A DNA stretch of 64,000 nucleotides, taken from the NCBI GenBank assembly GCA_050084515.1, contig CM114271.1, positions 38,874,001-38,938,000 of the forward strand, in the 5' to 3' direction. The position numbers were made by a program, and so were the translations under genes. How positions within the stretch are numbered: position 1 is the stretch's first letter; every line of letters begins with the position of its first letter. Below are positions 1-64,000 of this stretch, in pieces. The notes under the pieces are model-generated. The model made no database searches. It worked only from the letters and a program-made list of their open reading frames with translations, and was not told the DNA's origin. The stretch is from Blasia pusilla (Eukaryota).

Positions 1-1510
1 AGGTCTCATGGTTCGAGTCCAAAAAAGAATTAGAACTTTTTGAGCTTTTGCTCACAACTTTATTTTTCCTTAAAATTGGCAAGCGTGCTAGATGCACCTT
101 GGGGACCATTATGGCCAAATTGCAGCACAAGATGAAAAAGTTGGAAAAAATGAAAAATGAAAAATAATTAATAGAAGGTCTAATAATTCATGTAAAAAAA
201 GGAGTAAGTAATTTTTTAGCTTCTGCTCACAACTCTATTTTTCCTGAAACTTGGCAAGAGTGGAAGATGCACCTTGGGGACCATGTTGGCCAAATTGCAG
301 CTCAAGATGACAAAGTTGGACAAGATGAAAAATGGAAAAACCTTATTTTGATAGAAGGTCTAATAATTCGGGTCCAAAAAGGAGTTAGTAATTTTTTGGC
401 TTTTGCTCAAAACTCCATTTTTTGTGAAACTTGCCAAGAGTGCTAGATGCACCTTGGGGACCATGTTGGCCAAATTTCAGCTCAAGATGACAAAGTCGGA
501 CAAGATGAAAAATGAAAAAACTATATTTGATAAAAAGGTCTCATGGTTCGGGTCCAAAAAGGAGTTGGTAATTTTTGAGCATTTTCTCACGACTCCATTT
601 TTCTTAAAACTTGGCAAGAGTGCTAGATGCACCTTGGGGACTATGTTGGCCAACTTTCAGCTCAAGATGAGAAAGTTGGACAAGATGAAAAATGAAAAAC
701 CTTATTTTGGTAAAAGGTCTTATGGTTCGCGTCCGAAAAGAAGTTAGAACTTTTTGAGCTTTTGCTCACACCTTCATTTTTCCCGAAACTTGGCAAGAGT
801 GCTAGATGCACCTTGGTGAACATGTTGGCCAAATTTCAGCTCAAGATGAAAAATTTGGACAAGATGAACAATGAAAAAATCTTATTTTGGTAGAAGGTCT
901 AATGGTTCGGGTCTAAAAAGGAGTTACAAATTTTTGAGCTTTTACTCACAAGTTTATTTTTCCTGAAACTTGGCAAGAGTGCTAGATGCATCTTGGGGAC
1001 CATGTTGGCCAAATTGTAGCTCAAGATGACAAAGTTGGACAAGATGAAAAATGAAAAAACTTATTTTGGTAAAAGGTGTGATGATTCGGGTCCAAAAAGG
1101 AGTTAGTAATTTTTTGGGCTTCTTCTCATAACTCCATTTTGGATGAAACTTTATTGGAGTTTAACATGCACCTTGGGGAACACGTGGGACAAATTTGAGT
1201 TCAAAATGCAAATGTTGGACAAGATAAGAAATGAAAAAAACCTTATTTTGATAGGTCTGATGGTTCGAGTCCAAAATGGACTTGCCACTTTTTGAGCTTG
1301 TGGTCCATATTCCATTTTGCTTTAAACTTAGCAAGAGTGCTAGATGCACCTTGGAGATAACGTGGGCTAAATTTTAGCTCGAGATGGAAATGTTGGACAA
1401 GATGTCCGATTAAAGACGGGTTCAAGGTTATCTGCTTAGGGTCCAAAATGTCATTTTAAACTTAATTTGGGATGAGAATTTGCCAGAGTGATAGATGTTA
1501 CTTGGGGACC
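1..1510. repeat. Tandem (satellite-like) array, ~180-bp unit, about 8 copies, truncated by the window start and decaying rightward
   Basis: GGTCCAAAAAGGAGTT-like motif recurs near 371, 551, 731, 910, 1089, 1269 and 1440; CTTGGCAAGAGTGCTAGATGCACCTTGGGGACCAT recurs with the same period. Confidence 0.95.
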
Positions 1511-2052
1511 ATCTGCACTATTCTATAGAATAATAGAAGAGTTCTTACATTTCACTCTTGGAAGTCATTACACTCTTGCAATCAAATATAAATGATATCC
1601 TACTCCCTAGAGTAAATTCATCCTTCCATAAAATTCAAACCAAATCTATTCATTCTCCATTAAAATTAAATTTCCCTTTCCATTACATATGAATCAAGAC
1701 ACCTCTGAATTTATTTATTTAACCTTTTCAAATCTATAAAAATTTAGTAATATTTATATTCACCTATTATAGTATTAAATAAAAATTAATTAATAAGTAA
1801 ATTTGGTTTTCTATTCCACCTAAGTCCCTTTCAAATTCTACCCCATGCAATATTGGTCACTAAAAAAATTCATACATTATTTTCCTTTACAATTCAATTC
1901 AAACATATATTTTCCTTCATTAATTTTGGAAAAAAAATTCGTCCCTTTTCCAATCCCCATCTTTCAAAATATAAGAGAAAAGCGCTTATTTTGATGAGTT
2001 AGTAACTTTTTAGGAGTAAGTAATAAAAAAATTTAAATTTCTATCAAACAAA

Positions 2053-4158
2053 TCATTCAATTATGGTATCTTCCACCTTATCGGAGGATATATGTAACAC
2101 CAGTGCCGACGTTTCACCATTTCTTCCTCCTCTTCCCCTAGCTCTAGTCATGTGTGTCCCACTTCCGCAAGGAATAATCCTTTCCAACTCAACATCTGCT
2201 TCACCATCATCAGTTTCTTGTGTTGGCTGTGTCAGAAACATCTCTCACTCTCTCTCCAAGAATCCAAAGAGTTCCTCTTGCATTCGACGAGGGTAATAGT
2301 ATGTTTGAGGATATCCGCCTTCAGTCCTTTGAGGAATATCTTGCCATAAGAAAGGTGACAAGATCAATTCGAGTCTCCTCAAAACAAGCTCATCCATCAA
2401 TGGATTCTGATGATGGTTTAGCACAAGTTTGAGAGTTGTGATGAGGGCGTCTCGAACTTCTTGTAAATTCAACCCTTGAGGAAAGAAGAAGTTTTCCGCC
2501 TCTCAATGGCTGTTCCTTGGATGAGCTCTCCTCGATTGTACATGCTAAGGAAGCGGACCAAACACGCTTGCAGTCTTCCTGACCAAGCTTGTGTATAAGT
2601 TGGAGACTTGTGAGATAGTAGCATGGCCTTTTGAAGACAATATGGATGCCAATAATAAGCTTTACATGTGCCTATCACGTAGCAACCTTCTGCAGCAATG
2701 GGGTTGAAGCAGATCATGCATTTGGACCAATTTTTTGGCGTGAGGGCCCCTCCTTCACATACTGCGATTGCCTTCATCCAATCCGTAAGATCTTGCAATT
2801 GTGTGTTTGGATTAAGAGGTGTTGGTGCCAACATCATAGAGGCATAGTTTGCAGCGTTTGGATCTAAGACAGTGTTCCATGCTGCGCGTAGGGCTAGAGG
2901 CCACAACTGCTCGATAGGTTGAAATAAGATCATATCAACCTCCTTCACGAGACAACCTCAAGTAGGGTTTCTTCTGAAGTGAGTTCTCCCATGTTACCTC
3001 TTGCTCTCCATCGCAACAATTCATCATCTCTTGCTATCGTCTTGCCATAATGTTCTCGTATGCTCTCCTCCACTGCTCTATGTGGTCAACCATTACAACT
3101 CTTTGCCTTCTATGGAGGTCATCTTTGGCAATAGATTCATTCAAAAGCCTCTCCATCTCTTTCTTCAATCTAATGTGCTCCTCAGATAGCTGTTTATACT
3201 TCCCCTTCAAAACGTTGAATTCTGCGGCCAAATCAAAATTGTGTTGGGAATCTTTTATTAAACTCTCCAACTGTGATAGACGAGACATTACCTCGCAATT
3301 CTTTGGAGCACTCTCCCCATGAAAAGTTTGGGGAGGAGCACCACTATGTATAGGGTAAGCAGAACTCTCCTCGAGCTCATCAAAGGTCGTACTACGACCT
3401 ACATAGAGGTCCTTCAAACCATCTCGTCTATCCTCCTCCCCCATTTGTACTCACCCTTCATCTCCACTCTCATCTTGTATATATTCTTTAGCATGATGAT
3501 TTCTTCTTTGACCATCCAAGGAAGATAGTATGGCTCTAAAGCTCCTTGATAATCCACCTTGTTGATAATGGCGTGACGACGCTCGTGGTGATGAAGCTTC
3601 CACTCTTGCTTGTTTAAATTGTTGTGGTGGGGTTCTACTGTCTTCTTCTCTTGGTCTCTTATCTCTTCTCAAAGACCCCTCATCCACATTGCCATACTGA
3701 ACCTCCATATCCTTCATCAACTCCGTGACTTTGAGTTGAACAAATAGCTTGCTCACTAACTTCATCTTCCTCTTGGGGAGATCTTTGTACTTTCAGACGC
3801 CATTGAATAAAGCCCAATCCTTTGTCCACTCATTCTCTTCCACTTTCCTTGCAAATTCTCCAATCGCACACTCCAGCCACTTCAGCCGCGACTTCTTGAA
3901 CTTTCCTTTCAAAACTTGTGGGTCAATGGCGCTATCCAAGTGCGCCTTCAATTCATCTTTTGTGATGAATTGCGAGATTGTTTTCTTGTTCACCTTCAGA
4001 GGGATCTCTGGTGTCGGTGTATTGAAGGGTTCTTCCCCTCTTACGTCATCTTGATTGTTGTGAGGGCTAGGATCTCCATGAGGTGGCAACTCCATCTTGT
4101 CTTTTATCGAAATACAAAAAGAAAGATGATTGAGAAATGATTCCAATAATAGTGACAC
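2053..4158 (-). pseudogene. Decayed long intronless ORF with a coiled-coil region and a RING-like Cys/His cluster
   Basis: ORFs 3793-4158, 3451-3765 and 3034-3444 are in one frame, separated only by single TGA stops. After frameshifts it continues into 2469-2948 (CMICFNPI...GCYVIGTC...WHPYC, RING-like) and further small ORFs. Confidence 0.6.
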
Positions 4159-4185
4159 GATGGCACACGATACATCCGCACATCA

Positions 4186-5657
4186 ATCAAGATTCATCAT
4201 TTATAAATTTCATAATAACACATTCATCTTTTTGAACCAAGTCTTTCATTTCTCATGAAAAATATCCAATACTCAAATGGGTTTACGATCATACTACCAC
4301 TATTATTGGCTTTAATCCCAAATCTACATCGTCTACACCTAATACTTTCGCATTTCCTCTGATATATGCAATAAGAAACTCTAAGCTTTTGCAATCAAAG
4401 GGATTCGGAGCTAATGCCCACATTCAAATCCTTTCCAAATAAGTAAATCTCACATTCGCTTGGGCATTCCCGACAGAGAGGTTGTATGTCACATAGTTCA
4501 AATTGTTCACAATCATTCATAGGGCATAGATTTCAGTGGCCTTGCTAAAAGAGAGCTTCTAAGGCCCTACTCCCAACTCCGGTGCTATATGCCCAACATG
4601 ATTTTTTTTGTTCATGCTGCCACCATCTATGAGGAGACTCCAAGACTTCATCAATCCACATGGCATTCCCCTAATCTCCAACGCGGATGTATGGGCTAGA
4701 CTTGGATCTAAAATGGATGAACATATTTCTAGCATGGAGGTCGGTATGAAAAACCCCATGCTTGTGGACAGTCTCCATGGTACCAAGAAGGGCAACCACA
4801 AGTTGGACGACATTTGATGCTATTGCGAGACATCTCATCTTTTCCAACTCTCCTAGATTATCCCCGCTGTTCTTCAAGTTATGGCATGCTCGCAACCAAT
4901 TTTTGAGGTGTCCACCATTCCAATGTGGAAAAATGGCACGCGGTGGATCCTCGATCAACCTTCCTAGTATGCGAACAACACCACAATGTAAAATACTCGC
5001 AAACAATTCCTCTCGCATCATCGATTTTCTAGATCCTAATAGAGATGATTCCTTATACACCTTCATGCAAAAGTACATTTCTTCCCTAAAGCCATGGGTT
5101 CTGTTTATTTTACAACGGTACAAAATTCCGTGTGAACCAGTTCTCACAATATCGCTCGGGTCATGTCCTATTACTACATTCTTATCGGAAATCAAAGTTA
5201 TTGCACATGGAATGGTCAATGTCAATCCCAGAGAAGTACTACGTCCTTTGAAAAGACGTTGAGCACTTCTTAACTCTATACATAATCTTTCTAGGAGATC
5301 CAACTCTGCAACATTCTGATTCTCATCCTTATATGTCCTGAGATGGACGTACGCTCTCTCAAGGTTAACACCTTGTTGGGTACAAAATCTAGTCAACCTA
5401 TCACCCTCCGCGGTCAAATGGCTTTGCCACTTATTGGAAAATCTCTGCAATTCCAAGGTGTAGTCATATAAACCATCCATACCCCTTGAAATGTAGGATC
5501 GTCTCTTGTCTAAAGAAAGCTGGAAAAACTAGTCTAACCATGCCTCTCTTACGGCCATGTTGAAATCATTCCTCAGAGTTACTCTTTGCCTCTTGGCACC
5601 GACGTTGGACTCATTTCGGTTCTCTCCGGCTCTCGATGACCCAGCCCTACTAGACAT
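4186..5657 (-). pseudogene. Intronless protein kinase pseudogene
   Basis: ATG at 5657 is in frame with ORF 4671-5480. Motifs: TGSHGILY (Gly loop), FCMK (catalytic Lys), HCGVVRILG, HWNGGHL, FHTDLHARN (catalytic loop), GD*G (DFG-equivalent hit by a stop), then after a frameshift HIAPE and SKATEIYAL. Confidence 0.85.
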
Positions 5658-6289
5658 TTCCCTTGGATGAAGAAGATAATAATATCTTAAAAAATACAAG
5701 GGAAAGAAATATACAGGTTGAGATAAGAAAATACCGAAAATAGAATGACGTGAGATGCTTAAACAATGGCTGAAAATATTCCAGTGCGTGATTGATGGAA
5801 GTTTAGGGTTGGGCTCTCAAATGGAATAGGTAGATATGGGCGTGTTTAGAAAAGGTTCCTTTATCACCTCCACATCCCCCATGTGCTAAGGAGAACCAAT
5901 GGAACAAGACAAAACACTCGGGTCTATGAATCGGAAATCTCAAAATCACCAAACAAGTTTAGTGAAACAAGAGGTTTCCACACTCACAAACACTCACCTA
6001 ATGTGGAGTCAATTGGAGTTTATTTCAAATGCAACAAGGAGCGCAGATATCCAAGTTGGTCGCAAATAAATCCAAGTACTCCCAAAGGCACACAAGGGAT
6101 TTCTCCAAAATTCCTAGTAACCTTGAAAACCCTTAGCTATCAAGGCACCACAAAAATTTGGAGCCTAATCCAAAATATCACTAAAAATTTGGATAAATAG
6201 GGAGAATAAGTGATTATTAGTTAATTAACTCCTTCACTCCCCCTCCATATATACATTTTTGGGTTCCTTGTGGGCCCCTTCCCTTATGG

Positions 6290-6771
6290 GTTTTATCCCA
6301 CAGGGAAAAAAGGGGGAAGGGGAAGGTGGCTCACGGGCCCGCACGCGGGTTACGACGGGCCCATATGCGGGCAGAGGGGCAGGGGCTTGCGGGTCCATAT
6401 GCATGCGGGGGGCAAAGGCTTGCGAGCCCATATGCGGACTTTGTCGCGGGCCATAAAGCCCGCACAGGCGATGTACACAGGCCCTAGAGCCTGCATACGG
6501 GCTAGGCCCAAAGCGCCAAATCAAAGGGCGCGACGCGACCCAATTTGTCCGCGACGCGAGTCCAACAGAAGATTGGGGGCCGGTCATGATGCGCATTGGC
6601 CGGGAAAGGGCCGATTGCTCGGTGTGCATGGGCCCAAGTGCATGCCGTGGGCAACGCGGGCTCATGGAGCCCGCACCTGGGCCCGCACGGACATGTTTGT
6701 CCTCGGGACGGACATATGTCCACGGACATGCACAAGTCCGTGGACATGGACTTTGTCCGTGTGCAACCTTG
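6290..6771 (-). mobile_element. GC-rich DNA-transposon terminal fragment ending in TGCAACCTTG
   Basis: Its reverse-complemented end CAAGGTTGCAC matches termini at 7469 and 47740; it has subterminal GGACATG/GTCCGT motifs and many GGGCCC sites. Confidence 0.5.
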
Positions 6772-7468
6772 GTTTGTTGAGTAGTGGTCTATTTATGAGT
6801 TACTAAAAGTGGACCCCCTAAATATGGGAAAATTCCTTGTACTAGACAACCTTGTTAATATTGTTTCTACCACAAATCGGGTTGTCCGGTTCAGAGATTT
6901 TCATCCTTTGTACCAATGGAACGAATTTTTCTACGCTACCTTGCTCAAAAATGTTTCATTCAGATCTGAAACTTCTCTACTATCATCTGACTGATAATGA
7001 TGGACTTATTTACAAAAGTGCATGTACGAGAAAATTGTTAATAAAATTGAGGATGTTTACACTCTCATCAAGAGTCATGCTATGAAAATTAATGGGCACA
7101 AGTTCATCTTTCAGAAATACTCGCCAAAGTTACTGACATAGTACAGCCTTAATTAGACATGGACATCGATCAGATGCTATTAAGGAGCCATCTTGCTCCT
7201 TAACATGTTCCATGTGAACAAACCAACCTCTCTAGTCTTAACAGCGAGTAGCTTGCTCTTTTCAACATTCTACACAACCTTCTATCAAGTTTGGTACTTC
7301 TCCAAGGTCCTCTTGGTTGTGGAAAAACAAACTTCCTAACCTAATGTACAAAGTGTGGACTCATGTAGGAATGAGCCCATTGCTAATGGCAACTACAAGA
7401 ATTGCAGCTATTAGACTTCACAGTAAGGCCACTACTGTCGATTTGGCATTTTGGATACCTATAAGAGG

Positions 7469-8080
7469 CAAGGTTGCACGGAAATGAACAAGTCTGTCCA
7501 TGGGACGGACATGACCACAAACATGAAAAACCGGTCACCAGTCGGGGTTTTTTTGGCACCTAGTTCGACCGCACGGGCTCCACCCGCGGAAACAGGTGTG
7601 GGCCAGGGCATGGGCCACGCACGGGCAACCGTTACGACAGGGGATAATGGCGGGCGTGACACAAGCTACCGCGCAAGCTGAGGGCGGGCTTGCAGCTTGC
7701 GTGTGGGCTGCAGGCGGGCACCCAGGGGGGCTTGCGGGTTAAGGGAGGGCCAGATAAGGGCTCATATCAAGCTTGCCGGCCAAAGGTGGGCTAGGGGGCG
7801 GGCTAAAGGCGGGCTTGCGGGCCCGGCAGAGAGGAGGGAGGCCGAGCGCGGGCCTGGCAAGCTCGGAGCAGGCCCAACCCGGGCTAGGCGGCGGGTTGGG
7901 CTGGGCGCGGGCTAGGAAGTCAAGGGGTGTGCTAAGATCAGGCAAGGGCCGGGCTTAGTGCGAGCCAAGCGGGCAAGGGGCGAGCCAAGTGGGCAGGGGG
8001 CGAGCCGAGCGGGCTTAGGACGGGATAGGCGGGCTGGGCACGGGCTAGGCGGGGAGAAGTGGACCGCGTGCGGGCAAAGA
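7469..8080 (+). mobile_element. GC-rich, G-skewed DNA-transposon terminal fragment starting CAAGGTTGCACGG
   Basis: The first ~48 bp align with the reverse complement of 47693-47740; GCGGGC/GGGCT short repeats follow. Confidence 0.5.
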
Positions 8081-9779
8081 AAGCATGCAATCCGTTTGTT
8101 AAACCTTATTAGTGGTGGTATCCGTTTAGACCAACTGAGAACACTTAGGCATGAGATGCATTTACCAATTGCCATGTTATTAGATCTATCCTCTACCAAA
8201 GCAAGTCAATTGATTGACCGTATGAAGACTCATCGTGAAGATGGACATTTATCATAATTTGTTCCTCTCCCTATTGATCTTGACAATCCTCCACACATAT
8301 AGTTATTTCCATACTTCGATGATATCATCATTATTTCATCTACTCTAGCTCATATATCTCCTCAGCCAAGTACCTCCACCTTGGCTCCAAGCAGTCCATT
8401 CCAAGCAAACAATCATCCTTGGCAATAGCGGAAAATATAACTTATGATCCAGACCTAATTGTCACGTCAACAAACAAACAAAAATGTGCATGAATACCCA
8501 ACACAAGTTTCCAGGTGAGTAAACTGAAACTACTTTTAATATTGTTTCTCATTCATATTATGCATACGACTATAGCATGATACTTATATGAAAGTTCTTG
8601 GCTGTTGATTGCAGGACCATATTCAATGTCTCCATCATGATTACCGCTCAAGTTTTGGACATAGACATTGATTTTTCTACCCTTTTTTTTAATGCTGGAT
8701 TTTTGTCATCTAAGACATTATCAGTTCCACTTTTCAAACTTCTTATATCTATGCTTCTCATGGATTTTGTAATCTACCCTACTATACTCCAGAATATTAC
8801 ATATATGCTCATAATTTTGAACACGCTCTCTTCTACTATAGCCAATTCTCTTACATTTCACTTTTTTCAATTGCATCTTGCTCTTTGAGAATTCTATTGC
8901 TGAAGATATTTTTTTTCTAGAATTTATCCACATTACTTCCTATTCACAATATCACAATGTATAATGTCTCTATGATCTGATGTGTCTACCCCCACACAAA
9001 TTCTGGTATTATGTTTCAAGTTCATTTACTTTGCACCAATTTGGCTCTACATGCTTGTTTGTTTTCAGCTTATTCTCTCTTCTGGTTTCTTTCTTTAAAA
9101 ATTTTTGCTTCTATCCTCACATCTTATCTTTGTATATTCTCTCTATTTTGACCTTCGAGAGATCAAGGTTACGCTTTCGACGCCTAGTTCATCAGAGTGC
9201 TTCATCATCACATACTATTCAACGCTATGCGAGAATTGATGTAGACTATGTGGACGATGAGATCCACTACAACCAAGACAACTGTAGTGATCAGGGGATC
9301 ATTTAATCTTCAGATGACGAACATGTAGATTCATTTAAAGTAGTATAAGATATACTAGTTGCATTTTCTACAAAGATTAATGATCTCAATGATGCTCTTA
9401 TTTCTTCACTTGAGCATAACCAGAAACAAGTAAATGATTTTTTTTCTCCAAAGGAAAAATTGCATGAAGCTAAGATTCAAATTAAAGAGTTTGCAAGCCA
9501 TATTAGACCCCTTAAACAGCATAGTCCAGCACTTAGTCTACAGTCGGGAATCATACAGTCCATGTTGAGAGAATATAGAGGATAATATTAAAGCTCTATT
9601 TTTTACTTAACGTTACCATGATACCAGACATCATATTTACATGTGTGTTTAATTTGCTGTATTTTTTTAACAATGCCACAACATAGATAGCTCTTGCTTG
9701 AGACTAAGTTGTTATGATCATTATGATTTCAAAATTTGCCAATTCAGTCTTATGGTTCTTCTCAGTATCTTTTTGTAGA

Positions 9780-10180
9780 CTTGCCAAACTATTCTCTAGT
9801 TTATCGCAAAACTTCATTGCGTTCAAAGCGTGTAAAGAGGCCTCCTAGGGAGATGGTATGCTCTTGGTGACTTCTCGGCTACCTATGGAACGCCCAACTG
9901 GTTAAGTCTTTGGGACTCAATCTAAGTCTTCCACTTGCAAAGCTCAAGGTCATGAAGTGCTTTGGAATGAAGTTGGGTAGAGAAGAGGGCAAACTCTACA
10001 ACATTGAGCCTTTGGAGCACTTATGCTTTTAGGGTTTGGTAGGTACTTGAGTATGCATTTCTTCATGATAGAGGATAGATGTGTCTCGATGATTATATGT
10101 AGATTCGAGAGTTGAGTTGGTCGTGTGAGTTTTTTTTAAACTTATATTTTACATGAGAAAGATAGGTAGGGATAGGGGGA
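9780..10180 (+). mobile_element. Diverged relative of the A terminal repeat of the Gypsy element at 33998
   Basis: Shares TTGGAGCAC...AGGATRGA...CTCGAT...ATGTAGATT...GAG and TATTTTACATGAGAAAGAT with 34320-34490. Confidence 0.55.
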
Positions 10181-10950
10181 AATTCCTCCTCGCTCTACAC
10201 AATCTACACAACCCTCTACACAATCGTTATTTCGGTTTAGTGTACTATTGTCCATCTTACAATAGATTTTTATTTCTATGTACCATATTATGCACACCAA
10301 CCTGCACAAAAATTACTGTGTAAGACTTTACTTCAACACAAAATGTAGCTATGCGATACCAATTGCACCTGCTTGTACTCCTACAACCTCAATTGTCCAC
10401 ATCCAATATATATCTCTATTCCTGCTTCTAGAAAAATGCAATGCTTTCATAGAAAAAGTCTGCATAATTCATATTATACTCTGAAAATTACGCTGGGAAA
10501 AATATATAGCACCGTTCACTCGCAGTAGTCAACCACTCGTCTCAAACAACACCGTTAAGTCCGAAACCACACCGGGCACGAAATTACCACGACTCTTTCT
10601 TCGCTCCCATCCGACGAGAACGACAAGGGGATTGATTCTCTATGCAGCGCAAAGTCGCAAACTTGGGGGAGTGGGGGGGAGGGGTTTAGGACAAGGTCCG
10701 GGGAGGTTTTTGGCGGAAACCCGTTGGTTGCCGGAAAACCTTAAAGTAGGACGGTTTTAGGGAAATGTTAATCGGAAAAAAAAGGCAGGAATCTTTTCAG
10801 GCGGCAAATATCTGATATATTATTTTTTTCCCAGTGATTATCCTTCTTTTTAAAAACTTTCCCGGCAGATTTCAGAAACTTTTCAGACAACCTCGGCAAC
10901 TTTCCGGTAGCTAGAATATGAACCGGCTAAAACAAATTTTACTTCAACAG

Positions 10951-11104
10951 AAGCTTTCCGATGAGGAATTGGCACTTATTGATAAAGTGGTCAAGGAGGA
11001 GCTTAATCTTGTGGGAGAGCTAGACGTGGAGGTCGTTCGTGCCCTCTATCGTAGAGGCTTGGTGTTTCTAGAAGTTCCAGTGTATCCGGATGACCATTTT
11101 GAAG
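10951..11104 (+). pseudogene. FAM91A1: Isolated exon of a FAM91A1-like gene
   Basis: KLSDEELALIDKVVKEE...DVEVVRALYRRGLVFLEVPVYPDDHFE resembles the plant FAM91 N-terminal region as recalled; flanked by CAG acceptor and GT donor. No other exons were recognised in the window. Confidence 0.75.
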
Positions 11105-11719
11105 GTGGGGATTTCAGAGAACTTCTCATCTTGTGTCTGTTGGATGATTACAAAGGAGAGTGAGGTACAGAGATGCTGCCTGTAATCGGATATGTTTTTC
11201 ATTGTTTTATATGCTTTGGAATGGATTGATCTGTTCTCTGTTTCTGTATCCCCATAGATGGTTATATGCCATAGATCGATGGACCTGACCTGCAATTACA
11301 TGTTGCTTTGGAGTGAAGAAAGTTCAATTCCCAACCAGTTGAGAATAGGGTGTATCGCCACATGGCTGATTCTTTGAATATATTGAATGACATACTGGGA
11401 GGTAAGGATTCCATGTGAGGATATACATGAAGCCGAGTGCATCTCAAAAAAATTTTGCCCCTCTGTACATTTTCCCGTTCATATTTCTTGCTCAAGCACT
11501 TCCTACACTCACTCCATGATTTCTTCTAATTCCGGTTCCATCTCCTTAAACTAAACTAAACTCTAAACTCTTTCCTCCCTAAACCCCACAAGTAATATCC
11601 TTGGCAGGTGAATTGAACTGGCCTGGCCTCCACCCAACCGGGAGCCAAGGATCCTACCCTTCATAATACATTGAAGATTTAGAACAAAACTTCAATGTAT
11701 TATGAAAGGGACCTCTCAC

Positions 11720-14000
11720 ATCTCTCTTTTCCCACCAACTAAACATTTGAAATTGGGGCACTTGGAGAATCCTCTACATTTGCAACTTCCAATGGAGTAT
11801 CATCCTTACCTTTCACATATTTCTCTGGATTAGAATACACATATCTAAAGTTAGCAGAATTTTTCCAAAGAATTCTGATTCTACCAACAAATCCTCGTAA
11901 TCAAGTATCTTACCCTCTAAAGCTATCCTGAGAACAACATCTAAATGATTAGTCGTCAATCGATTACGACTTTTTGTTTTGATCAAATTCTGTACAGAGA
12001 AAGCTCTCTCACAAATTGCAGTACTCACACATTGTACTCTAGCAATGTTAGCTAATACAAGCAAATTAGAGAACTTACATTGCAGAGATGGGCTCCAACT
12101 TACCATTGCCCACAAATCTCGAAAGTTTCTATCTTTCCATTGTGTGGTGGCCATGAGCTTAAAGGATTGAAACTCAGACTTCACACTTGCTGAATTCACA
12201 AGAAGTGGTTGCAAGTGATCCCTACAAGGCATTTCCCTTCCAAAATGTGCGCAAAGATCATCCACTTCCTTGCAACCCCAACTATTCAACCCTACTAACC
12301 TTGAGGGCATATGAAGAGGATTCAGAATTTTCATTGCACCTATCAAACTATTATCCCTAAATCTATCATGTAAGGCTACACATACATTCTCAGCAAAGTT
12401 CTTCTGGAAATTTAGAGCAGCCTGTAAATCCTTTCCCGTACGATCTCTCGACATTTCTATGCTATGGAACTTTCTTCCCCTAATCTCAGATTGCAATCGT
12501 TTCAGGTATCCACCAGGAGGTCCAAAATCAGGTAAGAGATGATAACCTGTTTCTTCAGAGAATGTAGAAGCATTCAAGTCATGATTCTCCATTACAAAGT
12601 TCATTGTAATAGAGGCTATCTCAGAATTCACAATACTACCAATAGTACTAACATCTACAAATTTGTATTGGAAAACCTTACTCAAATTAGCAAGGATAAA
12701 CAATATGTTAGCCAAAAAGTACAACTGATAGATCATTTCAAATGATCTGAGCTTGTTGTACATGTTAGTAGCATTACCATCATCTTCAGAGCGGGGAATG
12801 TCCTTGAAATAGGTGAGAACAGATTCCAGGGAGTCGCACAAAGTAGTCAGGGCTTGCCATCGAGACAACCAACGAATTTTATGATATCTCCTCATGACCT
12901 TCTGAGAGTCATTCAACTTCTCTTGCAAAGTTGCAAGAGCACACTTCCTCTTTGAGGACCTTCTAAAGTATCCACTCTGAGAATTCAAGATGGAATCAAT
13001 CTCTATAGATACATCTTTACAACCTGGTCCTTTGGTGGTGTCACTTTGTCAAAGAAGCAAGATTGGTCCTATGTGCAACACAATGTACAGAGAGCAAAAA
13101 TGGGTTTGCTTTCAACTTCAACTGAGATGCTACTCCATTCTGACTACCTACCATAGTTGAGGCTCCGTCTGATCCAAAAGCCACCATCTTTGAACTCTCT
13201 AGTCCCGAGTCCTTGATGAACTCCAAAAGATTGTTAGTAATGGCATGTGAACACTTCTCTGGACATTGCAACAATCCTAAGAACAAATTCTCAACCTGCC
13301 CTTCTAACAAGTAAGTTGCAAACACAACGAGATGGCCCGTTACTGAAATATCAGTGGACTCGTCAATCATGATCCCAAAGAAAGGAGATTGTTGAACTTT
13401 TAAAAGCGTCCTTCTATGCACTACCTGACTGATATAATAACACACATCAGCACAAGTCTTCTCATCTTGGTATAAATCTCGGGTAATTGGTGCATTCACT
13501 GAAAGTAACAACTTACACAGATTCGGGAATTTTGCAAAAGCCAATGATTCCTTGGCGATGAAGTATGCACACTTGAACAATGTTAACAAGGCTTCGTCAC
13601 AAGTCCGATTAGTAGTGGCAATGGCCTTGGCCATCGACCTGTGTCCTATATTAGCAGCCCAAGAAAGTTTCATATGCTCAATCGATTTGCCATGATCTGT
13701 AAAGGCTGAAACCTTACAGTTTATGGCACCATCCCTTGCAAAGGAATTCTTACCATTTCCTTGTCTACAAACCTTACAAAATATTCTACCAGATTCTGCA
13801 TGAAACTCTATCCAGTCAAATAAACTATACCAGACATCCTTCCAAGCCAATTGATTCTTCTCAACTAGACTATTGGAAAGAGTACCAGAATTCCCATTTT
13901 CCCTCCCATCTGAGGACCCTGACCGGCTCGAGTTCTCAGTAAAGTCTTGGCCTACGTCTTTGGCCAACATTTCGCTCATGGTTCGCTGTCTCTTAGCCAT
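11720..14000 (-). mobile_element. hAT-superfamily transposase (ZNF862/DUF4371-type with C-terminal dimerisation domain), frameshifted
   Basis: N-terminal Zn-finger-like FCKVC...H...H; GIMIDESTDIS; FGSDGASTMVG; VHCVAHRTNL; IRWLSR; STAICERAFS. Frame break between ORFs 13041-14000 and 11813-12988. Termini not resolved. Confidence 0.92.
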
Positions 14001-14046
14001 ATCTCAGACAATGAAGGGTTACCAAAGGTTTAGGTCTAAACAAGGA

Positions 14047-14670
14047 CTCGTCTTCTAGACAAGAGCAAAATTGGTTCACATCAAAAGAAAGGTGGCAGCC
14101 AAGAGTCCAAGACTCAGAGCAAAAGGCCGAAGTCAGAAATCCCAAGACTCGGACCTAAATCACTTTCTGTTGCCAAACCCGAGAGCAAAGCTGACCCCGA
14201 ATCAAGATAAAGAACGATAAATAGGGCCTCTGGACTCGCCAGGGCGCCAAACCCGAGAGCAAAGTAGACCCCGAATCCTAAACCTAAACCTTGTCACGAA
14301 AGTGCAATATCCGGAAATATGTAAAGCTGCAAGGCCTCGTCTTCTAGACAAGAGCAAAACTGGTTCACATCAAAAGAAAGGTGGCAGCCAAGAGTCCAAG
14401 ACTCAGAGCAGAAGGCCCAAGTCAAGAAACCCAAGACTCTGACCTAAATCACTTTCTGTTGCCAAACCCGAGAGCAAAGCAGACCCCGAATCAAGATAAA
14501 GAACGATAAATAGGGCCTCTGACTCGCCAGGGTGCCAAACCCGAATGCAAAGCAGACCCCGAATCCTAAGCCTAAACCCTGTCACGAAAGTGTAAACAGC
14601 CCAAACCCTGTCACGAAAGTGTAAACATGAAAGTGTAAACAGCCTAAACCCTATCACGAATGTGTAAACA
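14047..14670. repeat. ~290-bp direct duplication plus short AAACCCTGTCACGAAAGTGTAAACA repeats upstream of the transposase
   Basis: CTCGTCTTCTAGACAAGAGCAAAA...CCCCGAATCCTAA occurs from 14047 and again from 14337. Confidence 0.85.
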
Positions 14671-15269
14671 TGAAAGCTCAAGAGTAGAGAGCTCTGTCAC
14701 AAAAATATAAAGCTGTAACATAAGATGTGGCCGTCAGACAAATTCGGTGAGAGAGAGAGAGAGATCACGAACTCTAACTTGAGCAAAGCTGGCCGAAATC
14801 AATGGATGCTCGTTCACAGACATACACGAGAGAGAGCCTCCAGTCACAAAATGTAAAGTTGGAAGGCATCGTCTGCTCACGTGGACAGTGGGGCGTGGCT
14901 GCCGTGAGGTCTTTCCTTCCGCGCTAACGATGGAGCTGCGGAGCACCAATAGTATCCGGCTCATCCAAGTAATGCAAAGGTTCAAAAAAAGAAGAAGGGA
15001 TAGTAATGCTACAGGATTGCAGAGTCCGCCTAGCAGGGGAATGGTACAACGGCTGCGCGCACCACGATACGGAGGGAGTGGCGATTCTGGTGAAAGCAGC
15101 CCAACACAGGAAGAATTTTACGAATTACCGCATGGGACACAAGAGTCTGGACAGGTGCAAATTAGTGCAAAACAGGTGCAAAAAAGCTAATCACGCTGGA
15201 GTCGCTCGACAGGTGCAAAAAAGCTTATCACACTCGAAGTCGCCGACCGCCGAAGCCGCATAAAGTTGA

Positions 15270-15560
15270 CATACCTGGAGTCCTGACTCCGAGTCTGGAG
15301 TTCGAGCAACTTTGGAAGTTCGCGCATTCGGGGAATGGACCCCCTGCAGTGGCAGCAGCAAGCCCTCGGAGTCTCGGACGATCTGGGAGTCTGCACGCTG
15401 GAGTCTGGACTGTGGAGTTCGGGCAACTTCGGAAGATCGCGCCTTCGGGATTCGGGGAATGGAGCCTCTGCAGCGGCAGCAACAAGCCCTCGGAGTCTCG
15501 GACGAGTGACGAGTCGGACGCAGGGTCTGGGAGTCTCGGACCTCGGCCACCCGACTCACC
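15270..15560. repeat. GC-rich internal/subterminal repeats of hAT element 1
   Basis: TTCGGGGAATGGA...CTGCAG...GCAGCA.CAAGCCCTCGGAGTCTCGGACGA occurs twice (~15328 and ~15451); GGAGTC recurs many times. Confidence 0.7.
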
Positions 15561-18107
15561 CCCACTCAGCGGCAGTGCGGCACTCAGCCACTCACTCGTT
15601 CCCTTCGGCCCTAAATTGCGGCTGCCCTACATCGGACGGCCAAGATCTCCTCATAATGCATCTAACGGTTCTCACGGGATATCCGGTATTCCGACCACCT
15701 GAAAGTGGTCCAGCGAAGACCGACCGCCGTCAAACGCATTCCGGACGGAATCCGGGAGATGTGACCGAAAGCTGCCATATTCCGGCGTAGTCCTCCCGGG
15801 AAACGGCACATTTCCGGCGCAAAAATTGCCGACCATCCAGAAACCGGAATATCCTCTGATGCCGTCGGAATCTTAGCCGGCTAATTTTCCCGGGCGTCGT
15901 CAATTGCTGATTTGAACCGGCCAGCTTTACTGTACTTGCCGGTTCTCCCCGGACGTTGGTTTAGGAGTTCTCAAGTTCTCATCCCCATGAGCGATGGAAG
16001 TTATGACGAGAGCGGCAATCGCAACACAAGTATCTCTCCAATCGAAAAGTCACGAACACCGGGACCGGCCAACCACAAGAGAGTGTACGTTTCACTTTGC
16101 GAAAGTCGACTTTCGAATTTCGAAACTCAATTAGGTCGGATTATTGTTGCGTGGCAATGCGCGCGCGTGCCACTTGTGCACTCACTCGCCTCCAGAGTCC
16201 AGACGCAGTGCGGATTTGGTAATTTCGGTGTGGCTCCGGTGGTTTTTGGGCCTCGTCACGGGCGCAGCGCTGGCCGATGTTACTGGATGATGGTTAGCCG
16301 TCATCGGGTGGCGCACCAGCGCGTAACGCCCGCGCAAAAGTTCCCATCACCGCACGCTCTGAAGAATAATCGTGGACGGCCGCTACGCCTGCCACCACGT
16401 TCGGTGGGCACCACCGTACTATTATTTTCCTCTCTTCTTTCCTTCCTTTGTAAGGAAATTGAGAATTTCCTTACAAAGGAAGGATACCGACCTGAAACTT
16501 CCCGGTATAATGTGCGTGGGATGTTCGGGCCACGAGACCAAAAAGTCATGCTTTTGGGGAGAATGGGATAGTCAAGAATGTATATTAAGATATGAGTTCG
16601 TTAATACATGTTAAGTAACGTGGTAGATAGTATTTTTAGAATATTGTATTTCTGGAAACGCTTCGTTTTTTATTACTGTTAAGAGACATATTGTAATTTC
16701 TCTGGTTTCAGATTATTTTCAATCCCTTTTATTTTAAATTATAGGAAAATTCAAAATTTTCATTCACAATTAGTTATACAGTTAATGACTTAAAGATTCA
16801 TTTGATCTCTCTTTTGCATTAATATGTCATTCCTCATCTCTCTTTTGAAAAAGTTTAGGTTTCTTTAGACGATTTCCTTCACATTCCTTAGTTAATAAAA
16901 TAGACGAAACCATTAAAGCATAAGTTCTTTCTTTTTTTAATAAAATTCAAATTTTTTCTTTTTTTTCATGTTTTATTTTTTTCTCATTAAATTTTTTAAG
17001 TGGCCTATAATTTTAAATTAAAAGGAAGGAGTCAAGAAATGCACAATGGAATACATGAAGACAATAGCAACAAGCCAGCACAATCACCAACTCAACTAGC
17101 TTCCATATAAAGGGAACACCTCTTCTTAATATGTAAGAGGCTCATTGCTTGACCTATATCGTAGTGATAGGAAGAACACTTTTGTAGGAAAAATCACTTT
17201 TAACTCCGATTCATAACACTAGCTTTGAGAGATTCTGAAATACTTGGAAAAATCCAAAATTTCTAGAAAGTAGAAAGAATTTCTCTTAGAAGTTTCCTTT
17301 GTATGCCTTCCTAGACCTACTTATAGCTTTGACAACTTATAGCTAGTTTTTCTTACTCATGGCACATTTTTCCCCAATGTGGAAAATTTGGATATATTAT
17401 TTAATTATACGGAGTTTAATAAAAACTAGTGTATGCATATCATAGGATATAAAAAATTTATGAAAAATTGTTAACTTTTTCATAAAAGAATCCTCATTTT
17501 AACGGTTTAATGAAAGATATTCAAAACTTTAGAAAATAGAATGATGAATAAGGTTTATGCATATTCCTTTCTAGAAAATTATTATCCAATGCCAAAAGGA
17601 ATCTAGTAAGAATTCAACATAAAAGGAAATAACATAAATGAAAGTGGATGCTTTTGATTTCTTGCCTTTAAGTTGATCAATACTAGATCATGCATACATA
17701 ATATCCCATGCCTAACAAAATATAACTATAGATTTGAGCAAATATTCATATCCCGGAAGGGAAGGAAAACACAAGAATATCATTCTATTATCATCCAAGA
17801 CTTGTGTAATTTTAATTATATGGAATTTCAAAGGCAACATGATCCATAAACCTGCAGTTGTCCAAATACTCATCTCACTCATAATGAATATGAAATCACA
17901 TATTTCCTAACCCTACATAAGTTTCTATTGCTTCTATTCTATTGCTATTGCACAAAAGAGAAAGGTACCTTGTAATTTATTCACCTTTATAAATGAACTC
18001 TAAACTTAGCCATATTTTATGGGCATGTAATTGGGATTAAAATAAGATTTTACAACTCTTATTTATTAACCAATTAGAAGCATATAAAATGTGAGGGTCT
18101 ATATTCA

Positions 18108-18441
18108 TCTATGCATCTATATTATTATGGGAGAATGCCTCTTCATTTTGTAATTTCCTCTTCTCTTGACACGTGGCATTTTCAGCCAATTGGATTAATC
18201 GCTTTCTAAGCCAATAGGATCGCTCGCTTTGTTGACCAATAGGATCGTTCGAAGTTGATTTAAAAGACAATCAAGAATTTTGAGAGCTAATTAGCATGGC
18301 ACGGGCCTACACTATCTTGACACATGTCCTTTCTTGCCAATAAGATTGTCTAAGACAGCGGGATTATTCGAATTCAATTATGGATGGTAAATCAAAATTA
18401 TCCATTATTTTTAATTTGTGCATCGCACGGGCACTAACTAG
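18108..18441 (+). mobile_element. Short non-autonomous Helitron
   Basis: 5' A|TCTAT (start 18108 or 18116), 3' hairpin TGTGCATCGCACG followed by CTAG|T at 18438-18442. Related internal fragments near 53985-54060 and 56715-56770. Confidence 0.8.
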
Positions 18442-18936
18442 TAAAGTATATTATGCATCCTTCTTTTCTCCACCTAATATTAGAATAGTTGTGGATGCAT
18501 ACTTCTAATTCATCCTTTTAGGATTCCATCCTCATTTAAACAAGGCAATTAAATAAAACCCAAAAATAATCTTAATTAAAGAGATTATTCGCACTCCCAA
18601 TGGAAGTGTAGATGTTTGAATATATGGTCATACGTCTTATTAGGTATTCACGGAAAGTGCATAATTCCTTATGGTACAAATTGAATCCCAAAGTTAAAGG
18701 CACCAAATCATTGAGAAAAGCATGGCTCCAATAAGAAAATCTATCAAAGACACTAGGAATTTCATAGGCAAAAAATCTATTTGTGGATTGTATCATAAAT
18801 GGGCCAAATGGCTAATATGGTGAAATAATATGAATTTCACTACAAAATTAACAACCTATTATAGATATAAATTGATTAGAGTCCTAAAATGGTCTCATGG
18901 TCTGAAATGGCATAACCTTTCTCCCTCACTTCCTCC

Positions 18937-21900
18937 CAAGGCTCGGACAGTACCGGCATCCTTTGTAAAGGCTGCCGGAAAAATTCGAGATTTTCCGATG
19001 GATGCGATTTTGGGCCGGGGACGAAACTGAACAGGAATGAGGAATCGCCGGAAGTGAGCTGCTTCAAGTCACAGAGGCCGGCCGTTTTGAGGAAACCGGT
19101 TGGAATTTCCCGGCAGCGTAACCAGGACTAGTTGAAAGGTGCAGACATTTTCCAATAGGGGAAAGGAGGTGTCGACCCCGACAGGTGTCAAGAGGGTAGT
19201 GGATAAGGGGACAACGTTCATCCAGCCATCCCTTCTAGGGTGCGGATGATCTAACGGCACTCACGGAAATTCACACTTCGGGAGAGAGGGAGTCAGGGGC
19301 CCAGGGGAGTAGGGGTCGAGGCATTTGCAACTCGACTCCCATTTTCTCCTCTCTCCTTTGAGTCCTTCTTGAATGCTCGTCGGACTCTCGGAGACTCCTG
19401 AGCCTCCTTGCTGCTCATCGTGCTGCTCCTCACCGTCCTCATTGCTCCTTGCTGAGGCTTGCTCGTTGCTCACCGTGCTTACCGTGCTTCTCCTGTTCAC
19501 CATGCTGCACTGTTGCTCCTCACCGTCCTCGCTGCTCGTTGCTCGCTGCTTGTCTGCCGTCCTTGGCGCCTCGTTGCTCGTTCTCGGCGCCTCATTTCAG
19601 GCTCGTCATTGTGTTTACTGTTTAATCCTCGCTGCTCTCAGTGCTCATTGCTCTTTGTCCGAAGTTTTTTGACCCTTTCATTGGTAGCTTGGATTCCTTG
19701 AAGTGGGCTTTACTAGTTTGTTGGCAGCACTGCAATCTGGTTTTTCCTTTTGTATTATGAGTAGTTTTTCCCTCTACCTCACAAGGCCTTTCCTTGAATG
19801 CTTGGGTGTTCTTTGGCACACTCGGCCAATTAGACTGTAAACCCTTGAAACCATCCGAGCCTAAACCCTCTACAAAGGGTTTCACAGTAGCATGTATATT
19901 AAAGACTACAAACCTGAACTCTCAGAGTCCCTTATGGAGGATATTTCAGCCAAAAATGCATCTAGGGGTAAGAGACAAAAATCCCTTACTGATCTGGGGT
20001 TTATGAAGAGGACTGTCAGTGAACCAGCAATAGAAACCAACTCATGTGAGGAGATAGATTCTCCTTCAGATCTGACCACTTCAAAGATTGAAGAGAACAA
20101 GAGGCTTTGGAGAGACTCTTTGTTTCAAGCTTTTGAATGGATTGAATTTGAGCCTCACACGGGGAGGGTATTTTGTAAAGTGTCCAAGGACACAGGAGGG
20201 AAATCTATATTTGCCACATCCGGAGCCATCAATGTGAAGATTTCTGCCTTCACAGACCATGGTAAATCCAAGGAACATAAAAGCTGGCTTGGGCTCAGTA
20301 TAGTGGTAGAAAAACTCTTCAGAAAGCTATTGCAAGCACCAATAAAAACTGCGATTTAGTGGTGCTTAATCTATTTCGAGGAGCATACTTCATGGCTAAG
20401 TATAATGTTGCATTTTCCTCATTCCTTGGTCTCTGTGCATTACTCAAATCTGGATCTATGATGCTCACAAAATCGATGTATCAGGATGACAAGACATATG
20501 GACATATGATAACATGTATTAATTTGGTAATTCAAAGATTGCTTCTAGCTAGGGTTAGACTTAGTCCCTTTTACGGAATAATGGTAGATGAATCCACTGA
20601 CATATCGGTAACAGGACACCTCGTTGCCTTTATCACTTACCTTGATGAAGGTCAAGTGAGCACCTACTTCTTAGGATTGATCAAGGTTGTGAACAAGGAT
20701 GCCGAGTCCATTTCAGATTGTTTAGTATCCTTACTTAGGGAATGGGAATTGGATTTTGAGAAGATGGTTGGTTTTGGGTCTGATGGGGCCAGCACTATGG
20801 TAGGTACTAGGAATGGGGTAAGTGCCCGTTTGAAGAGGAATGTTAATCCTTACATGACAAGCGTCCATTGTGTGGCACACCGGACAAACTTAGCTGCTCT
20901 TGCTGTAGCAAAGAGTCCAGGGTGCAAGGAACTTAGTGATGAGGTGGATAACCTTTTGAATTCTGTTGCATTTTATTCCAAGAAGAGTTATGAGAGGAAG
21001 TCTGGTCTCTCTTCTCTACAAGAAGAGCTAAATGATTCTAGGAAAGTCATGAAACGTTATCAGAAGGTCAGATGGCTTAGCAGGTGGCAAGCCGTTACCT
21101 CTTTATGTGATAGTTTAGAATCGGTCATGGTCTACTTCTCTACTGTGAACCCCAAGGAAGATGATGGGGTAGCTTCATATCTTCTAAAGAGGTTAAAGTC
21201 CTTCAAAATGATTTACATTTTATACTTTCTAGCTGACATACTTCATTCTATGGCAATGTTGAGCAAGTTATTCCAGATGAAGTTTGTTGATATATCTAGC
21301 ATTGCTTCTATTGTTTAGACTGAGATAGGACATGTTAGAATGAATTATGTACATGAAAATGTAGATATGAATGCCTATCTCATTTCTCAATCTAGCGGTT
21401 TTCATCTCCTTCCGAACTATGGTCCTAGTGATGGATATTTGCAGCGCTTGCAATCAGAGATAAGGGGTTCTTTCTTTCATTCAATCCAAATGGAAGGATT
21501 TAGAAGAAGTTTTTTTTTTCCAAAGAAATTTTGCTGAGGCCATATGTGTAGCTTTGCAAGAAAGGTTTGAAGACAATAACATCATTGGAGGTTTTAAGAT
21601 CCTCAATCCATCCCAAATGCCTTCTACCATATCTAGTTTAAGAGATTGGGGTGTGAGAGACTTGGAAATATTGAGCTCTTTCTATGGACAGGAAAAAACC
21701 TTGCATGGCAGGGTGAAAAAGCCTCTTCTAGATGGTGCAGCCCTCAAGAATGAATTATTGGCCTTCAAGATTCAGGCCATGACAGAATGGAAGGAGAAGT
21801 CCTTCAAGGACTTATGGTGTATGGTAAGTGGTAGTCCGAGCCTGAAGACTAAGTATGCTAATCTGTGTATTTTAGGTGATATAGCCAGAGTCCAATGTGT

Positions 21901-22615
21901 ATCAACACCATCATGTGAGAGAGCTTCTAGCATTCAAAATGTCATTAAGAATAGGTTAAGAAATAGCTTAACCTCTTATCACTTGGAAGCTTTGCTAAGG
22001 GTTAATATGGAGGGTCCAAATGAGAATTTTGATGTAGATAAGGTCCTCATTTCTGCTATGGACACATGGAAACACTCAAAGGAATATAGATTTGTATATG
22101 CTAATCAAGAGTTGTACATTGTTCCTCCCGTTGTACTTGAAGCTGTTGAGGAAGGTGAGCTTAACCCTGACCCTTCATCCTAGTTTCTCTGCGACTTCAT
22201 TTCATTTTGCAAATGCTTTTAGTAATTATTTATTTTCTGTAGTCAAACCCCTCCTACAAAGAAAGTTCATTTTATGAATATTCCTTGTAGGAAGGGTTCT
22301 TAGCACCTCTCGCCCCCAACTGGTAGGGGGAATTCTGGTTCAACTCCAGCCATAGGGACTTTGTTTATAACCAGAACTAAACTGAAAGGTAGAAAATGTG
22401 ACTGCAAAAAATGGGCATGCCAATTCCAAGCCCATCAAAAAACTGGTGGCTCAAGTTACATGCAGGAAATAACCTTAGAAGGAAAAAAATGTTAGGCAAA
22501 AACTTGAGAAGGTAAAAAATCTTAGGGGGTCGACTGAGAATTATTCCAGAAAACCTAAATATTTTCAGAGACTCGGAAAAAAACTGATGTACTAAAAAAT
22601 ACTGTCCGAGCCCTG
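18937..22615 (+). mobile_element. Full-length hAT DNA transposon with 16-bp TIRs and 8-bp TSD
   Basis: Left TIR CAAGGCTCGGACAGTA (18937-18952), right TIR TACTGTCCGAGCCCTG (22600-22615, one mismatch); identical flanking CTTCCTCC at 18929-18936 and 22616-22623. Confidence 0.97.
19950..22183 (+). pseudogene. Disrupted hAT transposase (ZNF862/DUF4371-type)
   Basis: ORFs 19892-20359, 20359-21318, 21340-21537 and 21554-22183 carry GIMVDESTDIS, FGSDGASTMVG, VHCVAHRTNL, VRWLSR and STPSCERASS; collinear with the transposase at 11720-14000. Confidence 0.92.
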
Positions 22616-25600
22616 CTTCCTCCCCACATGAAGTAAGTAACTACTTGCAAGTACATTCCTTTATTCCAAAATCTCCACCTCCTTTAGAATTAAACATGAT
22701 TGACTCACCACCCATAGGAACCCCCTTCCTTGAATTATAGAGTAGAGGGTAGAACCCTTCAAAAGTTCTAAAACAATAAAAGAGTTAATGAAGTGGAGTA
22801 CCACACGTTACGGACGTGTCAAACTTATTAGGGACTCTTAATGGTCGTGCATGGGAGAGCAATGGTCTCTCTAGATGATAGTAGTCACGACTGTAGATAG
22901 AATGGGAAAGCCACATTTGCTTGTAGTTGGTCCCTACGACAACAACTGTGAGATCCGATGCCATTTTTTTGAGAGTTAAAAAATAGTCTCATACTTTCCG
23001 ACAAACCTGAACTTCTTAATCTATTGTGTGTACTCACTTGAGTCACTAGTGCCAAGCTTGGAGAACTTTCTCAAAACATATATATGAACATGAAAGTTGT
23101 CGGTGCTATACATGATTCTTTGAATCTAACTCCTTATCTTCTTTCTTGATTTAATTTCTTAAAATGACACCTGTCCACTTGGTCCAAAAAGGAGGTAAAG
23201 TAACCCCTACCCCATCCTCTTGAGACGTGTAGATGAGAAAGAGGAGTTTCATGTAATAGGAAGAATTTGAACGTGTCCATCCCGTCCAAAACGAACTCTC
23301 CGGACAAATACAGGCCACGTATGTAAGACTCTAAACCGGGAGTTCTAAAGTTTGAAAGCATCCAAAACAAACATCTGCAGACTGCGATAATGCGTACTTC
23401 TGGAAAGAGGATGGAAGAAACAGGCAGTGTCGTCTGGAATACTCCGGAAAGGAGTTGTCCTCCGCGCCATCTTTCCCGGCCACGGACATATTCTGGGGGT
23501 ACCAAATGAACCAGACAAATTAGATGCCTATGTACACTTTGTTGGACCCCGAGTCTCGTCTCTTTTGATAACTGGGCAGAAATAAATGCTTCATATGTTG
23601 TTCGCACTCAGAAAATTTACGGGCATCAGAATCCATTTGTTCCTTAGGAAGCCGTACTCTTCAAAAGTTTTTTATTTCTCAGTGTAGATTTATGGGCATC
23701 AGAATCATTAGTCCCTTCAAGAACCGTACACTTTGTTGGACCCCGCCACTTTTCAAGGTCGGTAGTGGTCTTTGGATACTTACTCTACGATACTTTCTTC
23801 CTTCGGAAGTCTCTTTCGATAACTGGGCAGAAAAAAATGGCTTCATATGTTATTCGCACTCAGAATCCATGAGTTCCTTAGGAAACTTTTTAATTTTCCA
23901 ATTAAAATTTGTATGCAGAATCATAAGGACCGTACACTAACAAAATCATTCTTAGCCATGTCCTCATGTGTAGGAGTCCTCAAGGGCCCTCAAGTTCAGT
24001 GCACGAGGCCTCCGTTGGTCCGTCCGGCGAATGAGTGGTCGCTCTGGGGACAGCGTGGATCGGGGAAAGGCAAATGAGCAGCAGCTGAAAAAGCCGTGGA
24101 CATAATGGGAGGGCCTGGATGATTGTGGAAGTCGCTTTGTGAGCAGCTCAGCAGCGGTGGGGGTGAATGAGAAGTGAGGTTTTAGGGAGGAATTATGGTC
24201 GGCCTTGCACCCCAATCTCGCAGCCAAGGATGCGCGGCGGCATCTTGCACGCCCGACATGAATGTCGAGATCCGGCGGAGGTCGCAGGACGCGCGAGACT
24301 TTCGATTCGGTCAGGACGAAGGCGGCCGCATATCGGACGGGATACCTTCATCGCATGCATGTCGAGGCCCAAGCGAACCGAATGCGAAGCGTAACTCCGA
24401 CTAATCCTGCCCCAGAAATTCAACAGGCTGGACTCTGGAAATCGAAAAGAGAAAAGCGTGAAGTAATCGTCCACGCTTTTCTCGTTGTGCATGCGAGGAT
24501 CTCTTCAGATCTACCAACTGCTGAATCTAGCTCTGGCCTGTGTAGAGATTCTCGGATTAACCGGTGGCAGTGAGATTAGGGATTTCATTCAATCATGCGT
24601 CTGTTCGACACATAATTCCGCAGTTTCTCAACATCCGGTTCTTTTGTCGTTGATATAATTTCATGTCTCAGATCTTCAGGAGTCCACTTTCTTTTTCCTC
24701 TCGCGGAATGCGACATTGAAGCTTCTTACGGACTCTCGTTCTTCCACTTCTTTTTCTTTAAACTCACAGGCCCTTCCCGGGTTTCGTCAACACTTCTGAG
24801 AATCTGAGGTTTGCTCTACAAGGCCGTCACGTGTTCACTTCCACAAACGCCCTCTACTCTATCATATCATCTCATCCAAACAGGACACGGAATTCTGGGC
24901 CGATTTTGATGCATCTTAATGCAACTGTCGCGGCTTGGTCACAGAGAGTGAGTACCACGTTACCATAATGGCAACTAAATCCTCCTGTAAGAGGCTTTTT
25001 GAACATTCACCTATGGACTGTTCAAGTCCACATAAAGGTGGATGTCTAATTGCTCCGGTGATTTGTAAGCAAAGTCGATGAGCCACACACCACCCGCTTC
25101 GAATTCTCGGACGCAAAATGAGGAAATGACGTATGAGATAAACTGTGAGAGAAATTCTCGTCCACGATGGGATCGACCAAAACGCAAACAGACGAGAAAG
25201 AAAGAAAGGATCAAGTGGCGAATTACAGCATGCACACAAAGCGAAAGTAATGGGGCAGAATCGAGTGATAAGAATGACTACGTATATTTCCAACATTCAG
25301 AAGGGAATCGCCATAGCTCCACGAGCTTTCCTACAAAGTTACACAGGCTTTCACCATCACCGTGTTTTCCTACCCATCCCACAGCCGACGACGAGCCATA
25401 GACTACTCCGATGGTAGCGGTACTCACCGTCATCGAAATCTAAGATACGATCTTTACATCCGATTTCGAAACACTCCAAGACCTTCTGTCTCCTCCGTCT
25501 GATCAATCAATCGATCAATCCTCCGGCGCTCAGGGATTCTACATCGACCAGTCTGCGGAGGGCAGTCGAATTTTCGGAGCTGAACGAGCGCCGCACGAGT

Positions 25601-25723
25601 GCCGGACCGGATCAGCGGCGGGTCGAGGGGTGCGTCCACTTCCGATCTCCGACCGTACAAATCTGTCTGAAATCTTGGATCGTTCGAAGCATGCAGCATG
25701 CACGCATGCATGCATGCGGGCGA

Positions 25724-28593
25724 TTATGCCTTGTGGTGCCGTTGAAGAGACGCCGGGGGAGAGGGGAAGGCGGAGAGAGGAAGGCGAGGGGTGAGGAGGA
25801 CTTCGAGTGGAATTTCTTTGTGGAGGACGAGTCCGAAGCGTTCGGAAAAGTCCACGTCCTGGGGACTCATTCCGGCCGGGAGCTTCCAGTCGAAGCACTG
25901 GAGCAGGATGGCAATCGTGTGCTGCAGTATGAGGACGGCGAAGTTCTTCCCCGGACACATTCTCCTCCCGGATCCGAAAGGGAGCAGTTCGAAATCCCTG
26001 CCGTGGACGTCGACGCTACTCGACGCGAATCTCTCGGGCCAGAAGTCGTTCGGTCTTTCCCAAACCCTTGGATCTCTGCCGATGCCGTAAGCGTTGACGA
26101 AAACCATGCTCTCTGCCGGAAGGAAGTACCCATCGACCTCGCAGTCTGCCATCGAAAAATGCGGCACCATCACGGGGGCAGCGGGATGGAGCCGCAAGAC
26201 TTCCCGCACGATGGCGCGCATGTAATTCAGCTTAGGGACGTCCGATTCCTCCACCAATCGCTCCCGCCCCACCACTGCATCTATCTCCTCTTGAGCCTTT
26301 TCCAGCGCGTCGGGCCTCCTCAGTAGCTCCGCCATCGCCCACTCCAATGTCGCGGACGTAGTATCCGTTCCCGCGAGGAGAATGTCCTGTACAAAATCGC
26401 CCATCTCAGGAATTAGATCGCACGCCGTGACCGGTGCTAATCTGCGAGGAGGTGCCGGCTACCTACCTACCTTTCGCAGCAATCCATCAAATCAGATCAC
26501 GGCCAAGCTTGTAGAAGCGGGCTTCCATGTTCACATTTGCAATTTGAGCCCTGTTATGGTTTCTCTAAAAGCATCGACTAGTTCAAACGATCTGAGCACT
26601 TCTCGGATTAGATTTGTCGCATGCTGAAAGCTCCGAGTGCGATTCCATCTCACGACGTCCCAAGTCGCAACAGCGCTGCCGGCTTTCTACCAATTCACAG
26701 CCCGAGAACAGAGTGATCCGCCACGTTTTTGAAGAGCCTATTGCTCTCAGCAGGGTCGGAGATACGCCTCCGTCCTAGCTGGGGCTACAAATCGAACCCG
26801 GAAACCCCAGTTTCCATGCGATTCAAGGTCAATCAACTTCCAGCGAAATATGGTCCGCTCAGACCAAATTTCGCTGGAAGTTGCGGACCATATGACCCCA
26901 GGATCTTCCTGCCGTCCATCGATGGACTTCTGCCCCGTTCCGCCTTCACAGAGACTCTGAGCGGGCAATCAGTAGTGCACCTGATTTTCTTGATCGATCA
27001 TGAGCAAGGACTATTCGAATGATCATGACTCGAGTCTGCCAACAAGGACCCGTGCTCCTTGATTGTCTGATTTGTTCGAGACACAAGCCAGAGCATTTTT
27101 CCACGCTAGCAATTGCGATCATTCCCAAACAGAGTCAAAGAATTCAACAGCGTATGAAGTGGACTTACAAATAGCACCCCTTTCATCTCAGTTTCAGTTA
27201 GAACTCTCCCACTTTCGTCTCCCTGAGTCGATAATGTCAGCAGCACATCGACCAGATCCCTCAAGTTGTTCTTGTCTAAGGTCTGGCGATGCTCGTCGAG
27301 AATGGCATCGAAGAATTTGTGAATTTTGCCGAAGGACACTTTCATAGCCTTTCTACTCCCAAACAGATCGAAAGGCTTCAAAATAGGTATGAAGTCTCCC
27401 ATATCCAGTTGACCCAAACCCTCAAAACACTCCCTCAGGGTCTCCTCAAATTCGAACGATTCTTTAGAAATGTCTGCCTCGTCTCCAAAGTAGTTCTCGC
27501 TGGCCATCATGCGGGTCAAATTGTTTGCGATGAAAACAGAAAACTTGACGTTCATCGCCACTTCTTTTCCCCCTCGAGATCCTTCCAGTAAGTCCAGCAG
27601 TAAAGACGCCGTCTGCTCCCTTCTCATGACCTGTGAGGTCCAACTACTCCCAAGTCAGAATGCAACATATACGCACTCAAACCCACCGAGCATTCGTGAG
27701 CAGTTCCCCCATCTCTGCTCATCCTCAGAGTTCAGGTTCTAATTTACAACTGGACTCAGAAGCGATCCGGAACAGTGAGAACAACGTCTCGATCTGACCT
27801 CCGAGGGGTGGAAAATACAGTCGTTTCAGACCACAAATTCACCCCTGCGGATAGGACTCAGTTCTCCAATCCCCCGTCTAGCGAGGCCTGGATCTGGCCA
27901 GAAAGTTCTTCAACAAAATCGTTGAGATTTTGGGGTTTCCACATCGAGAACGTTCCCTTCAACTCCAAATGGCGGAAGGTCGATTGATTGATCGATTTCG
28001 GCATGACAACAGCAGATTTGGAGGAGTAAAAGGTCTACATTTTTGGTCTAACCATCAACCAGATCAAAGAATATTTACACGGAAATTTCAGAATTCTTGG
28101 AAATTCTGATTCCGACATAGTGAGTCATCACTGGTGGACGAGCAGGAATCCACACCTGGAAATCTTCAAGCCGCTTCGGGTTGAGGAGTTCCGTCATGTA
28201 CAGCTTCTTCAGGTACCGTGAGTCAACTCCGTAAGGCGACAACCCCATCAGCCGACTCTGGATATATTTCAGCTTCACACCATTTAGACGCGACGCAAAG
28301 GTGAGATCATGAGTCTTGAGAATCAATTCCGCTAGTTTTGGTGATGAAATTATCACGGCAGGAATCGCACCCATGCGCAAGGACGTGATCGGCCCGTACT
28401 TCTGCGAGAGCTCCATGAACAAAATGTGCGGCTTTTGGTCTCCGGCCAGGAGCGGAAGATTTCCCAACACAGGCCACGGCTTCGGGCCCGGAGGATATCG
28501 TCGGCGCCTCTTCGAACTCGCCAACTTGCCGAAGATGAGCAGCACCATCACTGCCACAGCGATCCCCGTGATCAATTCCCAACTCGCTTCCAT
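25724..28593 (-). CDS. Cytochrome P450, CYP71 clan (A-type); 3 exons 28593-28156, 27630-27169, 26386-25724; ~520 aa
   Basis: N-terminal TM anchor, PPGPKPWP, AGTDT (I-helix), EVLR, PERF and PFGSGRRMCPG (heme). GT-AG phase-0 introns join the exons into an uninterrupted frame. Confidence 0.95.
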
Positions 28594-30339
28594 CTTCGCC
28601 CGCTCGCACCAATCCTGTACCCTCGGATTTCCTACCTATATGAATGATATCGCCTCGGAACCTCTGAAACCAATCCGACCTGGTCGCCGCAGACTCGATA
28701 GATCCTGAGACACGACTCCCGTGCACACATCCGCAGATCCGGTGAGGTATCGCGCCACCGAGAGTTCTTTTGCTGGGATTTGCGAATCAGCCTCGATCGA
28801 TCGCGGCCCAAGATCTCCGAATGCGCACCGAACTAGCCGCATGGCTGGACCTTTCCACACCTCATGAAAAAGAAGACAGACGGAACTGGCACTTTTGCAG
28901 ACTCCATGAATTTGTGCACGTCCAGTTGTTCCGGGCAGTTGGTTGCACGACCTCTTCTCTCCCGGCCGATAGCCGGCAGATGTCTGCGTCTGGGAATTCG
29001 TCCCCTTTGTATCTCCTCGGTCCTCCACCGGGGGACTTATCTCCTCGGTCCTCCACGGGGGACTCGCTAATGAGTCCTCTCGAGTCGTGACTGGTTCAAG
29101 TTTTGAACAACCGTCACCGTCGATCGGAATGGAACGCCGTAGAAAGTCCGTCGACGGAGCGGGTAATCGCTACTGGACGTCGTGTCGTGTTCGTTTGCAA
29201 GGGCACTATGCACAGAGTCACCCGAGTGCGTCCGATTAATTATGAGCTAATCCTACATCGTTTTAGCATGTCAACGACTGTCGGTTGGGGAGTCGCGTAG
29301 CGATCATGCTGTCCTGTCAGGGGCGCAGTCTCCGTCTCCCTCCTCTCCGTGTTGGCGGGGCCCGTAAGGTGTCCGTCTCATGTGCTGGATCTTACGGAGT
29401 GAGCTCACGGCTGGACACGTGTCAATGGCCCACGGGTTAAGCGTTCGTTCCTCAATGCTGCGGGAGAAAGAACTTGTTTCCAATTCGGGAATAGTTCCAC
29501 TACGACTAATGGCCCAAAAGTCATTTAATTTAAATGAATATCTCATTTCCACCTATTCGTGAATTTCGGGAGGAAGGGGTCACACTTGGGACAGCATATT
29601 TCCTTACGTCAGGACATGCGAAACGTGCGAAAGAGGACTACATGCACTGGTGTAACATTCCACAAAATGACGTGGCTATTTTAAGTGTGAGGAGAATGAA
29701 TTTCCATACTATGGCACCATGGAAGAATCCATATTCTACGTCATAGGTAACAATATAAAGCAAATTCTCAGGAGCTAAAAGGTACCTCCTCGCACCCCCA
29801 AGACACACAACTAGTTGACTAATTCTCAAATCGAATAAGACAACATGGGATGGGAGAAGGATACCCTTGAATCAAACCATTTTCCACATAAAAAGTCTTC
29901 CGAGATATTTGCAGGCACACCTTTACCTTCGATCCAACTCCTGACTTATGAGAAAAATAATATAAGAGTATGTTACTACCTTAGACCACTTTATTTGTGC
30001 GTATTATTATTTGTCATTTTCGTGATTATGAATACTAATTACGAGTCGAATAATGGAATAATGGAAGGAGCCGTCATTACCTTAGACAGATTCATTTCTA
30101 AGTATTATATTTTCATTTGCAAAATGAAAAATCATGCAAGAGTGTGTCACCGCCTAACACTTCTTCATTTCTATTTATCATATTGTCAATTACATCATGG
30201 AAAACTTTGCAAGAGTGTTTCACAACCTAAGACCTCTTCATTTGCATGCATTGTATTGTCATTTGCATGAGGAAAATTAATGCGAGACTCTCATAATTTT
30301 ATTCCCACCCGATTATGACTTCATGGAGTAATAAGAACT

Positions 30340-30735
30340 TTACTTAAGGTGCCGTTTGGAAAAAGTCCCCATTGAAGGCTCATAGAAACGCAATCTAAAA
30401 AGGAATGGTGCCCTTGAGTAAGACGAAAACAAGGCCTTTTGATTTTCCCCACGGTGTGGAAACTTCTCGTTTCCTGTCCGGGATTGATTTTCTTAATCAC
30501 TTTTCTTTAGGGCCCTAAGTATAAGCCTCCAAAGGCACAAATTTTGTAATTCTTCTTTTTAGAGTTGGTTGAAGCGCTCTTAGAAACGCTTCTAAAAAGG
30601 AATGGGGCCCTTGGCGGAGTATGACAAAAACATGGCCTTTTCGTTCCAGTCACCGGTGTAAGAGTTCCTACTTTCCTTATCAGGATTTTTCTCAATTTTT
30701 AATTAATTTTCTGTAAAGCTCCTAAGTATAAGCAT
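30340..30735. repeat. Two diverged tandem units of ~198 bp
   Basis: AAAAGGAATGG.GCCCTTG...AAAACA.GGCCTTTT near 30397 and 30595; CCTAAGTATAAGC near 30514 and 30721. Confidence 0.65.
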
Positions 30736-31725
30736 GTGACGCTATAAGAAAATTTATTTTTAAAAAAAATGCATGTATAGTCGTCACGTATTTGCATTTA
30801 ATGCAAAAAAAAAAATTTACTAGTATTTTTTTTTCCCTTGCTTTTAGGGTGAGATGAGTGGGAATGAAAAAATTCACCTATGGAGAATGATAATGTGAAA
30901 TTAGAGGACACACAATGAATAAATTTTACTTTTAAAAAATATGACAAAAAATAAGAAAGATCGATTTTTTTTAATAAATTTAACTTTGCTCAAGAAAAAT
31001 TTTCATAAATTTTCCTTTATTAATTTTGAAAAAATGATTTATCCCTTTTCCAATCCCCATATTTCAATAAATAAATAAATAAAATGAAAATCTTACCCAT
31101 TCTTGTTTTCTGCTTAGTATAGGGTAAAATCAGAAAAAATCATCAAGTGAGGGACAAATTTGACAGGGGTCTTCAAAGGTTTTCAATTAGTAAAAAAATT
31201 CATTCATTTTGATCCAAAGTTTGTCTCAAAATATTTTTTTTTAAATCCCTCACAATTAAAGCTTGAAAAGGAAACTAAATGACATATTTCTAAATTAAGG
31301 TAATGTATGTAATTTCCCTTCCAAAATTAACTTAAAATTAAAAAAATTCTAACTTTTGAAATAATAATTTTAATTTCTATAATGAAAAACTTAACTGATT
31401 ACGAAAAAGAGATAAATTTATTTTTGGGACTCTATTTTTAAATTTAAATTTCTTTTGAAAAAATATTAGTTTTATTTAAAAATCTCTTTTCTATTCAAAT
31501 CTTAACTTAGTACAGGGAAAATCAAACAATAATTGAGTATCTGAAAGGCTTCACCCGTGGCACACACAGCTTCGTACCGCCCTTAATAGAATAGTATGAT
31601 GAAGTGACTACATTTTAGGAGGGCTCCCTGTAACTATTCATCAAGAGCAAAGAGTCGGGAGCAAGTCAACCATCAGGTTTGAAAGATCATGCAAGTCATG
31701 ATTGTTTATCCTTATGTCCTAGGGA

Positions 31726-32371
31726 CTAGTAAGACGCCATGCGGATGCACGTTTTATAAATGTAAAATTTTTAAACAACGAGCAATTTTAGAGTTTTCTC
31801 ATATTATTTGGGCATGTGTGAAATTTGGAAAATATGAATTATAATAAATAAATTTCAAAATCTTATAGAAAATGAAAAAAGGTTTGAAAGATTAAGAGAA
31901 AAAAATTGCAAGGGGAGATTAACAAAAAACCAGGTAAAAACTGAGGACATATTATGTAAACATCATTTTGTGCATCTTCTTGATTTTTTTTAATTTCATA
32001 AGTTTCAATTTGGAAACAAATCCATCATTATAATGGTCAAAATTTTCCATTTTCAAATTTCAAATAAAAGAAGAATTGAAGCGTGCTTTCTTTCAAACCT
32101 GATCCCTTTAATTTTTTCAAGAAATATTTTTTTGAAGGATGAATTATTTTAAATAATATATTTAACCAAAAAACCCTCCCTTTCCTTTTGCCTCTTATTC
32201 AAACTCTCTCACCTCATCTCCCTTAAGTCTTTTCTTTTAAATGTACACATGTTGTAAGCAAAAATGCCCTCAAAGGAGACATGTCCCTTTGAGGGGACAT
32301 GTCTCCTTTGAGGGCATTCTCCAAGGAGACATCTATACTATCAATAGAGGAAGGCCTCTATTAATAGTATA
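31726..32371 (-). mobile_element. Probable Helitron remnant (3' end at 31726; other boundary uncertain)
   Basis: Minus strand reads CGTGCATCCGCATGGCGTCTTACTAG|T, similar to the Helitron end at 18417-18442; the adjacent sequence is AT-rich. Confidence 0.5.
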
Positions 32372-33786
32372 AATAAGTTCCCTGCTAACTAAGTTGACAC
32401 ATATACTCATGTTTCACAAAAATAGTACTAGTTGTGACTCTTTTTCCTTATGTTACAAAGATTTCAATCACGACTAAGTAAACATGTCTAGCCATGCTGC
32501 CAAACACTAACTACCGATGAGATTAAAGATGAATTTCTTGAGTTGTCTCAAACTTAAGTCCCAAATATCCCTACTAATGGGTTTGACATGCCTGCCATCA
32601 TAAAGTACGATGTCCACATGCATACCTTTTTACTTGATGGGTTTGGCCAATTCTTTGTAAATCTTGTCAATTCTATTTAGAGATTCTCAAGTGCAATTTG
32701 AAAGTCTAGGAAGAATTTAATTGTAAATTTTTTTAATTTTTTCTTTAAATTTAAAAATATTCATTTTTAGAACATATAAAGAATTGTTCTTCGAACATGT
32801 TGAACACTTATATTATTATTATTAAGTTTTAAAAATTAAAAATTTTCTATTGGGATCATATCATCATGTGTATATTTCAAACGCCAATATTAGTAATGGT
32901 ATGTATTTTCTCATTTAAGTTCATTTAAAATTTATATGATGGGAACTTAATAAACTTAATTTGTGTACATTGCATGGACCATTGAATCTAAATTATTCCA
33001 TGAATACAGCAGTTTTTTGTTTATTGTTGCAGTATTTTTTAAGATTAACACTTTTCCCTTATCTAAATTCTCTTTTTTTAATTAATTTTTAATTCCATTA
33101 TTTTTCATGCCTTGCATGGGTAATTAAAACACAATCTATAATAATTTGAGCTTTATAAGTTAGGGAATTTTTAATTCTTTGGTCTATTTTTAACTTTCAA
33201 AAATAATTGTGCAAAATTTTATCTTTAAGAATTCCAAAAAATTGATCCTTTTCTTTTTTCATTAAAATATGAAAAAATGGAGAAATTATTAACAAGGATT
33301 TCTTATTGAACAAAACAATGAAAGTGTTAAATTTTCAATAAGAGAGAGATTTAGGGAAAGATGTAGTAAACTTTGAATAGGGAAGGGGAAGGGGAAAATG
33401 GATAATTTTCAAGAAGGGAGGGATAGTGGATTCCTAAGGGAAAATATTTTAATGTTTCCTTTTCAATAAAATAAGAAAATACATAGTAAAAGTATTTCCC
33501 ACCACCCTGCCCAACGCTTTATCCAAAGGGGTGAAGACCCTCTTTGGAGATTTAGGGAGGGCCCATCAATCCCTACCCATTCTTAAGGGTAGAATTTGAC
33601 TCCATCTCCCCATATTTATCCCCAACCTTTCATGGGGAAATGAGATAGACAATATAGGTAGGGTCAAATCCTCTCCATTCCTTTAGGGAGTAAAGTTATG
33701 AACCAGTATGCATCCCTCTTTAGGGTTTTGAGTTTTATAACAAACTTTAGAACAAATTCTTATTCGGAATAACATCGGGAGTAACA

Positions 33787-33945
33787 CGGTGCTTGGTGGG
33801 TCGGAGAACACGAATCCGAGTAGGAAGCACGAAGGTTGAGAGAACGGCGAAGGTGAAATGGGAAGAAACCCGGTGCTTGGAGGGTTGGAGAACACAAATC
33901 CGAGTAGAAAGCACGAAGGTTCGGAGAACGGCGAACAGGTTAAAA
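33787..33945. repeat. ~84-bp tandem duplication just left of the Gypsy insertion
   Basis: CGGTGCTTGG...GGAGAACAC.AATCCGAGTAG.AAGCACGAAGGTT...GAGAACGGCGAA occurs twice. Confidence 0.8.
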
Positions 33946-33997
33946 AGAAGTCTTGAATGGGAACTATTCTATTATGTATTAATGGGAACACGGACAC

Positions 33998-34477
33998 TGT
34001 CACATCTCAGTAGCCAATAGGCAGAGATCTATCGTGGATAGGGCGTAGGAGCCAATGGACTATCTTGAGTGAAACTTTGTCCCACGGTGTCGGATGAGGT
34101 TGAGGATAGGTCCGTTGTATCAGGAACATCGTTTTTGACAACTTTCCTGTTGAGGTCTTTCATAGTCGGGTGACTTGTTGACCAGGTCACTCGCCCCTGG
34201 TAACTTGTACGCGCAGGTTACCAGGAGGATTAGCTATTTTTCGGGGAAGAGTCTTTTGGCTCTTCCTAAGCTTATCTAAGGGAGGAATATGGCTTTCCCA
34301 AGCCATCTTTCTCAGGTTGGGCCATTGGAGCACCTCTCTTATATGTGTGTGGATAGGACTAGGGTGCTAGCATCCGGATTCCTTGATACAACAGGATGGA
34401 CGAGGCTCGATATGCCGATGTAGATTGAGGAGTGGAGTTTTAGGTTGGGTGTGCCATTTTTACTACTCTTTATTTTT
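33998..34477 (+). repeat. Terminal repeat A1 (5' LTR-like)
   Basis: Aligns end to end with 42978-43456. Confidence 0.92.
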
Positions 34478-36179
34478 ACATGAGAAAGATATCAAGGGGC
34501 TGGTAGGAATTCATTGTTTGCAGGCAGGCAAGCGAGTTGCCTCGGTGGGGAGCCCCTAGAGATGTTGGTTGGCGTTTCATTGGTCATTTTTCTATTCGGA
34601 AGGCCGTGGGCGAAAGCGCTGTTTTTTCTTCTCAGATTTTTCTCGTGTAGGTTAACGAGGGACAACAACAGAGTGGGAGTCACGCAGGAGCGCTCGGGTG
34701 CAATGCAAAGGGTTGGAGCGTTGGAGAATAGGCACAACGGGAGTGTAGAGAGAAAACGTTGAGAGTTTGTAGCGGCTAGGGAGGGGGCCCGCATAGGGTC
34801 GCACGTGCCCCCCCCCCCCCACCTCTTTTTTCGGATGTGGTTGGCGCCATGGTCGGCGCCAACATCGAAATCGTCGTGGTCGGTGCCTCCCACGCAACAT
34901 GGTAACCAAGTAGGGCGTACGTGGTAGCAGTGAAGGATATGTGGTAGAACTATGGGCAACGTGGTAGACGGGATGACATGGTTGAGTTCAGACGGAGTTG
35001 AGTAAGGTTACGGGGGCGTTTGGGGATGGGCGGAGAGGTTTGCGCGACGTGATGTTTTTTTTCGAGCATGGTTAGGAGTTGCGAGGGTTGTGCTGGGGAC
35101 ACACACGCCGATGCTGGCGGGAGGTTTGACGAGTGACCGAGGAGATGGTTGTGCTACGGACGTTGTCATATCACGTGGAGGAGTGAGTGTTGACGGTGTA
35201 GTAGGTTGGAGGGCATGATTAGGTTACCCATTCGAGTCCCTTTTTCCCACACTTATCTTACGTGATTGAGAGTACTAGGTACCAGATAGTAGCTGGTGCT
35301 AGGTGGGTGCAGTGATGGTGATGAGTGTAGACTCTTTTCATGTCTAGCATGTTGGTGGATATATGGCGGTTGTCAAGTAGGGGTCGCATGTATGACCCGA
35401 GCGTGTCGGTAGGTTAGGTGAGTTAGTGGGAGACTCATGGTGAGCTTGAGTGTTGGGTGTGCGTGAGGTTAGGTGTGTCATCACGGGATTGATGTTAGCA
35501 CAGGTGAGCTAGTGAGGAGTGTGGGAGACTCTCGGTGAGTTTGAGTGCTTGAGCGGATGAGACAGGGTTGTCATCACGGCGTTCTTCCAGGGTTCGGAAG
35601 AACTGGGTAGTGCGAGCAGTAGTAGTGGTGTGACACGGAGTGGAGTGAGATACCGAGGGGTTACGAGTGAGGAGCTACCGCGATATCCATCTGTGGTTGG
35701 ATCTTCATCACTAGACACCGGGTCTGGTGACGAGATCGCAGACGGAGGCAGTATCACTTGGCAAGAGATGGATGACATGGGCCATCGGGGCATGCATCGT
35801 TTCTCGGGTGCAGCGGGCACCATCGACTTAGATGATTTATCCATGAGTTCAACACGTGGTGCGACTTCCAGGAGATACGGACCCGACACGGTCCAACCCT
35901 TTCATGGCATGGAAGGGGTTGTTCCATCACTTGGAGGGTCCTCCGATGGATGACTACATGGAGTTTCGATCACTATATTCAGTAGAGATCGATGCCTAGA
36001 GGATGTATTGGGCTCCAGGGTATGTGTTCACTAGTGGTCACGAGGCATATGATGGGATCATGAGAGGAGAAAGATCCACACCATCAGCCCACAGACTAGA
36101 TGGAGAGGAGGGCAGTGAGACAGGCGATGTGGCAAAGACCTCTGGTGATAGAGGTCCACCAAGCTTTAGTCCCAAAGTG

Positions 36180-36900
36180 GAGTTCTTCCGACAGTTCGGG
36201 AACCAGGGCGTACGCACTGACAACTTGAAGAGTCTATAGGATTTTCAGCGACGATCGGGTGAGAGTCTGAGAGAGGCATTCACGCGAATGAGGAGGTTGA
36301 TCATTGCTACGTATGGAGCGACTGAGGCGCAGTCACTCTAGTATTGGTACGGGGTTCTGGACCGAGAACTACGGAGGAGAGTCCCGGATGCAGTGCTGAT
36401 TCACACAGCGAAGCCCACATTGAAGGTGGTCTTTGAGTTGTCTGAGCGTGTTAAGCTCAACATGAGTGAAGAGCAGGTAGTGACCGCTGGATTTTCTTGA
36501 GAGTCGACGGGCAAAAGCGATGGTGATCCCACAAGTGCCACAGCGAGCACCAGTACCACGGGAGCGGGCCAGTGTGCCCAGAGAGCAGGTTGGGTACCGT
36601 GAGCCTATGAGGCAACGAATCCTATCTACATATGGTGCCCAGCAGGGACCGATGTTGTCTTGTTGGAGGTGTGGAAGGGCCCATAGGCAGAGAGACTGCA
36701 CACAGCATGGGAGAGGACCACGAGCGCCTCCGATTGCTCAGGAGCCATAGAGGATGGCCCCACCATAATACTAGTGTGACCATTGCCACAGATATGGTCA
36801 CACGAGGGATAGATGTTTTGACCTTCGTCGAGAGGTACGTCCGGAGGTAGGTCGAGGGCCTCGGGGCGGTCATCCTGGAGGAGGTCGGGGAGTTCTTACT
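36180..36900 (+). pseudogene. gag: gag region with two zinc knuckles
   Basis: FQRRSGESLREAFTRMRRL (capsid MHR-like), CWRCGRAHRQRDC, and in a shifted frame CDHCHRYGHTRDRC. Confidence 0.75.
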
Positions 36901-37659
36901 AGACGTGGTGGTAGAGGACCACCACCAGCAAGAAGAGATGGAGCAGGAGCACCAGAGCTGGCACTTCTCTCATGCATCGATTAGTTGGAACAAAGGATTG
37001 CTGCCACGACAATGATGCAGCTCAGGGAAGGCGCAGAGCCACGAGCAGCTAGTGTGGCTCCAGCTTCTACCTCTTACCCTGACGTGGGTGAGGATCTCGC
37101 TAGTATGGGGTTTATGTGTAGTGCAGCTCAGGTTGAGACGGCTGCAGTGGTAACTCGGGGTGCTGCAAGAGGCACCCAGCCATCGAGAGGTGGAGTTGAG
37201 ATTGACCCATCGGAGGGGACCGATGGACGGTAGGCTAGGGTTTCACAGTCATTCACATTGTCGGAGACACTACACACACCATCGATGGTGCCTCAACAAC
37301 CAGCGGTGCCTACAGCTCAAGCAGGTACGTTGACGTCACAAGGAGTTGGAGTGACAACTCCTATGTCGGCTCAAGTGGAATCAATGTCGACCATAGTGTT
37401 GGAAGTGGGCACCAGAGTGAGTCAAACTCTGCTATTTTCCGCCATAGAGTTGGCGACGTTGGGAGTTAGACCAGTTGAGGTGTTCCGGTTGGCCGTCATG
37501 TTGTGTGAGCGTGGCGAGGTGACTGCTTCTTGTTCAGAGGTAGTTGAGGAGGTGGTGGACTTGCCCTAAGAGCCGATGCTCGAGACGTCCCCCACAGAGT
37601 CATGGCATGCAGCGGCGGCGAAGTTGATAGATATGCCAGCTCGACCGGCCATAGAGCGA

Positions 37660-38110
37660 GCAGTGGTGACACCTGGAGTAATATTACTGAATAATCAAGC
37701 TGGAGTATTTTGCTTGGTTAGTCCGATGGGAACAGAATATCACCCGCATCGCGTCCTTCTTGATTCCAGAGCGCAGCCCTTGATGTTAGGGAAGGCGGCA
37801 TGTTTAGCGTTGGGATACGGAAGGCCGACATTGAGCCTTGTCCCTTCCAGATACAGACCTTGATTGGGGGCGTATCACCCACGCAGTATATGACTTGACA
37901 AGAGATAGTTGTTAGAGTCCAACCAGAGCATGCGATGGATAGTGCTATGGTGCGCACACGTGAAATTATGACACCAGCTGAGTCGTACGATGTATTGGTG
38001 GGAAATACAATGTTATATCCCCAAGGATTCATCCTTGACTTCTGGGAGGAGACCGTTGCTTATCGACCAGTGTGGCGGTCAGATGACGGGCGGATGAGTC
38101 AGTTACCCGT
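37660..38110 (+). pseudogene. Retroviral-type aspartic protease, decayed
   Basis: RVLLDSRAQ (DSGA-equivalent) and downstream YDVLVGN (flap-distal ILG-type motif). Confidence 0.7.
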
Positions 38111-38474
38111 GCAATTTGCGGGACGAGGTGGTCGATCACGAGACGAGTCTGTGACCACGTTGGCAGCTTTCACATGTAGTGTTAGCTGGCCAGGAGAGTT
38201 GTTGGAGGGGAATGCACATGCGGAGGATGTGCCAGTAGCAGATAGTCCCATGGAGAGACAGGCCATGGCGGGTATCTCTTCCCATGTTGGCGAGACCTCT
38301 TCACCATTGTGGGGTATGACTCGAAAGCTACAGAGGAGTGTATACAACCTCATGAGGTAGGCGTGGAGTCATGCCTTTATCCCGGAGCAGCAAGATTCAG
38401 GTGGCGATCAAGACCCTGGAGTAGAGACGTTGATCCCATTGGATACCACACCCGTTGTGTGGAGTGTCTAGAGG

Positions 38475-39420
38475 AAGGTGTTAGGGTGTTAGATCTTTTC
38501 AAAGGGATTAGCACAGGATTGGTTGCGGTAATGCAGGCAGGGATACGGGTGCATTAGTACCTTTATGTGGAGAGAGATGAGACCGCGCGGCGAGTATCAT
38601 TACGTCACGTAGCGAGATTGGTCTAGAGGTATCCTGAGTTGTTTCCGATATCTGCAGTATGGGAATATCATCATACACTACCCACCGACATCTCTTTGGT
38701 GGGGGCGTAGGATCTAGATAGAGTTGGCACCATTCATTTGGTGATTTCTGGATGGCCATGTCATGGTCATTCATCACCTGGCCGAGGGTTTAGATTGCAG
38801 GATCCGAGATCAGGGATGTTTTGGGAGATGCTGCGAGTAGTACGACACTTGCAAGAGAGTCACACATCTTCTCCGGCGTACATTTTGGAGAATGTGTTGT
38901 TGTTGGGAGACACTTGTGCACGTTTGATGACGAGTGTGCATCAGGTGACCTACTGTGTTGCTAGATGCAGCGAGAGTTGGATCATGCACCCATCGTCCAC
39001 GACTATGGTGGATGAACCTAATACCATCAGAGGTACTGAGTCAAGCATACGATGGAGTCTAGAGAGCACCACATCTCACAGTGGATGCTATTTTGGGCTC
39101 ACGGCATCGATCTCAGGTAGTGACATGGGATGATAGACCACCGTTGGCGGTGGCCAATAGAATCGGGGAGTTGACGGCACCCTTACCTACGTTGGTGAGC
39201 TTCCCAACATCCCATGCCTTTCGTCAAGGAGGGCTAGGCATGATTTGGGATGAGGTGACCTGAGCATTAGAGGAGCCTATAGAAGATGAGCGCGAGCGCG
39301 CCATGGGGTTTGCTACATGTACTACGGTGGTGCCAAGTATGACAGAGGCATCCGGGAGATAGATGTTGGGGCACGCAATGGACCTCAACTGTCTCACATG
39401 GATAGTCAGCCTAGGTATGG
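38475..39420 (+). pseudogene. DNMT3-like C5 cytosine DNA methyltransferase domain within pol
   Basis: Motifs in linear order across frame breaks: VRVLDLFKGI (I), YVE (II), VISGWPCHGHS (IV), DPRSGMFWE, YILENV (VI), HRPRLWWMNL (VIII), ERERAMGF (IX), LGHAMD (X). Confidence 0.9.
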
Positions 39421-39713
39421 CTGAGCAGAGACGGATGTGAGTGTCATCCATGCCGTCACGTCCACGAGTTGGACCATTGCCTACAGGGTCTCTACAGGCA
39501 TTGGCTGGGGGCGGGACGAGGAGAGATAGGCACCCATGGACTTCTTGGAACGTCGTTCGAGCGGAGAGTGAGAAGGCGGCCAGAGTAGCACATGTTCATT
39601 TTTTGGATGTGGAGCATGGTGTAGGAGGTCAGAGTGGAGTGGCTATTGCAGAGGTGGCTAGGGTTGCTACATAGCAACCAAAGCTGGAGATTGCATCCTC
39701 TCCGAGTGAGGTC

Positions 39714-41108
39714 ATGATGGAGACTTACGAGCCTATGATACGTCTCAAGTTGATAGGAGGAGAGCGACGGCGAGTTCATAGGTTTCTGAGAAGGCATGTT
39801 AGTTGTTTTGCCTTCAGTATGAGAGACTTGGGTACGCTGAAGGGTCCCGGGGTACGGATTGAGTTGGCTAGTGATACGCCGATCTTTTGTCGATCCTACT
39901 GGTATTCTAATATGGAGCAAGCCTTGATTCAGAGTAGGAGTCAGGACTTGTTGGAGGCAGGACTTGTGGAGTTATCACATGGGGAGTATGCATCTGCCAC
40001 AGTCATGCCGGCGAAGAAGGATATGTATGGCAATTGGACGGATAGGCGGATGTGTGGAGATTACCGTCCTATCAACCGACAGACGAGGTCAGATTGGCTC
40101 GCCATGCCTACACCTGAGGAGATCTTTGATGCGGTAGGGCATGCAAAGATCTTCAATACTTTAGATCTCCGTGTTGGCTATCATCAGCTTCCTATCAGGT
40201 TGGAGGACAAGAAGAAGACAGCATTATGGGGGATGGATCGGTTTGGGAGAGATTGCTTGTATCAATGGCGATTCTTACCATTTGGGTTGAAGAATGCGCC
40301 CGCGGAGTTTCAGAGAGTGATGGATAGGATTCTGGCTGGCTTGGAGTTTGTACGATGTTACATAGATGATATTCTTATCTTCAGTTCCACGGTTGAGCAA
40401 CATGAGCGACACTTGGAAGAGGTGTTTCGGCGATTGCAGTTACATGGACTTGAGTTACATCCAGGCAAGTGCACATTCTTTTAGGAGCAGATTGAGTACT
40501 TGGGACACACCATATACCCGAGTGGATTAGGCGTTCAGCACACAAAGGTAGAGGCTCTTGGGAAGATTCCACGCCTTACAGGTGTGATTCGAGTCCGAGC
40601 ATTTCTTGGATTGGCGAGCTTCTATCGACGGTATGTCAAGGGTTTTAGTACGATCGCAAAGTCTTTGACCTTTTTGACAAGACTTGATCAGGTTTGGTTG
40701 TGGGGAGATAATCAAGAGCAAGCATTTCAGGAGCTCAAGGACAGGTTGACGTCCTCACCCATTTTACAGAGACCGGTTAGGAGTCGCCCATTCCAATTAC
40801 ATACGGATTGGAGCGTGTTGGGTCTAGGAGCAGTGCTTACTCAGAGAGATGACGAGGAAAGGGAGTTCATTGTGGCTTACGCAAGCCGATCGAACAACAT
40901 TGCAGAGGCAAAGTATAGCTCTTACAAGGGAGAGTGCTTGGCTGTAGTGTGGGTTGTGGCACATTTCAGGTGCTATTTATTCGGCAACCCTTTCACACTT
41001 ATCACTGATCATCAGCCGTTGAGGTGGTTGATGAAGTCTGACAAGCTTACGGGAAAGCTTGCCAGGTGGGCTCTATTACTACAAGAATATGAGTTTGGTG
41101 GTTCATAG
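39714..41108 (+). pseudogene. pol: Reverse transcriptase and RNase H
   Basis: RMCGDYRPIN, LDLRVGYHQL, LPFGLKNAP, YIDD; single in-frame TAG at 40482-40484; then LHTDWS, VAYASR, ECLAVVW and TDHQPL. Confidence 0.96.
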
Positions 41109-41499
41109 GCCAGGTCGGGTGAACCAAGATGCGGATGGGTTGGTCATAACCCATGTCCGAGTCAGAGAGACGACACATGAGCTTGATGGCACGGAGAGAG
41201 TGATGAGGAGATGGTGCCCGGTTGGCATGCATCTGCCTATCTTTGTTGGTTGACTATGGTAGGTCAGCCATAGGTGATGACTGTAGTGGTGGGGTTGGAT
41301 GATGAATCTTTGGATCCGTAGATCAGTGAGGAGGCGACAGGTGGTCATGATATCCATGACGACGTGGAGGTTATGGAGTTCTTGCGCATTGGCGTCATAG
41401 CGAGCATAGTGAGTGTTAGGGAGCGGGATCGGATCCTACAGAGAGCCACGAGGTTCAGGTGGGAGGGGACTCACATTTTGTGGGTATGGGGAGATGGTA

Positions 41500-42560
41500 G
41501 GATACGAGTGGTACCTCATCCTTCCGAGCAAGCACGTGTAGTGCGACATGCCCATGAGGAGTTGGGACATTTTAGAGTAAAGCGTACTTACACCTTACTC
41601 CATGTTCAAAATTCGTGGTGCGGCATGCATACTGGGGTACAGAAATTTGTGGCCAGATGTATGGTATGTGACAAAGTGCGAGCATCTTGCAATGCTCCCA
41701 CTCCGCAATTACATCATTCGCCGATTATTTTTTTAGGTTATCGGTGGAGTTTAGACTTTGTGGGACCTTTGCCATTGATGGGGCATCATCACAGGTATGA
41801 GTTGGTCATTTCTCCAAGTGGATACAAGGCGAGTGAGTGAATAGCTTATGCGTTTCTAGATCGTGTGCTTGGTCACTTTGGTGCACCGGCGGAGGTGTTG
41901 ACTAACCAGGGTACCGAGTTCATGGGAGAGTTTCAGGCCTTGTGTGATCAGGCACTAATAGATCACCACACCACGTCCAAAGATCATCTTGAGGCGGATG
42001 GGTTGGCAGAGAGAGTAGTATAGACGGTGAAGAAAGGATTGAGCAAGTATGGCTTGCAGCGGGGATAGTTGAGGGAATGGGACCTACATTTGCCATTGTT
42101 GGCTATGGGTTATCACTTTAGTCGGCAGGCATCCTTGGCGTCATTTTCATCGTACTTTTTTCTCTTTGGGAGAGACCTAGATTTACGTGAAGCTATTCAA
42201 TATGACATGGTGCAGGTGTTAGATCTTGATGATCCAGATGTATGGGTACAAGCATGTTCTCAAAGGGCGGAGATTTTTCGTAGAGTTATGCCTATGGCCT
42301 TTGAGAACTTAGCTATTGCTGAGCATAGAGATACATTGAGGTATGCGACCATTCGTGGAGGAGGTTATTGTCCAAGTATTAGGAGGTTTCATCCTCGAGA
42401 TTATGTGTATTTACAGCAGGCGGCACCCACGACGCTAGATGTCACTACAGGGCGCATGATCCTACGTGTGCGCGAGGTATTACTGACCGGAGTTCTCATA
42501 TTGGAGGGACGGGATGGTATGTTTTGGAAGGATCGTGTGCGCAATTATGCGCCATATCAT
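41500..42560 (+). pseudogene. DDE integrase, decayed
   Basis: HHCC region HAHEELGH...CMVC; WSLDFVGP; VLTNQGTEF (D-to-N at the catalytic position); DGLAERVV. Confidence 0.9.
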
Positions 42561-42617
42561 CTTCCAAACGTAGATGGGACAGTGGATCCAAGCTTGGCAG
42601 TGGTACCTGTAGGCTTG

Positions 42618-42761
42618 AGGTGTATGTTGTGCAGATCTGCGAGGGGTGCAGCCATCATGTTGGTATGTGATGGTTGTTCTCAAGGGTGGCATATGTCATG
42701 TCTGAACCCCCCTCTTGATGTAGTTCCCACAGGACGATGGATATGTCCGAGATATGTATAG
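42618..42761 (+). other. PHD finger at the pol C-terminus
   Basis: CMLC...MLVCDGCSQGWHMSCLNPPLDVVPTGRWICPRY fits the C4HC3 pattern with the last Cys changed to Tyr. Confidence 0.9.
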
Positions 42762-42841
42762 GATAGTAGGTCATGTTAGAGAGATGAGATATTGTCTATC
42801 TGGAGTTAGGGGGATCCAACTGCCAACTAGGGGAGCGGTTC

Positions 42842-43594
42842 TGTGATGTCCATATATATATATGAGTTGATTTCTGTACATGTGTGGATCTACCCGGGTG
42901 TGGGGAAGATTGGTGTTATGTAGTGTAGATGTGACCAGCGATGTATGTTGTGTAGCGATATGGATGCACACGAGAGTTGTCACATCTGAGTAGCTGATAG
43001 GCCGAGATCTATCGTGGATAGGGCGTAGGAGCCAAAGGACTGTCTTGAGTGTAACTTTATCCCACAGTGTCAGATGAGGTTGAGGATAGGTCCATTGTGT
43101 CAGGAACGTTGTTTCTGACAACTTTCTTGTTGAGGTCTTTCACAACCGGGTGACTTGTTGACCAGGTCACCCGCCCTGGTAACTTGTGCGCGCAGGTTAC
43201 CAGGAGGATAACTATTTTTAGGAGAAGAGCCTTTTGGCTCTTCCCGACCCTATATAAGGGAGGAAGATGACTTTCCCAAGCCATCTTTCTCATGTTGGGC
43301 CGCTGGAGCACCTCTCTTGTATGTGTGTGAGATAAGACTAGGGTGCTAGTGTCCGGATTCCTTGATAGCGCAGGATGGACGAGGCTCGATATGCCAATGT
43401 AGATTGAGGAGTGGAGTTTTAGGCTGGGTGTGCCGTTTTTACTACTCTTTATTTTTGTTGTGTGATGTCCATGTATATGTATGAGTTGATTTATGTACAT
43501 GTGTGGATCTATCCGGGTGTGGGGAAGATCGGTGTTGTGTGGTGTAGATGTGACTAGCGATGTATGTTATGTAGCGATATGTATGCGCACGACA
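42842..43594 (+). repeat. 3' terminal region B1 (42842-42975), A2 (42978-43456), B2 (43461-43594)
   Basis: TGTGATGTCCAT...GATCTA.CCGGGTGTGGGGAAGAT...CACGA occurs at 42842 and 43461 on either side of A2; purine-rich AGGGGAGCGG lies just before B1. Confidence 0.92.
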
Positions 43595-44539
43595 ACACTA
43601 ACATCCGACTGTTAAAAATTGATATCCTACGATCGAGAACCTGCAAAATATCTTGCATTCTGCAAGCTCTGCGTTCGGAATTGCCTTGTTGTAGAGGCCG
43701 CAAGGAATTGCCTTGTTGTAGGGTCCGTTAAGAGTAGAGATGGAAAATGAGTTCGATGGTATAGGGAAATTAGGAAGACTAAATGACCCTTTGTTATATC
43801 TAGAAGAGAGATAGCAAATTGGGGGAGTCCTTACCCCCTTGAGAGCAACGAAGAATGGGGGAAGATGTGGAGGTTGGGCATGGAAGGGCAACAAGAAGGG
43901 TGGAATGTGGCGGGGGTCAAGGGCCGAGAGTGAGAGAAGTGGGAGGGCAAGAGGGGAAGGGGAACCAAAATTGGGAAGCAAAAAGTATGCAGAAAAAAAA
44001 ATTGTGGATCTTTATGAAATCCACATGAAAGTTGCAAGTAGCAACAACTTTATGATGAGAAACCCATGCATTCACTTTGGAAAAAACTTCAGAAAAAATT
44101 AAATCATTCAATGTTTAACAAATCTTGAAGATACAAACAAGGATACAAAATAGCCGGCCTAGTCTATTTGTATGTTCTTTGTAGAGCTTTGATGGAACTT
44201 GGATATGGAGAAAAATTCACATAGGAGAATGTGCTATCGTAATGGTTCATCACAGATATATGACTAGTCTATAAAATAGGGTATTACCTATTCTCTTCTA
44301 TACTATGAATAGAAAAAAATTTCTTCATTTTGCGTTAAGGAATAGGGATCTATTCCAAAATTGATTTATGTCATATAATAATGACTCCTTTGAAGTTTTT
44401 GTTAGAAATATTAATCTAGATGTTTCCTCATATAAGTGAGTCATTAAGATTAAAGGTGCAAGTCAAGAAGTAGAAATTAAATATCCAACATCACTCTTAA
44501 TATCCACCCTATATGGACTATTGTCTTGAACCAATGCCA

Positions 44540-45370
44540 AGATCCTTCAAGTATCGCCAAAGCAAATCTCTATTCAAAGCTTTGGTGATAATGAAGATGT
44601 TTGCATAGGTATTGTATTTCAAACAATAGACTAAGTCCAAAACCTCTCTCTAAATCATTTCATTAAAAAAGTCAGTGTGATGTTGGATCTTAATTTGCTT
44701 GGTTCGAGTACGAAATGCAAGGCTACGTGAAACGGCATTGCAATTTTAATTATCACACTATATCACATTAGCAATTGCTAATCTTTCTCCTATATTCTCC
44801 AATAATCATCTTAACTAAAGTGCTTTACATCATACGTATAGCATGTCACCTTGTACTTAGCGTTGATAGAAGACAACGTCATGCTAATTGAGGTTGATAT
44901 GAAGAAAGAGCCATATCAACTTCCATTGGCGAGACCATTTTCTATATTACGTCATCCCAAATGTATTCAAAATTTCTCTAACATACTTTTGTTGAGGGAT
45001 AAAAAAATAGAATACAATTTTTGCTTAATCTCAAGGCCTACCAAGTAATGTAAAAGACTTAAAGGCTATATCCAACATTTCAAACTCAAATTTCAACGCT
45101 TCCTTCATTTCCTCTATCTTCTTGTTGTGGTGTATTGTGATAATGAGATTATCTATGTAAAGGACAATCTGTACACTTTGTCTTTGCAAAACTTATACAA
45201 ATGTTCTTCGGAGGGACTTTTAGTGAAGCCCTTTTCTTTGACGATGTATCAATTTGTTGATGCCATATCCTTTGAGCTTGCTTAAGCCAACATAATTCTT
45301 AACAAATACAAACACACATTCTCTTTTGATCCACATGTCTCAAAACCTAGTGGTTGATATCTATATGCCT
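44540..45370 (-). mobile_element. Highly decayed Ty1/Copia RT-RNase H remnant
   Basis: Minus-strand translations IVLYIDNLIIT (YVDD-like), FRTRTKQIKIQHH (TKHI-like) and IITKALNR (FTKAL-like) occur in Copia order. Confidence 0.7.
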
Positions 45371-47589
45371 CACCATTGGGACTTGCCAAAACCCACCAAA
45401 AGGGTTTTGTCAACTAGACTCAACCTTGGTGGCTAGAAAACGCAAATTCTTCTCTAATCATAGAATCAAGAAGGAGTGTGAAGCACTCCTCTTTGAGTTC
45501 AACTTTACACTAAACTCATGGACTTAAGCAATTAGAAACCCCACTTGCCTCAAATATACAAACTCCAAACCATCTTGAAACTTTAGGTATTGTAGAGTGA
45601 ACCAATTGTCAATCTACACTTTAAACTCCTCCCAATTCAAAGAGGACATACTACGTAGCTAAATGATCTTTGCACCTCCTCCTCTACCCATGGTGCTTCA
45701 AATTTAAGCTCGAGTTTGGTGAGGAACTCCTTGACCTTATGTGAACTCATCATTCTTATGAATGGGAAGTTTCTTTTTGGAAGTGTACACCAGATCCATC
45801 TCCATCTCAAAAACTTGATTACTCTCTTAATTTAATTTCTTACAACATAGTTTTCATAAGGTCAATCATGTGAACATGATACATTGGGTCATTTTTTTTT
45901 GGAGCTAACAACTCCACCAAAGGATTTAGATTTCGGAATTTCTCGTACCTTGAACTTGTCGGCATATGTTAGGGACTACAACATCTTTCTTTGGATCTTG
46001 ATCAAATGCCAATTCTTCTCTCATTTTTGGGGCTTGAATCATTTTTGGTCATAAATACAGTCAACCACCAACCAAACCTCTCATTCTCCACGACAAGCAA
46101 GGCATTTAAGACTTGAGATAGACTTTCTCGATATTCTAAGGACTTGACATGACTCTAACGTCTTTGGAAATCATAACAGCCTAATGGACCTCATACAAGT
46201 CTCTAACCAAGACTCAACACATATGCATTGGGTCAAAGTCTAAGGTTAGGATCCAAAGCCTGTCTAATCAAACTAGGCTTGTTGTAAAAAACGGACAAAA
46301 TCCCATTGCCAACCTCCCAATCCATCTTGTATGTTTGCCTCAATCCCCAAGATTTCGAAGGTGGGGTTCATGCTCCAAAAATCCTTCAAGACCCTTCCTA
46401 TTATATATAGTTCTTGAGAGCTTTGGAACCCTCCTTTTTGCAAGTATCCTTCTTAGGTCGCTACTTCTAGTCCTCAACCCACATTGTCTTTTGATGGTTT
46501 TGGGCCTATTTCAAGAATTCTTCTTATGTTTGCTTAGATCTTTGGGATGTTGGAATTATCTCATCACAAGATATTTCAACACCATCTCATTCAAGCCAAA
46601 TGTGTCTTATGTTTGGAAACCTTCATGGAGTTCAACCCTTGTGGGGCTTGAACACTCATCAAGTTCCACCCTCCATTTGGTCATGCTCTTCTAAGTCACA
46701 ATCTTCATCATTTGAGATATCTATTTAGGCTTGCGTCTTGCAACTCACCCCTTGTTTAGAGACTCCAATTCATTGTAATCTTAATATAAGCCCACTAGAG
46801 TTTTGATTTTCCAACTTTGCTCACTTTGGTTATAAGGTTCATAACAATACCTACCAGCTACATGCAAGCATACACATGATGGACTTATTTGCACCTACAA
46901 CATATACAACTCTATTTTCTATTATTTTTATAAACAATTCCGTGACACATAAGGGCATGCCAACCACAAATGATGAATCGATAGCTCTATGATCAAGAAA
47001 TTATTGTATTTCTCTACTATAGATCAATATATATGATGTTGCATGTTCATTGATCTGATTGAGTGTAATTATCTAACTTGCGTGGGAATTATTATGGAAT
47101 AGATAGAGACTAGCAAACTATTGTCTCATCTAGCAAACAAAATGTGTTATATATTGGGACGACTATATACAAATCTGAACTTTTTTTAATCATGATCAAA
47201 TTTCCTAATTAATTAAAAAAAAAAAAAAAACGATTCAGAACTTGCTATTTCTCCACGCTCAACTATTTGTTTTGTGAGTTCTCTTTTCATCCCACGCAAA
47301 AATTTGTGAGTTTTACAACTAAGTCTTGCAAAAAAAGAAACCATTAAATACCTTGTGAGTGTTTCACAATTGCAACATGAGTATAAGAAAATGGTCGTTC
47401 GGACTTACAAACCACCTACAAATTGCAATTCCCAAACTACTACTATGTAATTACTCATGAACTTACAAGTGCTTTAGAGTTATGATATGATGACTTTTCA
47501 AGTGGATTTTGACTCCTAGGAGTTGCCTATTCCTCCCATTTATATTATTGAAATAATCTTGTTTAGTAAATTTGATCTCATATGAATCT

Positions 47590-47740
47590 CAAGACCTGCA
47601 CCTAAGTCTACCATGCAGAGCCTACGCGGGCCACAAAACCAATGTTGGCTCGGTGGGCTCAGAGGCACGCTTGGATGCCACGGGTACTTGGGTGGCATGT
47701 CCATCCTATGGACGGACGTATCCATTTCTATGCAACCTTG
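47590..47740 (-). mobile_element. Terminal fragment of the CAAGGTTGCA-ended element family
   Basis: Reverse complement CAAGGTTGCATAGAAATGGATACGTCCGTCCATAGGATGGACATG aligns with the sequence starting at 7469. Confidence 0.55.
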
Positions 47741-50076
47741 ATATTTTTTTGTTAGAATCCTTACGTTTGATCTTTCTCGTTGATAATCTGATTGTGGAAA
47801 TTTCATCTAACCTTGAACTCTCCCCTTATTCAATCAACATAGGTTTTCTAACAATAATCGTATGTTTATTTTTGTTGTTGTTGATCTAGATTGTCGCAAT
47901 GCTCAAAACCAAACACATACAAATGTAGAACATGAAAAATCTAGTAAGCTCAAACTAGGATGGAAACTCATCAAAGTCTCACAAGTGAGGCATAAGTTGC
48001 AGAATCTAGATGCAAATCTTGATGGGTGTCTCAAATAACGAAGGTTGTGACCTCCAAAAGTGTGAAAAAATCCGAAGGTGAAGTGGAACTTGAGAAAAGC
48101 TAAAGTCCCACAAAAGTATGACCTCAACGAGACTCCAACCTAACTTGGAAGTTGATTAAGCATTTGGTGGCTTTCCATATTAGATATCATAAAAAATTAG
48201 CCTAGTATGTGTTTAAGATGAATAAGTTGATATTAGAAATCTTGTGAGAAGTCGATTTTCAGGCACTAAAGATCTTAATAAACACATTAGTAGAAGTCTT
48301 GAAACAAACCCAAAATTATTAGAATGATAGTTTGGATTAATGGCCAAACTGAGGGGACCAAGGGGAATACTTGGATAAAGGGAGCATGAAAATTTCTCTA
48401 GAACTCTATATGCCTGGAAGGGTTTCCAAAGGAGTTTGGAACATGAACCTCACTGAAGGAATCATACACGTTCAACCAAGGGCATGTTATAGAGTGAGAG
48501 ACTGGTATGGAGATTTTGACTTCAAGTCAAGTCCAAATCATTTAAGTTTAGACCTTAACCTCTAACTTTGGTCAGTGGTTCAAATATATTCAATGTTCGA
48601 AGTCCAGTGGACAATAGAGTCCACCGAGTACACTTTTCAGATATGTAGACTGTCAAGAAAGTTGACCTCAACTCATAAATGACTTGCCGATGATGGGAAG
48701 TGAAGCACTGTATTAGTTTTTCACCTCGTCTAGGAGTGCTCAACTTGAAGGATAATTCCATATATAAACCCAAAATTGATCAAACCAACCATGGCTAATA
48801 TGATTGTGTCTAAATGTAAATGTAACAATGACGTGATCTACTAAATGAGAACCTTCGTGGTGACAAGACTTCACGATTCAACCACTTTTTTACATGGTGC
48901 TTATTGCATCACATACGCCTTTAAATGCTTAATTAATGGTGAGTATTCTCACATCATGCTTCTCATGATAATCGAGGATAAATCAATTTTTAAGGATGTA
49001 TGAAAAAGCTTTTAACTTAAGTAGGCCCCATGTGCCTAGAGGCATATGTGGCTTTGGCGTAACTCTAGGAGATCTATTTGGACTTGAATAATGATTAGTA
49101 TTACTTGATTCGTATGCAAAATCACAACTTGGGATGTGGAAAAGGTTGTTTCGACCCATGATTAGTATTACCACTTAAACGCTTGTTTAGTGATCTTGTA
49201 ATTTTAGATTTTATCCAGATTGTAATTTTAGATTTTATCCAGATCTTACTGTGGGGCCTACTAACAACCTAGTGGTTGGTTTTACCTCAAAATTGTCAAA
49301 GTTTCATGGCCTGCTACTGTACTTTTCCAACTGGACTCCATCTAGTCATATGACCAAATGTGTTATGGCAAGCACTTCAAGTAATTTTCAAGCTCCAAGG
49401 ACTGGCACATAAAAGATATGCCTACTTTCAAGAAACCTATCTGCTCTGCCAAAATCAAGGGCAGCATGCTCTACTTTTAAGAAACAGATGCTCTCTTCCA
49501 TTATGGATCACTTGATTACCTTCGGAAAAAGGAATTTGAACTCAACTCTTGCTTATGTGAACCAATACTTCCGTGCCCAGATCAACCGAGAAACACTGAA
49601 CAGATTCACCTCTTCACCAATCAGATGATTGCTAGTGGAAGTCGTAAACATGTGTGAAGTGGGGATGTGGAGGCATCTGATTTGTCAGTAATTTCAAGAA
49701 GACTCCCTATGTGGTGAGTGGGTGGGTTGGATAAGGATATCTCCCCATTAGATTTCTTCACATTGCTCTCCTATTCTAGAGGAAGGTAGTTTCCAAGGAC
49801 ATCTCATGCACACTGCCGGCCCATATGTCTGATAGAAACCCATAGAAAAGAAGACAGTCTACTCAATACAGGTGTAAGATTCTTGTCAATCTGACAACTG
49901 CATAATCCTTTCTACAGTGAAGAAAAGTGATCATGTGGGACATTATGCTTTTCTCATGAGTGCCCTCAACAAAGAGCCACATTTGACCTTCCATCACTGC
50001 CTTTTCACAGATGGGGAGAATTATGGTACAATAAGGACACGAGATTTACAACCACACTTGGTCTTTCAATATGTGA

Positions 50077-52867
50077 CTAGTTTGTATACTTTCGCTTCCT
50101 CCGTTCTCCAGCCCCAGCTCTCGTTGTAGGTTCTGCCTTAACAGGCACAGGAGGAAGAACTGGTGCCTGTGTGACAGGAGGAGGTGGGGGTGGAGCAGGT
50201 TCTTCCGGCAGAGGCCGTGGCAGAATGTGTTTTAGTCGGTTGTTTCGATGATGTTTCCAAAAGTAGAATTGTTGTCTATGTGCCACCTCCTGTACACAAA
50301 AAAACATGTAGACATGAAATTTCTTCAGGCATCTGATTAATTCTGGTGGATCCATTTCCATCTTAAGGCAGTTTGAACCTACACAAACTACAAGCATTCA
50401 CAATGTGTTTCACCACCAGTAACCTATCTTCAAGAAACTAAATATCAATATTCCAAAATATAACATTTCAAAACCTTGTTTGCTGGGTGAGCCATAGCAC
50501 TGCGGAATTGTGGACTTTGCAGCAACTCAAGAAAGAAGAGGGCATGAGGATACCTGCGACATTCAAGGGAATAATCAGCCACAAACTGAACCAAATTGCT
50601 CAAAAACATCAACTGGAGTCGAGTCATCTCAAGTTCGTGTGCTTTTGGTTTACAAGAAAAACAATCAAAGATGGCAGTTGCTGAAAGCTGTTGCTAGTGC
50701 TTGGATGATCCAGCTTTGACAAGACTAGCGCTCAAGTTCAGTTTCAACCATACACTTGGTGATAGGACACTACACCCACATTATTTGGCAAAGCAAAAAT
50801 CCGCCCTTTTGAGATGGACAACTGAGTAATTTCATCCAACACTAAGGAAGGGGACAAGGACATCAAGCCATTCCCATACAAACATTATGGTAGGAAGGGT
50901 TTAATTCCAGTGTCTAACCTTGAACTTATGTGGCCTAAGAAGTGGTCAAGGAGAAGAAGGGGTATGCTCTCTTATGGATATCACACCGCATAAGTACCAT
51001 CTTCTAGATCTCACCCAAAAGACAGCTTTCTCTGGACCATGCTTGCTCAATTCAAGACAGGGTCCACAAAAACCTGACTGTCTCTTAACCTCAGGTCAGT
51101 AAAATCACCGGTAAGTAAGTACCTTTAGTAAGAACCTGTCTATCTCTTATACCTACTTTAAGACTACCTCAGCCAAGAGACAAGTCCAGGAACCATTGAG
51201 GATCCCAAGTATTTACCACCATTATACCGTGATTAAGGCCTGAACTAGTTTGCACTGTAAGTTTACCCACAGCCTTCATAACCTTAATCACTATACTGAA
51301 GGACATGGTGTGTTTTGCCGGGAACAGAGTGAATTGAAAAGACCTAATTTGTGCACAGAGTTTTAGTCAAGATACTACATTGATGAAATACTATGTTGAC
51401 CCTTCTGGATCCATGCCTTCACTCGCTTTCCTAGACACTACTGTCAAAGAAGCCATCGACCAGACCCATAAACTATATTTTGTGAATCTCAGACTCTCCA
51501 AGGAGCAAGCTGGTTTTCTAGGCCTAACACTGACAAATGACAAGACGGCATTCTCCATGAGAAGGACATCACCAATGAATAAGCACCCACACACACCTTG
51601 GCACCAAGAGAAATTCAGTGAAAATAGACACTTAGGGCCAACTGTGTAGTTGCCAAAACTACTGAACATCTACATACAAAAAATGTAACAAGGCCTCTAG
51701 AATGGCAATCCTTCCCAGGAAAATTTGATCTCAAGTATTCCTTCAGATCTCTTGAAGAAAGTATCATCCTCATGACCTAAAGTTCACCTAGTGCAACCAA
51801 TTTTTGGTGCAGTAGTATAACCTTCTAAATAAGAAAGTTCACTTATTTGTATGTCTCAGTTACATCTCACAGGGGAGGCAAGATCTGCCAAACAACTTCC
51901 AGTCTGTAACAATATGAATACAGCCATAACGCGCGAGTACAAAGAGCCTAGCTTCTGCCAATCTCTGTTAGAGCCAATTGCCAAAACATAAGTTAGCTCG
52001 TGAGACATGCTCACAAGGAGTTAGGTCATTTTGGAGTCAAGCGTACGTATGACTTGCTTCAGATTCAGTATTGATAGTGTGGTATGCGAACTGATGTTCC
52101 TCACGTCTCATTCAGAGCCCACGAGCTCTATGCTCTTTTGAGGTGATTTTGTTTCTTGAGTACCCTTGAGACTTGCAACAGAACGCTTTCATCCTTGCGT
52201 AATTAAAATTCCAACTATAGGATCGCTCACTGAAGTTCCAAGTCCTCTTTGTTTCAATAAAGTAAGCCACTAAATGTACATTTCAACACTGGCAGAATCG
52301 CGAGGCGAGGTGCTGCAGAAGAAAACAAGTTCGTTTTTCACTTCCAATTAGAGGCACAGGAGACAGGTTTGGTGCACACAGAATGAGTGAAGAAAACCAA
52401 GCATGAGGTGGAATCTCCCTAATCCTGGACAGCCTTCGAGATATTCCCGTGAAGAAAGAGGCAACTCACACAATAAACTTTGAATATTCAGGGCGCTGCC
52501 AGTACTGGAGGTACTTAAGGTAGCCCACAAATGCCTCATCATCAAAATAACGATTTTGCGCTAAATCTGCAAAAGCAAACAGAACGTCAGGTGTTATTCG
52601 TTTCGACTAAAATTCGTACTTGTCATGAGATCAGCCGGTGATAACCTACGTGTACGTTCTCCTGAAAATTAAGACTTAAAGCAAACTTTGCATAGAAGGA
52701 AACGGAACACAAGTATCCATATGAATGAAATGAGAGAGAGAGCACTCACAATGTATGTAAGTAGGATTGGCCAGACATTGGATAAATTCAAGCTCAAGCT
52801 CAAACCGCTGGCGACCTCCGTCAGTCTCTTTCAAACCCCCGTCCTTGACGCCTCCATCGTTCTGCAT
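50077..52867 (-). CDS. MED31: Mediator subunit 31 (SOH1); exons 52867-52750, 52566-52470, 50553-50475, 50289-50077; ~168 aa
   Basis: RFELELEFIQCLANPTYIH|YLAQNRYFDDEAFVGYLKYLQYWQRPEYSKFIV|YPHALFFLELLQSPQFRSAMAHPANK|EVAHRQQFYFW; GT-AG introns with consistent phases. Start codon and extreme C-terminus are less certain. Confidence 0.95.
52000..52100 (+). mobile_element. ~100-bp Gypsy integrase fragment in MED31 intron 2
   Basis: GTGAGACATGCTCACAAGGAGTTAGGTCATTTTGGAGTCAAGCGTACG aligns with 41541-41640. Confidence 0.75.
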
Positions 52868-54946
52868 ACTGAACGACGAAACGAAATCTCACATTCCCTC
52901 TAAAGCCTTACCTTCCCATCCAACTCCTCTCGATCTGCTGCGTCTCGATCTCCTCACTCTGCCCCACCTCCCGAAACCCTTCCCTCCCCACCACACACAC
53001 AACTGTCCTCTCCCACGAACAACAAAAATCTCCTGTCGGTCTTCCGCCCCTGCTCCTCCCTCTCCCACTGCCCCAACAAACCCACCGATTCCACAATCAC
53101 CTCACCCGAATTCAAACCACCTCAAGTTACATCAATTCACTCATTCTTCACCTCTCCCTATTCTCAATCTCCTGAGGCTCCTTCTTCCTTCAACTACGGC
53201 TCTTCGAATCCGCTCAAAAGAGAAAAGCAGAACTGGAATAAGAGCATCGCCTCTTCCCGACTTCTACCGCCTCCTCCTCCCACGGTACAGACAGAGCTTC
53301 CGCTTCTGAAGAACTGCAGACGCATCTCCAGAAAGCGCAATTCAGCGATTCGGGCAACTCATGTTTGAGCTATATTTCACGCCTTTCTTTCCGTCCGTCT
53401 GCGCACTCGTTCCTGTCCCTCTCAGTCGCAAAGCTCCGTGTAGACTGACCAGCATAATTTCATTTGGGGTTGTATTTTTATATTCAAAGAATTAGACATA
53501 TGATGAACTTAAATTATTTTCATTAGTTTAATCCTGTTACGCACCAAATTTAGATGTGATTGAAAACTTAATGAAATTATTTTGAAGAGGAGGTAAATAA
53601 GAAAATGGCTAAATTTTGAAACAAATTTATTTTAATATTTGGAAAAACAGCAAAGAATTATGAGAAAAACAAAAGGGGTTATTACTTGGGTTGAGAGAAA
53701 CCCACTTCGTCAAAGTCATGGGCTAAGATCATTGTTGAAGGTCTAGGGTATCCACGGGGCACTCGGAAGGGTGCCCCGTGGACCTAAAAGATCTCCAAAT
53801 ACTTATAGAATCCTCTTATCAATCGATATGAGGAGATGGCTAAACACCTGCAGAATCATCTCTCCCAAACGAAAATCTTAGGGCATGTAGACCTCCATCA
53901 AGTATCACAAATCCATTTAGTAAACAAAAGTCAAAAGGGTAGACATTATGGGGATTATGCTTTGCACTTCCTCATTCATGTTAATATTGGAGGGTGCCTT
54001 TTCATTTTGTAAACATCTTTCCTCTTGACATTTGGCGTTTTCAACCAATCAGATCGATCACTATTTGAGAAGGAGACAAAGTTACATGGAAATTTCTAAA
54101 ATGATACATGAAACCTTAATATAAACCAAAATCAAATAACATGCAATAAAATGAATATACTTCATTACATGGATATGAAGAGCATCTTGAGCGGGTTGTT
54201 TTGACATTTCACACTCCCAAAAAAGTAACCCACTCCGTACTCCCCTCTTGAGTCCTTTCACTCCGTACCACCTCCCCTCCCCTTTGCTTAGTCTCTAGTA
54301 CGTAATGAGTATAGCGAGGATCCAATGTGGCACTAATGCATCACCAAAGCAATTTTTTGGGGATTAGGAAAGGAATGAAGAAAATTTGAAGATTTCTTAA
54401 AAAGAAGGTAGGAAATTTCTTTCAAAGATGAAAGTTGGGAGAATTTTTTCCCAAAAAAATTCTATAATATTATTTTCATTAGGGATTAATAAATTTAAAA
54501 TAACTTATGGATCCCATGTGTCTTTTTTTTTTAAATGCAAAACTATTTTTTCACTAAGACAAGCTTGCTAATGCATTCAAAATTCTATCAATTTTTTCAT
54601 TGAGAGTTGTTCATTATTTTGTTGTCATTTGATTTTACTTTAGTATATTTATTTTCAATTTTAAATATAAGAACTATTCAAGCATCACATGAGCAATTAA
54701 ATTAGTAAGGTCGAAGGAGAAATTTTTTCTATGCGTAAGGGGAAAGAATTTTTTTTTAGAATGAGAAAGTGGGGTGAAGGGCTCCCTATTTCAAGGCTTC
54801 GTTGGATTTCCTTTTTGTAATTTATTCTTTACCTACTATTATGGGTTATGATAGATGAAATGACCTATATGCATAGATCATTGTGGAATGAGCCTAGAGA
54901 GTTCATTCTCTTTTTGTTGAGCCTCTTCTATGAGGCAACATAAGAT

Positions 54947-56270
54947 TGTCGTGCGCTTAGATACTCATCACTCCACAATCCACATTGTTGATCACATCTA
55001 TACACAAAATATCACTAATCTTCCCAACACACGGGTAGATCTGCACATACTTAAATATAGACTCGGATAGATTTGCAAATATACAAAAATAGACTTAGGT
55101 ATGTACACCAAGACTATATAATGTTCACGTGCGCATACACATTACTATATAATTGACATCATTCATTGCAACTACACACCAAACATCATCGATCTTCCCA
55201 ACATAGAGATAAATCCACACAAAAGAAAGACTCATGCATGTACACTAAGACGACATAACCGCCTTTGTAATTTGTGGTTAGTTCCACTACCTCCAAGTAC
55301 CATATATCACATCAACACAACATGCTCTATAACCTTATACATATTTGGGACGTAACCATCATTCCGTGGGAACCACATCAAGAGGCACGTTTAGACCTGA
55401 CATGTGTCACCCTCTAGAATAATCATCACACACCAACAAGGTGGCTACATCCCTCGAAAATTTCACAAAGTTATCAACAACCAAGGTCATTCACACAACT
55501 CCTACATACGCAAGCACTCTATACTCACAAATACGCTACACACGAAAGGAGTTTACACTTGACACCATCTCTACACCCATCCGGCATAAGGTCTATCCAA
55601 TACCTAGCATCCTTAATGACAAGAGACAAGTGCAAGAATATAGTGGGACTCAAATAGGTAACGTAAACATGCGTGCCATCACCCTACTATGCAATCAACA
55701 ATAATTGCTGCATGTCGTATGGAAACCTTTGTGGCACCATAATTTCCTCAAATAACAAGTTGAACTTCCCATCAACAAATTCGGACTACCCATCGGCATC
55801 AGCACATGTATCACCACCTCTACCACTCTATTGCGAATGGTCGATGGGGATCATTCATCTCAACCCTCGTCAGCATAATATTGGCGAGTCAGAACTCTGT
55901 TGAAAAATCTTGATGGCTAGCGGATCCTACCCCAAATAATGATCCATGACTTGAGTCTCAAGTCAAAAAATTCAAGGAAAATTTCTCCTTCCAAATCTCA
56001 TGTTGCGCTCTTGTTGATGCTAGCTACCCGCATGCTACACCTAAGCGCTACTCCCCAAAACTTTGCTACTACCCTACGTTAATTTGCTACTAGAAAAGCT
56101 CGTTAAAGAAAAGGCACTACTTTTGTGCACGACCTTCCAAATGGAAAAATTGACCTAACATCAAATACAACATCTCTCCAAAGGCTCTCTAGCAATGCGA
56201 CTCAATTGCCCACCTGCACACATCAAATCCCTCCTACCCCCTTACATCTTTCTCAAGTGAAATCAAAACG
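54947..56270 (-). mobile_element. Internally deleted, decayed relative of the DNMT/PHD Gypsy element
   Basis: Terminus TGTCGTGCGC at 54947 is the reverse complement of the B2 end; two B-like repeats; PHD remnant LLVCDDYSRG*HMSGLNVPLDVVPTE at ~55330-55440; leader similar to 34478-34650 at ~56090-56262. Confidence 0.8.
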
Positions 56271-57479
56271 AAAGCGGAACACCATGTCGTATCCACTCTT
56301 GAATAATCACAAGGAAGAATATTGGAGATCGAGTTTTTATTCCAAGGATCCTATTGATCGCATTTGACTCCGGTTTGCCATTGTGATTTTATATAGGTTC
56401 CAATTCCCTATTCATCCAACATTTGCTTATGACAATTAACAAGTCTTAAGGTCAAATTCTACAAAAGGTGAGAATTTATTTTCCTATTCCAATTTTCTCT
56501 CATGATCAATCATAAGTTACATCATTTAGAATATGGATGCGGAGTTCCATCCTTACTTCGATTAGAACTGACAAACATTCAAACAAAGAAGAGAACTAGA
56601 CACAAAATCTAACGTTAAAAAAACACTCCAATGAAATAGAATATTTCATTCATGTACAAATGCATATCATTCCCTCTCAGCACCGATGCCCCTCAGTAGT
56701 TGGATAGGGTAATTTACATTATTATTGGAGAGTGCCTAACTGATTTGCAAACACATGTCTGTATGACACATGACAATCATGCAACAAAAAAAATTTCCCA
56801 TCTTATGGGCAGTAAGAAATTTTTCTTGAATTAATGTCCCTTCACTCCTTTACATGGCATGTGTCAAAATTTTACACATCTAAGTTTTACATTGGTAAAA
56901 ATTAGATGATAAGATACTGTTAAAAAAGTAACTTTCAGCGATAATAGTTCAAACCACAAGACCCATCACTATCAATATACCATGGTCTTGGGAAAGCGGA
57001 AAAAAAGGTGCCTCACTCCTATTCATCCTCGAGTTAAGTGGGGACGGACACTTAGACAAAAACTAGCACACAAGCCGGATTCTAATTTCGCACGAGGGTA
57101 GTCGCCCATTTTGCTATAACCTCCTGCACAATTACATTAAAAATGCACACTTACATTAAAAATGTAAAAGCTTTATTCTCATTCCAAAGGGATTTTGAGA
57201 AAGAGTTAACTAACTCAACCATGAGGATGAAATAGGCGCGAGGGAAGGGTATGGTAACCTAGCAGGAGAACGGAAAACGTATTTGACGTACGTTTGGCTC
57301 AACCTTCCGTCGACTTCCGTACGCTACGTGATTGTGCCATTGAGGCAATCGGAGAACTTTTGTATTGTGCGTTTGGAACGAGGCGTTTATTTGAGAAGGA
57401 TTCTGGAAGTGCTAATCTGAGATGAGAAGTTTCATGTGAAAAGGATCTCAGGGAGCCCTATGAACAGGAAAGGAGGAGG

Positions 57480-57850
57480 CACGAGATCAAGAAGAGGTTG
57501 ATGCGAAATCGGTGGTGATATGAGAATCGGTAGGATTATCGGGAGAGTCCGACGAGGAGCGGGAGCGAGAGACGGATAGGGGTACATTATAACTTTAATT
57601 TTTTTGAAAAAAATTTGTAGGATAGGCAAATGGAAAAGTGAAAGGAGTTGGAGCTCCAACAGATTGAGAGGAGTTGGATGGAAGCGTGAGGTTTTGTTTC
57701 GGCTTTCATTCTACGGACCGATGGAGTATTTGTCGAAGATGGCGTTCTGAAAGAGACGGATGGAGGTCGCTAATAGTTTGACCTTCAGATTGAATTTGTT
57801 CAATGCCTGACTTATCCAACCTACATGCATTGTGAGCTCTCTCTCTCTCT
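57480..57850 (+). pseudogene. MED31: Inverted partial duplicate of the MED31 5' leader and exon 1
   Basis: Translates EDGVLKETDGGR**FDLQIEFVQCLTYPTYMH followed by GTGAG; upstream CAGATTGAGAGGAGTTGGATGG matches the MED31 leader. Confidence 0.88.
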
Positions 57851-59501
57851 CGGCAGCAAACCTAAATGAGTACCTTTTATTCAATTCTGAAGATTTTTCT
57901 CAGTCTGAATTTTTTTGGGTCTCGACCAGCAGAGTAGTGATGGAGGTCCATTTTTGCCAGCTGCCTCCATCACTTCAACTTGGCAGTGACGCATCCCCCG
58001 GTGCCTCCACTCCTCAGATCTCACAGTAACCTTTGCAGATCTTGAGGAATCTGACTTCATACCCCCGAATGCTTTCAGCTGCACAGCTTGGAGCCTATCA
58101 GTCTGTTTGATGCTAGCATCCTACGCGGTTGCACCGTATTCTATTGAGGACCAAGTGTAGTGCAGAATGATAGAGTTTAATTCAGACATCATGCTGTGGG
58201 CCGTGTACGACCCACGCCCAACAATGTGAACCTCTGGAATTACCAGGGCCTTCAAGTGCTTATTCACTAGTCACCTCTGTGGAGTGACGTCTGCCCGCTG
58301 AACCAGGTTCAAGAGACTCACTACGGAGTAAGTCATGGCATCATCTCCGAACTTCAATAGCTCACTCACCACCTCCTTTGTGTTTCACAAGCTCTTGGAT
58401 TGCCACTCCCAGCTTTGCCAGGAGAGGAAATAACCTTATAGGCCGTCCAGATCAAACTCATATTTTCTCATCGGATCTGAATGAAATCCTTGACTGATAA
58501 CTCTAATCACAGATATTCAACTTGTTTTACCCTGCAAAATATCTCAAAAGAAGGTTACTACCCAGTTCTTAGAAGTGGTAAGCCCACACTCATGAAATCT
58601 GTTCTGCAGTGACCATCATCCTACCATCTTTTCTGTCTGGGCTTTTACATCATTTTTTTGTTTCGTTGCCTTCCTCAATTTCTGCTGTGTGATACAGAAT
58701 TGTCGGCAAAGTCATTGATAGGTGAGTATTCTGCTCCGGTCACATCTGGTGGTTGAGCTAGTCCTATAATGTAGTGTCTGTTGTAGTGTTGTGATCATAG
58801 ACCCCATGCCCTGGTTGGGCAGTGCTAGAAGGATGAAGAAGTGAAGAAAGTACCATATGAGAGGAGAGAGGCTCTCTCAGATAGTGGGTGTATATCATAC
58901 ATAGTTTTTGTTCGGAGCTTCTAGGTGTCCACCAAGAAACGTTTTACAACACTTACCTGTTTTGGATCTCAAAAGACAATACTTAGCAGTGCAGCAGCGT
59001 TGGGCAGTGAATCCAGGAAAATGGTGAACAGATCCATTTGTAAGAAGTTAGCAATTTGAACATAGGTTGTTGCTCCGTGCAGTAAATTTGGTCCCAGAGA
59101 AGGGGGTTTTCATCCCCACAAGAAAGAGGGAGACGGTACTCATTAAGTAGTGCCTGTTGTGGCCTTGCGACCATAGACCCCGCGCCCTGGTTGGACGGTG
59201 CTTGAGACTGGGATGGGTGTAGAGAGAGAAGCAAGTGAAGAAGGTACCATATGAGAGGAGGGAGAAGGGTTTAGGGTTTAGGAAGATAAACCTAGAGGCT
59301 GGTGGAACTGGTTATTTAAGGTGTTAGCTCAGTGGAATGATTTTGTCCTCAGGTGATGATATGCAGGTCTGGGAGGTCTAGAGACTGGAAATGATCGAAT
59401 CATGTACCATGCCTAAAACGGGTTGCCATTCTTAAACTTGGTGGCAGCAATTTTGCTCTGGTCTTCTTAGACATCAATAGATTGCAAACAGGCTGGATCC
59501 A

Positions 59502-61979
59502 ATGGGGGCACCCGGCCCATTGGGACAAGTGCCCATGCCCACGGCGACACCTGGCACAGACATGACCAGCATCAGTTTCCGGGATCAGCTGTGGCTCAAC
59601 TCTTTTCCCTTAGATCGTGGATTGGTGTTTGATTACTTTGCACTCTCGCCTTTCTACGACCGATCATGCTCCAATGAGCAACTTCGAATGCGGTCAATCC
59701 ACCCTCTAGACTCAACCCAATTAACGTATGCTCTTTCCCCTGTACTCACGCACTTTGTATATGAAGCATTAACTGAATTTTTAAATGGCAATTGTATAGA
59801 TATACCAGTTCTACTCATTTGCTTCTGATGTGTAGATAACATGACTTAGGTTTCCACATGTATTCTGATTGGTCTGTGATGGAGCCTATTAGGAGAAAAG
59901 GAGTTGGTGAATTGTTCTTAAAAAACTGAGAGATATTAATTTTGATGGTTTTGGAGCAGAAAAATGACAGGGCTTGAGTACATATTGCATGATGCGCAAG
60001 AGCCTCATCTTTTTGTTATCCGTAAGCAAAAGCGTGACGGCCCAGAGAAAGTTTCAGTAATTTCTGCATACTATGTTCTGGATGGCTCCATCTACCAAGC
60101 TCCACAGCTGTATAGCGTGATTGGTTCCAGGGCTGTGAGTAGCTTCTTCAACCAATTCTTGGAGTAATTTTTTTCGTCATACTTGTATTTGAAGAGTTTC
60201 TTCTCCAAGTATTTCTAGTCATTTCAATGTGCATTTTAACTCCAGACATCCACATTCATCTCCAATCTTTGCTTGGAGCAGATAATAGTTTCCAGCATGG
60301 CCTTGAGTAAGTATGATTGGGCATTCTTCCCCAAATACACACATTTCTCATTTTAGTCTCTACACTAGACCAAACCAGGATGCCATGGAAACCTCAAAGA
60401 AAACCAGGATGCCATGTAAAAGCATTACTAACAATAGAATTACCTGGCTCACAGGTCCGTGCGCTTTATCACATCTCTCAGGCCTTTTCTCAGGCAGCTG
60501 CAAAACTTGAAAGAATTGGACATGGTGAGTTCCCACCCACATTGTGAAGATCCACACAAATTTGGTGTGTAAGAAGCAAGAATTTTTCAACGTACTTTTA
60601 ACTTGTGCAGTGAAGGGGTCATATTTTTTTATTTATGTGTGCTCGTGGGACTTGTAGCTCAAGCTGGAAGTGCTAATTGTCAGTATCGAGAATTGGAGTT
60701 TTCTTCCTTTTAATTACATGCTAAGGTGCAACCAATACGGACTAAAGCGTGTCATGGATATTCTAAACTCAAGGCAACAATAGTTTTGCCCCGAGTTTTT
60801 TTTTAAATCATAAAATATGACTCATTTTTTAGTACAAGTAAAAAATAGGAATTCTTAGCAAAGAAGAATCAAGAGATTAAGATGGAACAGCCACAATCAT
60901 AATACTTTCTTGTCCAAATTCTTCATGCTCTGGGAAACTTGCCGAGAGACTTTTTAATTATAAAAGATCATGCTAAGTAACTCTGTAATTGTTTAGTAGG
61001 AGGCGTCTGCTTACTATTTGGTGTTTTCCTTAGCTATGATGAACTCAAGTCGCCTTGCTGGATCATGTCTCTCTGTAGAGCGTTTGACTACGCTATACTT
61101 ATGAACTTATGTTTTATCCAATTTTTTCCTTTTTTATAATTTCTGTTTATGCACTCTCTACTTCATAACCTACCTAGGTGTGCTGCATTCTCTTCAATTT
61201 CTCTCAGGTCCTTTCTCCATGATTATACTACCCAATACACTCTATTCAGCTGTATTATTCATCAAATTTCCTGATTAAACCTCTGTGATGTATCTACCCC
61301 TGTCTTCACTGTTGAATTCGAAGATCACTGCCTGCACTCAGGCACTGGGTTTCCCAATACTACAAACAAACTTGACTGTTTGTTTTCTCCAGAGACACCT
61401 TTTTCTATGAAACCTGTGTTTGAGACAATATTGAGCGTTAATCTCTACTTCTGGACTTTTGTAGATACAGAAAGTGCAAATGTAAAGTCAGAAGATTCTG
61501 CAGAGGAGGCGGCAGCAAAGATTGCAGCAGATAAGACTCTAGATATTAAAGAAGTTGTCAGACTGGATCAGATTCTTGCTGGTGTTTTCCGAAGGGTAAT
61601 GACACTGAAAGCTTGCTAATCACACATGTTTTCAGGGTCCACTACTTTAATGGATAATTTTTTTTCCTCGTTGTTAGGGCTTTGAATAGTTTGCATGATC
61701 AGGATTTCACTCCACCAATTGAAGGCACTGCATATGCGCAGCTCATTTGTGTCAGCCACCCACCCACCTTATCATCTATTGGCAGAACTGAATCAACTGC
61801 TGACTGTTTACTGTTTGCAGTTACCTCCAGCTCCTCCTCCACCTAGTTTTCCTGTGGTAGCCCCACCTGCAGAAGTTCCACAAGCTCAAGGTGGTCCACA
61901 AGAAGTGGGTGGAGATGCTGTTGGAGGAACCACTATCGAGCAGGCGCCTGCTAAGCGGATCAAGACTGAGAAACAATAA
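59502..61979 (+). CDS. MED6: Mediator subunit 6; exons 59502-59725, 59960-60134, 60455-60524, 61465-61595, 61821-61979; ~252 aa
   Basis: [17 protein letters not shown]...[27 protein letters not shown]...[15 protein letters not shown]...[23 protein letters not shown] introns give one open frame. Confidence 0.95.
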
Positions 61980-63556
61980 GATGCAATTTACATATTGGTG
62001 GACAATCTAGATCCTTGTTTTAGCACTTCTCAGGAGTTTCCACAGCCTCTACAGACCAATTTTTCATCAAGCTTATAAAATAAGTGGTACGTAATGAAGC
62101 TATAGACTAGAGAATTTCTGTCTGGCTTCAAATGCTTAATCCAATGTGGAGTTCAATTGGAACTGTTGTTTATGTAACAAAAGCCGTCATAATATTGTGA
62201 GATCTATGCCTGTAGACTCGGGAGATTGTGACGAACTCGGGATGTCCTCTATGAATGCAGGTTTTCGTAATCAAGAAAGAATTTCTGAAGCAAGAGGTAG
62301 ATCCATGCAGTGATCTTTGCCTATGAAGAAGAAAGCCTTGAGTGAACCCAGAATGCTCTTCTTAGTTTTAATATCCCCTTTGCAATCCTGAATCTTGGTG
62401 ACTCCATTGACACACAGTACTTGTGAGAACCTTCTGCCCTCATTTCTGTGATGGATTGCAGGAGCTTTTGAGATGAGGTCATGGGCTTTGTAGACTGTGA
62501 ACTTGGCACAACAAATTTACTAAGAGCAGTAAGTAAAGTGTGATGGAAGCAAGGACCCAGAATATGTGGTACTGTTGGGAGTTGTTGTTTGGAGTTGGGA
62601 GTTAGTTTCATTGTTTTCTTGTATTGATGGTCATTGTAAATGTATCCTTGTCCTTGTCCTTTGTGATCTGCACTAGTCCTGTGGATTTGGGGGTTACGAT
62701 TTCTTAGACCCAAACTCTTCCTTCTCCAGTATGGCACCTTGATTCAGACCCATTTGTCGTTTGTCGATGAAAGAGCCGCCAAGGTTCACTTGTACCACAC
62801 TATGGTAAAACGACACACAAAGTAGCTACAGGACAGTTGCTCATATTCTTTAGGTTTGGGTTTAGGTTTTAGGGTAGCCATTTTAGTTGTGGAGTCAAGA
62901 TGAATGACTACCAAATTCATGAATCACCTTTTTAGAGCACTTGTGCCATGTGAGTCACGAGTTATGATAGTCTTTGGCCCAGGCTGCTGTGTATAACTTC
63001 AGGTTTCGTGTCCATGTCTGCAGTCACTTCTTTTCGAGTAGACTTCTTCATGGGCTCACATTTGACTTCAGAATCTGGCAACCTATCTTGGAGGGAAACT
63101 GGATTGCAATGATCGCATGGAACCAACTCCAAAAGCCCAGGGTCAATCAAAATGTCGGGCACCAAAGCAAAAACAATAATTGTCATCTCTGGGCCCCTGA
63201 TAAACTATCTGTCAAGAAGCATCCGCACCAGCATCACAAATAGAAGATGGATGGCCCATCGTTATCCTTTTCTAGCCTTTGGAAGTGTTAGAGATAGCCT
63301 TTAATGAGTCATCTGCCTGCTATTGGCGCTAAGGGCCAAGTGTAATCTACCTCTGTTGAGAAGCATCGTCATCATAATTCAGTCAAAACAGCAGGTCCCA
63401 AAGGCACTAGGAGATGATGCCAACTTGCTCCAGCTCCTGTCATGATTAGTTGAAATCACCAGACACCTACGAAAAGTTGCGCTAAAAACAAGCATGAACG
63501 TAAGAATCCAGATCTTTACATTCATGCCTATTTTTAGATGATCTTCTGATCTGGAT

Positions 63557-63839
63557 AAATTCTTTGTGAACCCCTACGACACGAGGCATAAAAACAGAGC
63601 TCATCATCCCTGTCCATTTTTTCGACATGATAAATAACATTTCATTTATGTCTTTAATCTCCAAATGCTTTAAACTTCGACACATGGGCATGGTTATTTG
63701 CAATGCATGATGTTGTAATAAAGGTTCAAGAAGATAAATTGTTTGAAAGGAAGACATCACATTATATTACCGCGAACTCTTCCCCTTTGTTAGAAAGTCT
63801 TCTTATACCTTGGGTCCTAGGGCTTCACAAAGAATTTAT
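63557..63839. repeat. Imperfect ~42-bp inverted repeat pair (MITE-like or foldback)
   Basis: TAAATTCTTTGTGAACCCCTACGACACGAGGCATAA versus reverse complement TAAATTCTTTGTGAAGCCCTAGGACCCAAGGTATAA. Confidence 0.6.
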
Positions 63840-64000
63840 TAAGAACTGCATACTTTTCAATAGGTAAGGGGAGGAAAAGTAATGGGGAAGCTTTAGAAGG
63901 AATATACTCAAAATTGTTTAGTTTTCCATAGGAAAGTGAGTCGGAGGAGGAGTGTAGGCATAGGAACGAAATTTCAAAGGGTAGGACTTCCAAGGAAATT

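Follow-up and report, generated by a model that had tools for sequence, protein, structure and literature searches.

Split direct repeats, a predicted self-primer site and a DDE integrase in a decayed Ty3/Gypsy-type element of Blasia pusilla

Retroelements of the Ngaro/PAT type carry split direct repeats in the order A1 ... B1 A2 B2, and a circular intermediate has been proposed for them (PMC7192593). DIRS-like repeats have also been described together with Gypsy domains in the element KnitGypsy-Dnmt3 of Klebsormidium nitens (Fig. 4c legend, de Mendoza 2018, PMC5890265). In the main text of that paper no PHD finger appears, and the primer-binding site (PBS), the polypurine tract (PPT), target duplications and mechanism are not discussed. 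Two other systems bear on single steps of replication. The Tf1/sushi group of Gypsy elements, to which the plant Tcn1 clade belongs, has no tRNA primer site and is self-priming, with a PBS complementary to the first bases of the RNA that the element itself produces (PMC6317226). Finally, it has been reported that retroviral integrase cuts the palindromic LTR-LTR junction of 2-LTR circles (PMC1180852, PMC1905944, PMC4372172).

The window considered here is a stretch of 64,000 nucleotides of Blasia pusilla (GenBank assembly GCA_050084515.1, contig CM114271.1, positions 38,874,001 to 38,938,000), and the element under study occupies positions 33998-43594 of its plus strand, on which all features lie unless marked (−). 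Repeat comparison gives the order A1 - coding region - B1 - A2 - B2. The element shares with KnitGypsy-Dnmt3 the Gypsy domains, a DNMT3-type methylase inside Pol and the order A - coding - B - A - B (PMC5890265). The two, compared by description, differ in host: the best protein matches of the window element are with the liverwort Calypogeia fissa (77%), followed by Marchantia and Sphagnum, and no Klebsormidium-named protein is among the 120 + 44 matches listed. The initial annotation had regarded the layout as foreign to integrase-bearing Gypsy elements, which the K. nitens description contradicts (PMC5890265); DIRS-like repeats on a Gypsy-DNMT3 element were already known, and the window element is a further member. 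The new elements of the picture are the predicted self-primer with compensatory changes, the conserved PPT before B1, and the TGTC...GACA termini with 4-bp duplications. The comparison of the layout with Ngaro/PAT, made in the same annotation, was well founded, since A1 ... B1A2B2 is present with an internal B1A2 that corresponds to joined termini in both cases. Ngaro/PAT elements use a tyrosine recombinase, whereas the window lineage has an HHCC/DDE integrase and variable 4-bp target duplications.

The A repeat of about 480 bp was expected at the 5′ end and near the 3′ end, and it is indeed found at 33998-34477 (A1, beginning TGTCAC) and 42978-43456 (A2), the two copies being 90% identical over 481 alignment columns. 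Likewise, the B repeat of about 134 bp occurs twice and only at the 3′ end, at 42838-42975 (B1, ending ...CACGAGA) and 43457-43594 (B2, ending ...CACGACA at the 3′ terminus of the element), with 91% identity over 136 alignment columns; nothing B-like lies upstream of A1. The equal divergence of the two pairs indicates that both are as old as the insertion. Between B1 and A2 there is a 2-nt spacer, GT (42976-42977), so that the junction reads ...CACGAGA-GT-TGTCAC. Given the B2 terminus and the A1 start, this is the 3′ end of the element, two nucleotides and its 5′ end, as the proposed end-to-start join had implied. The spacer and its flanks form a palindrome-like site, GA(G/C)A-NN-TGTC. In other copies the spacer is TC, AC, GC, GC and GC (relatives), GT (L001) and GC (L020), and in whole-genome shotgun (WGS) reads of the window family it is AC (joint 43594 to 33996). 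The A2|B2 join of the window has neither gained nor lost a base, and it fuses exactly the base that precedes the primer site to the base that follows the polypurine tract. The A|B junction is precise in five of five independent cases (window, L021, L016, L008/L015 and L010).

Integrated copies terminate in TGTC...GACA, and all three complete copies are flanked by 4-bp target-site duplications: ACAC in the window (33994-33997, directly 5′ of TGTCAC, and 43595-43598, directly 3′ of ...GACA), CATA in L021 and TACA in L005. The duplications are variable and unequal to the junction spacers. Such termini and duplications, read from the sequence, point to DDE integration. At 43594/43595, 1134 + 612 WGS reads leave the element into unlike sequence, where consensus agreement falls to about 0.35, which means that many different flanks exist. 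In about 1/100 of a run, WGS reads of at least 85% likeness cover the internal region to a depth of about 1000, and the summed depth of A1 and A2 is about twice that value. Stranded RNA reads are nearly all of one orientation, at a depth of 5-45.

The coding content qualifies the element as a decayed Ty3/Gypsy copy from an abundant lineage of bryophyte-like hosts; every copy examined is degenerate, that of the window included. The order of domains in the lineage is gag, protease, DNMT3-like methylase, reverse transcriptase (RT), RNase H, HHCC/DDE integrase and PHD finger. A gag-like region is marked by a CCHC zinc-knuckle motif, CWRCGRAHRQRDC (36661-36699), recognized by eye in the translated ORF 36484-36750, which has no Pfam match. 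It is followed by a frameshifted region resembling the end of Gag and the protease (37285-38390), to which P0009 residues 1-361 align by tblastn in two frames at about 40% identity; the homologous segment of Marchantia polyproteins is N-terminal, and Pfam likewise gives no match. The C5 cytosine DNA methyltransferase, broken by a frameshift, lies at 38477-39404 (PF00145, E 1e-5). Here P0009 residues 381-694 align at 58-66% identity, a segment whose nearest solved chains are those of DNMT3A/3B (E about 2e-6); PF00145 is also found upstream of the RT in relatives. The RT (39675-40484; PF00078, E 1.4e-25) and RNase H (40485-41108; PF17917, E 7e-36) have the Ty3 chains 4ol8 and 7q5b as their nearest solved structures. 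The integrase (41322-42620) consists of an HHCC zinc domain (PF17921, E 1e-10, on 41322-41840) and a DDE core with stops, and a C-terminal PHD finger closes the series at 42621-42752 (PF00628, E 1.9e-10, residues 185-228 of ORF 42069-42761). P0006, an intact relative, aligns from RT to PHD over 39678-42752 in frame 3 at 57% identity, reading through the stops. In the integrase of relatives, all 16 sequences keep both D residues and at least 90% keep the E; rve (PF00665) and H2C2 are present in three of the four relatives scanned by Pfam, P0009 being partial and ending before the integrase. Ty3/Gypsy elements are matched in the Pol order RT - RNase H - integrase, in the Ty3 type of RT/RNase H, in the HHCC + DD35E integrase and in the TG...CA termini with a short target duplication, but two complete identical LTRs are not found, A standing alone at the 5′ end and B.A|B at the 3′ end.

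The arrangement A1 - internal - B1.A2|B2 belongs to the lineage and extends beyond this single copy. It is also present in a second family, in independent metagenome contigs with different flanks and target duplications. L021 is complete; L016 has the same layout with a truncated B2; L014 shows A1...B1.A2 before the contig ends; L008 and L015, which are one single locus, show B.A|B; L010 has the A|B junction. Contigs of two more families (L001 and L020) carry the junction as PPT - B - ..CA-NN-TGTCAC - A. Relatives with ordinary full LTRs and a PBS were looked for, and B precedes A1 in none of the five observable 5′ ends (window, L021, L005, L014 and L016), in agreement with the view that the window copy is no private rearrangement. 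Plain LTR pairs were recovered by the same scan in distant Gypsy relatives, e.g., L022, L058, L070 and L077. In three of eight 3′ ends (L005, L003 and L011) a single B is followed directly by flank, which could reflect recombination between B1 and B2 or the insertion of a molecule that was doubly cut or carried one LTR.

No TGG-type sequence, as expected of a tRNA primer site, follows A1, as had been noticed initially. Instead, A1 is followed by 12-13 nt whose reverse complement occurs within A, about 31-32 nt past a TATA box. In the window the PBS, ACATGAGAAAGAT (34478-34490), is complementary to A rather than to a tRNA 3′ end: it is the exact 13-nt reverse complement of ATCTTTCTCATGT in A2 (43283-43295), 32 nt beyond TATATAA (43251-43257). 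The corresponding site in A1, ATCTTTCTCAGGT (34305-34317), has one mismatch to the PBS in this decayed element and marks the predicted RNA start; A1 would accordingly be divided into U3 (33998-34304) and R-U5 (34305-34477). In L021, ACTCAAAGAACT pairs with AGTTCTTTGAGT, which lies 31 nt beyond TATAAA, and in L016 ATTCGAAGAACT pairs with AGTTCTTCGAAT through two compensatory changes carried by both A copies. Complementarity of 10 nt or more is found at 0 of 3000 internal positions of the window; at the observed length the background is 0/3000 in the window, L021 and L016 and 1/3000 in L014, where the complementarity is of 10 nt and the fold is no more stable than shuffles (z −0.47). In predicted folds the 5′ end is paired to the PBS, in the minimum free energy structure as well as in the centroid; for 34305-34495 the closing stem has 9 bp. 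RNA-seq gives no clear transcript start at 34305/43283. The most likely explanation of the missing tRNA site is a putative Tf1-like self-primer. The lineage lacks a tRNA primer site as Tf1/sushi elements do and would resemble them in self-priming; it has permuted repeats where they have ordinary LTRs, a PHD finger where they have a chromodomain, and a DNMT besides.

Directly 5′ of B1 lies the polypurine tract CTAGGGGAGCG (42827-42837). The motif CTAGGGGGG[T/C]G occupies the same position in L021, L016, L005, L003, L011, L008, L015 and L001, and L014 matches the pre-B1 probe of L021 at 92.6% identity. A conserved PPT at this point implies that, for reverse transcription, the LTR is B+A. PBS and PPT are placed as an ordinary B+A LTR needs, so strand transfer is probably not the unusual step. 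Of the earlier suggestion of non-standard priming or strand transfer, the non-tRNA priming stands, albeit most likely of the known Tf1/sushi type, and the strand-transfer part probably does not. It is more likely that the unusual step is how the integration ends are defined, in that the LTR is permuted with respect to the sites at which integrase acts.

The best overall explanation, with a probability of about 0.55, is a B+A LTR, self-priming, and an end-joined form opened by the DDE integrase. Transcription would begin within A1, and the 5′ end of the RNA would fold onto the primer site and prime minus-strand DNA as in Tf1, whereas the polypurine tract would start plus-strand DNA. The product would be an ordinary linear [B.A] - internal - [B.A], whose ends (B start and A end) would not be integrase sites. 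End joining, as in a 2-LTR circle, would create the A|B junction. The DDE integrase would then cut one internal GACA-NN-TGTC on both strands, releasing A - internal - B.A|B with CA-3′OH ends, and would insert this molecule with a 4-bp staggered cut. As with retroviral 2-LTR circles, a DDE enzyme would cut abutted ends in a circle and restore integration-competent ends. In retroviruses the reaction starts from a by-product, as a side route, and acts on a newly ligated junction, whereas the route proposed here would be obligatory and would use an inherited site internal to the LTR. The circle junctions of bacterial insertion sequences of the IS3/IS30 type are a second analogy for the cutting of abutted ends by DDE enzymes. 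Both junction types of the proposed circle are also present in integrated copies, and short reads therefore cannot reveal the end-joined form. The circle would have two identical B.A sites, and a cut at the second of them would yield A|B.A - internal - B, a form seen at none of the five 5′ ends in this small sample.

Host end joining might be expected to be imprecise at times, yet A|B is exact in 5/5, which counts against the end-joining model, as do the 3′ ends with a single B. This exactness would fit a templated or polymerase-driven join, so that reverse transcription alone, with an extra template switch adding B after the right-hand A and the left B removed or never made, has to be weighed; the switch would follow the ordinary synthesis of [B.A] - internal - [B.A] or replace it. 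The plus strand could, for example, jump end-to-end, leaving the end of A and resuming at the start of B, and a linear A - internal - B.A|B would be delivered to integrase with neither ligation nor circle. DIRS-1 cDNA, which is mainly linear (PMC7192593), also speaks in its favor. However, no homology exists between the end of A and the start of B to direct the jump, and only an integrase cut would stop at the GACA of B or trim the left B. Since an internal integrase cut is needed here as well, this account, which we consider unlikely, already contains most of the end-joining model. A different reading, in line with the initial suggestion, takes A+B (TG...CA, 617 bp) as the true LTR, with odd priming or strand transfer shifting the 5′ B to the internal end. 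A2+B2 does resemble a complete LTR with TGTC...GACA inverted termini, but in all families seen the primer site is 3′ of A and not of B, the PPT is 5′ of B and not of A, and CACGAGAG, which precedes A2, is no polypurine tract; the reading is accordingly quite improbable.

Two remaining explanations are both very hard to sustain. The single full and degenerate copy in the window might raise the suspicion that an ordinary two-LTR element was altered privately by deletion or recombination, but the second-family contigs share the layout, L001 and L020 share the B.A junction, the K. nitens element is published, and A1/A2 and B1/B2 are equally diverged. As for a DIRS/Ngaro-type element whose tyrosine recombinase was missed in broken ORFs, the repeat layout is that of Ngaro/PAT, but no Phage_integrase (PF00589) match exists in the 16 window ORF pieces or in P0022, P0014, P0009 and P0006, of which three carry rve. 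In addition, the 4-bp repeats vary, unlike a fixed recombination core, and differ from the spacers. The initial placing of the split layout on a DDE-integrase element is upheld by this Gypsy-type HHCC/DDE enzyme.

A broader statement, made tentatively and at somewhat below even odds, is that a streptophyte lineage of DDE Gypsy elements replicates via an obligatory end-joined intermediate opened at an inherited GACA-NN-TGTC. If so, the split direct repeats would be a B+A LTR permuted by the integrase cut, and those of Ngaro/PAT would be accounted for in the same way. The proposed circle is topologically that of Ngaro/PAT, with a DDE integrase in place of the tyrosine recombinase to open and insert it. 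LTR and tyrosine-recombinase retroelements would then be linked by one circular intermediate with two different opening enzymes.

Other relatives in the window are short old remnants, none of them full-length. On the minus strand, 56262-56106 (−) matches the A end plus leader, 55468-55125 (−) matches PHD, PPT and B, and 55056-54947 (−) is a second B-like unit, of about 70% identity, ending in GCGCACGACA. The two B units attributed to the copy at 54947 thus hold in a weak form, with a gap of no more than about 70 nt between them. On the plus strand, 10097-10164 matches the A end plus primer site at 76%. The sequences similar to the post-A segment that had been pointed out near 10150 and 56250 are real, ACATGAGAAAGAT recurring exactly at 10151-10163 and with one mismatch at 56246-56258 (−). 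When up to two mismatches are allowed, the 13-mer occurs 12 times in the window where 3.2 occurrences would be expected, and 0 of 100 shuffles reach 12.

The element is a degenerate Ty3/Gypsy copy whose split direct repeats lie on the forward strand at 33998-34477 (A1), 42838-42975 (B1), 42978-43456 (A2), and 43457-43594 (B2), the coding region being placed between A1 and B1. B1 ends in CACGAGA and is followed by the 2-nt spacer GT and by A2, which starts with TGTCAC, and B2 ends in CACGACA. Repeat alignment and the junction letters bear out the anatomy and coordinates of the repeats proposed in the initial annotation. A1 and A2 are 90% identical and B1 and B2 91% identical, and this equal divergence dates both pairs to one event. 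The AT-rich flank immediately 5′ of the element contains a pair of 78-nt direct repeats with 87% identity and a spacing of 84 (33774-33935), which bear no relation to A or B.

The interior is interrupted by stops and frameshifts, and Pfam recognizes in it a C5 DNA methylase (PF00145), RT (PF00078), RNase H (PF17917), an integrase zinc domain (PF17921), and a C-terminal PHD finger (PF00628). Reading through stops, the intact relative protein P0006 can be aligned over the whole stretch between RT and PHD in a single frame with 57% identity, which indicates that the core region of the integrase is still there but inactive. In intact relatives, the domain order is methylase, RT, RNase H, HHCC, rve, and PHD; the catalytic residues D, D of integrase are invariant in 16 of 16 relatives and the E is conserved in at least 90%. 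A tyrosine recombinase was detected neither in 16 ORF pieces of the window nor in four relatives. The nearest solved structures are DNMT3A/3B for the methylase part and Ty3 for RT/RH. When protein relatives were sought with the RT stretch alone as query, the best matches came from liverworts, namely, Calypogeia fissa (77%) and, among the matches listed, Marchantia polymorpha, followed by Sphagnum and many metagenome proteins; in several Marchantia polymorpha proteins, the methylase is fused to RT. In a GC-rich relative, the metagenome contig locus L020 (4700-5665), the Pol ORF runs about 320 residues past the PHD finger.

A split-repeat layout on a Gypsy element with DNMT3 has already been published, in a figure legend of de Mendoza et al. 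2018 (PMC5890265). This record makes outdated the premise of the initial annotation that the layout is absent from integrase-bearing Gypsy elements; the observation itself is confirmed, and its interpretation holds in part only. KnitGypsy-Dnmt3, the Klebsormidium nitens element of that paper, is mentioned in no other paper of the literature searched, and the window element, whose host is liverwort-like, is a new member of a kind with one earlier record. Among bryophyte-like hosts, Gypsy elements that encode a DNMT3-like methylase of their own and a PHD finger are widespread, and they are not confined to one charophyte.

A scan of metagenome contigs gave 80 loci, which were then compared with themselves and probed with element parts. 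In a second family, L021 is complete (A1-internal-B1.A2/B2, where the dot is the join with a 2-nt spacer and the slash a direct join), L016 has the same structure with a truncated B2, and L014 reads A1 ... B1.A2 up to the contig end. L008 and L015, both at one same locus, contain B.A/B, L010 contains A/B, L005 is A-internal-B, and L003 and L011 carry a single B with the flank directly after it. B was found upstream of A1 in 0 of 5 observable 5′ ends. The search for ordinary LTRs in other family copies came out against a private rearrangement, and the A-internal-B.A/B layout is a lineage trait, as judged from these contigs. The order PPT-B-..CA-NN-TGTCAC-A recurs in L001 and in the GC-rich L020, which represent two additional families at a greater distance, and plain LTR pairs are present in more distant Gypsy relatives of the same locus set. 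No internal repeats were found in L001, L004, L006, L007, L009, L017, and L020, the predicted A1 position lying outside the contig in L001 and L020. A 526-bp repeat pair in L040/L039 (72% identical) is without the B-type arrangement and apparently unrelated. The conserved B end had 0 matches among the viral contigs scanned.

In all copies that were read, the conserved polypurine tract (PPT) directly precedes B1 (CTAGGGGAGCG at 42827-42837 in the window, CTAGGGGGG[T/C]G in relatives), and the primer site directly follows A1 (34478-34490). By ordinary rules, this placement would make reverse transcription produce an LTR extending from the start of B to the end of A and a linear DNA [B.A]-internal-[B.A]. 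Integrated copies start with the A start (TGTC) and end with the B end (GACA), and 4-bp target duplications, the mark of a DDE integrase, are present in all three complete copies (ACAC in the window, CATA in L021, and TACA in L005). The LTR as defined by reverse transcription and the LTR as defined by integrase would thus disagree. At the A2/B2 junction, the last base ahead of the primer site is joined to the first base past the PPT, exactly so in 5 of 5 junctions, and at the internal B.A junction the two integrase ends meet across a 2-nt spacer that varies (GT, TC, AC, or GC; AC in host-family reads). A DIRS-like 2-nt recombination core in the flanks fits the window (AC...AC), not L021 or L005. 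ACA or CA is frequent in the target tetranucleotides, as in the three complete copies, L011 (TACA), and L008 (AACA), those of L003 (CAAT) and L010 (GGCC) being different; the element may weakly prefer targets that resemble its own ends.

The 13-nt stretch that follows A1, ACATGAGAAAGAT, is the exact reverse complement of ATCTTTCTCATGT in A2 (43283-43295), a site 32 nt downstream of TATATAA; at the equivalent position, A1 has one mismatch to the primer site. In the metagenome family, other letters are found in the same geometry, ACTCAAAGAACT pairing with AGTTCTTTGAGT 31 nt after TATAAA, and in L016 both partners are changed together, so that ATTCGAAGAACT pairs with AGTTCTTCGAAT, the change being present in both A copies. 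The observed match length was reached by 0 of 3000 internal positions in the window, L021, or L016; in L014, the match is only 10 nt, a length reached by 1 of 3000 internal positions. In the MFE and the centroid structure alike, the predicted RNA leader is closed by a stem of 5′ end and PBS; its fold is clearly more stable than shuffles in the window only (z −2.47; L014 z −0.47). No tRNA gene was found in the window, and self-complementarity argues, indirectly, against a tRNA primer. The lack of a tRNA primer site had been correctly noted; a predicted self-primer would take its place, and the priming then called "non-standard" is most likely such a Tf1/sushi-like arrangement. PMC6317226 describes self-priming in Tf1/sushi elements and predicts it for the plant Tcn1 clade. 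The likeness lies in the PBS of the window lineage, which is complementary to the predicted RNA start. L021-type A copies (e.g., L021 14762-14790) also contain CTCAAAGAAC, the primer-site core, immediately ahead of the predicted RNA start, where it forms with the start site the inverted repeat CTCAAAGAAC-AT-AGTTCTTTGAG; nothing like this repeat occurs in the window's family.

For decades, ideas on how split-direct-repeat elements replicate have come from sequence models, with few experiments to support them. In the window lineage, primer site, PPT, integrase sites, and target duplications are all readable from DNA and yield specific, testable predictions on the position of the RNA start and on which extrachromosomal DNA forms exist. 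Relative to the predicted cDNA, the integrated form is circularly permuted, and the likeliest and simplest route to it is one for which we infer a joining and a cutting step. The cDNA ends would be joined, as in a 2-LTR circle, giving the A/B junction; integrase would cut one internal GACA-NN-TGTC on both strands, leaving CA-3′OH ends with 2-nt 5′ overhangs, and the cut molecule would be inserted with a 4-bp stagger. A circle of the same topology is proposed for Ngaro/PAT elements (PMC7192593), from which the present one differs only in the enzyme, and retroviral integrases are reported to cut palindromic LTR-LTR junctions (PMC1180852, PMC1905944, PMC4372172).

A live rival is that reverse transcription alone makes the layout. 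Against a circle stand the A/B junction, which is always exact, the alternative cut product A/B.A-internal-B, which was not seen in this small sample, and the single-B 3′ ends, which are found in 3 of 8 and have two possible origins. No end-joined molecule was seen; short reads joining 43594 to 33996 and 43543 to 42923 are uninformative on circles, because integrated copies contain both types of junction as well. End joining followed by an internal integrase cut is most likely, and primer site, PPT, termini, and duplications together provide the first concrete, testable replication model for this kind of element.

The host family is very abundant, a sample of about 1/100 of a WGS run already yielding a depth of about 1000 over the interior (likeness of at least 85%), and the summed WGS depth of A1 and A2 is about twice that of the interior. 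It is also transcribed, RNA reads from runs assigned to the host by species label being almost all in one orientation at a depth of 5-45, so that material for testing the predictions exists. RNA-seq read ends gave no clear RNA start or end at the predicted places. Past 43594/43595, 1134 + 612 reads continue into sequence almost without consensus, which indicates that the GACA 3′ terminus is common to many insertions.

The first ~100 nt of B (42838-42936, 43457-43557) are different or missing in most host-family copies; 649 WGS reads depart before 42936 into a common other sequence, some reads join 42837 to 42936, and the conserved part of B is its last 40-55 nt only, across families too. The internal junction reads GACA-NN-TATC, not TGTC, in the most expressed host subfamily (RNA reads, window 43596) and in A2 of L021 (14609), a form which may come from a post-insertion G>A change. 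A 35-nt stretch overlapping the gag CCHC knuckle (36649-36683) is the sole match of 265 + 197 RNA reads (runs X19 and X20), which continue on either side into a single constant sequence unlike the element's (agreement 0.99-1.0); the segment is shared by a highly expressed transcript from another place in the host.

Elsewhere in the window, an old remnant of a related element at 10097-10164 (+) retains the A end and the exact primer-site 13-mer, and a heavily deleted one at 56262-54947 (−) retains leader, PHD, and PPT as well as two B-like units, which are separated by only about 70 nt; it ends in GCGCACGACA. A third, at 51997-52098 (+), is a 34-residue integrase zinc-finger fragment. Blocks of ~51% GC, like the studied element, stand at 6001-8000, 14001-16000, and 24001-30000 in a background of 30-43% GC and are probably other transposable elements.

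Follow-up and report, generated by a model that had tools for sequence, protein, structure and literature searches.

A DNMT3-Type Cytosine Methyltransferase Domain between Protease and Reverse Transcriptase in a Decayed Ty3/Gypsy Retrotransposon of Blasia pusilla

Introduction

The closest described system is KnitGypsy-Dnmt3 of the charophyte Klebsormidium nitens (de Mendoza et al. 2018, PMC5890265). According to the text of that article, an intronless DNMT3-like domain lies in the Gypsy Pol open reading frame (ORF) and is under purifying selection, and the transposon enzymes of K. nitens are placed in a divergent Dnmt3-related clade. In yeast, KnitGypsy-Dnmt3 gave no DNA methylation, a result that the authors call inconclusive. 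The same text describes DNA methyltransferases (DNMTs) borne by DIRS and LINE elements in Symbiodinium. De novo CG methylation in yeast is reported there for SymbioDIRS-Dnmt3, and RNA methylation is raised by the authors for the LINE-borne enzymes (PMC5890265).

In a 2026 preprint (10.64898/2026.05.21.726589), the passage on such elements names no others than 'streptophytes (Gypsy-DNMT3)' and those of dinoflagellates. The corresponding passage of a 2025 paper (PMC12344493) gives the same listing and cites the 2018 work. A Marchantia preprint, where it deals with MpDNMT3b, treats it solely as a host gene. In the body text of the open-access literature searched, no land-plant Gypsy element with a DNMT is described.

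The DNA analyzed here, termed the window, is a stretch of 64,000 nucleotides from the land plant Blasia pusilla (GCA_050084515.1, contig CM114271.1, positions 38,874,001 to 38,938,000 of the forward strand). All coordinates are positions in the window. An earlier interpretation made from the letters of the window alone (the sequence-only reading) had proposed a Gypsy element with a DNMT3-like domain. The preferred reading, with a probability of about 0.85, is that the window contains a decayed Ty3/Gypsy copy in the order LTR, gag, protease (PR), DNMT, reverse transcriptase (RT), RNase H, integrase (INT), PHD, LTR, and that the polyprotein of its family encodes an intronless DNMT3-type methyltransferase. 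The Gypsy-DNMT3 kind is known from K. nitens, and the window family extends it from a charophyte alga to land plants.

Architecture of the element

A Ty3/Gypsy LTR retrotransposon of ~9.5 kb occupies positions 33998-43456 (Table 1). It has two LTRs, which share 90.0% identity over 481 columns, and RVT_1, RT_RNaseH and Integrase_H2C2 follow one another in that order by Pfam. The Pfam order and tblastn with relatives both bear out the statement of the sequence-only reading that the methyltransferase sits between PR and RT.

Table 1. Parts of the element and adjoining sequence, with their positions in the window.
Feature	Position	Strand	Basis or remark
5' LTR	33998..34477	+	starts TGTCAC; direct repeat of 42978-43456
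gag region, two CCHC-type zinc knuckles	35931..37650	+	broken by stops and a frame change
CCHC knuckles in gag region	about 36661-36699 and 36775-36816	+	read in translation
Aspartic protease (PR) region	37650..38060	+	tblastn to PR parts of P0025, P0309, P0316
PR-DNMT linker, conserved LLEGN and LxPLDTTP blocks	38061..38473	+	alignment with P0003, P0005, P0025, P0309
DNMT domain, N-terminal half (motifs I-VI)	38474..38947	+	Pfam PF00145; tblastn; 3 TAG stops
DNMT domain, C-terminal half (motif VIII, target-recognition region, motifs IX-X)	38955..39437	+	translation, alignment; 3 stops
Reverse transcriptase	39795..40484	+	Pfam RVT_1 E 1.4e-25
RNase H	40701..41090	+	Pfam RT_RNaseH E 7e-36, RT_RNaseH_2 E 4e-33
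Integrase (H2C2 zinc domain and core)	41520..42400	+	Pfam Integrase_H2C2 E 1e-10; collinear with P0317 integrase
PHD finger, C-terminal end of integrase ORF	42621..42752	+	Pfam PHD E 1.9e-10 and 9.3e-10
3' LTR	42978..43456	+	direct repeat of 5' LTR
Extra partial copy: last 136 bp of internal region and first LTR bases	43457..43600	+	

The gag region of the window copy has no Pfam gag match. It is collinear with the gag part of the Marchantia protein P0309 (52% and 37% identity by tblastn), which itself has a weak Pfam Retrotrans_gag match. The PR active-site motif is degraded to LLDSRAQ, and Pfam finds no PR in the window copy; Asp_protease_2 is found at the matching place in the intact relative P0317. 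Pfam likewise does not detect the rve core in the integrase of this decayed copy.

No chromodomain is found by Pfam at the C-terminus of the integrase, and the element is not assigned to the chromoviruses, for which that domain is the criterion. Instead, this position is taken by the PHD finger, which occurs at the same place in P0317, P0034, P0091 and P0320. The PHD finger goes beyond what the sequence-only reading had described.

No obvious primer-binding site or target-site duplication could be read at the flanks of the element, and the right end is rearranged. The extra partial copy that follows the 3' LTR is 91% identical to 42838-42973, and reads of a same-species whole-genome shotgun (WGS) run join 43594 to 33996/33997.

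Motifs of the methyltransferase domain

A complete C5 cytosine methyltransferase domain is encoded at 38474-39437 on the plus strand. When 38390-38959 is translated with X at stops, motif I reads VLDLFKGISTG, the motif II region YLYVERDE, motif IV GWPCHGHS and motif VI AYILENV. The translation of 38955-39440 contains motif VIII (THRPRLWWMN, within LLDAARVGSCTHRPRLWWMN), motif IX (EDERERAMGF) and motif X (MLGHAMDLNCLTW). Motif numbers and names follow general usage for the C5 methyltransferase family. The catalytic motifs of these enzymes are IV (PC), VI (ENV) and VIII (RxR), and motif I (FxGxG) binds SAM. Motif I of the window copy is degraded (FKG).

Pfam PF00145 (DNA_methylase) matches the window with 28.9 bits (E 1e-6; cut-off 22), and a stop-free ORF piece by itself reaches 25.6 bits (E 1e-5). 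Searched alone, the C-terminal half of the domain has no Pfam and no PDB match; in an alignment with intact relatives it matches their motifs VIII-X column for column. No introns need to be assumed, as the domain is collinear with intact proteins.

These results agree with the sequence-only reading on several points. Motifs I, II, IV, VI, VIII, IX and X, which it had listed in linear order, are all in place on the plus strand, the DNA_methylase profile that it had suggested as a check scores above its cut-off, and its statement that introns are not apparent is congruent with the collinearity.

Decay of the window copy

By tblastn with intact relatives, 37803-38462 and 38955-42746 share one frame, and 38474-38947, which lies between them, is in a different one. 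Two frameshifts therefore flank the N-terminal half of the DNMT domain. The first is at about 38462-38474, where 239 of 511 WGS reads from the host species contain an additional C behind 38462. The domain itself has six in-frame stops, and a seventh follows directly after it. The pol frames contain 19 stops, of which 13 are TAG, 6 are TGA and none is TAA.

With two frameshifts, 19 stops and LTRs that are 90% alike, the window copy is dead and old. It is incapable of making the methyltransferase. Inactivation by stops and frameshifts had been part of the sequence-only reading.

Type of methyltransferase

The family profile matches DNMT3A with E 8e-22 in three collinear stretches (motifs I-II, IV-VIII and IX-X). 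DRM is matched with 5.6e-14 in the motif I-V half only and bacterial M.HhaI with 1e-7; no DNMT1 or DNMT2 chain is matched at E 0.001. When the N-terminal half of the window domain is searched alone against PDB sequences, DRM2 (1.5e-6) is matched marginally better than DNMT3A (9.8e-6), a ranking that does not decide the type on its own.

For the intact member P0013, an AlphaFold model based on an alignment of 21 sequences reaches a pLDDT of 92.7 and a pTM of 0.91. All Foldseek matches listed for this model, down to rank 50, are DNMT3A, 3B or 3C, and the best has E 3.4e-21 and TM 0.71/0.80. The best matches are DNA-bound DNMT3 catalytic domains, and identity in the fold alignments is 21-24%.

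DRM enzymes are circularly permuted, with motifs VI-X preceding motifs I-V. The plant enzyme DRM2 shares related motifs I-V with the domain described here, but only this C-terminal half of DRM2 aligns. The motifs of the window and of its family run from I to X, as they do in animal DNMT3A, 3B and 3C, which are the best match by both profile and fold. Unlike these animal enzymes, the window-family domain has no adjoining PWWP or ADD domain and lies inside a retrotransposon polyprotein. Motif order and the predicted fold thus mark the domain as linear and DNMT3-like rather than as a permuted DRM, which is the assignment that the sequence-only reading had made from motif order.

A DRM-like permutation intermediate was considered, as one PDB alignment ran 25 residues upstream of motif I onto DRM motif X. 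This candidate is rejected because the upstream DRM-like motif X is out of frame; relatives give the other frame, which contains LxPLDTTP.

Across 11 intact proteins of the clade there is no variation in the W-P-C-Q-G of motif IV or the N-V of motif VI, and hardly any in the E of motif VI. Clade members also vary little or not at all in the RxR of motif VIII and in motif I, which binds SAM. Motif X of the clade reads LGxAMD, without the usual GN dipeptide. This last feature would fit a domain that has been kept but is not a DNA methyltransferase, either as a dead, DNMT3L-like DNA-binding or oligomerising module or as an RNA m5C methyltransferase that acts on the genomic RNA of the element. The negative yeast result for KnitGypsy-Dnmt3 and the RNA methylation considered for LINE-borne enzymes, both in the text of PMC5890265, also point in that direction. 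A dead module, however, would have no need of the motif IV cysteine (PCQ), ENV, RxR and motif I, and the fold and the best matches are those of DNA-bound DNMT3 catalytic domains. A retained domain without DNA methyltransferase activity is accordingly judged to be quite improbable.

The domain in reads of the host species

An index of sequencing runs lists 12 entries that contain part of the element stretch, at shares of 0.27 or less, and no RNA run among them. One WGS run with the species label of the best of these entries was mapped on 33000-44500 at 80% likeness. The element stretch attracts 104,733 of the 12,434,590 sampled records, or about 0.8%. The bins that cover DNMT have summed depths of 936, 1053 and 1126, compared with 1039-1237 for the gag and PR bins (35304 to 38375) and about 2850 for the RT bin with the highest conservation. 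Of four bins in the flanks, three have a depth of 0.24-1.5 and the fourth (44136-44500) one of 11.8. Over DNMT, gag and PR, depth is roughly a thousand times that of the flanks. A joint from 38644 to 39408, which would remove most of the domain, is present in only 3 reads. The DNMT domain is contained in essentially all copies of the family in the host species.

Likeness to the window is 99% or higher for 135 of the mapped reads, 95-99% for 3063, 90-95% for 36,199 and below 90% for 65,336. Most reads are less than 95% alike; the family is old and diverged.

From three same-species RNA runs, 3025, 3287 and 3201 reads map to the element stretch, at a depth of 3-9 in the DNMT domain and of about 110 in RT. 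The first mate is on the minus strand in nearly all of these reads, which in the usual stranded libraries corresponds to sense RNA. Most RNA reads are less than 90% alike; they come from the transcription of family members or relatives and not of the window copy.

Relatives in metagenomes and protein databases

JGI metagenome contigs scanned with the clade alignment yield 56 loci, and the 15 long ones were examined. DNMT is directly upstream of RT in all 15, and PR is upstream of DNMT in 14. Among the eight that reach a full INT match, three have a PHD after INT. LTR pairs about 8.7 kb apart are present in two of the 15. Most of the long loci are likewise decayed. In the best of them, L011, gag-PR, DNMT and RT-RH-INT are in one frame with two in-frame stops, and no ORF spanning gag to integrase occurs among the scanned metagenomic ORFs of at least 400 aa.

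A whole-library HMMER search gives 1469 matches at E <= 0.001 and 286 at E <= 1e-10; domain mapping of the best 150 of the 1469 finds many polyproteins. P0317 is an intact polyprotein of 2358 aa with Asp_protease, DNA_methylase, RVT_1, RNase H, integrase and PHD by Pfam.

Named relatives are Marchantia polymorpha MARPO_0008s0049, MARPO_0204s0011 and MARPO_0020s0163 (labeled 'hypothetical' in the database) and proteins of Calypogeia fissa and Sphagnum troendelagicum (labeled 'unnamed protein product'). They share 58-65% identity with the window in the DNMT domain. With the Marchantia proteins the window is collinear by tblastn from gag to the end of DNMT, and identity is 37-44% around the protease. 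The N-terminal half of the DNMT domain is 66.5% identical to Marchantia P0309, and the C-terminal half is 51-60% identical to the Marchantia proteins (59.6% to P0316). The clade is already present, unremarked, in annotated bryophyte genomes. The sequence-only reading had held that DNMT-bearing retrotransposons are known from dinoflagellates and charophyte algae, which stands, and that they are not a standard feature of land-plant Gypsy lineages, to which this clade adds a correction.

A one-off capture, in which a host DNMT3 gene or a processed copy landed in a single element of a family without the methyltransferase, is the usual fate a priori of odd domains in old, decayed elements, and the two frameshifts around the N-terminal half of the domain could be read in its favor. 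It is contradicted by the read depth over DNMT, which equals that over gag and PR, and by the relatives: the same order is common to 15/15 long metagenomic loci, to P0317 and to the Marchantia, Calypogeia and Sphagnum proteins. A repeat search also finds no repeats bounding the domain. One-off capture is rejected on the read depth and the relatives, and its probability is close to nil.

The family polyprotein of the preferred reading had been anticipated by the sequence-only reading, which made the methyltransferase a part of it; the gene order in P0317, the metagenomic loci and the bryophyte proteins is in agreement. Whether other copies carry the domain had been left by that reading as a question, and both the WGS depth and the DNMT-RT arrangement of the long loci answer it in the affirmative. 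A target-site duplication or introns of the domain's own had been named there as signs of a one-off insertion; no bounding repeats are found, and introns are unnecessary.

Phylogeny and comparison with described elements

For a FastTree tree with a midpoint root and without a host-enzyme outgroup, 162 DNMT domains with 280 or more covered profile positions were used. Shorter sequences, including the named K. nitens protein P0428, were excluded. In this tree, the window falls within a clade of 9 tips with Marchantia, Calypogeia and Sphagnum, which has a support of 1.0; its identity to the two liverworts in the tree is 65%. A Klebsormidium-like clade of 19 tips also has a support of 1.0 and is 35% identical to the window. 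P0428 matches the Klebsormidium-like clade with E 6e-43 and the bryophyte clade with 8e-10. In a further clade of 76 tips (support 0.83), which includes the Scenedesmus, Chlamydomonas eustigma and Cymbomonas proteins, DNMT lies between RNase H and integrase. As the clades differ in where DNMT is placed, the position of the domain follows the phylogeny. The domain is inherited within a retrotransposon clade common to liverworts and a moss.

The window element resembles KnitGypsy-Dnmt3, as the text of PMC5890265 describes it, in having an intronless DNMT3-like domain with unrearranged motif order in a Gypsy Pol ORF. DNMT is upstream of RT in the window element and also in P0428, a single partial named K. 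nitens protein. The two differ in host (a charophyte and a land plant), and their DNMTs, though of the same domain superfamily, belong to separate clades. A figure legend of PMC5890265 gives DIRS-like repeats for KnitGypsy-Dnmt3, whereas the window element has plain direct LTRs. The window element has an integrase-PHD finger, and the text of PMC5890265 mentions none. That text also speaks of 'fewer copies' in K. nitens, in contrast to the far higher abundance of the window family.

The Marchantia, Calypogeia and Sphagnum proteins share the gag-PR-DNMT order of the window element as well as its clade, but they are gene models that end before RT and have no transposon description. Green-algal Gypsy elements (Scenedesmus sp. 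'pol', Chlamydomonas eustigma and Cymbomonas tetramitiformis) carry a homologous DNMT that is 34% identical to the window, and their integrase likewise ends in a PHD. Their DNMT follows RNase H, whereas that of the window element follows the protease. SymbioDIRS-Dnmt3 also has a DNMT3-like domain within a retrotransposon Pol; according to the text that describes it, it belongs to the DIRS class, without LTR or integrase, and its host is a dinoflagellate.

A wider proposal is an old, Viridiplantae-wide Gypsy lineage that combines a chromatin 'writer', the DNMT3-type methyltransferase, with a 'reader', the integrase-PHD, and that would have survived the move to land and would persist in liverworts and mosses. 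This is a speculative and, on balance, unlikely extension of the preferred reading. Were the enzyme of this lineage active, bryophyte methylomes would receive a standing contribution of de novo methylation from transposons, and exchange with such elements might have to enter the history of plant DNMT3 and DRM.

Selection on the domain

Pairwise dN/dS was calculated by the Nei-Gojobori method on codons obtained by tblastn guided by the ORFs of L011. The set consists of 52 loci and the window, four loci with E values no better than 3e-6 having been excluded. Stop codons were passed over, and the comparison is confined to pairs with dS > 0.05. Median dN/dS is 0.50 for DNMT (interquartile range 0.33-0.63; 1270 pairs), 0.42 for RT-RH (568 pairs), 0.55 for INT (174 pairs), 0.73 for gag (333 pairs) and 0.70 for PR (594 pairs), estimates that are blurred by post-insertion decay, which pushes ratios toward 1, as most of the copies are decayed. 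Against the window, the ratios are 0.15 for DNMT, 0.09 for RT-RH, 0.11 for INT, 0.26 for gag and 0.24 for PR, of which only the ranking counts because dS is saturated at about 2.2. Purifying selection on DNMT has been comparable in strength to that acting on RT and integrase, and the domain is more constrained than gag.

Possible roles of the enzyme

Cytosine methylation is the main route by which plants silence transposons. A transposon with its own de novo methyltransferase inverts this silencing logic.

A tentative proposal, held at somewhat less than even odds, is self-methylation of the element by an enzyme synthesized along with Pol, combined with a PHD that reads histone state. Active members of the family would produce the methyltransferase together with Pol, and the enzyme would travel with the reverse-transcription or pre-integration complex. 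There it could modify the new cDNA of the element or its fresh insertion, so that the new copy would enter the genome already bearing host-like methylation. The PHD finger of the integrase may read the state of the histone H3 tail and thereby choose or mark the insertion site.

Alternatively, the enzyme could have its targets in trans, in the host genome or in competing elements, and silence these competitors or set methylation around insertions, or it could be tolerated because it damps the element's own transposition. Expression of a family that makes up about 0.8% of sampled WGS reads could matter genome-wide, the family has sense-strand RNA reads at a low level (3025 to 3287 per run), and options of this sort are listed in the discussion of PMC5890265. 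The PHD on the integrase points instead to the integration step, and action in trans or self-damping is considered unlikely, if still a serious candidate.

The land-plant family is abundant and kept under selection, and some of its close relatives occur in Marchantia polymorpha, a transformable model for which good methylome tools exist. The role of the enzyme for the element is testable there, with cDNA self-marking, targeting and self-restraint as candidates.

Other sequences in the window

Outside the element, tblastn with P0317, P0309 and P0334 finds no other DNMT remnants in the window, and the window contains no tRNA gene. Pieces of the element used as queries find only short related fragments, of integrase and PHD, at 51997-52098 and 55338-55468. 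The window also contains a P450 exon (Pfam E 1e-62). Among the 120 matches listed for it, those that carry names are all from land plants, and the best identities listed to single-domain proteins are 57% and 55%, from Calypogeia fissa.

Decay of the element

Within the pol frames (37803-42746), the decayed Gypsy element contains 19 stop codons, of which 13 are TAG, six are TGA and none are TAA. Where aligned WGS reads differ from this copy, the copy has A and the reads have G at 314 places, and the copy has T and the reads have C at 233. Differences in the opposite direction are fewer, with reads showing A at a G of the copy at 149 places and T at a C of the copy at 125. Together, the stop types and the direction of the differences between reads and copy fit a decay that proceeded chiefly through C-to-T and G-to-A transitions. 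This is the expected pattern of decay in methylated DNA. The CpG observed/expected ratio within the element is 0.72.

The coding strand of the internal region (34478-42977) also has a strong strand asymmetry, with 2700 G and 1645 C. The GC skew of the element lies between +0.18 and +0.30 in each 2-kb bin.

Domain structure and relatives

Chromoviruses carry a chromodomain at the end of the integrase, whereas the Blasia element has a PHD finger in that place. The final Cys of this finger is substituted in the Blasia copy. P0317, an intact relative, and the green-algal elements likewise have integrases that end in a PHD finger.

Among the DNMT domains of P0369, P0309 and P0334, those of Sphagnum (a moss) and Marchantia are 73% identical and those of Calypogeia and Marchantia are 74% identical. 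The DNMT of the Sphagnum element is thus as near to that of Marchantia as the DNMT of Calypogeia is. Slow evolution, horizontal transfer or contamination may account for this closeness. In the DNMT tree, P0341, whose label assigns it to a Candidatus Obscuribacterales MAG as a DNA cytosine methyltransferase, is nested in the clade of transposons with the PR-DNMT arrangement. Its source is probably a eukaryotic contig that was binned among bacteria.

RNA reads in the gag region

In each of the three RNA runs, 178-266 reads match the element solely through a 35-bp segment within the part of gag that holds the zinc knuckles (36649-36683), and these reads produce the rise in RNA signal in the bin 36456-36839. 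Beyond the segment, they run on into unrelated sequence in perfect agreement. The segment seems to be common to the element and an unrelated, abundant transcript.

Repeats, fragments and other features

Repeats flank the element on either side (see table). Joints within the WGS reads point to frequent tandem or recombined arrangements of the element family. The two small fragments downstream, which between them show kinship to the integrase zinc domain and to the PHD finger and 3' end of the element, probably derive from older related copies. The two paralogous ORF sets encode hAT-transposase-like proteins. The cytochrome P450 gene is GC-rich and its surroundings are AT-rich.

Features of the element and its surroundings in the window
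Feature	Position	Strand	Description
Kinase-like ORF	4671-5528	-	
Long ORF set	11813-14003	-	C17orf113-type zinc finger and DUF4371; paralogous to next
Long ORF set	19865-22183	+	C17orf113-type zinc finger and DUF4371
Cytochrome P450 gene	25724-28635	-	At least 3 exons
Tandem repeat	33774-33935		Two 84-bp units, 87% similar to each other; just outside 5' LTR on the left
PHD finger	42621-42752	+	C-terminal end of integrase ORF
Extra copy	43457-43600		Last 136 bp of internal region and first LTR bases; directly after 3' LTR
Small fragment	51997-52098	+	Akin to parts of the element (see text)
Small fragment	55125-55468	-	Akin to parts of the element (see text)

Follow-up and report, generated by a model that had tools for sequence, protein, structure and literature searches.

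The locus described here raises the question of whether a single transposable element may carry both a writer and a reader of chromatin marks. In the window, by which is meant the whole stretch of 64,000 nucleotides of Blasia pusilla DNA that was analysed, the initial annotation had placed a DNA methyltransferase (DNMT) and a PHD finger fused to an integrase on one polyprotein, and had proposed that histone-guided integration and self-deposited DNA methylation are coupled in it; the checks named with the proposal included the conservation of the PHD ligands, dN/dS among the copies and the joint distribution of the two domains. The span then singled out, 38475-42761, is exactly that from the start of the DNMT to the stop after the PHD finger. 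Both domains lie in a single Gypsy-type retroelement, located at 33998-43592 on the plus strand, where the domain order is Gag-PR-DNMT-RT-RNaseH-IN-PHD. Its features, and those of a second, related remnant, are listed below, with the basis of each in brackets.

33998-34477, plus strand: repeat A1, a 5' direct, LTR-like repeat beginning with TGTCACATC (90% identity to A2)
35767-37872, plus strand: Gag region, decayed, with several frames and stops (tblastn with the Marchantia protein P0054, translations)
36661-36699 and 36775-36816, plus strand: two CCHC knuckles in the Gag region (motif coordinates)
37753-37776, plus strand: remnant of the protease motif, VLLDSRAQ (translation, motif coordinates)
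38474-39420, plus strand: DNMT3-like C5 cytosine methyltransferase domain, decayed (Pfam PF00145, tblastn, motifs)
38489-38518, plus strand: DNMT motif I
38750-38773, plus strand: DNMT motif IV (GWPCH)
38882-38896, plus strand: DNMT motif VI (ENV)
38991-39017, plus strand: DNMT motif VIII
39288-39311, plus strand: DNMT motif IX
39366-39389, plus strand: DNMT motif X
39672-39680, plus strand: in-frame TAG followed by CAA CCA, candidate programmed-readthrough site (stop context common to relatives)
40059-40481, plus strand: reverse transcriptase, with YIDD at 40359-40376 (Pfam RVT_1, E 1.4e-25)
40701-41090, plus strand: RNase H (Pfam RT_RNaseH, E 7e-36)
41520-42066, plus strand: integrase, with the H2C2 zinc domain at 41520-41684 and a decayed catalytic core (Pfam Integrase_H2C2, E 1e-10; tblastn, translation)
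42069-42620, plus strand: integrase C-terminal region (72-75% identity to Marchantia proteins)
42621-42761, plus strand: PHD finger (C4HC3, last Cys changed to Tyr) and terminal TAG (Pfam PF00628, ligand table)
42838-42973, plus strand: short direct repeat B1 (91% identity to B2)
42978-43456, plus strand: 3' direct repeat A2 (90% identity to A1)
43457-43592, plus strand: short direct repeat B2, completing an A-coding-B-A-B layout (91% identity to B1)
55125-55468, minus strand: 3' remnant of a second, related element, made of a decayed PHD-coding end, a spacer and a B-like repeat (blastn, tblastn)

The element is a decayed member of the Gypsy-DNMT3 kind, an already published family of Ty3/Gypsy-type retrotransposons from the green lineage. 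The order of the Pol domains, PR-RT-RNaseH-IN with a DDE-type integrase, fits Ty3/Gypsy: RVT_1, RT_RNaseH and Integrase_H2C2 are detected by Pfam in the sequence itself, the rve core is present in intact relatives, and the protease motif survives as a remnant upstream. The coding region is flanked by the A repeats, the 3' one being bracketed by the additional B repeats, so that the flanks are not a simple LTR pair; the same A-coding-B-A-B layout is found at four other loci (L018, L053, L056, L064). No match to a phage integrase (tyrosine recombinase) is found, while H2C2 and rve are present, which sets the element apart from DIRS. Inspection by eye around A1 and B2 revealed no convincing target-site duplication or primer-binding site. 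Neither the tail of the window element nor ORF2 of the intact relative L024 matches any chromodomain family in Pfam: a PHD finger is found there instead.

The window copy is dead and non-functional. Nine internal stops interrupt the RT-IN-PHD frame (39675-42758), the catalytic core of the integrase being affected by stops and by a short deletion, and at least four frameshifts and about 20 stops are found in 35880-39671. The copy is also fairly old, its terminal repeats being 90% alike; A1 and A2 differ by 34 transitions and 11 transversions. The element also features a strong G-over-C skew. Its reading as a signature of decay was rejected, since intact relatives show the same skew, which is a family trait.

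The presence of the DNMT is confirmed by three lines of evidence: the ORF at 38711-39133 matches PF00145 (E 1e-5, 25.6 bits, cut-off 22); a Marchantia Gag-PR-DNMT protein, used as tblastn query, covers 38474-39620; motifs I, IV, VI, VIII, IX and X are all readable within 38489-39389, over two frames, with eight stops and one frameshift, near 38940-38960. Identity to DNMT-bearing proteins from Marchantia and Calypogeia is 66-70%. The solved structures closest to the DNMT of an intact relative are those of DNMT3A, 3B and 3C. The catalytic Cys is kept in 128 of 131 family sequences, the Glu of the ENV motif in 130 of 133 and the Arg of motif VIII in 130 of 134. Beside the DNMT, Pfam finds no ADD or PWWP domain, whether in the pieces of the window or in ORF1 of L024, which has 1369 residues. 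Judged from sequence, the DNMT of working relatives looks catalytically competent, DNMT3-like and under purifying selection. For the Klebsormidium DNMT domain, no methylation was detectable in yeast, a result described by its authors as inconclusive (PMC5890265).

The PHD finger, as initially annotated, ends the integrase frame: the PF00628 match (42621-42752; E 1.9e-10, 41 bits, cut-off 24) lies at its very end, and the stop follows at 42759-42761. Seven of the eight zinc ligands are left. Because the full C4HC3 pattern is missing here and present in relatives, the domain is a PHD by descent, broken in the window copy. Conservation of the ligands in the family is indeed high, the full pattern being found in 138 of the best 150 representative tails; among tblastn segments from 80 loci and the window, ligands are conserved in 39 of the 63 which span all eight positions. 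Selection points the same way: between two intact copies, L024 and L028, dN/dS is 0.115 for the DNMT, 0.044 for the PHD finger and 0.059 for ORF2, ratios which are rough because dS is above 1, hence saturated.

By sequence and fold, the nearest solved fingers are CHD4 PHD2, PHF12, BHC80, DPF3, KDM5B PHD1, BAZ2A/B, ATXR5 and UHRF1; among them are entries whose titles name a complex with unmodified H3 (4q6f, 3t6r, 5hh7, 5vab, 2puy). The sequence match to CHD4 reaches E 1.7e-15, and the fold superimposes on the fingers of DPF3, ATXR5, BAZ2A and BHC80 with rmsd of 0.6-1.6 A. In an AlphaFold2 model of the L024 integrase tail (pLDDT 79), helices and a small beta-barrel are predicted; Foldseek, run with this model, also matches chains of the Ty3 and PFV intasomes. 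Among solved structures, the finger thus comes closest to readers of the unmodified H3 tail; this tail, rather than H3K9me, is its predicted ligand, and its likeliest role would be the tethering of integration. Some H3K4me0 readers use acidic residues ahead of the first Cys; such residues are not evident in the family PHD. A nearly invariant C-x-P-C-H motif is located directly before the finger.

A second copy with the same PHD remnant had also been noted. The remnant is real (blastn, 55125-55468 against 42627-42975, 69%), but it lies on the minus strand, and its PHD portion (55344-55457; tblastn E 1.4e-4, two stops) retains only three of the six aligned ligand positions, with ligand string ..CYHGR. 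as the outcome. It is a 3' end of about 350 bp from a different subfamily.

The "one polyprotein" of the initial annotation is interrupted: an in-frame TAG (39672-39674), conserved in relatives, separates Gag-PR-DNMT from RT-RH-IN-PHD. In the intact L024 and L028, two long ORFs in the same frame are split only by one TAG. The window subfamily features a conserved UAG-CAA-YYN at the DNMT/RT junction, and stop-CAR-YYN recurs at the homologous junction of divergent relatives, where the flanking residues differ. UAG-CAR-YYA is described as the type I readthrough motif (PMC3159437). The window TAG CAA CCA (39672-39680) fits this definition and is a candidate readthrough site; in many relatives the second codon after the stop is CCC or CCT, not YYA. 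With such a conserved in-frame stop, a single polyprotein would need readthrough. Some relatives, among them P0017 and the Klebsormidium protein P0048, have no stop between DNMT and RT, so that readthrough is predicted to be a subfamily trait. The conserved, leaky-looking stop between the DNMT and PHD halves appears to be previously undescribed.

The proteins closest to the window element are from Marchantia. Compared with Klebsormidium nitens proteins, one of them DNMT-bearing, its integrase tail shows 49-53% identity; K. nitens P0044 and P0048 match it with E 1e-38 and 4e-33. The family ranges from Klebsormidium to bryophytes, and reaches chlorophyte algae through one named Scenedesmus protein. 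Two architectures are found, with the DNMT either before RT or, more commonly, between RNaseH and IN (RT-RH-DNMT-IN-PHD). They are separated both by the DNMT tree, built without a host DNMT3 outgroup, and by the tree of integrase plus tail, the two being unrooted FastTree-only trees with key-branch support of 84-90. The window tail falls in one clade with K. nitens in the latter tree, where P0044 is in the type A clade; in the former, the DNMT of P0048 groups with type A DNMTs. Matches to the family abound in DNA contigs, and are faint in RNA runs that carry the organism label of the best DNA source: 42, 50 and 40 reads match, out of about 10-12 million records per run. Most of them are 95-99% alike, so they derive from copies other than that of the window and have little bearing on the window locus.

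The distribution of the two domains is not independent, as indicated by tail representatives, phmmer and trees. Gag-PR, DNMT and POL-PHD are found in this order in 17 of the 80 metagenome loci, most of the others having no upstream sequence; five of the approximately 25 loci with upstream sequence (three distinct elements) show no same-strand DNMT. A DNMT is present in 49 of the 150 best tail representatives. For 39 of the 150, the sequence includes the stretch from RNaseH or RT to IN; 33 of these contain a DNMT, 30 between RNaseH and IN and three upstream of RT; the remaining six begin at most about 160 residues before RT, which leaves room for an upstream DNMT. In P0027 and P0180, from the other-architecture part of the tree, IN follows RNaseH with no DNMT between them. 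DNMT-bearing polyproteins without a PHD finger all end less than 110 residues past the integrase core. Precomputed Pfam lists lacking PF00145 had suggested many PHD-tailed polyproteins without DNMT; this was rejected, since phmmer with the family DNMT finds the domain in nine out of nine. The DNMT and the PHD tail are co-inherited, both being present in every polyprotein long enough to judge. Coming from one lineage, this co-inheritance counts as one evolutionary observation and not as an association that arose repeatedly and independently. The constant pairing appears to be previously undescribed.

The explanation regarded as probable is that the window contains a dead Gypsy-DNMT3 copy, whose working relatives would produce DNMT and PHD products through a leaky stop, the PHD tethering integration and the DNMT acting separately. 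Gag-PR-DNMT would be their main translation product, while readthrough of the leaky UAG-CAA-YYN would generate a minor Gag-PR-DNMT-RT-RH-IN-PHD product. To judge from its closest solved relatives, the PHD finger would tether the integration complex to nucleosomes without H3K4 methylation, choosing target sites in the manner of the chromoviral chromodomain. The probable substrate of the DNMT would be the element copy that has just been synthesised or inserted, in line with a proposal made for the class in 2018.

A true reader-writer unit, in which the PHD finger would guide its own DNMT to H3K4-unmethylated chromatin, like ADD in animal DNMT3, so that integration and self-methylation are coupled, is considered unlikely. 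The domains do occur together wherever both can be judged, both are under purifying selection, and the PHD class is that of unmodified-H3 readers; in RT-RH-DNMT-IN-PHD, moreover, the DNMT adjoins the integrase, so that a single mature DNMT-IN-PHD protein is conceivable for the commoner architecture. In the window subfamily, however, the DNMT is upstream of the in-frame stop and about 1,100 codons away from the PHD finger, with RT, RNaseH and IN between them: this is not the layout of a single DNMT3-ADD-like protein. Protease processing is expected to separate the domains of retroelement polyproteins, and would part the DNMT from IN-PHD; no ADD, PWWP or other reader is found beside the DNMT. 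The interpretation initially given is supported in part, by conservation, selection and co-occurrence at the family level, and weakened by the stop and the distance between the domains, the combination of reader and DNMT being, in addition, already in print. A broader scenario, possible if on balance doubtful, is that of one ancient green-plant lineage, including chlorophytes and streptophytes, where the DNMT and the PHD-tailed integrase form an obligate pair. Its commoner form would be a mature DNMT-IN-PHD protein reading H3K4-unmethylated nucleosomes, inserting there and methylating the site, as the equivalent of DNMT3-ADD in a mobile element; in the form from bryophytes, the DNMT would have moved upstream of a tobamovirus-like leaky stop, which sets its dosage relative to the integrase.

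It is quite improbable that the PHD finger has some role other than histone-read target choice, such as contact with a protein of the host, import into the nucleus, assembly of the particle or structural support for the C-terminal domain of the integrase. PHD fingers are described as common accessory domains, at varied positions, in many unrelated green-algal transposons (PMC8557442, PMC9940879), and the C-x-P-C-H motif may point to one more metal site or interface; yet the closest solved relatives, by sequence and fold, all bind the histone H3 tail, and in chromoviruses the targeting chromodomain is located at this same C-end of the integrase (PMC6673714, citing Gao 2008). That both domains are functionless passengers, or that their juxtaposition is an artefact of nested insertion or mis-assembly, is hardly credible. 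Stops and frameshifts do abound in the window copy, and nesting can place a host-like domain inside a transposon, but the recurrence of the same order at 17 loci and in unrelated database proteins by the dozen, dN/dS far below 1 for both domains and the conservation of catalytic and zinc-ligand residues effectively refute this reading.

Retrotransposon-encoded cytosine methyltransferases upset the usual view, in which methylation is a weapon of the host against transposons. The family described here accounts, as transposon relics, for several "hypothetical proteins" of Marchantia in which DNMT or PHD domains occur, and one subfamily may dose its two halves through a conserved leaky-looking stop; Marchantia is a tractable model. 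In the text of the open literature, a search for earlier accounts of bryophyte Gypsy-DNMT3, or of a PHD finger in it, led only to a 2018 paper (PMC5890265) and a 2026 preprint (bioRxiv 10.64898/2026.05.21.726589).

The 2018 paper, by de Mendoza et al., reports DNMT3-carrying Gypsy elements: KnitGypsy-Dnmt3, from Klebsormidium nitens, combines DIRS-like A-coding-B-A-B repeats with Gypsy domains (PMC5890265, Fig. 4c legend), and its DNMT is under purifying selection (Ka/Ks <0.2). The window family shares with it a clade, the Gypsy domain set with a DNMT3-like domain, the repeat layout and the selection on the DNMT. It differs in its host, evidently bryophyte-like, with best matches in Marchantia and Calypogeia, and in the splitting of the coding region by UAG-CAA-YYN, P0048 from K. 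nitens being continuous. The text and legends of PMC5890265 contain no occurrence of PHD; P0044 and P0048 end before the PHD position, or diverge at it, and their nearest relatives P0019 and P0020 carry the finger.

PHD fingers in retrotransposons, and retrotransposons with a reader plus a DNMT, are in print (PMC6673714, PMC9940879, bioRxiv 10.64898/2026.05.21.726589). In chromoviruses a chromodomain at the C-end of the integrase is thought to direct integration (PMC6673714, citing Gao 2008). The window family likewise has a histone-reader domain at the integrase end, but this is a PHD finger, with the unmodified H3 tail as predicted ligand instead of H3K9me, and the element has its own DNMT. 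The EpiLTRs of Cymbomonas and Euglena are also LTR retrotransposons with a chromatin reader and a cytosine methyltransferase; theirs are a chromodomain and a DNMT4-like enzyme located elsewhere in the element, with an added adenine methyltransferase, and the preprint describing them explicitly regards the streptophyte Gypsy-DNMT3 as acquired separately (bioRxiv 10.64898/2026.05.21.726589). A PHD accessory domain is shared with the green-algal LTR retrotransposons Gypsy-7a_cRei and REM1 (PMC9940879, PMC8557442); in the former, the PHD is listed before INT and no DNMT is listed in the legend (PMC9940879).

Animal DNMT3A and 3B, with their ADD, resemble the family in pairing a DNMT3-type catalytic domain with a PHD-type reader, of a class predicted here to bind H3 unmethylated at K4. 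The window family, in contrast, has no ADD or PWWP, and its reader belongs to the integrase, at a great distance from the DNMT and on the other side of a stop codon: an autoinhibitory coupling of DNMT and reader cannot be inferred for it. The in-frame UAG-CAR-YYA is shared with tobamovirus type I and gammaretroviral gag-pol readthrough, where it governs how much of the upstream product is made relative to the downstream one (PMC3159437); in the window family the stop is located between PR-DNMT and RT, and not between gag and pol.

The background of the window is AT-rich (GC 0.30-0.43), interrupted by a few GC-rich blocks. The block at 34-44 kb, with a GC content of about 0.51 and G strongly in excess of C, contains the Gypsy-type element, whose domains, called on the plus strand from stop-to-stop ORFs and Pfam, are reported below along with its repeats.

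Features of the window element (window positions)
33998-34477: repeat A1, 5' of the coding region
38711-39133, plus strand: ORF with a C5 DNA methylase (Pfam, E 1e-5)
39675-40484, plus strand: ORF with a reverse transcriptase (Pfam)
40485-41108, plus strand: ORF with an RNase H (Pfam)
41322-41840, plus strand: ORF with an integrase zinc domain (Pfam)
42621-42752, plus strand: PHD finger at the extreme end of the last ORF (Pfam, E 1.9e-10), stop codon at 42759-42761
42838-42973: repeat B1, 3' of the coding region
42978-43456: repeat A2, 90% identity with A1
43457-43592: repeat B2, 91% identity with B1

When related proteins were used as tblastn queries, a Gag with two CCHC knuckles and a protease remnant were also found, and the DNMT could be followed over its whole length, 38474-39620. 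The span described in the initial annotation begins exactly at the DNMT start and ends exactly at the stop codon that follows the PHD finger; the placement of the finger at the end of the integrase frame is confirmed. The bracketing of the coding region by the A and B direct repeats is an unusual arrangement. About 60 nt upstream of A1, at 33774-33935, a 78-nt GC-rich unit is present in two tandem copies, 87% alike.

The window copy is dead. Nine stops interrupt the RT-RH-IN-PHD frame (39675-42758), which has also lost a short piece of the integrase core, and the Gag-PR-DNMT part requires at least four frame changes and features about 20 stops. DSG is replaced by DSR in the protease and PCQ by PCH in DNMT motif IV; the eighth PHD ligand is a Tyr. 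At 42543-42566 (NYAPYHLP) lies the site of a C-x-P-C-H motif, nearly invariant in relatives about 20 residues before the PHD finger, which may bind an additional metal or form an interface; both its Cys are replaced by Tyr in the window copy.

The second PHD copy reported in the initial annotation is real, but lies on the minus strand and is decayed: 55125-55468 matches 42627-42975 at 69%, and the PHD remnant (55344-55457) keeps three of the six aligned ligand positions. An isolated 34-residue fragment of integrase core (51997-52098, plus strand; 74% identity to the database protein P0004, tblastn) is probably another relic of the same family. GC-rich blocks (GC 0.50-0.52) at 6001-8000, 14001-16000 and 24001-30000 are possibly other transposon copies. 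Two ORF pieces at 59481-60167 (plus strand), judged by eye, may be exons of a gene for Mediator subunit 6.

The best matches to the window integrase tail, i.e. the C-terminal region ending in the PHD finger, are Marchantia polymorpha proteins (72-75% identity), followed by Calypogeia fissa; Klebsormidium nitens proteins match at 49-53%, and one of them carries a DNMT. The window DNMT fragment matches several proteins from Marchantia, Calypogeia and Sphagnum, with 60-70% identity. Going by these matches, the element probably has a bryophyte host. KnitGypsy-Dnmt3 of K. nitens is described as a Gypsy element that contains a domain related to Dnmt3, with Ka/Ks < 0.2 (de Mendoza et al. 2018, PMC5890265), featuring Gypsy-like domains but the A-coding-B-A-B repeat structure of DIRS retrotransposons. 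Since the same layout is common to the window element and to the metagenome contig loci L018, L053, L056 and L064, the window element is a member of this published Gypsy-DNMT3 kind. The word PHD is absent from the text and legends of that report, figures and supplements aside. Two hypothetical Marchantia proteins annotated with a 'PHD-type domain', P0002 (Mp_7g09570) and P0003, have gene models combining matches to the element's PR-linker, DNMT and integrase tail; judging from these matches, they look like spliced-together transposon relics, not host genes.

The co-distribution of DNMT and PHD was evaluated by a HMMER search of the 230-residue tail against 1.84 billion representative proteins, which gave 4514 matches at E <= 0.001 and 238 at E <= 1e-30. 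Among the best 150 of the 4514, the complete C4HC3 ligand pattern is present in 138 and a DNMT in 49. Of these 150, 39 extend over the stretch from RNaseH/RT to IN: the DNMT lies between RNaseH and IN in 30, and in three it precedes RT, which is the arrangement of the window element, while the remaining six, without DNMT, start at most about 160 residues before RT, where an upstream DNMT could be missed. Among the proteins matching the window integrase tail, the nine PHD-tailed polyproteins lacking a precomputed PF00145 label all contain a DNMT by phmmer, and a reading of them as DNMT-free was rejected. The DNMT-bearing polyproteins without PHD (P0121, P0111, P0137 and P0133) all end short of the PHD position, less than 110 residues past the integrase core. 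In P0027 and P0180 the DNMT may have been lost.

Two architectures are present. Type A, Gag-PR-DNMT-RT-RH-IN-PHD, includes the window, Klebsormidium and Marchantia elements; in type B, RT-RH-DNMT-IN-PHD, the DNMT directly precedes the integrase. Type B (P0117, P0080, P0023, P0223 and about 45 other representatives) is more diverse than type A, and one of its proteins bears the name of pol from a chlorophyte, Scenedesmus sp. PABB004. Downstream of the PHD finger, type B proteins often continue for about 350 residues more, a stretch without Pfam match in many of them; its C-terminal end looks alike among several members.

In the tree built with FastTree from integrase and tail together (162 rows), a single clade (support 84), placed amid type B diversity, contains five out of five type A and the Klebsormidium protein, and also 27 of the 29 proteins where RNaseH is directly followed by IN. 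In the DNMT tree (134 rows, without host DNMT3 outgroups) all 50 non-B DNMTs group together (support 90), with just one B among them. The two trees indicate that DNMT and PHD were co-inherited, with about one change of DNMT position. Together with the domain counts in the best 150 tail matches, they show that the two domains are not independently distributed, in agreement with the pairing proposed in the initial annotation; because only one lineage is concerned, the association counts as a single observation.

Conservation was also followed in metagenome contigs, scanned with the integrase-tail alignment: among 263 confirmed relatives, 80 loci were obtained. Gag-PR, DNMT and RT-RH-IN-PHD are found in order on one strand in 17 of them; most of the remaining 63 end too early to show upstream content, and a same-strand DNMT is absent in five of the 80 loci, having upstream DNA and representing three distinct elements. 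Four loci (L036-L039) are forms with an internal deletion, in which Gag (reference residues 1-556) runs directly into the C-terminal tail of the integrase, and all eight PHD ligands are present.

A full C4HC3 pattern is found in 39 of the 63 segments covering all eight ligand positions (tblastn, 80 loci and window), a count that includes many copies with decay elsewhere and some elements represented by several assembled loci; with the 138 of the best 150 tails, it supports conservation of the PHD ligands. In the family DNMT segments (n=134), the catalytic Cys is present in 128/131, the ENV Glu in 130/133 and the motif VIII Arg in 130/134; among solved structures, DNMT3A, 3B and 3C come closest (E about 2e-7), and the bacterial M.HaeIII and M.HhaI rank below them. 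Intact long ORFs are found in two loci, L024 and L028. Their Nei-Gojobori ratios, 0.059 for the whole RT-RH-IN-PHD, 0.044 for the PHD (45 codons) and 0.115 for the DNMT (315 codons), are rough because dS > 1, with pN still far below pS; the dN/dS comparison suggested in the initial annotation thus came out in its favour.

The same annotation placed DNMT and PHD on one polyprotein: in the window's subfamily this stands only with readthrough, as an in-frame stop splits the two. L024 and L028 feature a 1369-residue Gag-PR-DNMT ORF and a 1047-residue RT-RH-IN-PHD ORF in the same frame, with a single TAG between them (L024:5083, L028:4661); many database proteins of 1033-1171 residues begin just past this junction, and others of 1189-1451 residues finish at it. 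The homologous junction in the window (39672-39680) reads TAG CAA CCA. In 18 distinct junctions from the window and the loci (L020:502, L064:7604 and others), TAG or TAA is followed by CAA or CAG, then by YYN, with CAA decayed to TAA in one; the flanking amino acids vary widely. Further decayed loci keep the site, two of them with CAA changed to TAA or GAA. A distant relative, L080, has TGA CGG instead, with the stop nearer the DNMT end. Because the junction resembles the tobamovirus-type readthrough signal, given as UAG-CAR-YYA in PMC3159437, programmed readthrough is predicted for the window's subfamily; most of the product would be Gag-PR-DNMT, and a minor part the PHD-bearing integrase. 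Two type A proteins, P0017 and the Klebsormidium P0048, have no break at the DNMT-RT junction.

By sequence, the solved chain nearest to the PHD finger is CHD4 PHD2 (E 1.7e-15); PHF12, KMT2D, PHF21A (BHC80), DPF3, KDM5B PHD1, KAT6A, BAZ2A/B, ATXR5, AIRE and UHRF1 are also near. When modelled with AlphaFold2 (34-row alignment, pLDDT 79), the tail of the intact L024 folds into helices and a small beta-barrel besides the finger. When analyzed by Foldseek, the finger lies 0.6-1.6 Å rmsd from those of DPF3, DPF2, ATXR5, BAZ2A/B and BHC80, several matched entries having titles that name a complex with unmodified H3; the upstream part resembles Ty3 and PFV intasome chains, and barrel plus finger show a weak likeness to the Tudor-PHD cassettes of PHF1 and UHRF1 (rmsd 12-15 Å). 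None of the top matches is, presumably, of the ING or BPTF H3K4me3 type. The finger is predicted to bind the H3 tail unmethylated at K4.

In the DNA contigs of the richest sequencing run, 44,671 pieces lie on the element at 95% or above, which points to a large repeat family, depth not being equal to copy number. Three RNA runs labelled as the same organism give 40-50 reads each on the element, mostly 95-99% alike, coming from other copies. At 41541-41573, reads (4, 13 and 9 in the three runs) begin matching at 41541 and share one unrelated sequence before that point, suggesting transcription of a truncated copy, located at another place in the genome, within another transcript.

DNMT-carrying Gypsy elements (PMC5890265), PHD fingers in retrotransposons (PMC6673714, PMC8557442, PMC9940879) and retrotransposons combining a reader with DNMTs (bioRxiv 10.64898/2026.05.21.726589) are already published, and the window feature adds a dead example to this kind. 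In the literature searched, mostly outside subscription journals, figures and supplements, no account was found of a Gypsy-DNMT3 PHD tail or its constant pairing with the DNMT, of Gypsy-DNMT3 in bryophytes and a chlorophyte with two domain orders, or of a conserved leaky-type stop in these elements. These family-level points (tail, pairing, orders and stop) are modestly new, and open to testing.

As for function, it is most likely that the PHD finger would tether the integration complex to nucleosomes, as a chromodomain does, with the DNMT acting separately. The latter would methylate the new copy, an idea proposed in 2018 for this class (PMC5890265); in the same report no methylation was obtained when the DNMT domain from Klebsormidium was assayed in yeast, a result judged inconclusive by its authors. 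The initial annotation had suggested a tighter model, where reader and writer are coupled in a self-contained targeting system: such coupling is possible in type B, where the DNMT adjoins IN, but disfavoured in type A, to which the window element belongs, where a stop codon and RT, RNaseH and IN are interposed between DNMT and PHD. In chromoviruses, tethering is performed by the chromodomain (PMC6673714, citing Gao 2008); in the preferred reading, tethering with a separate DNMT, the PHD finger of this family would play the same role.
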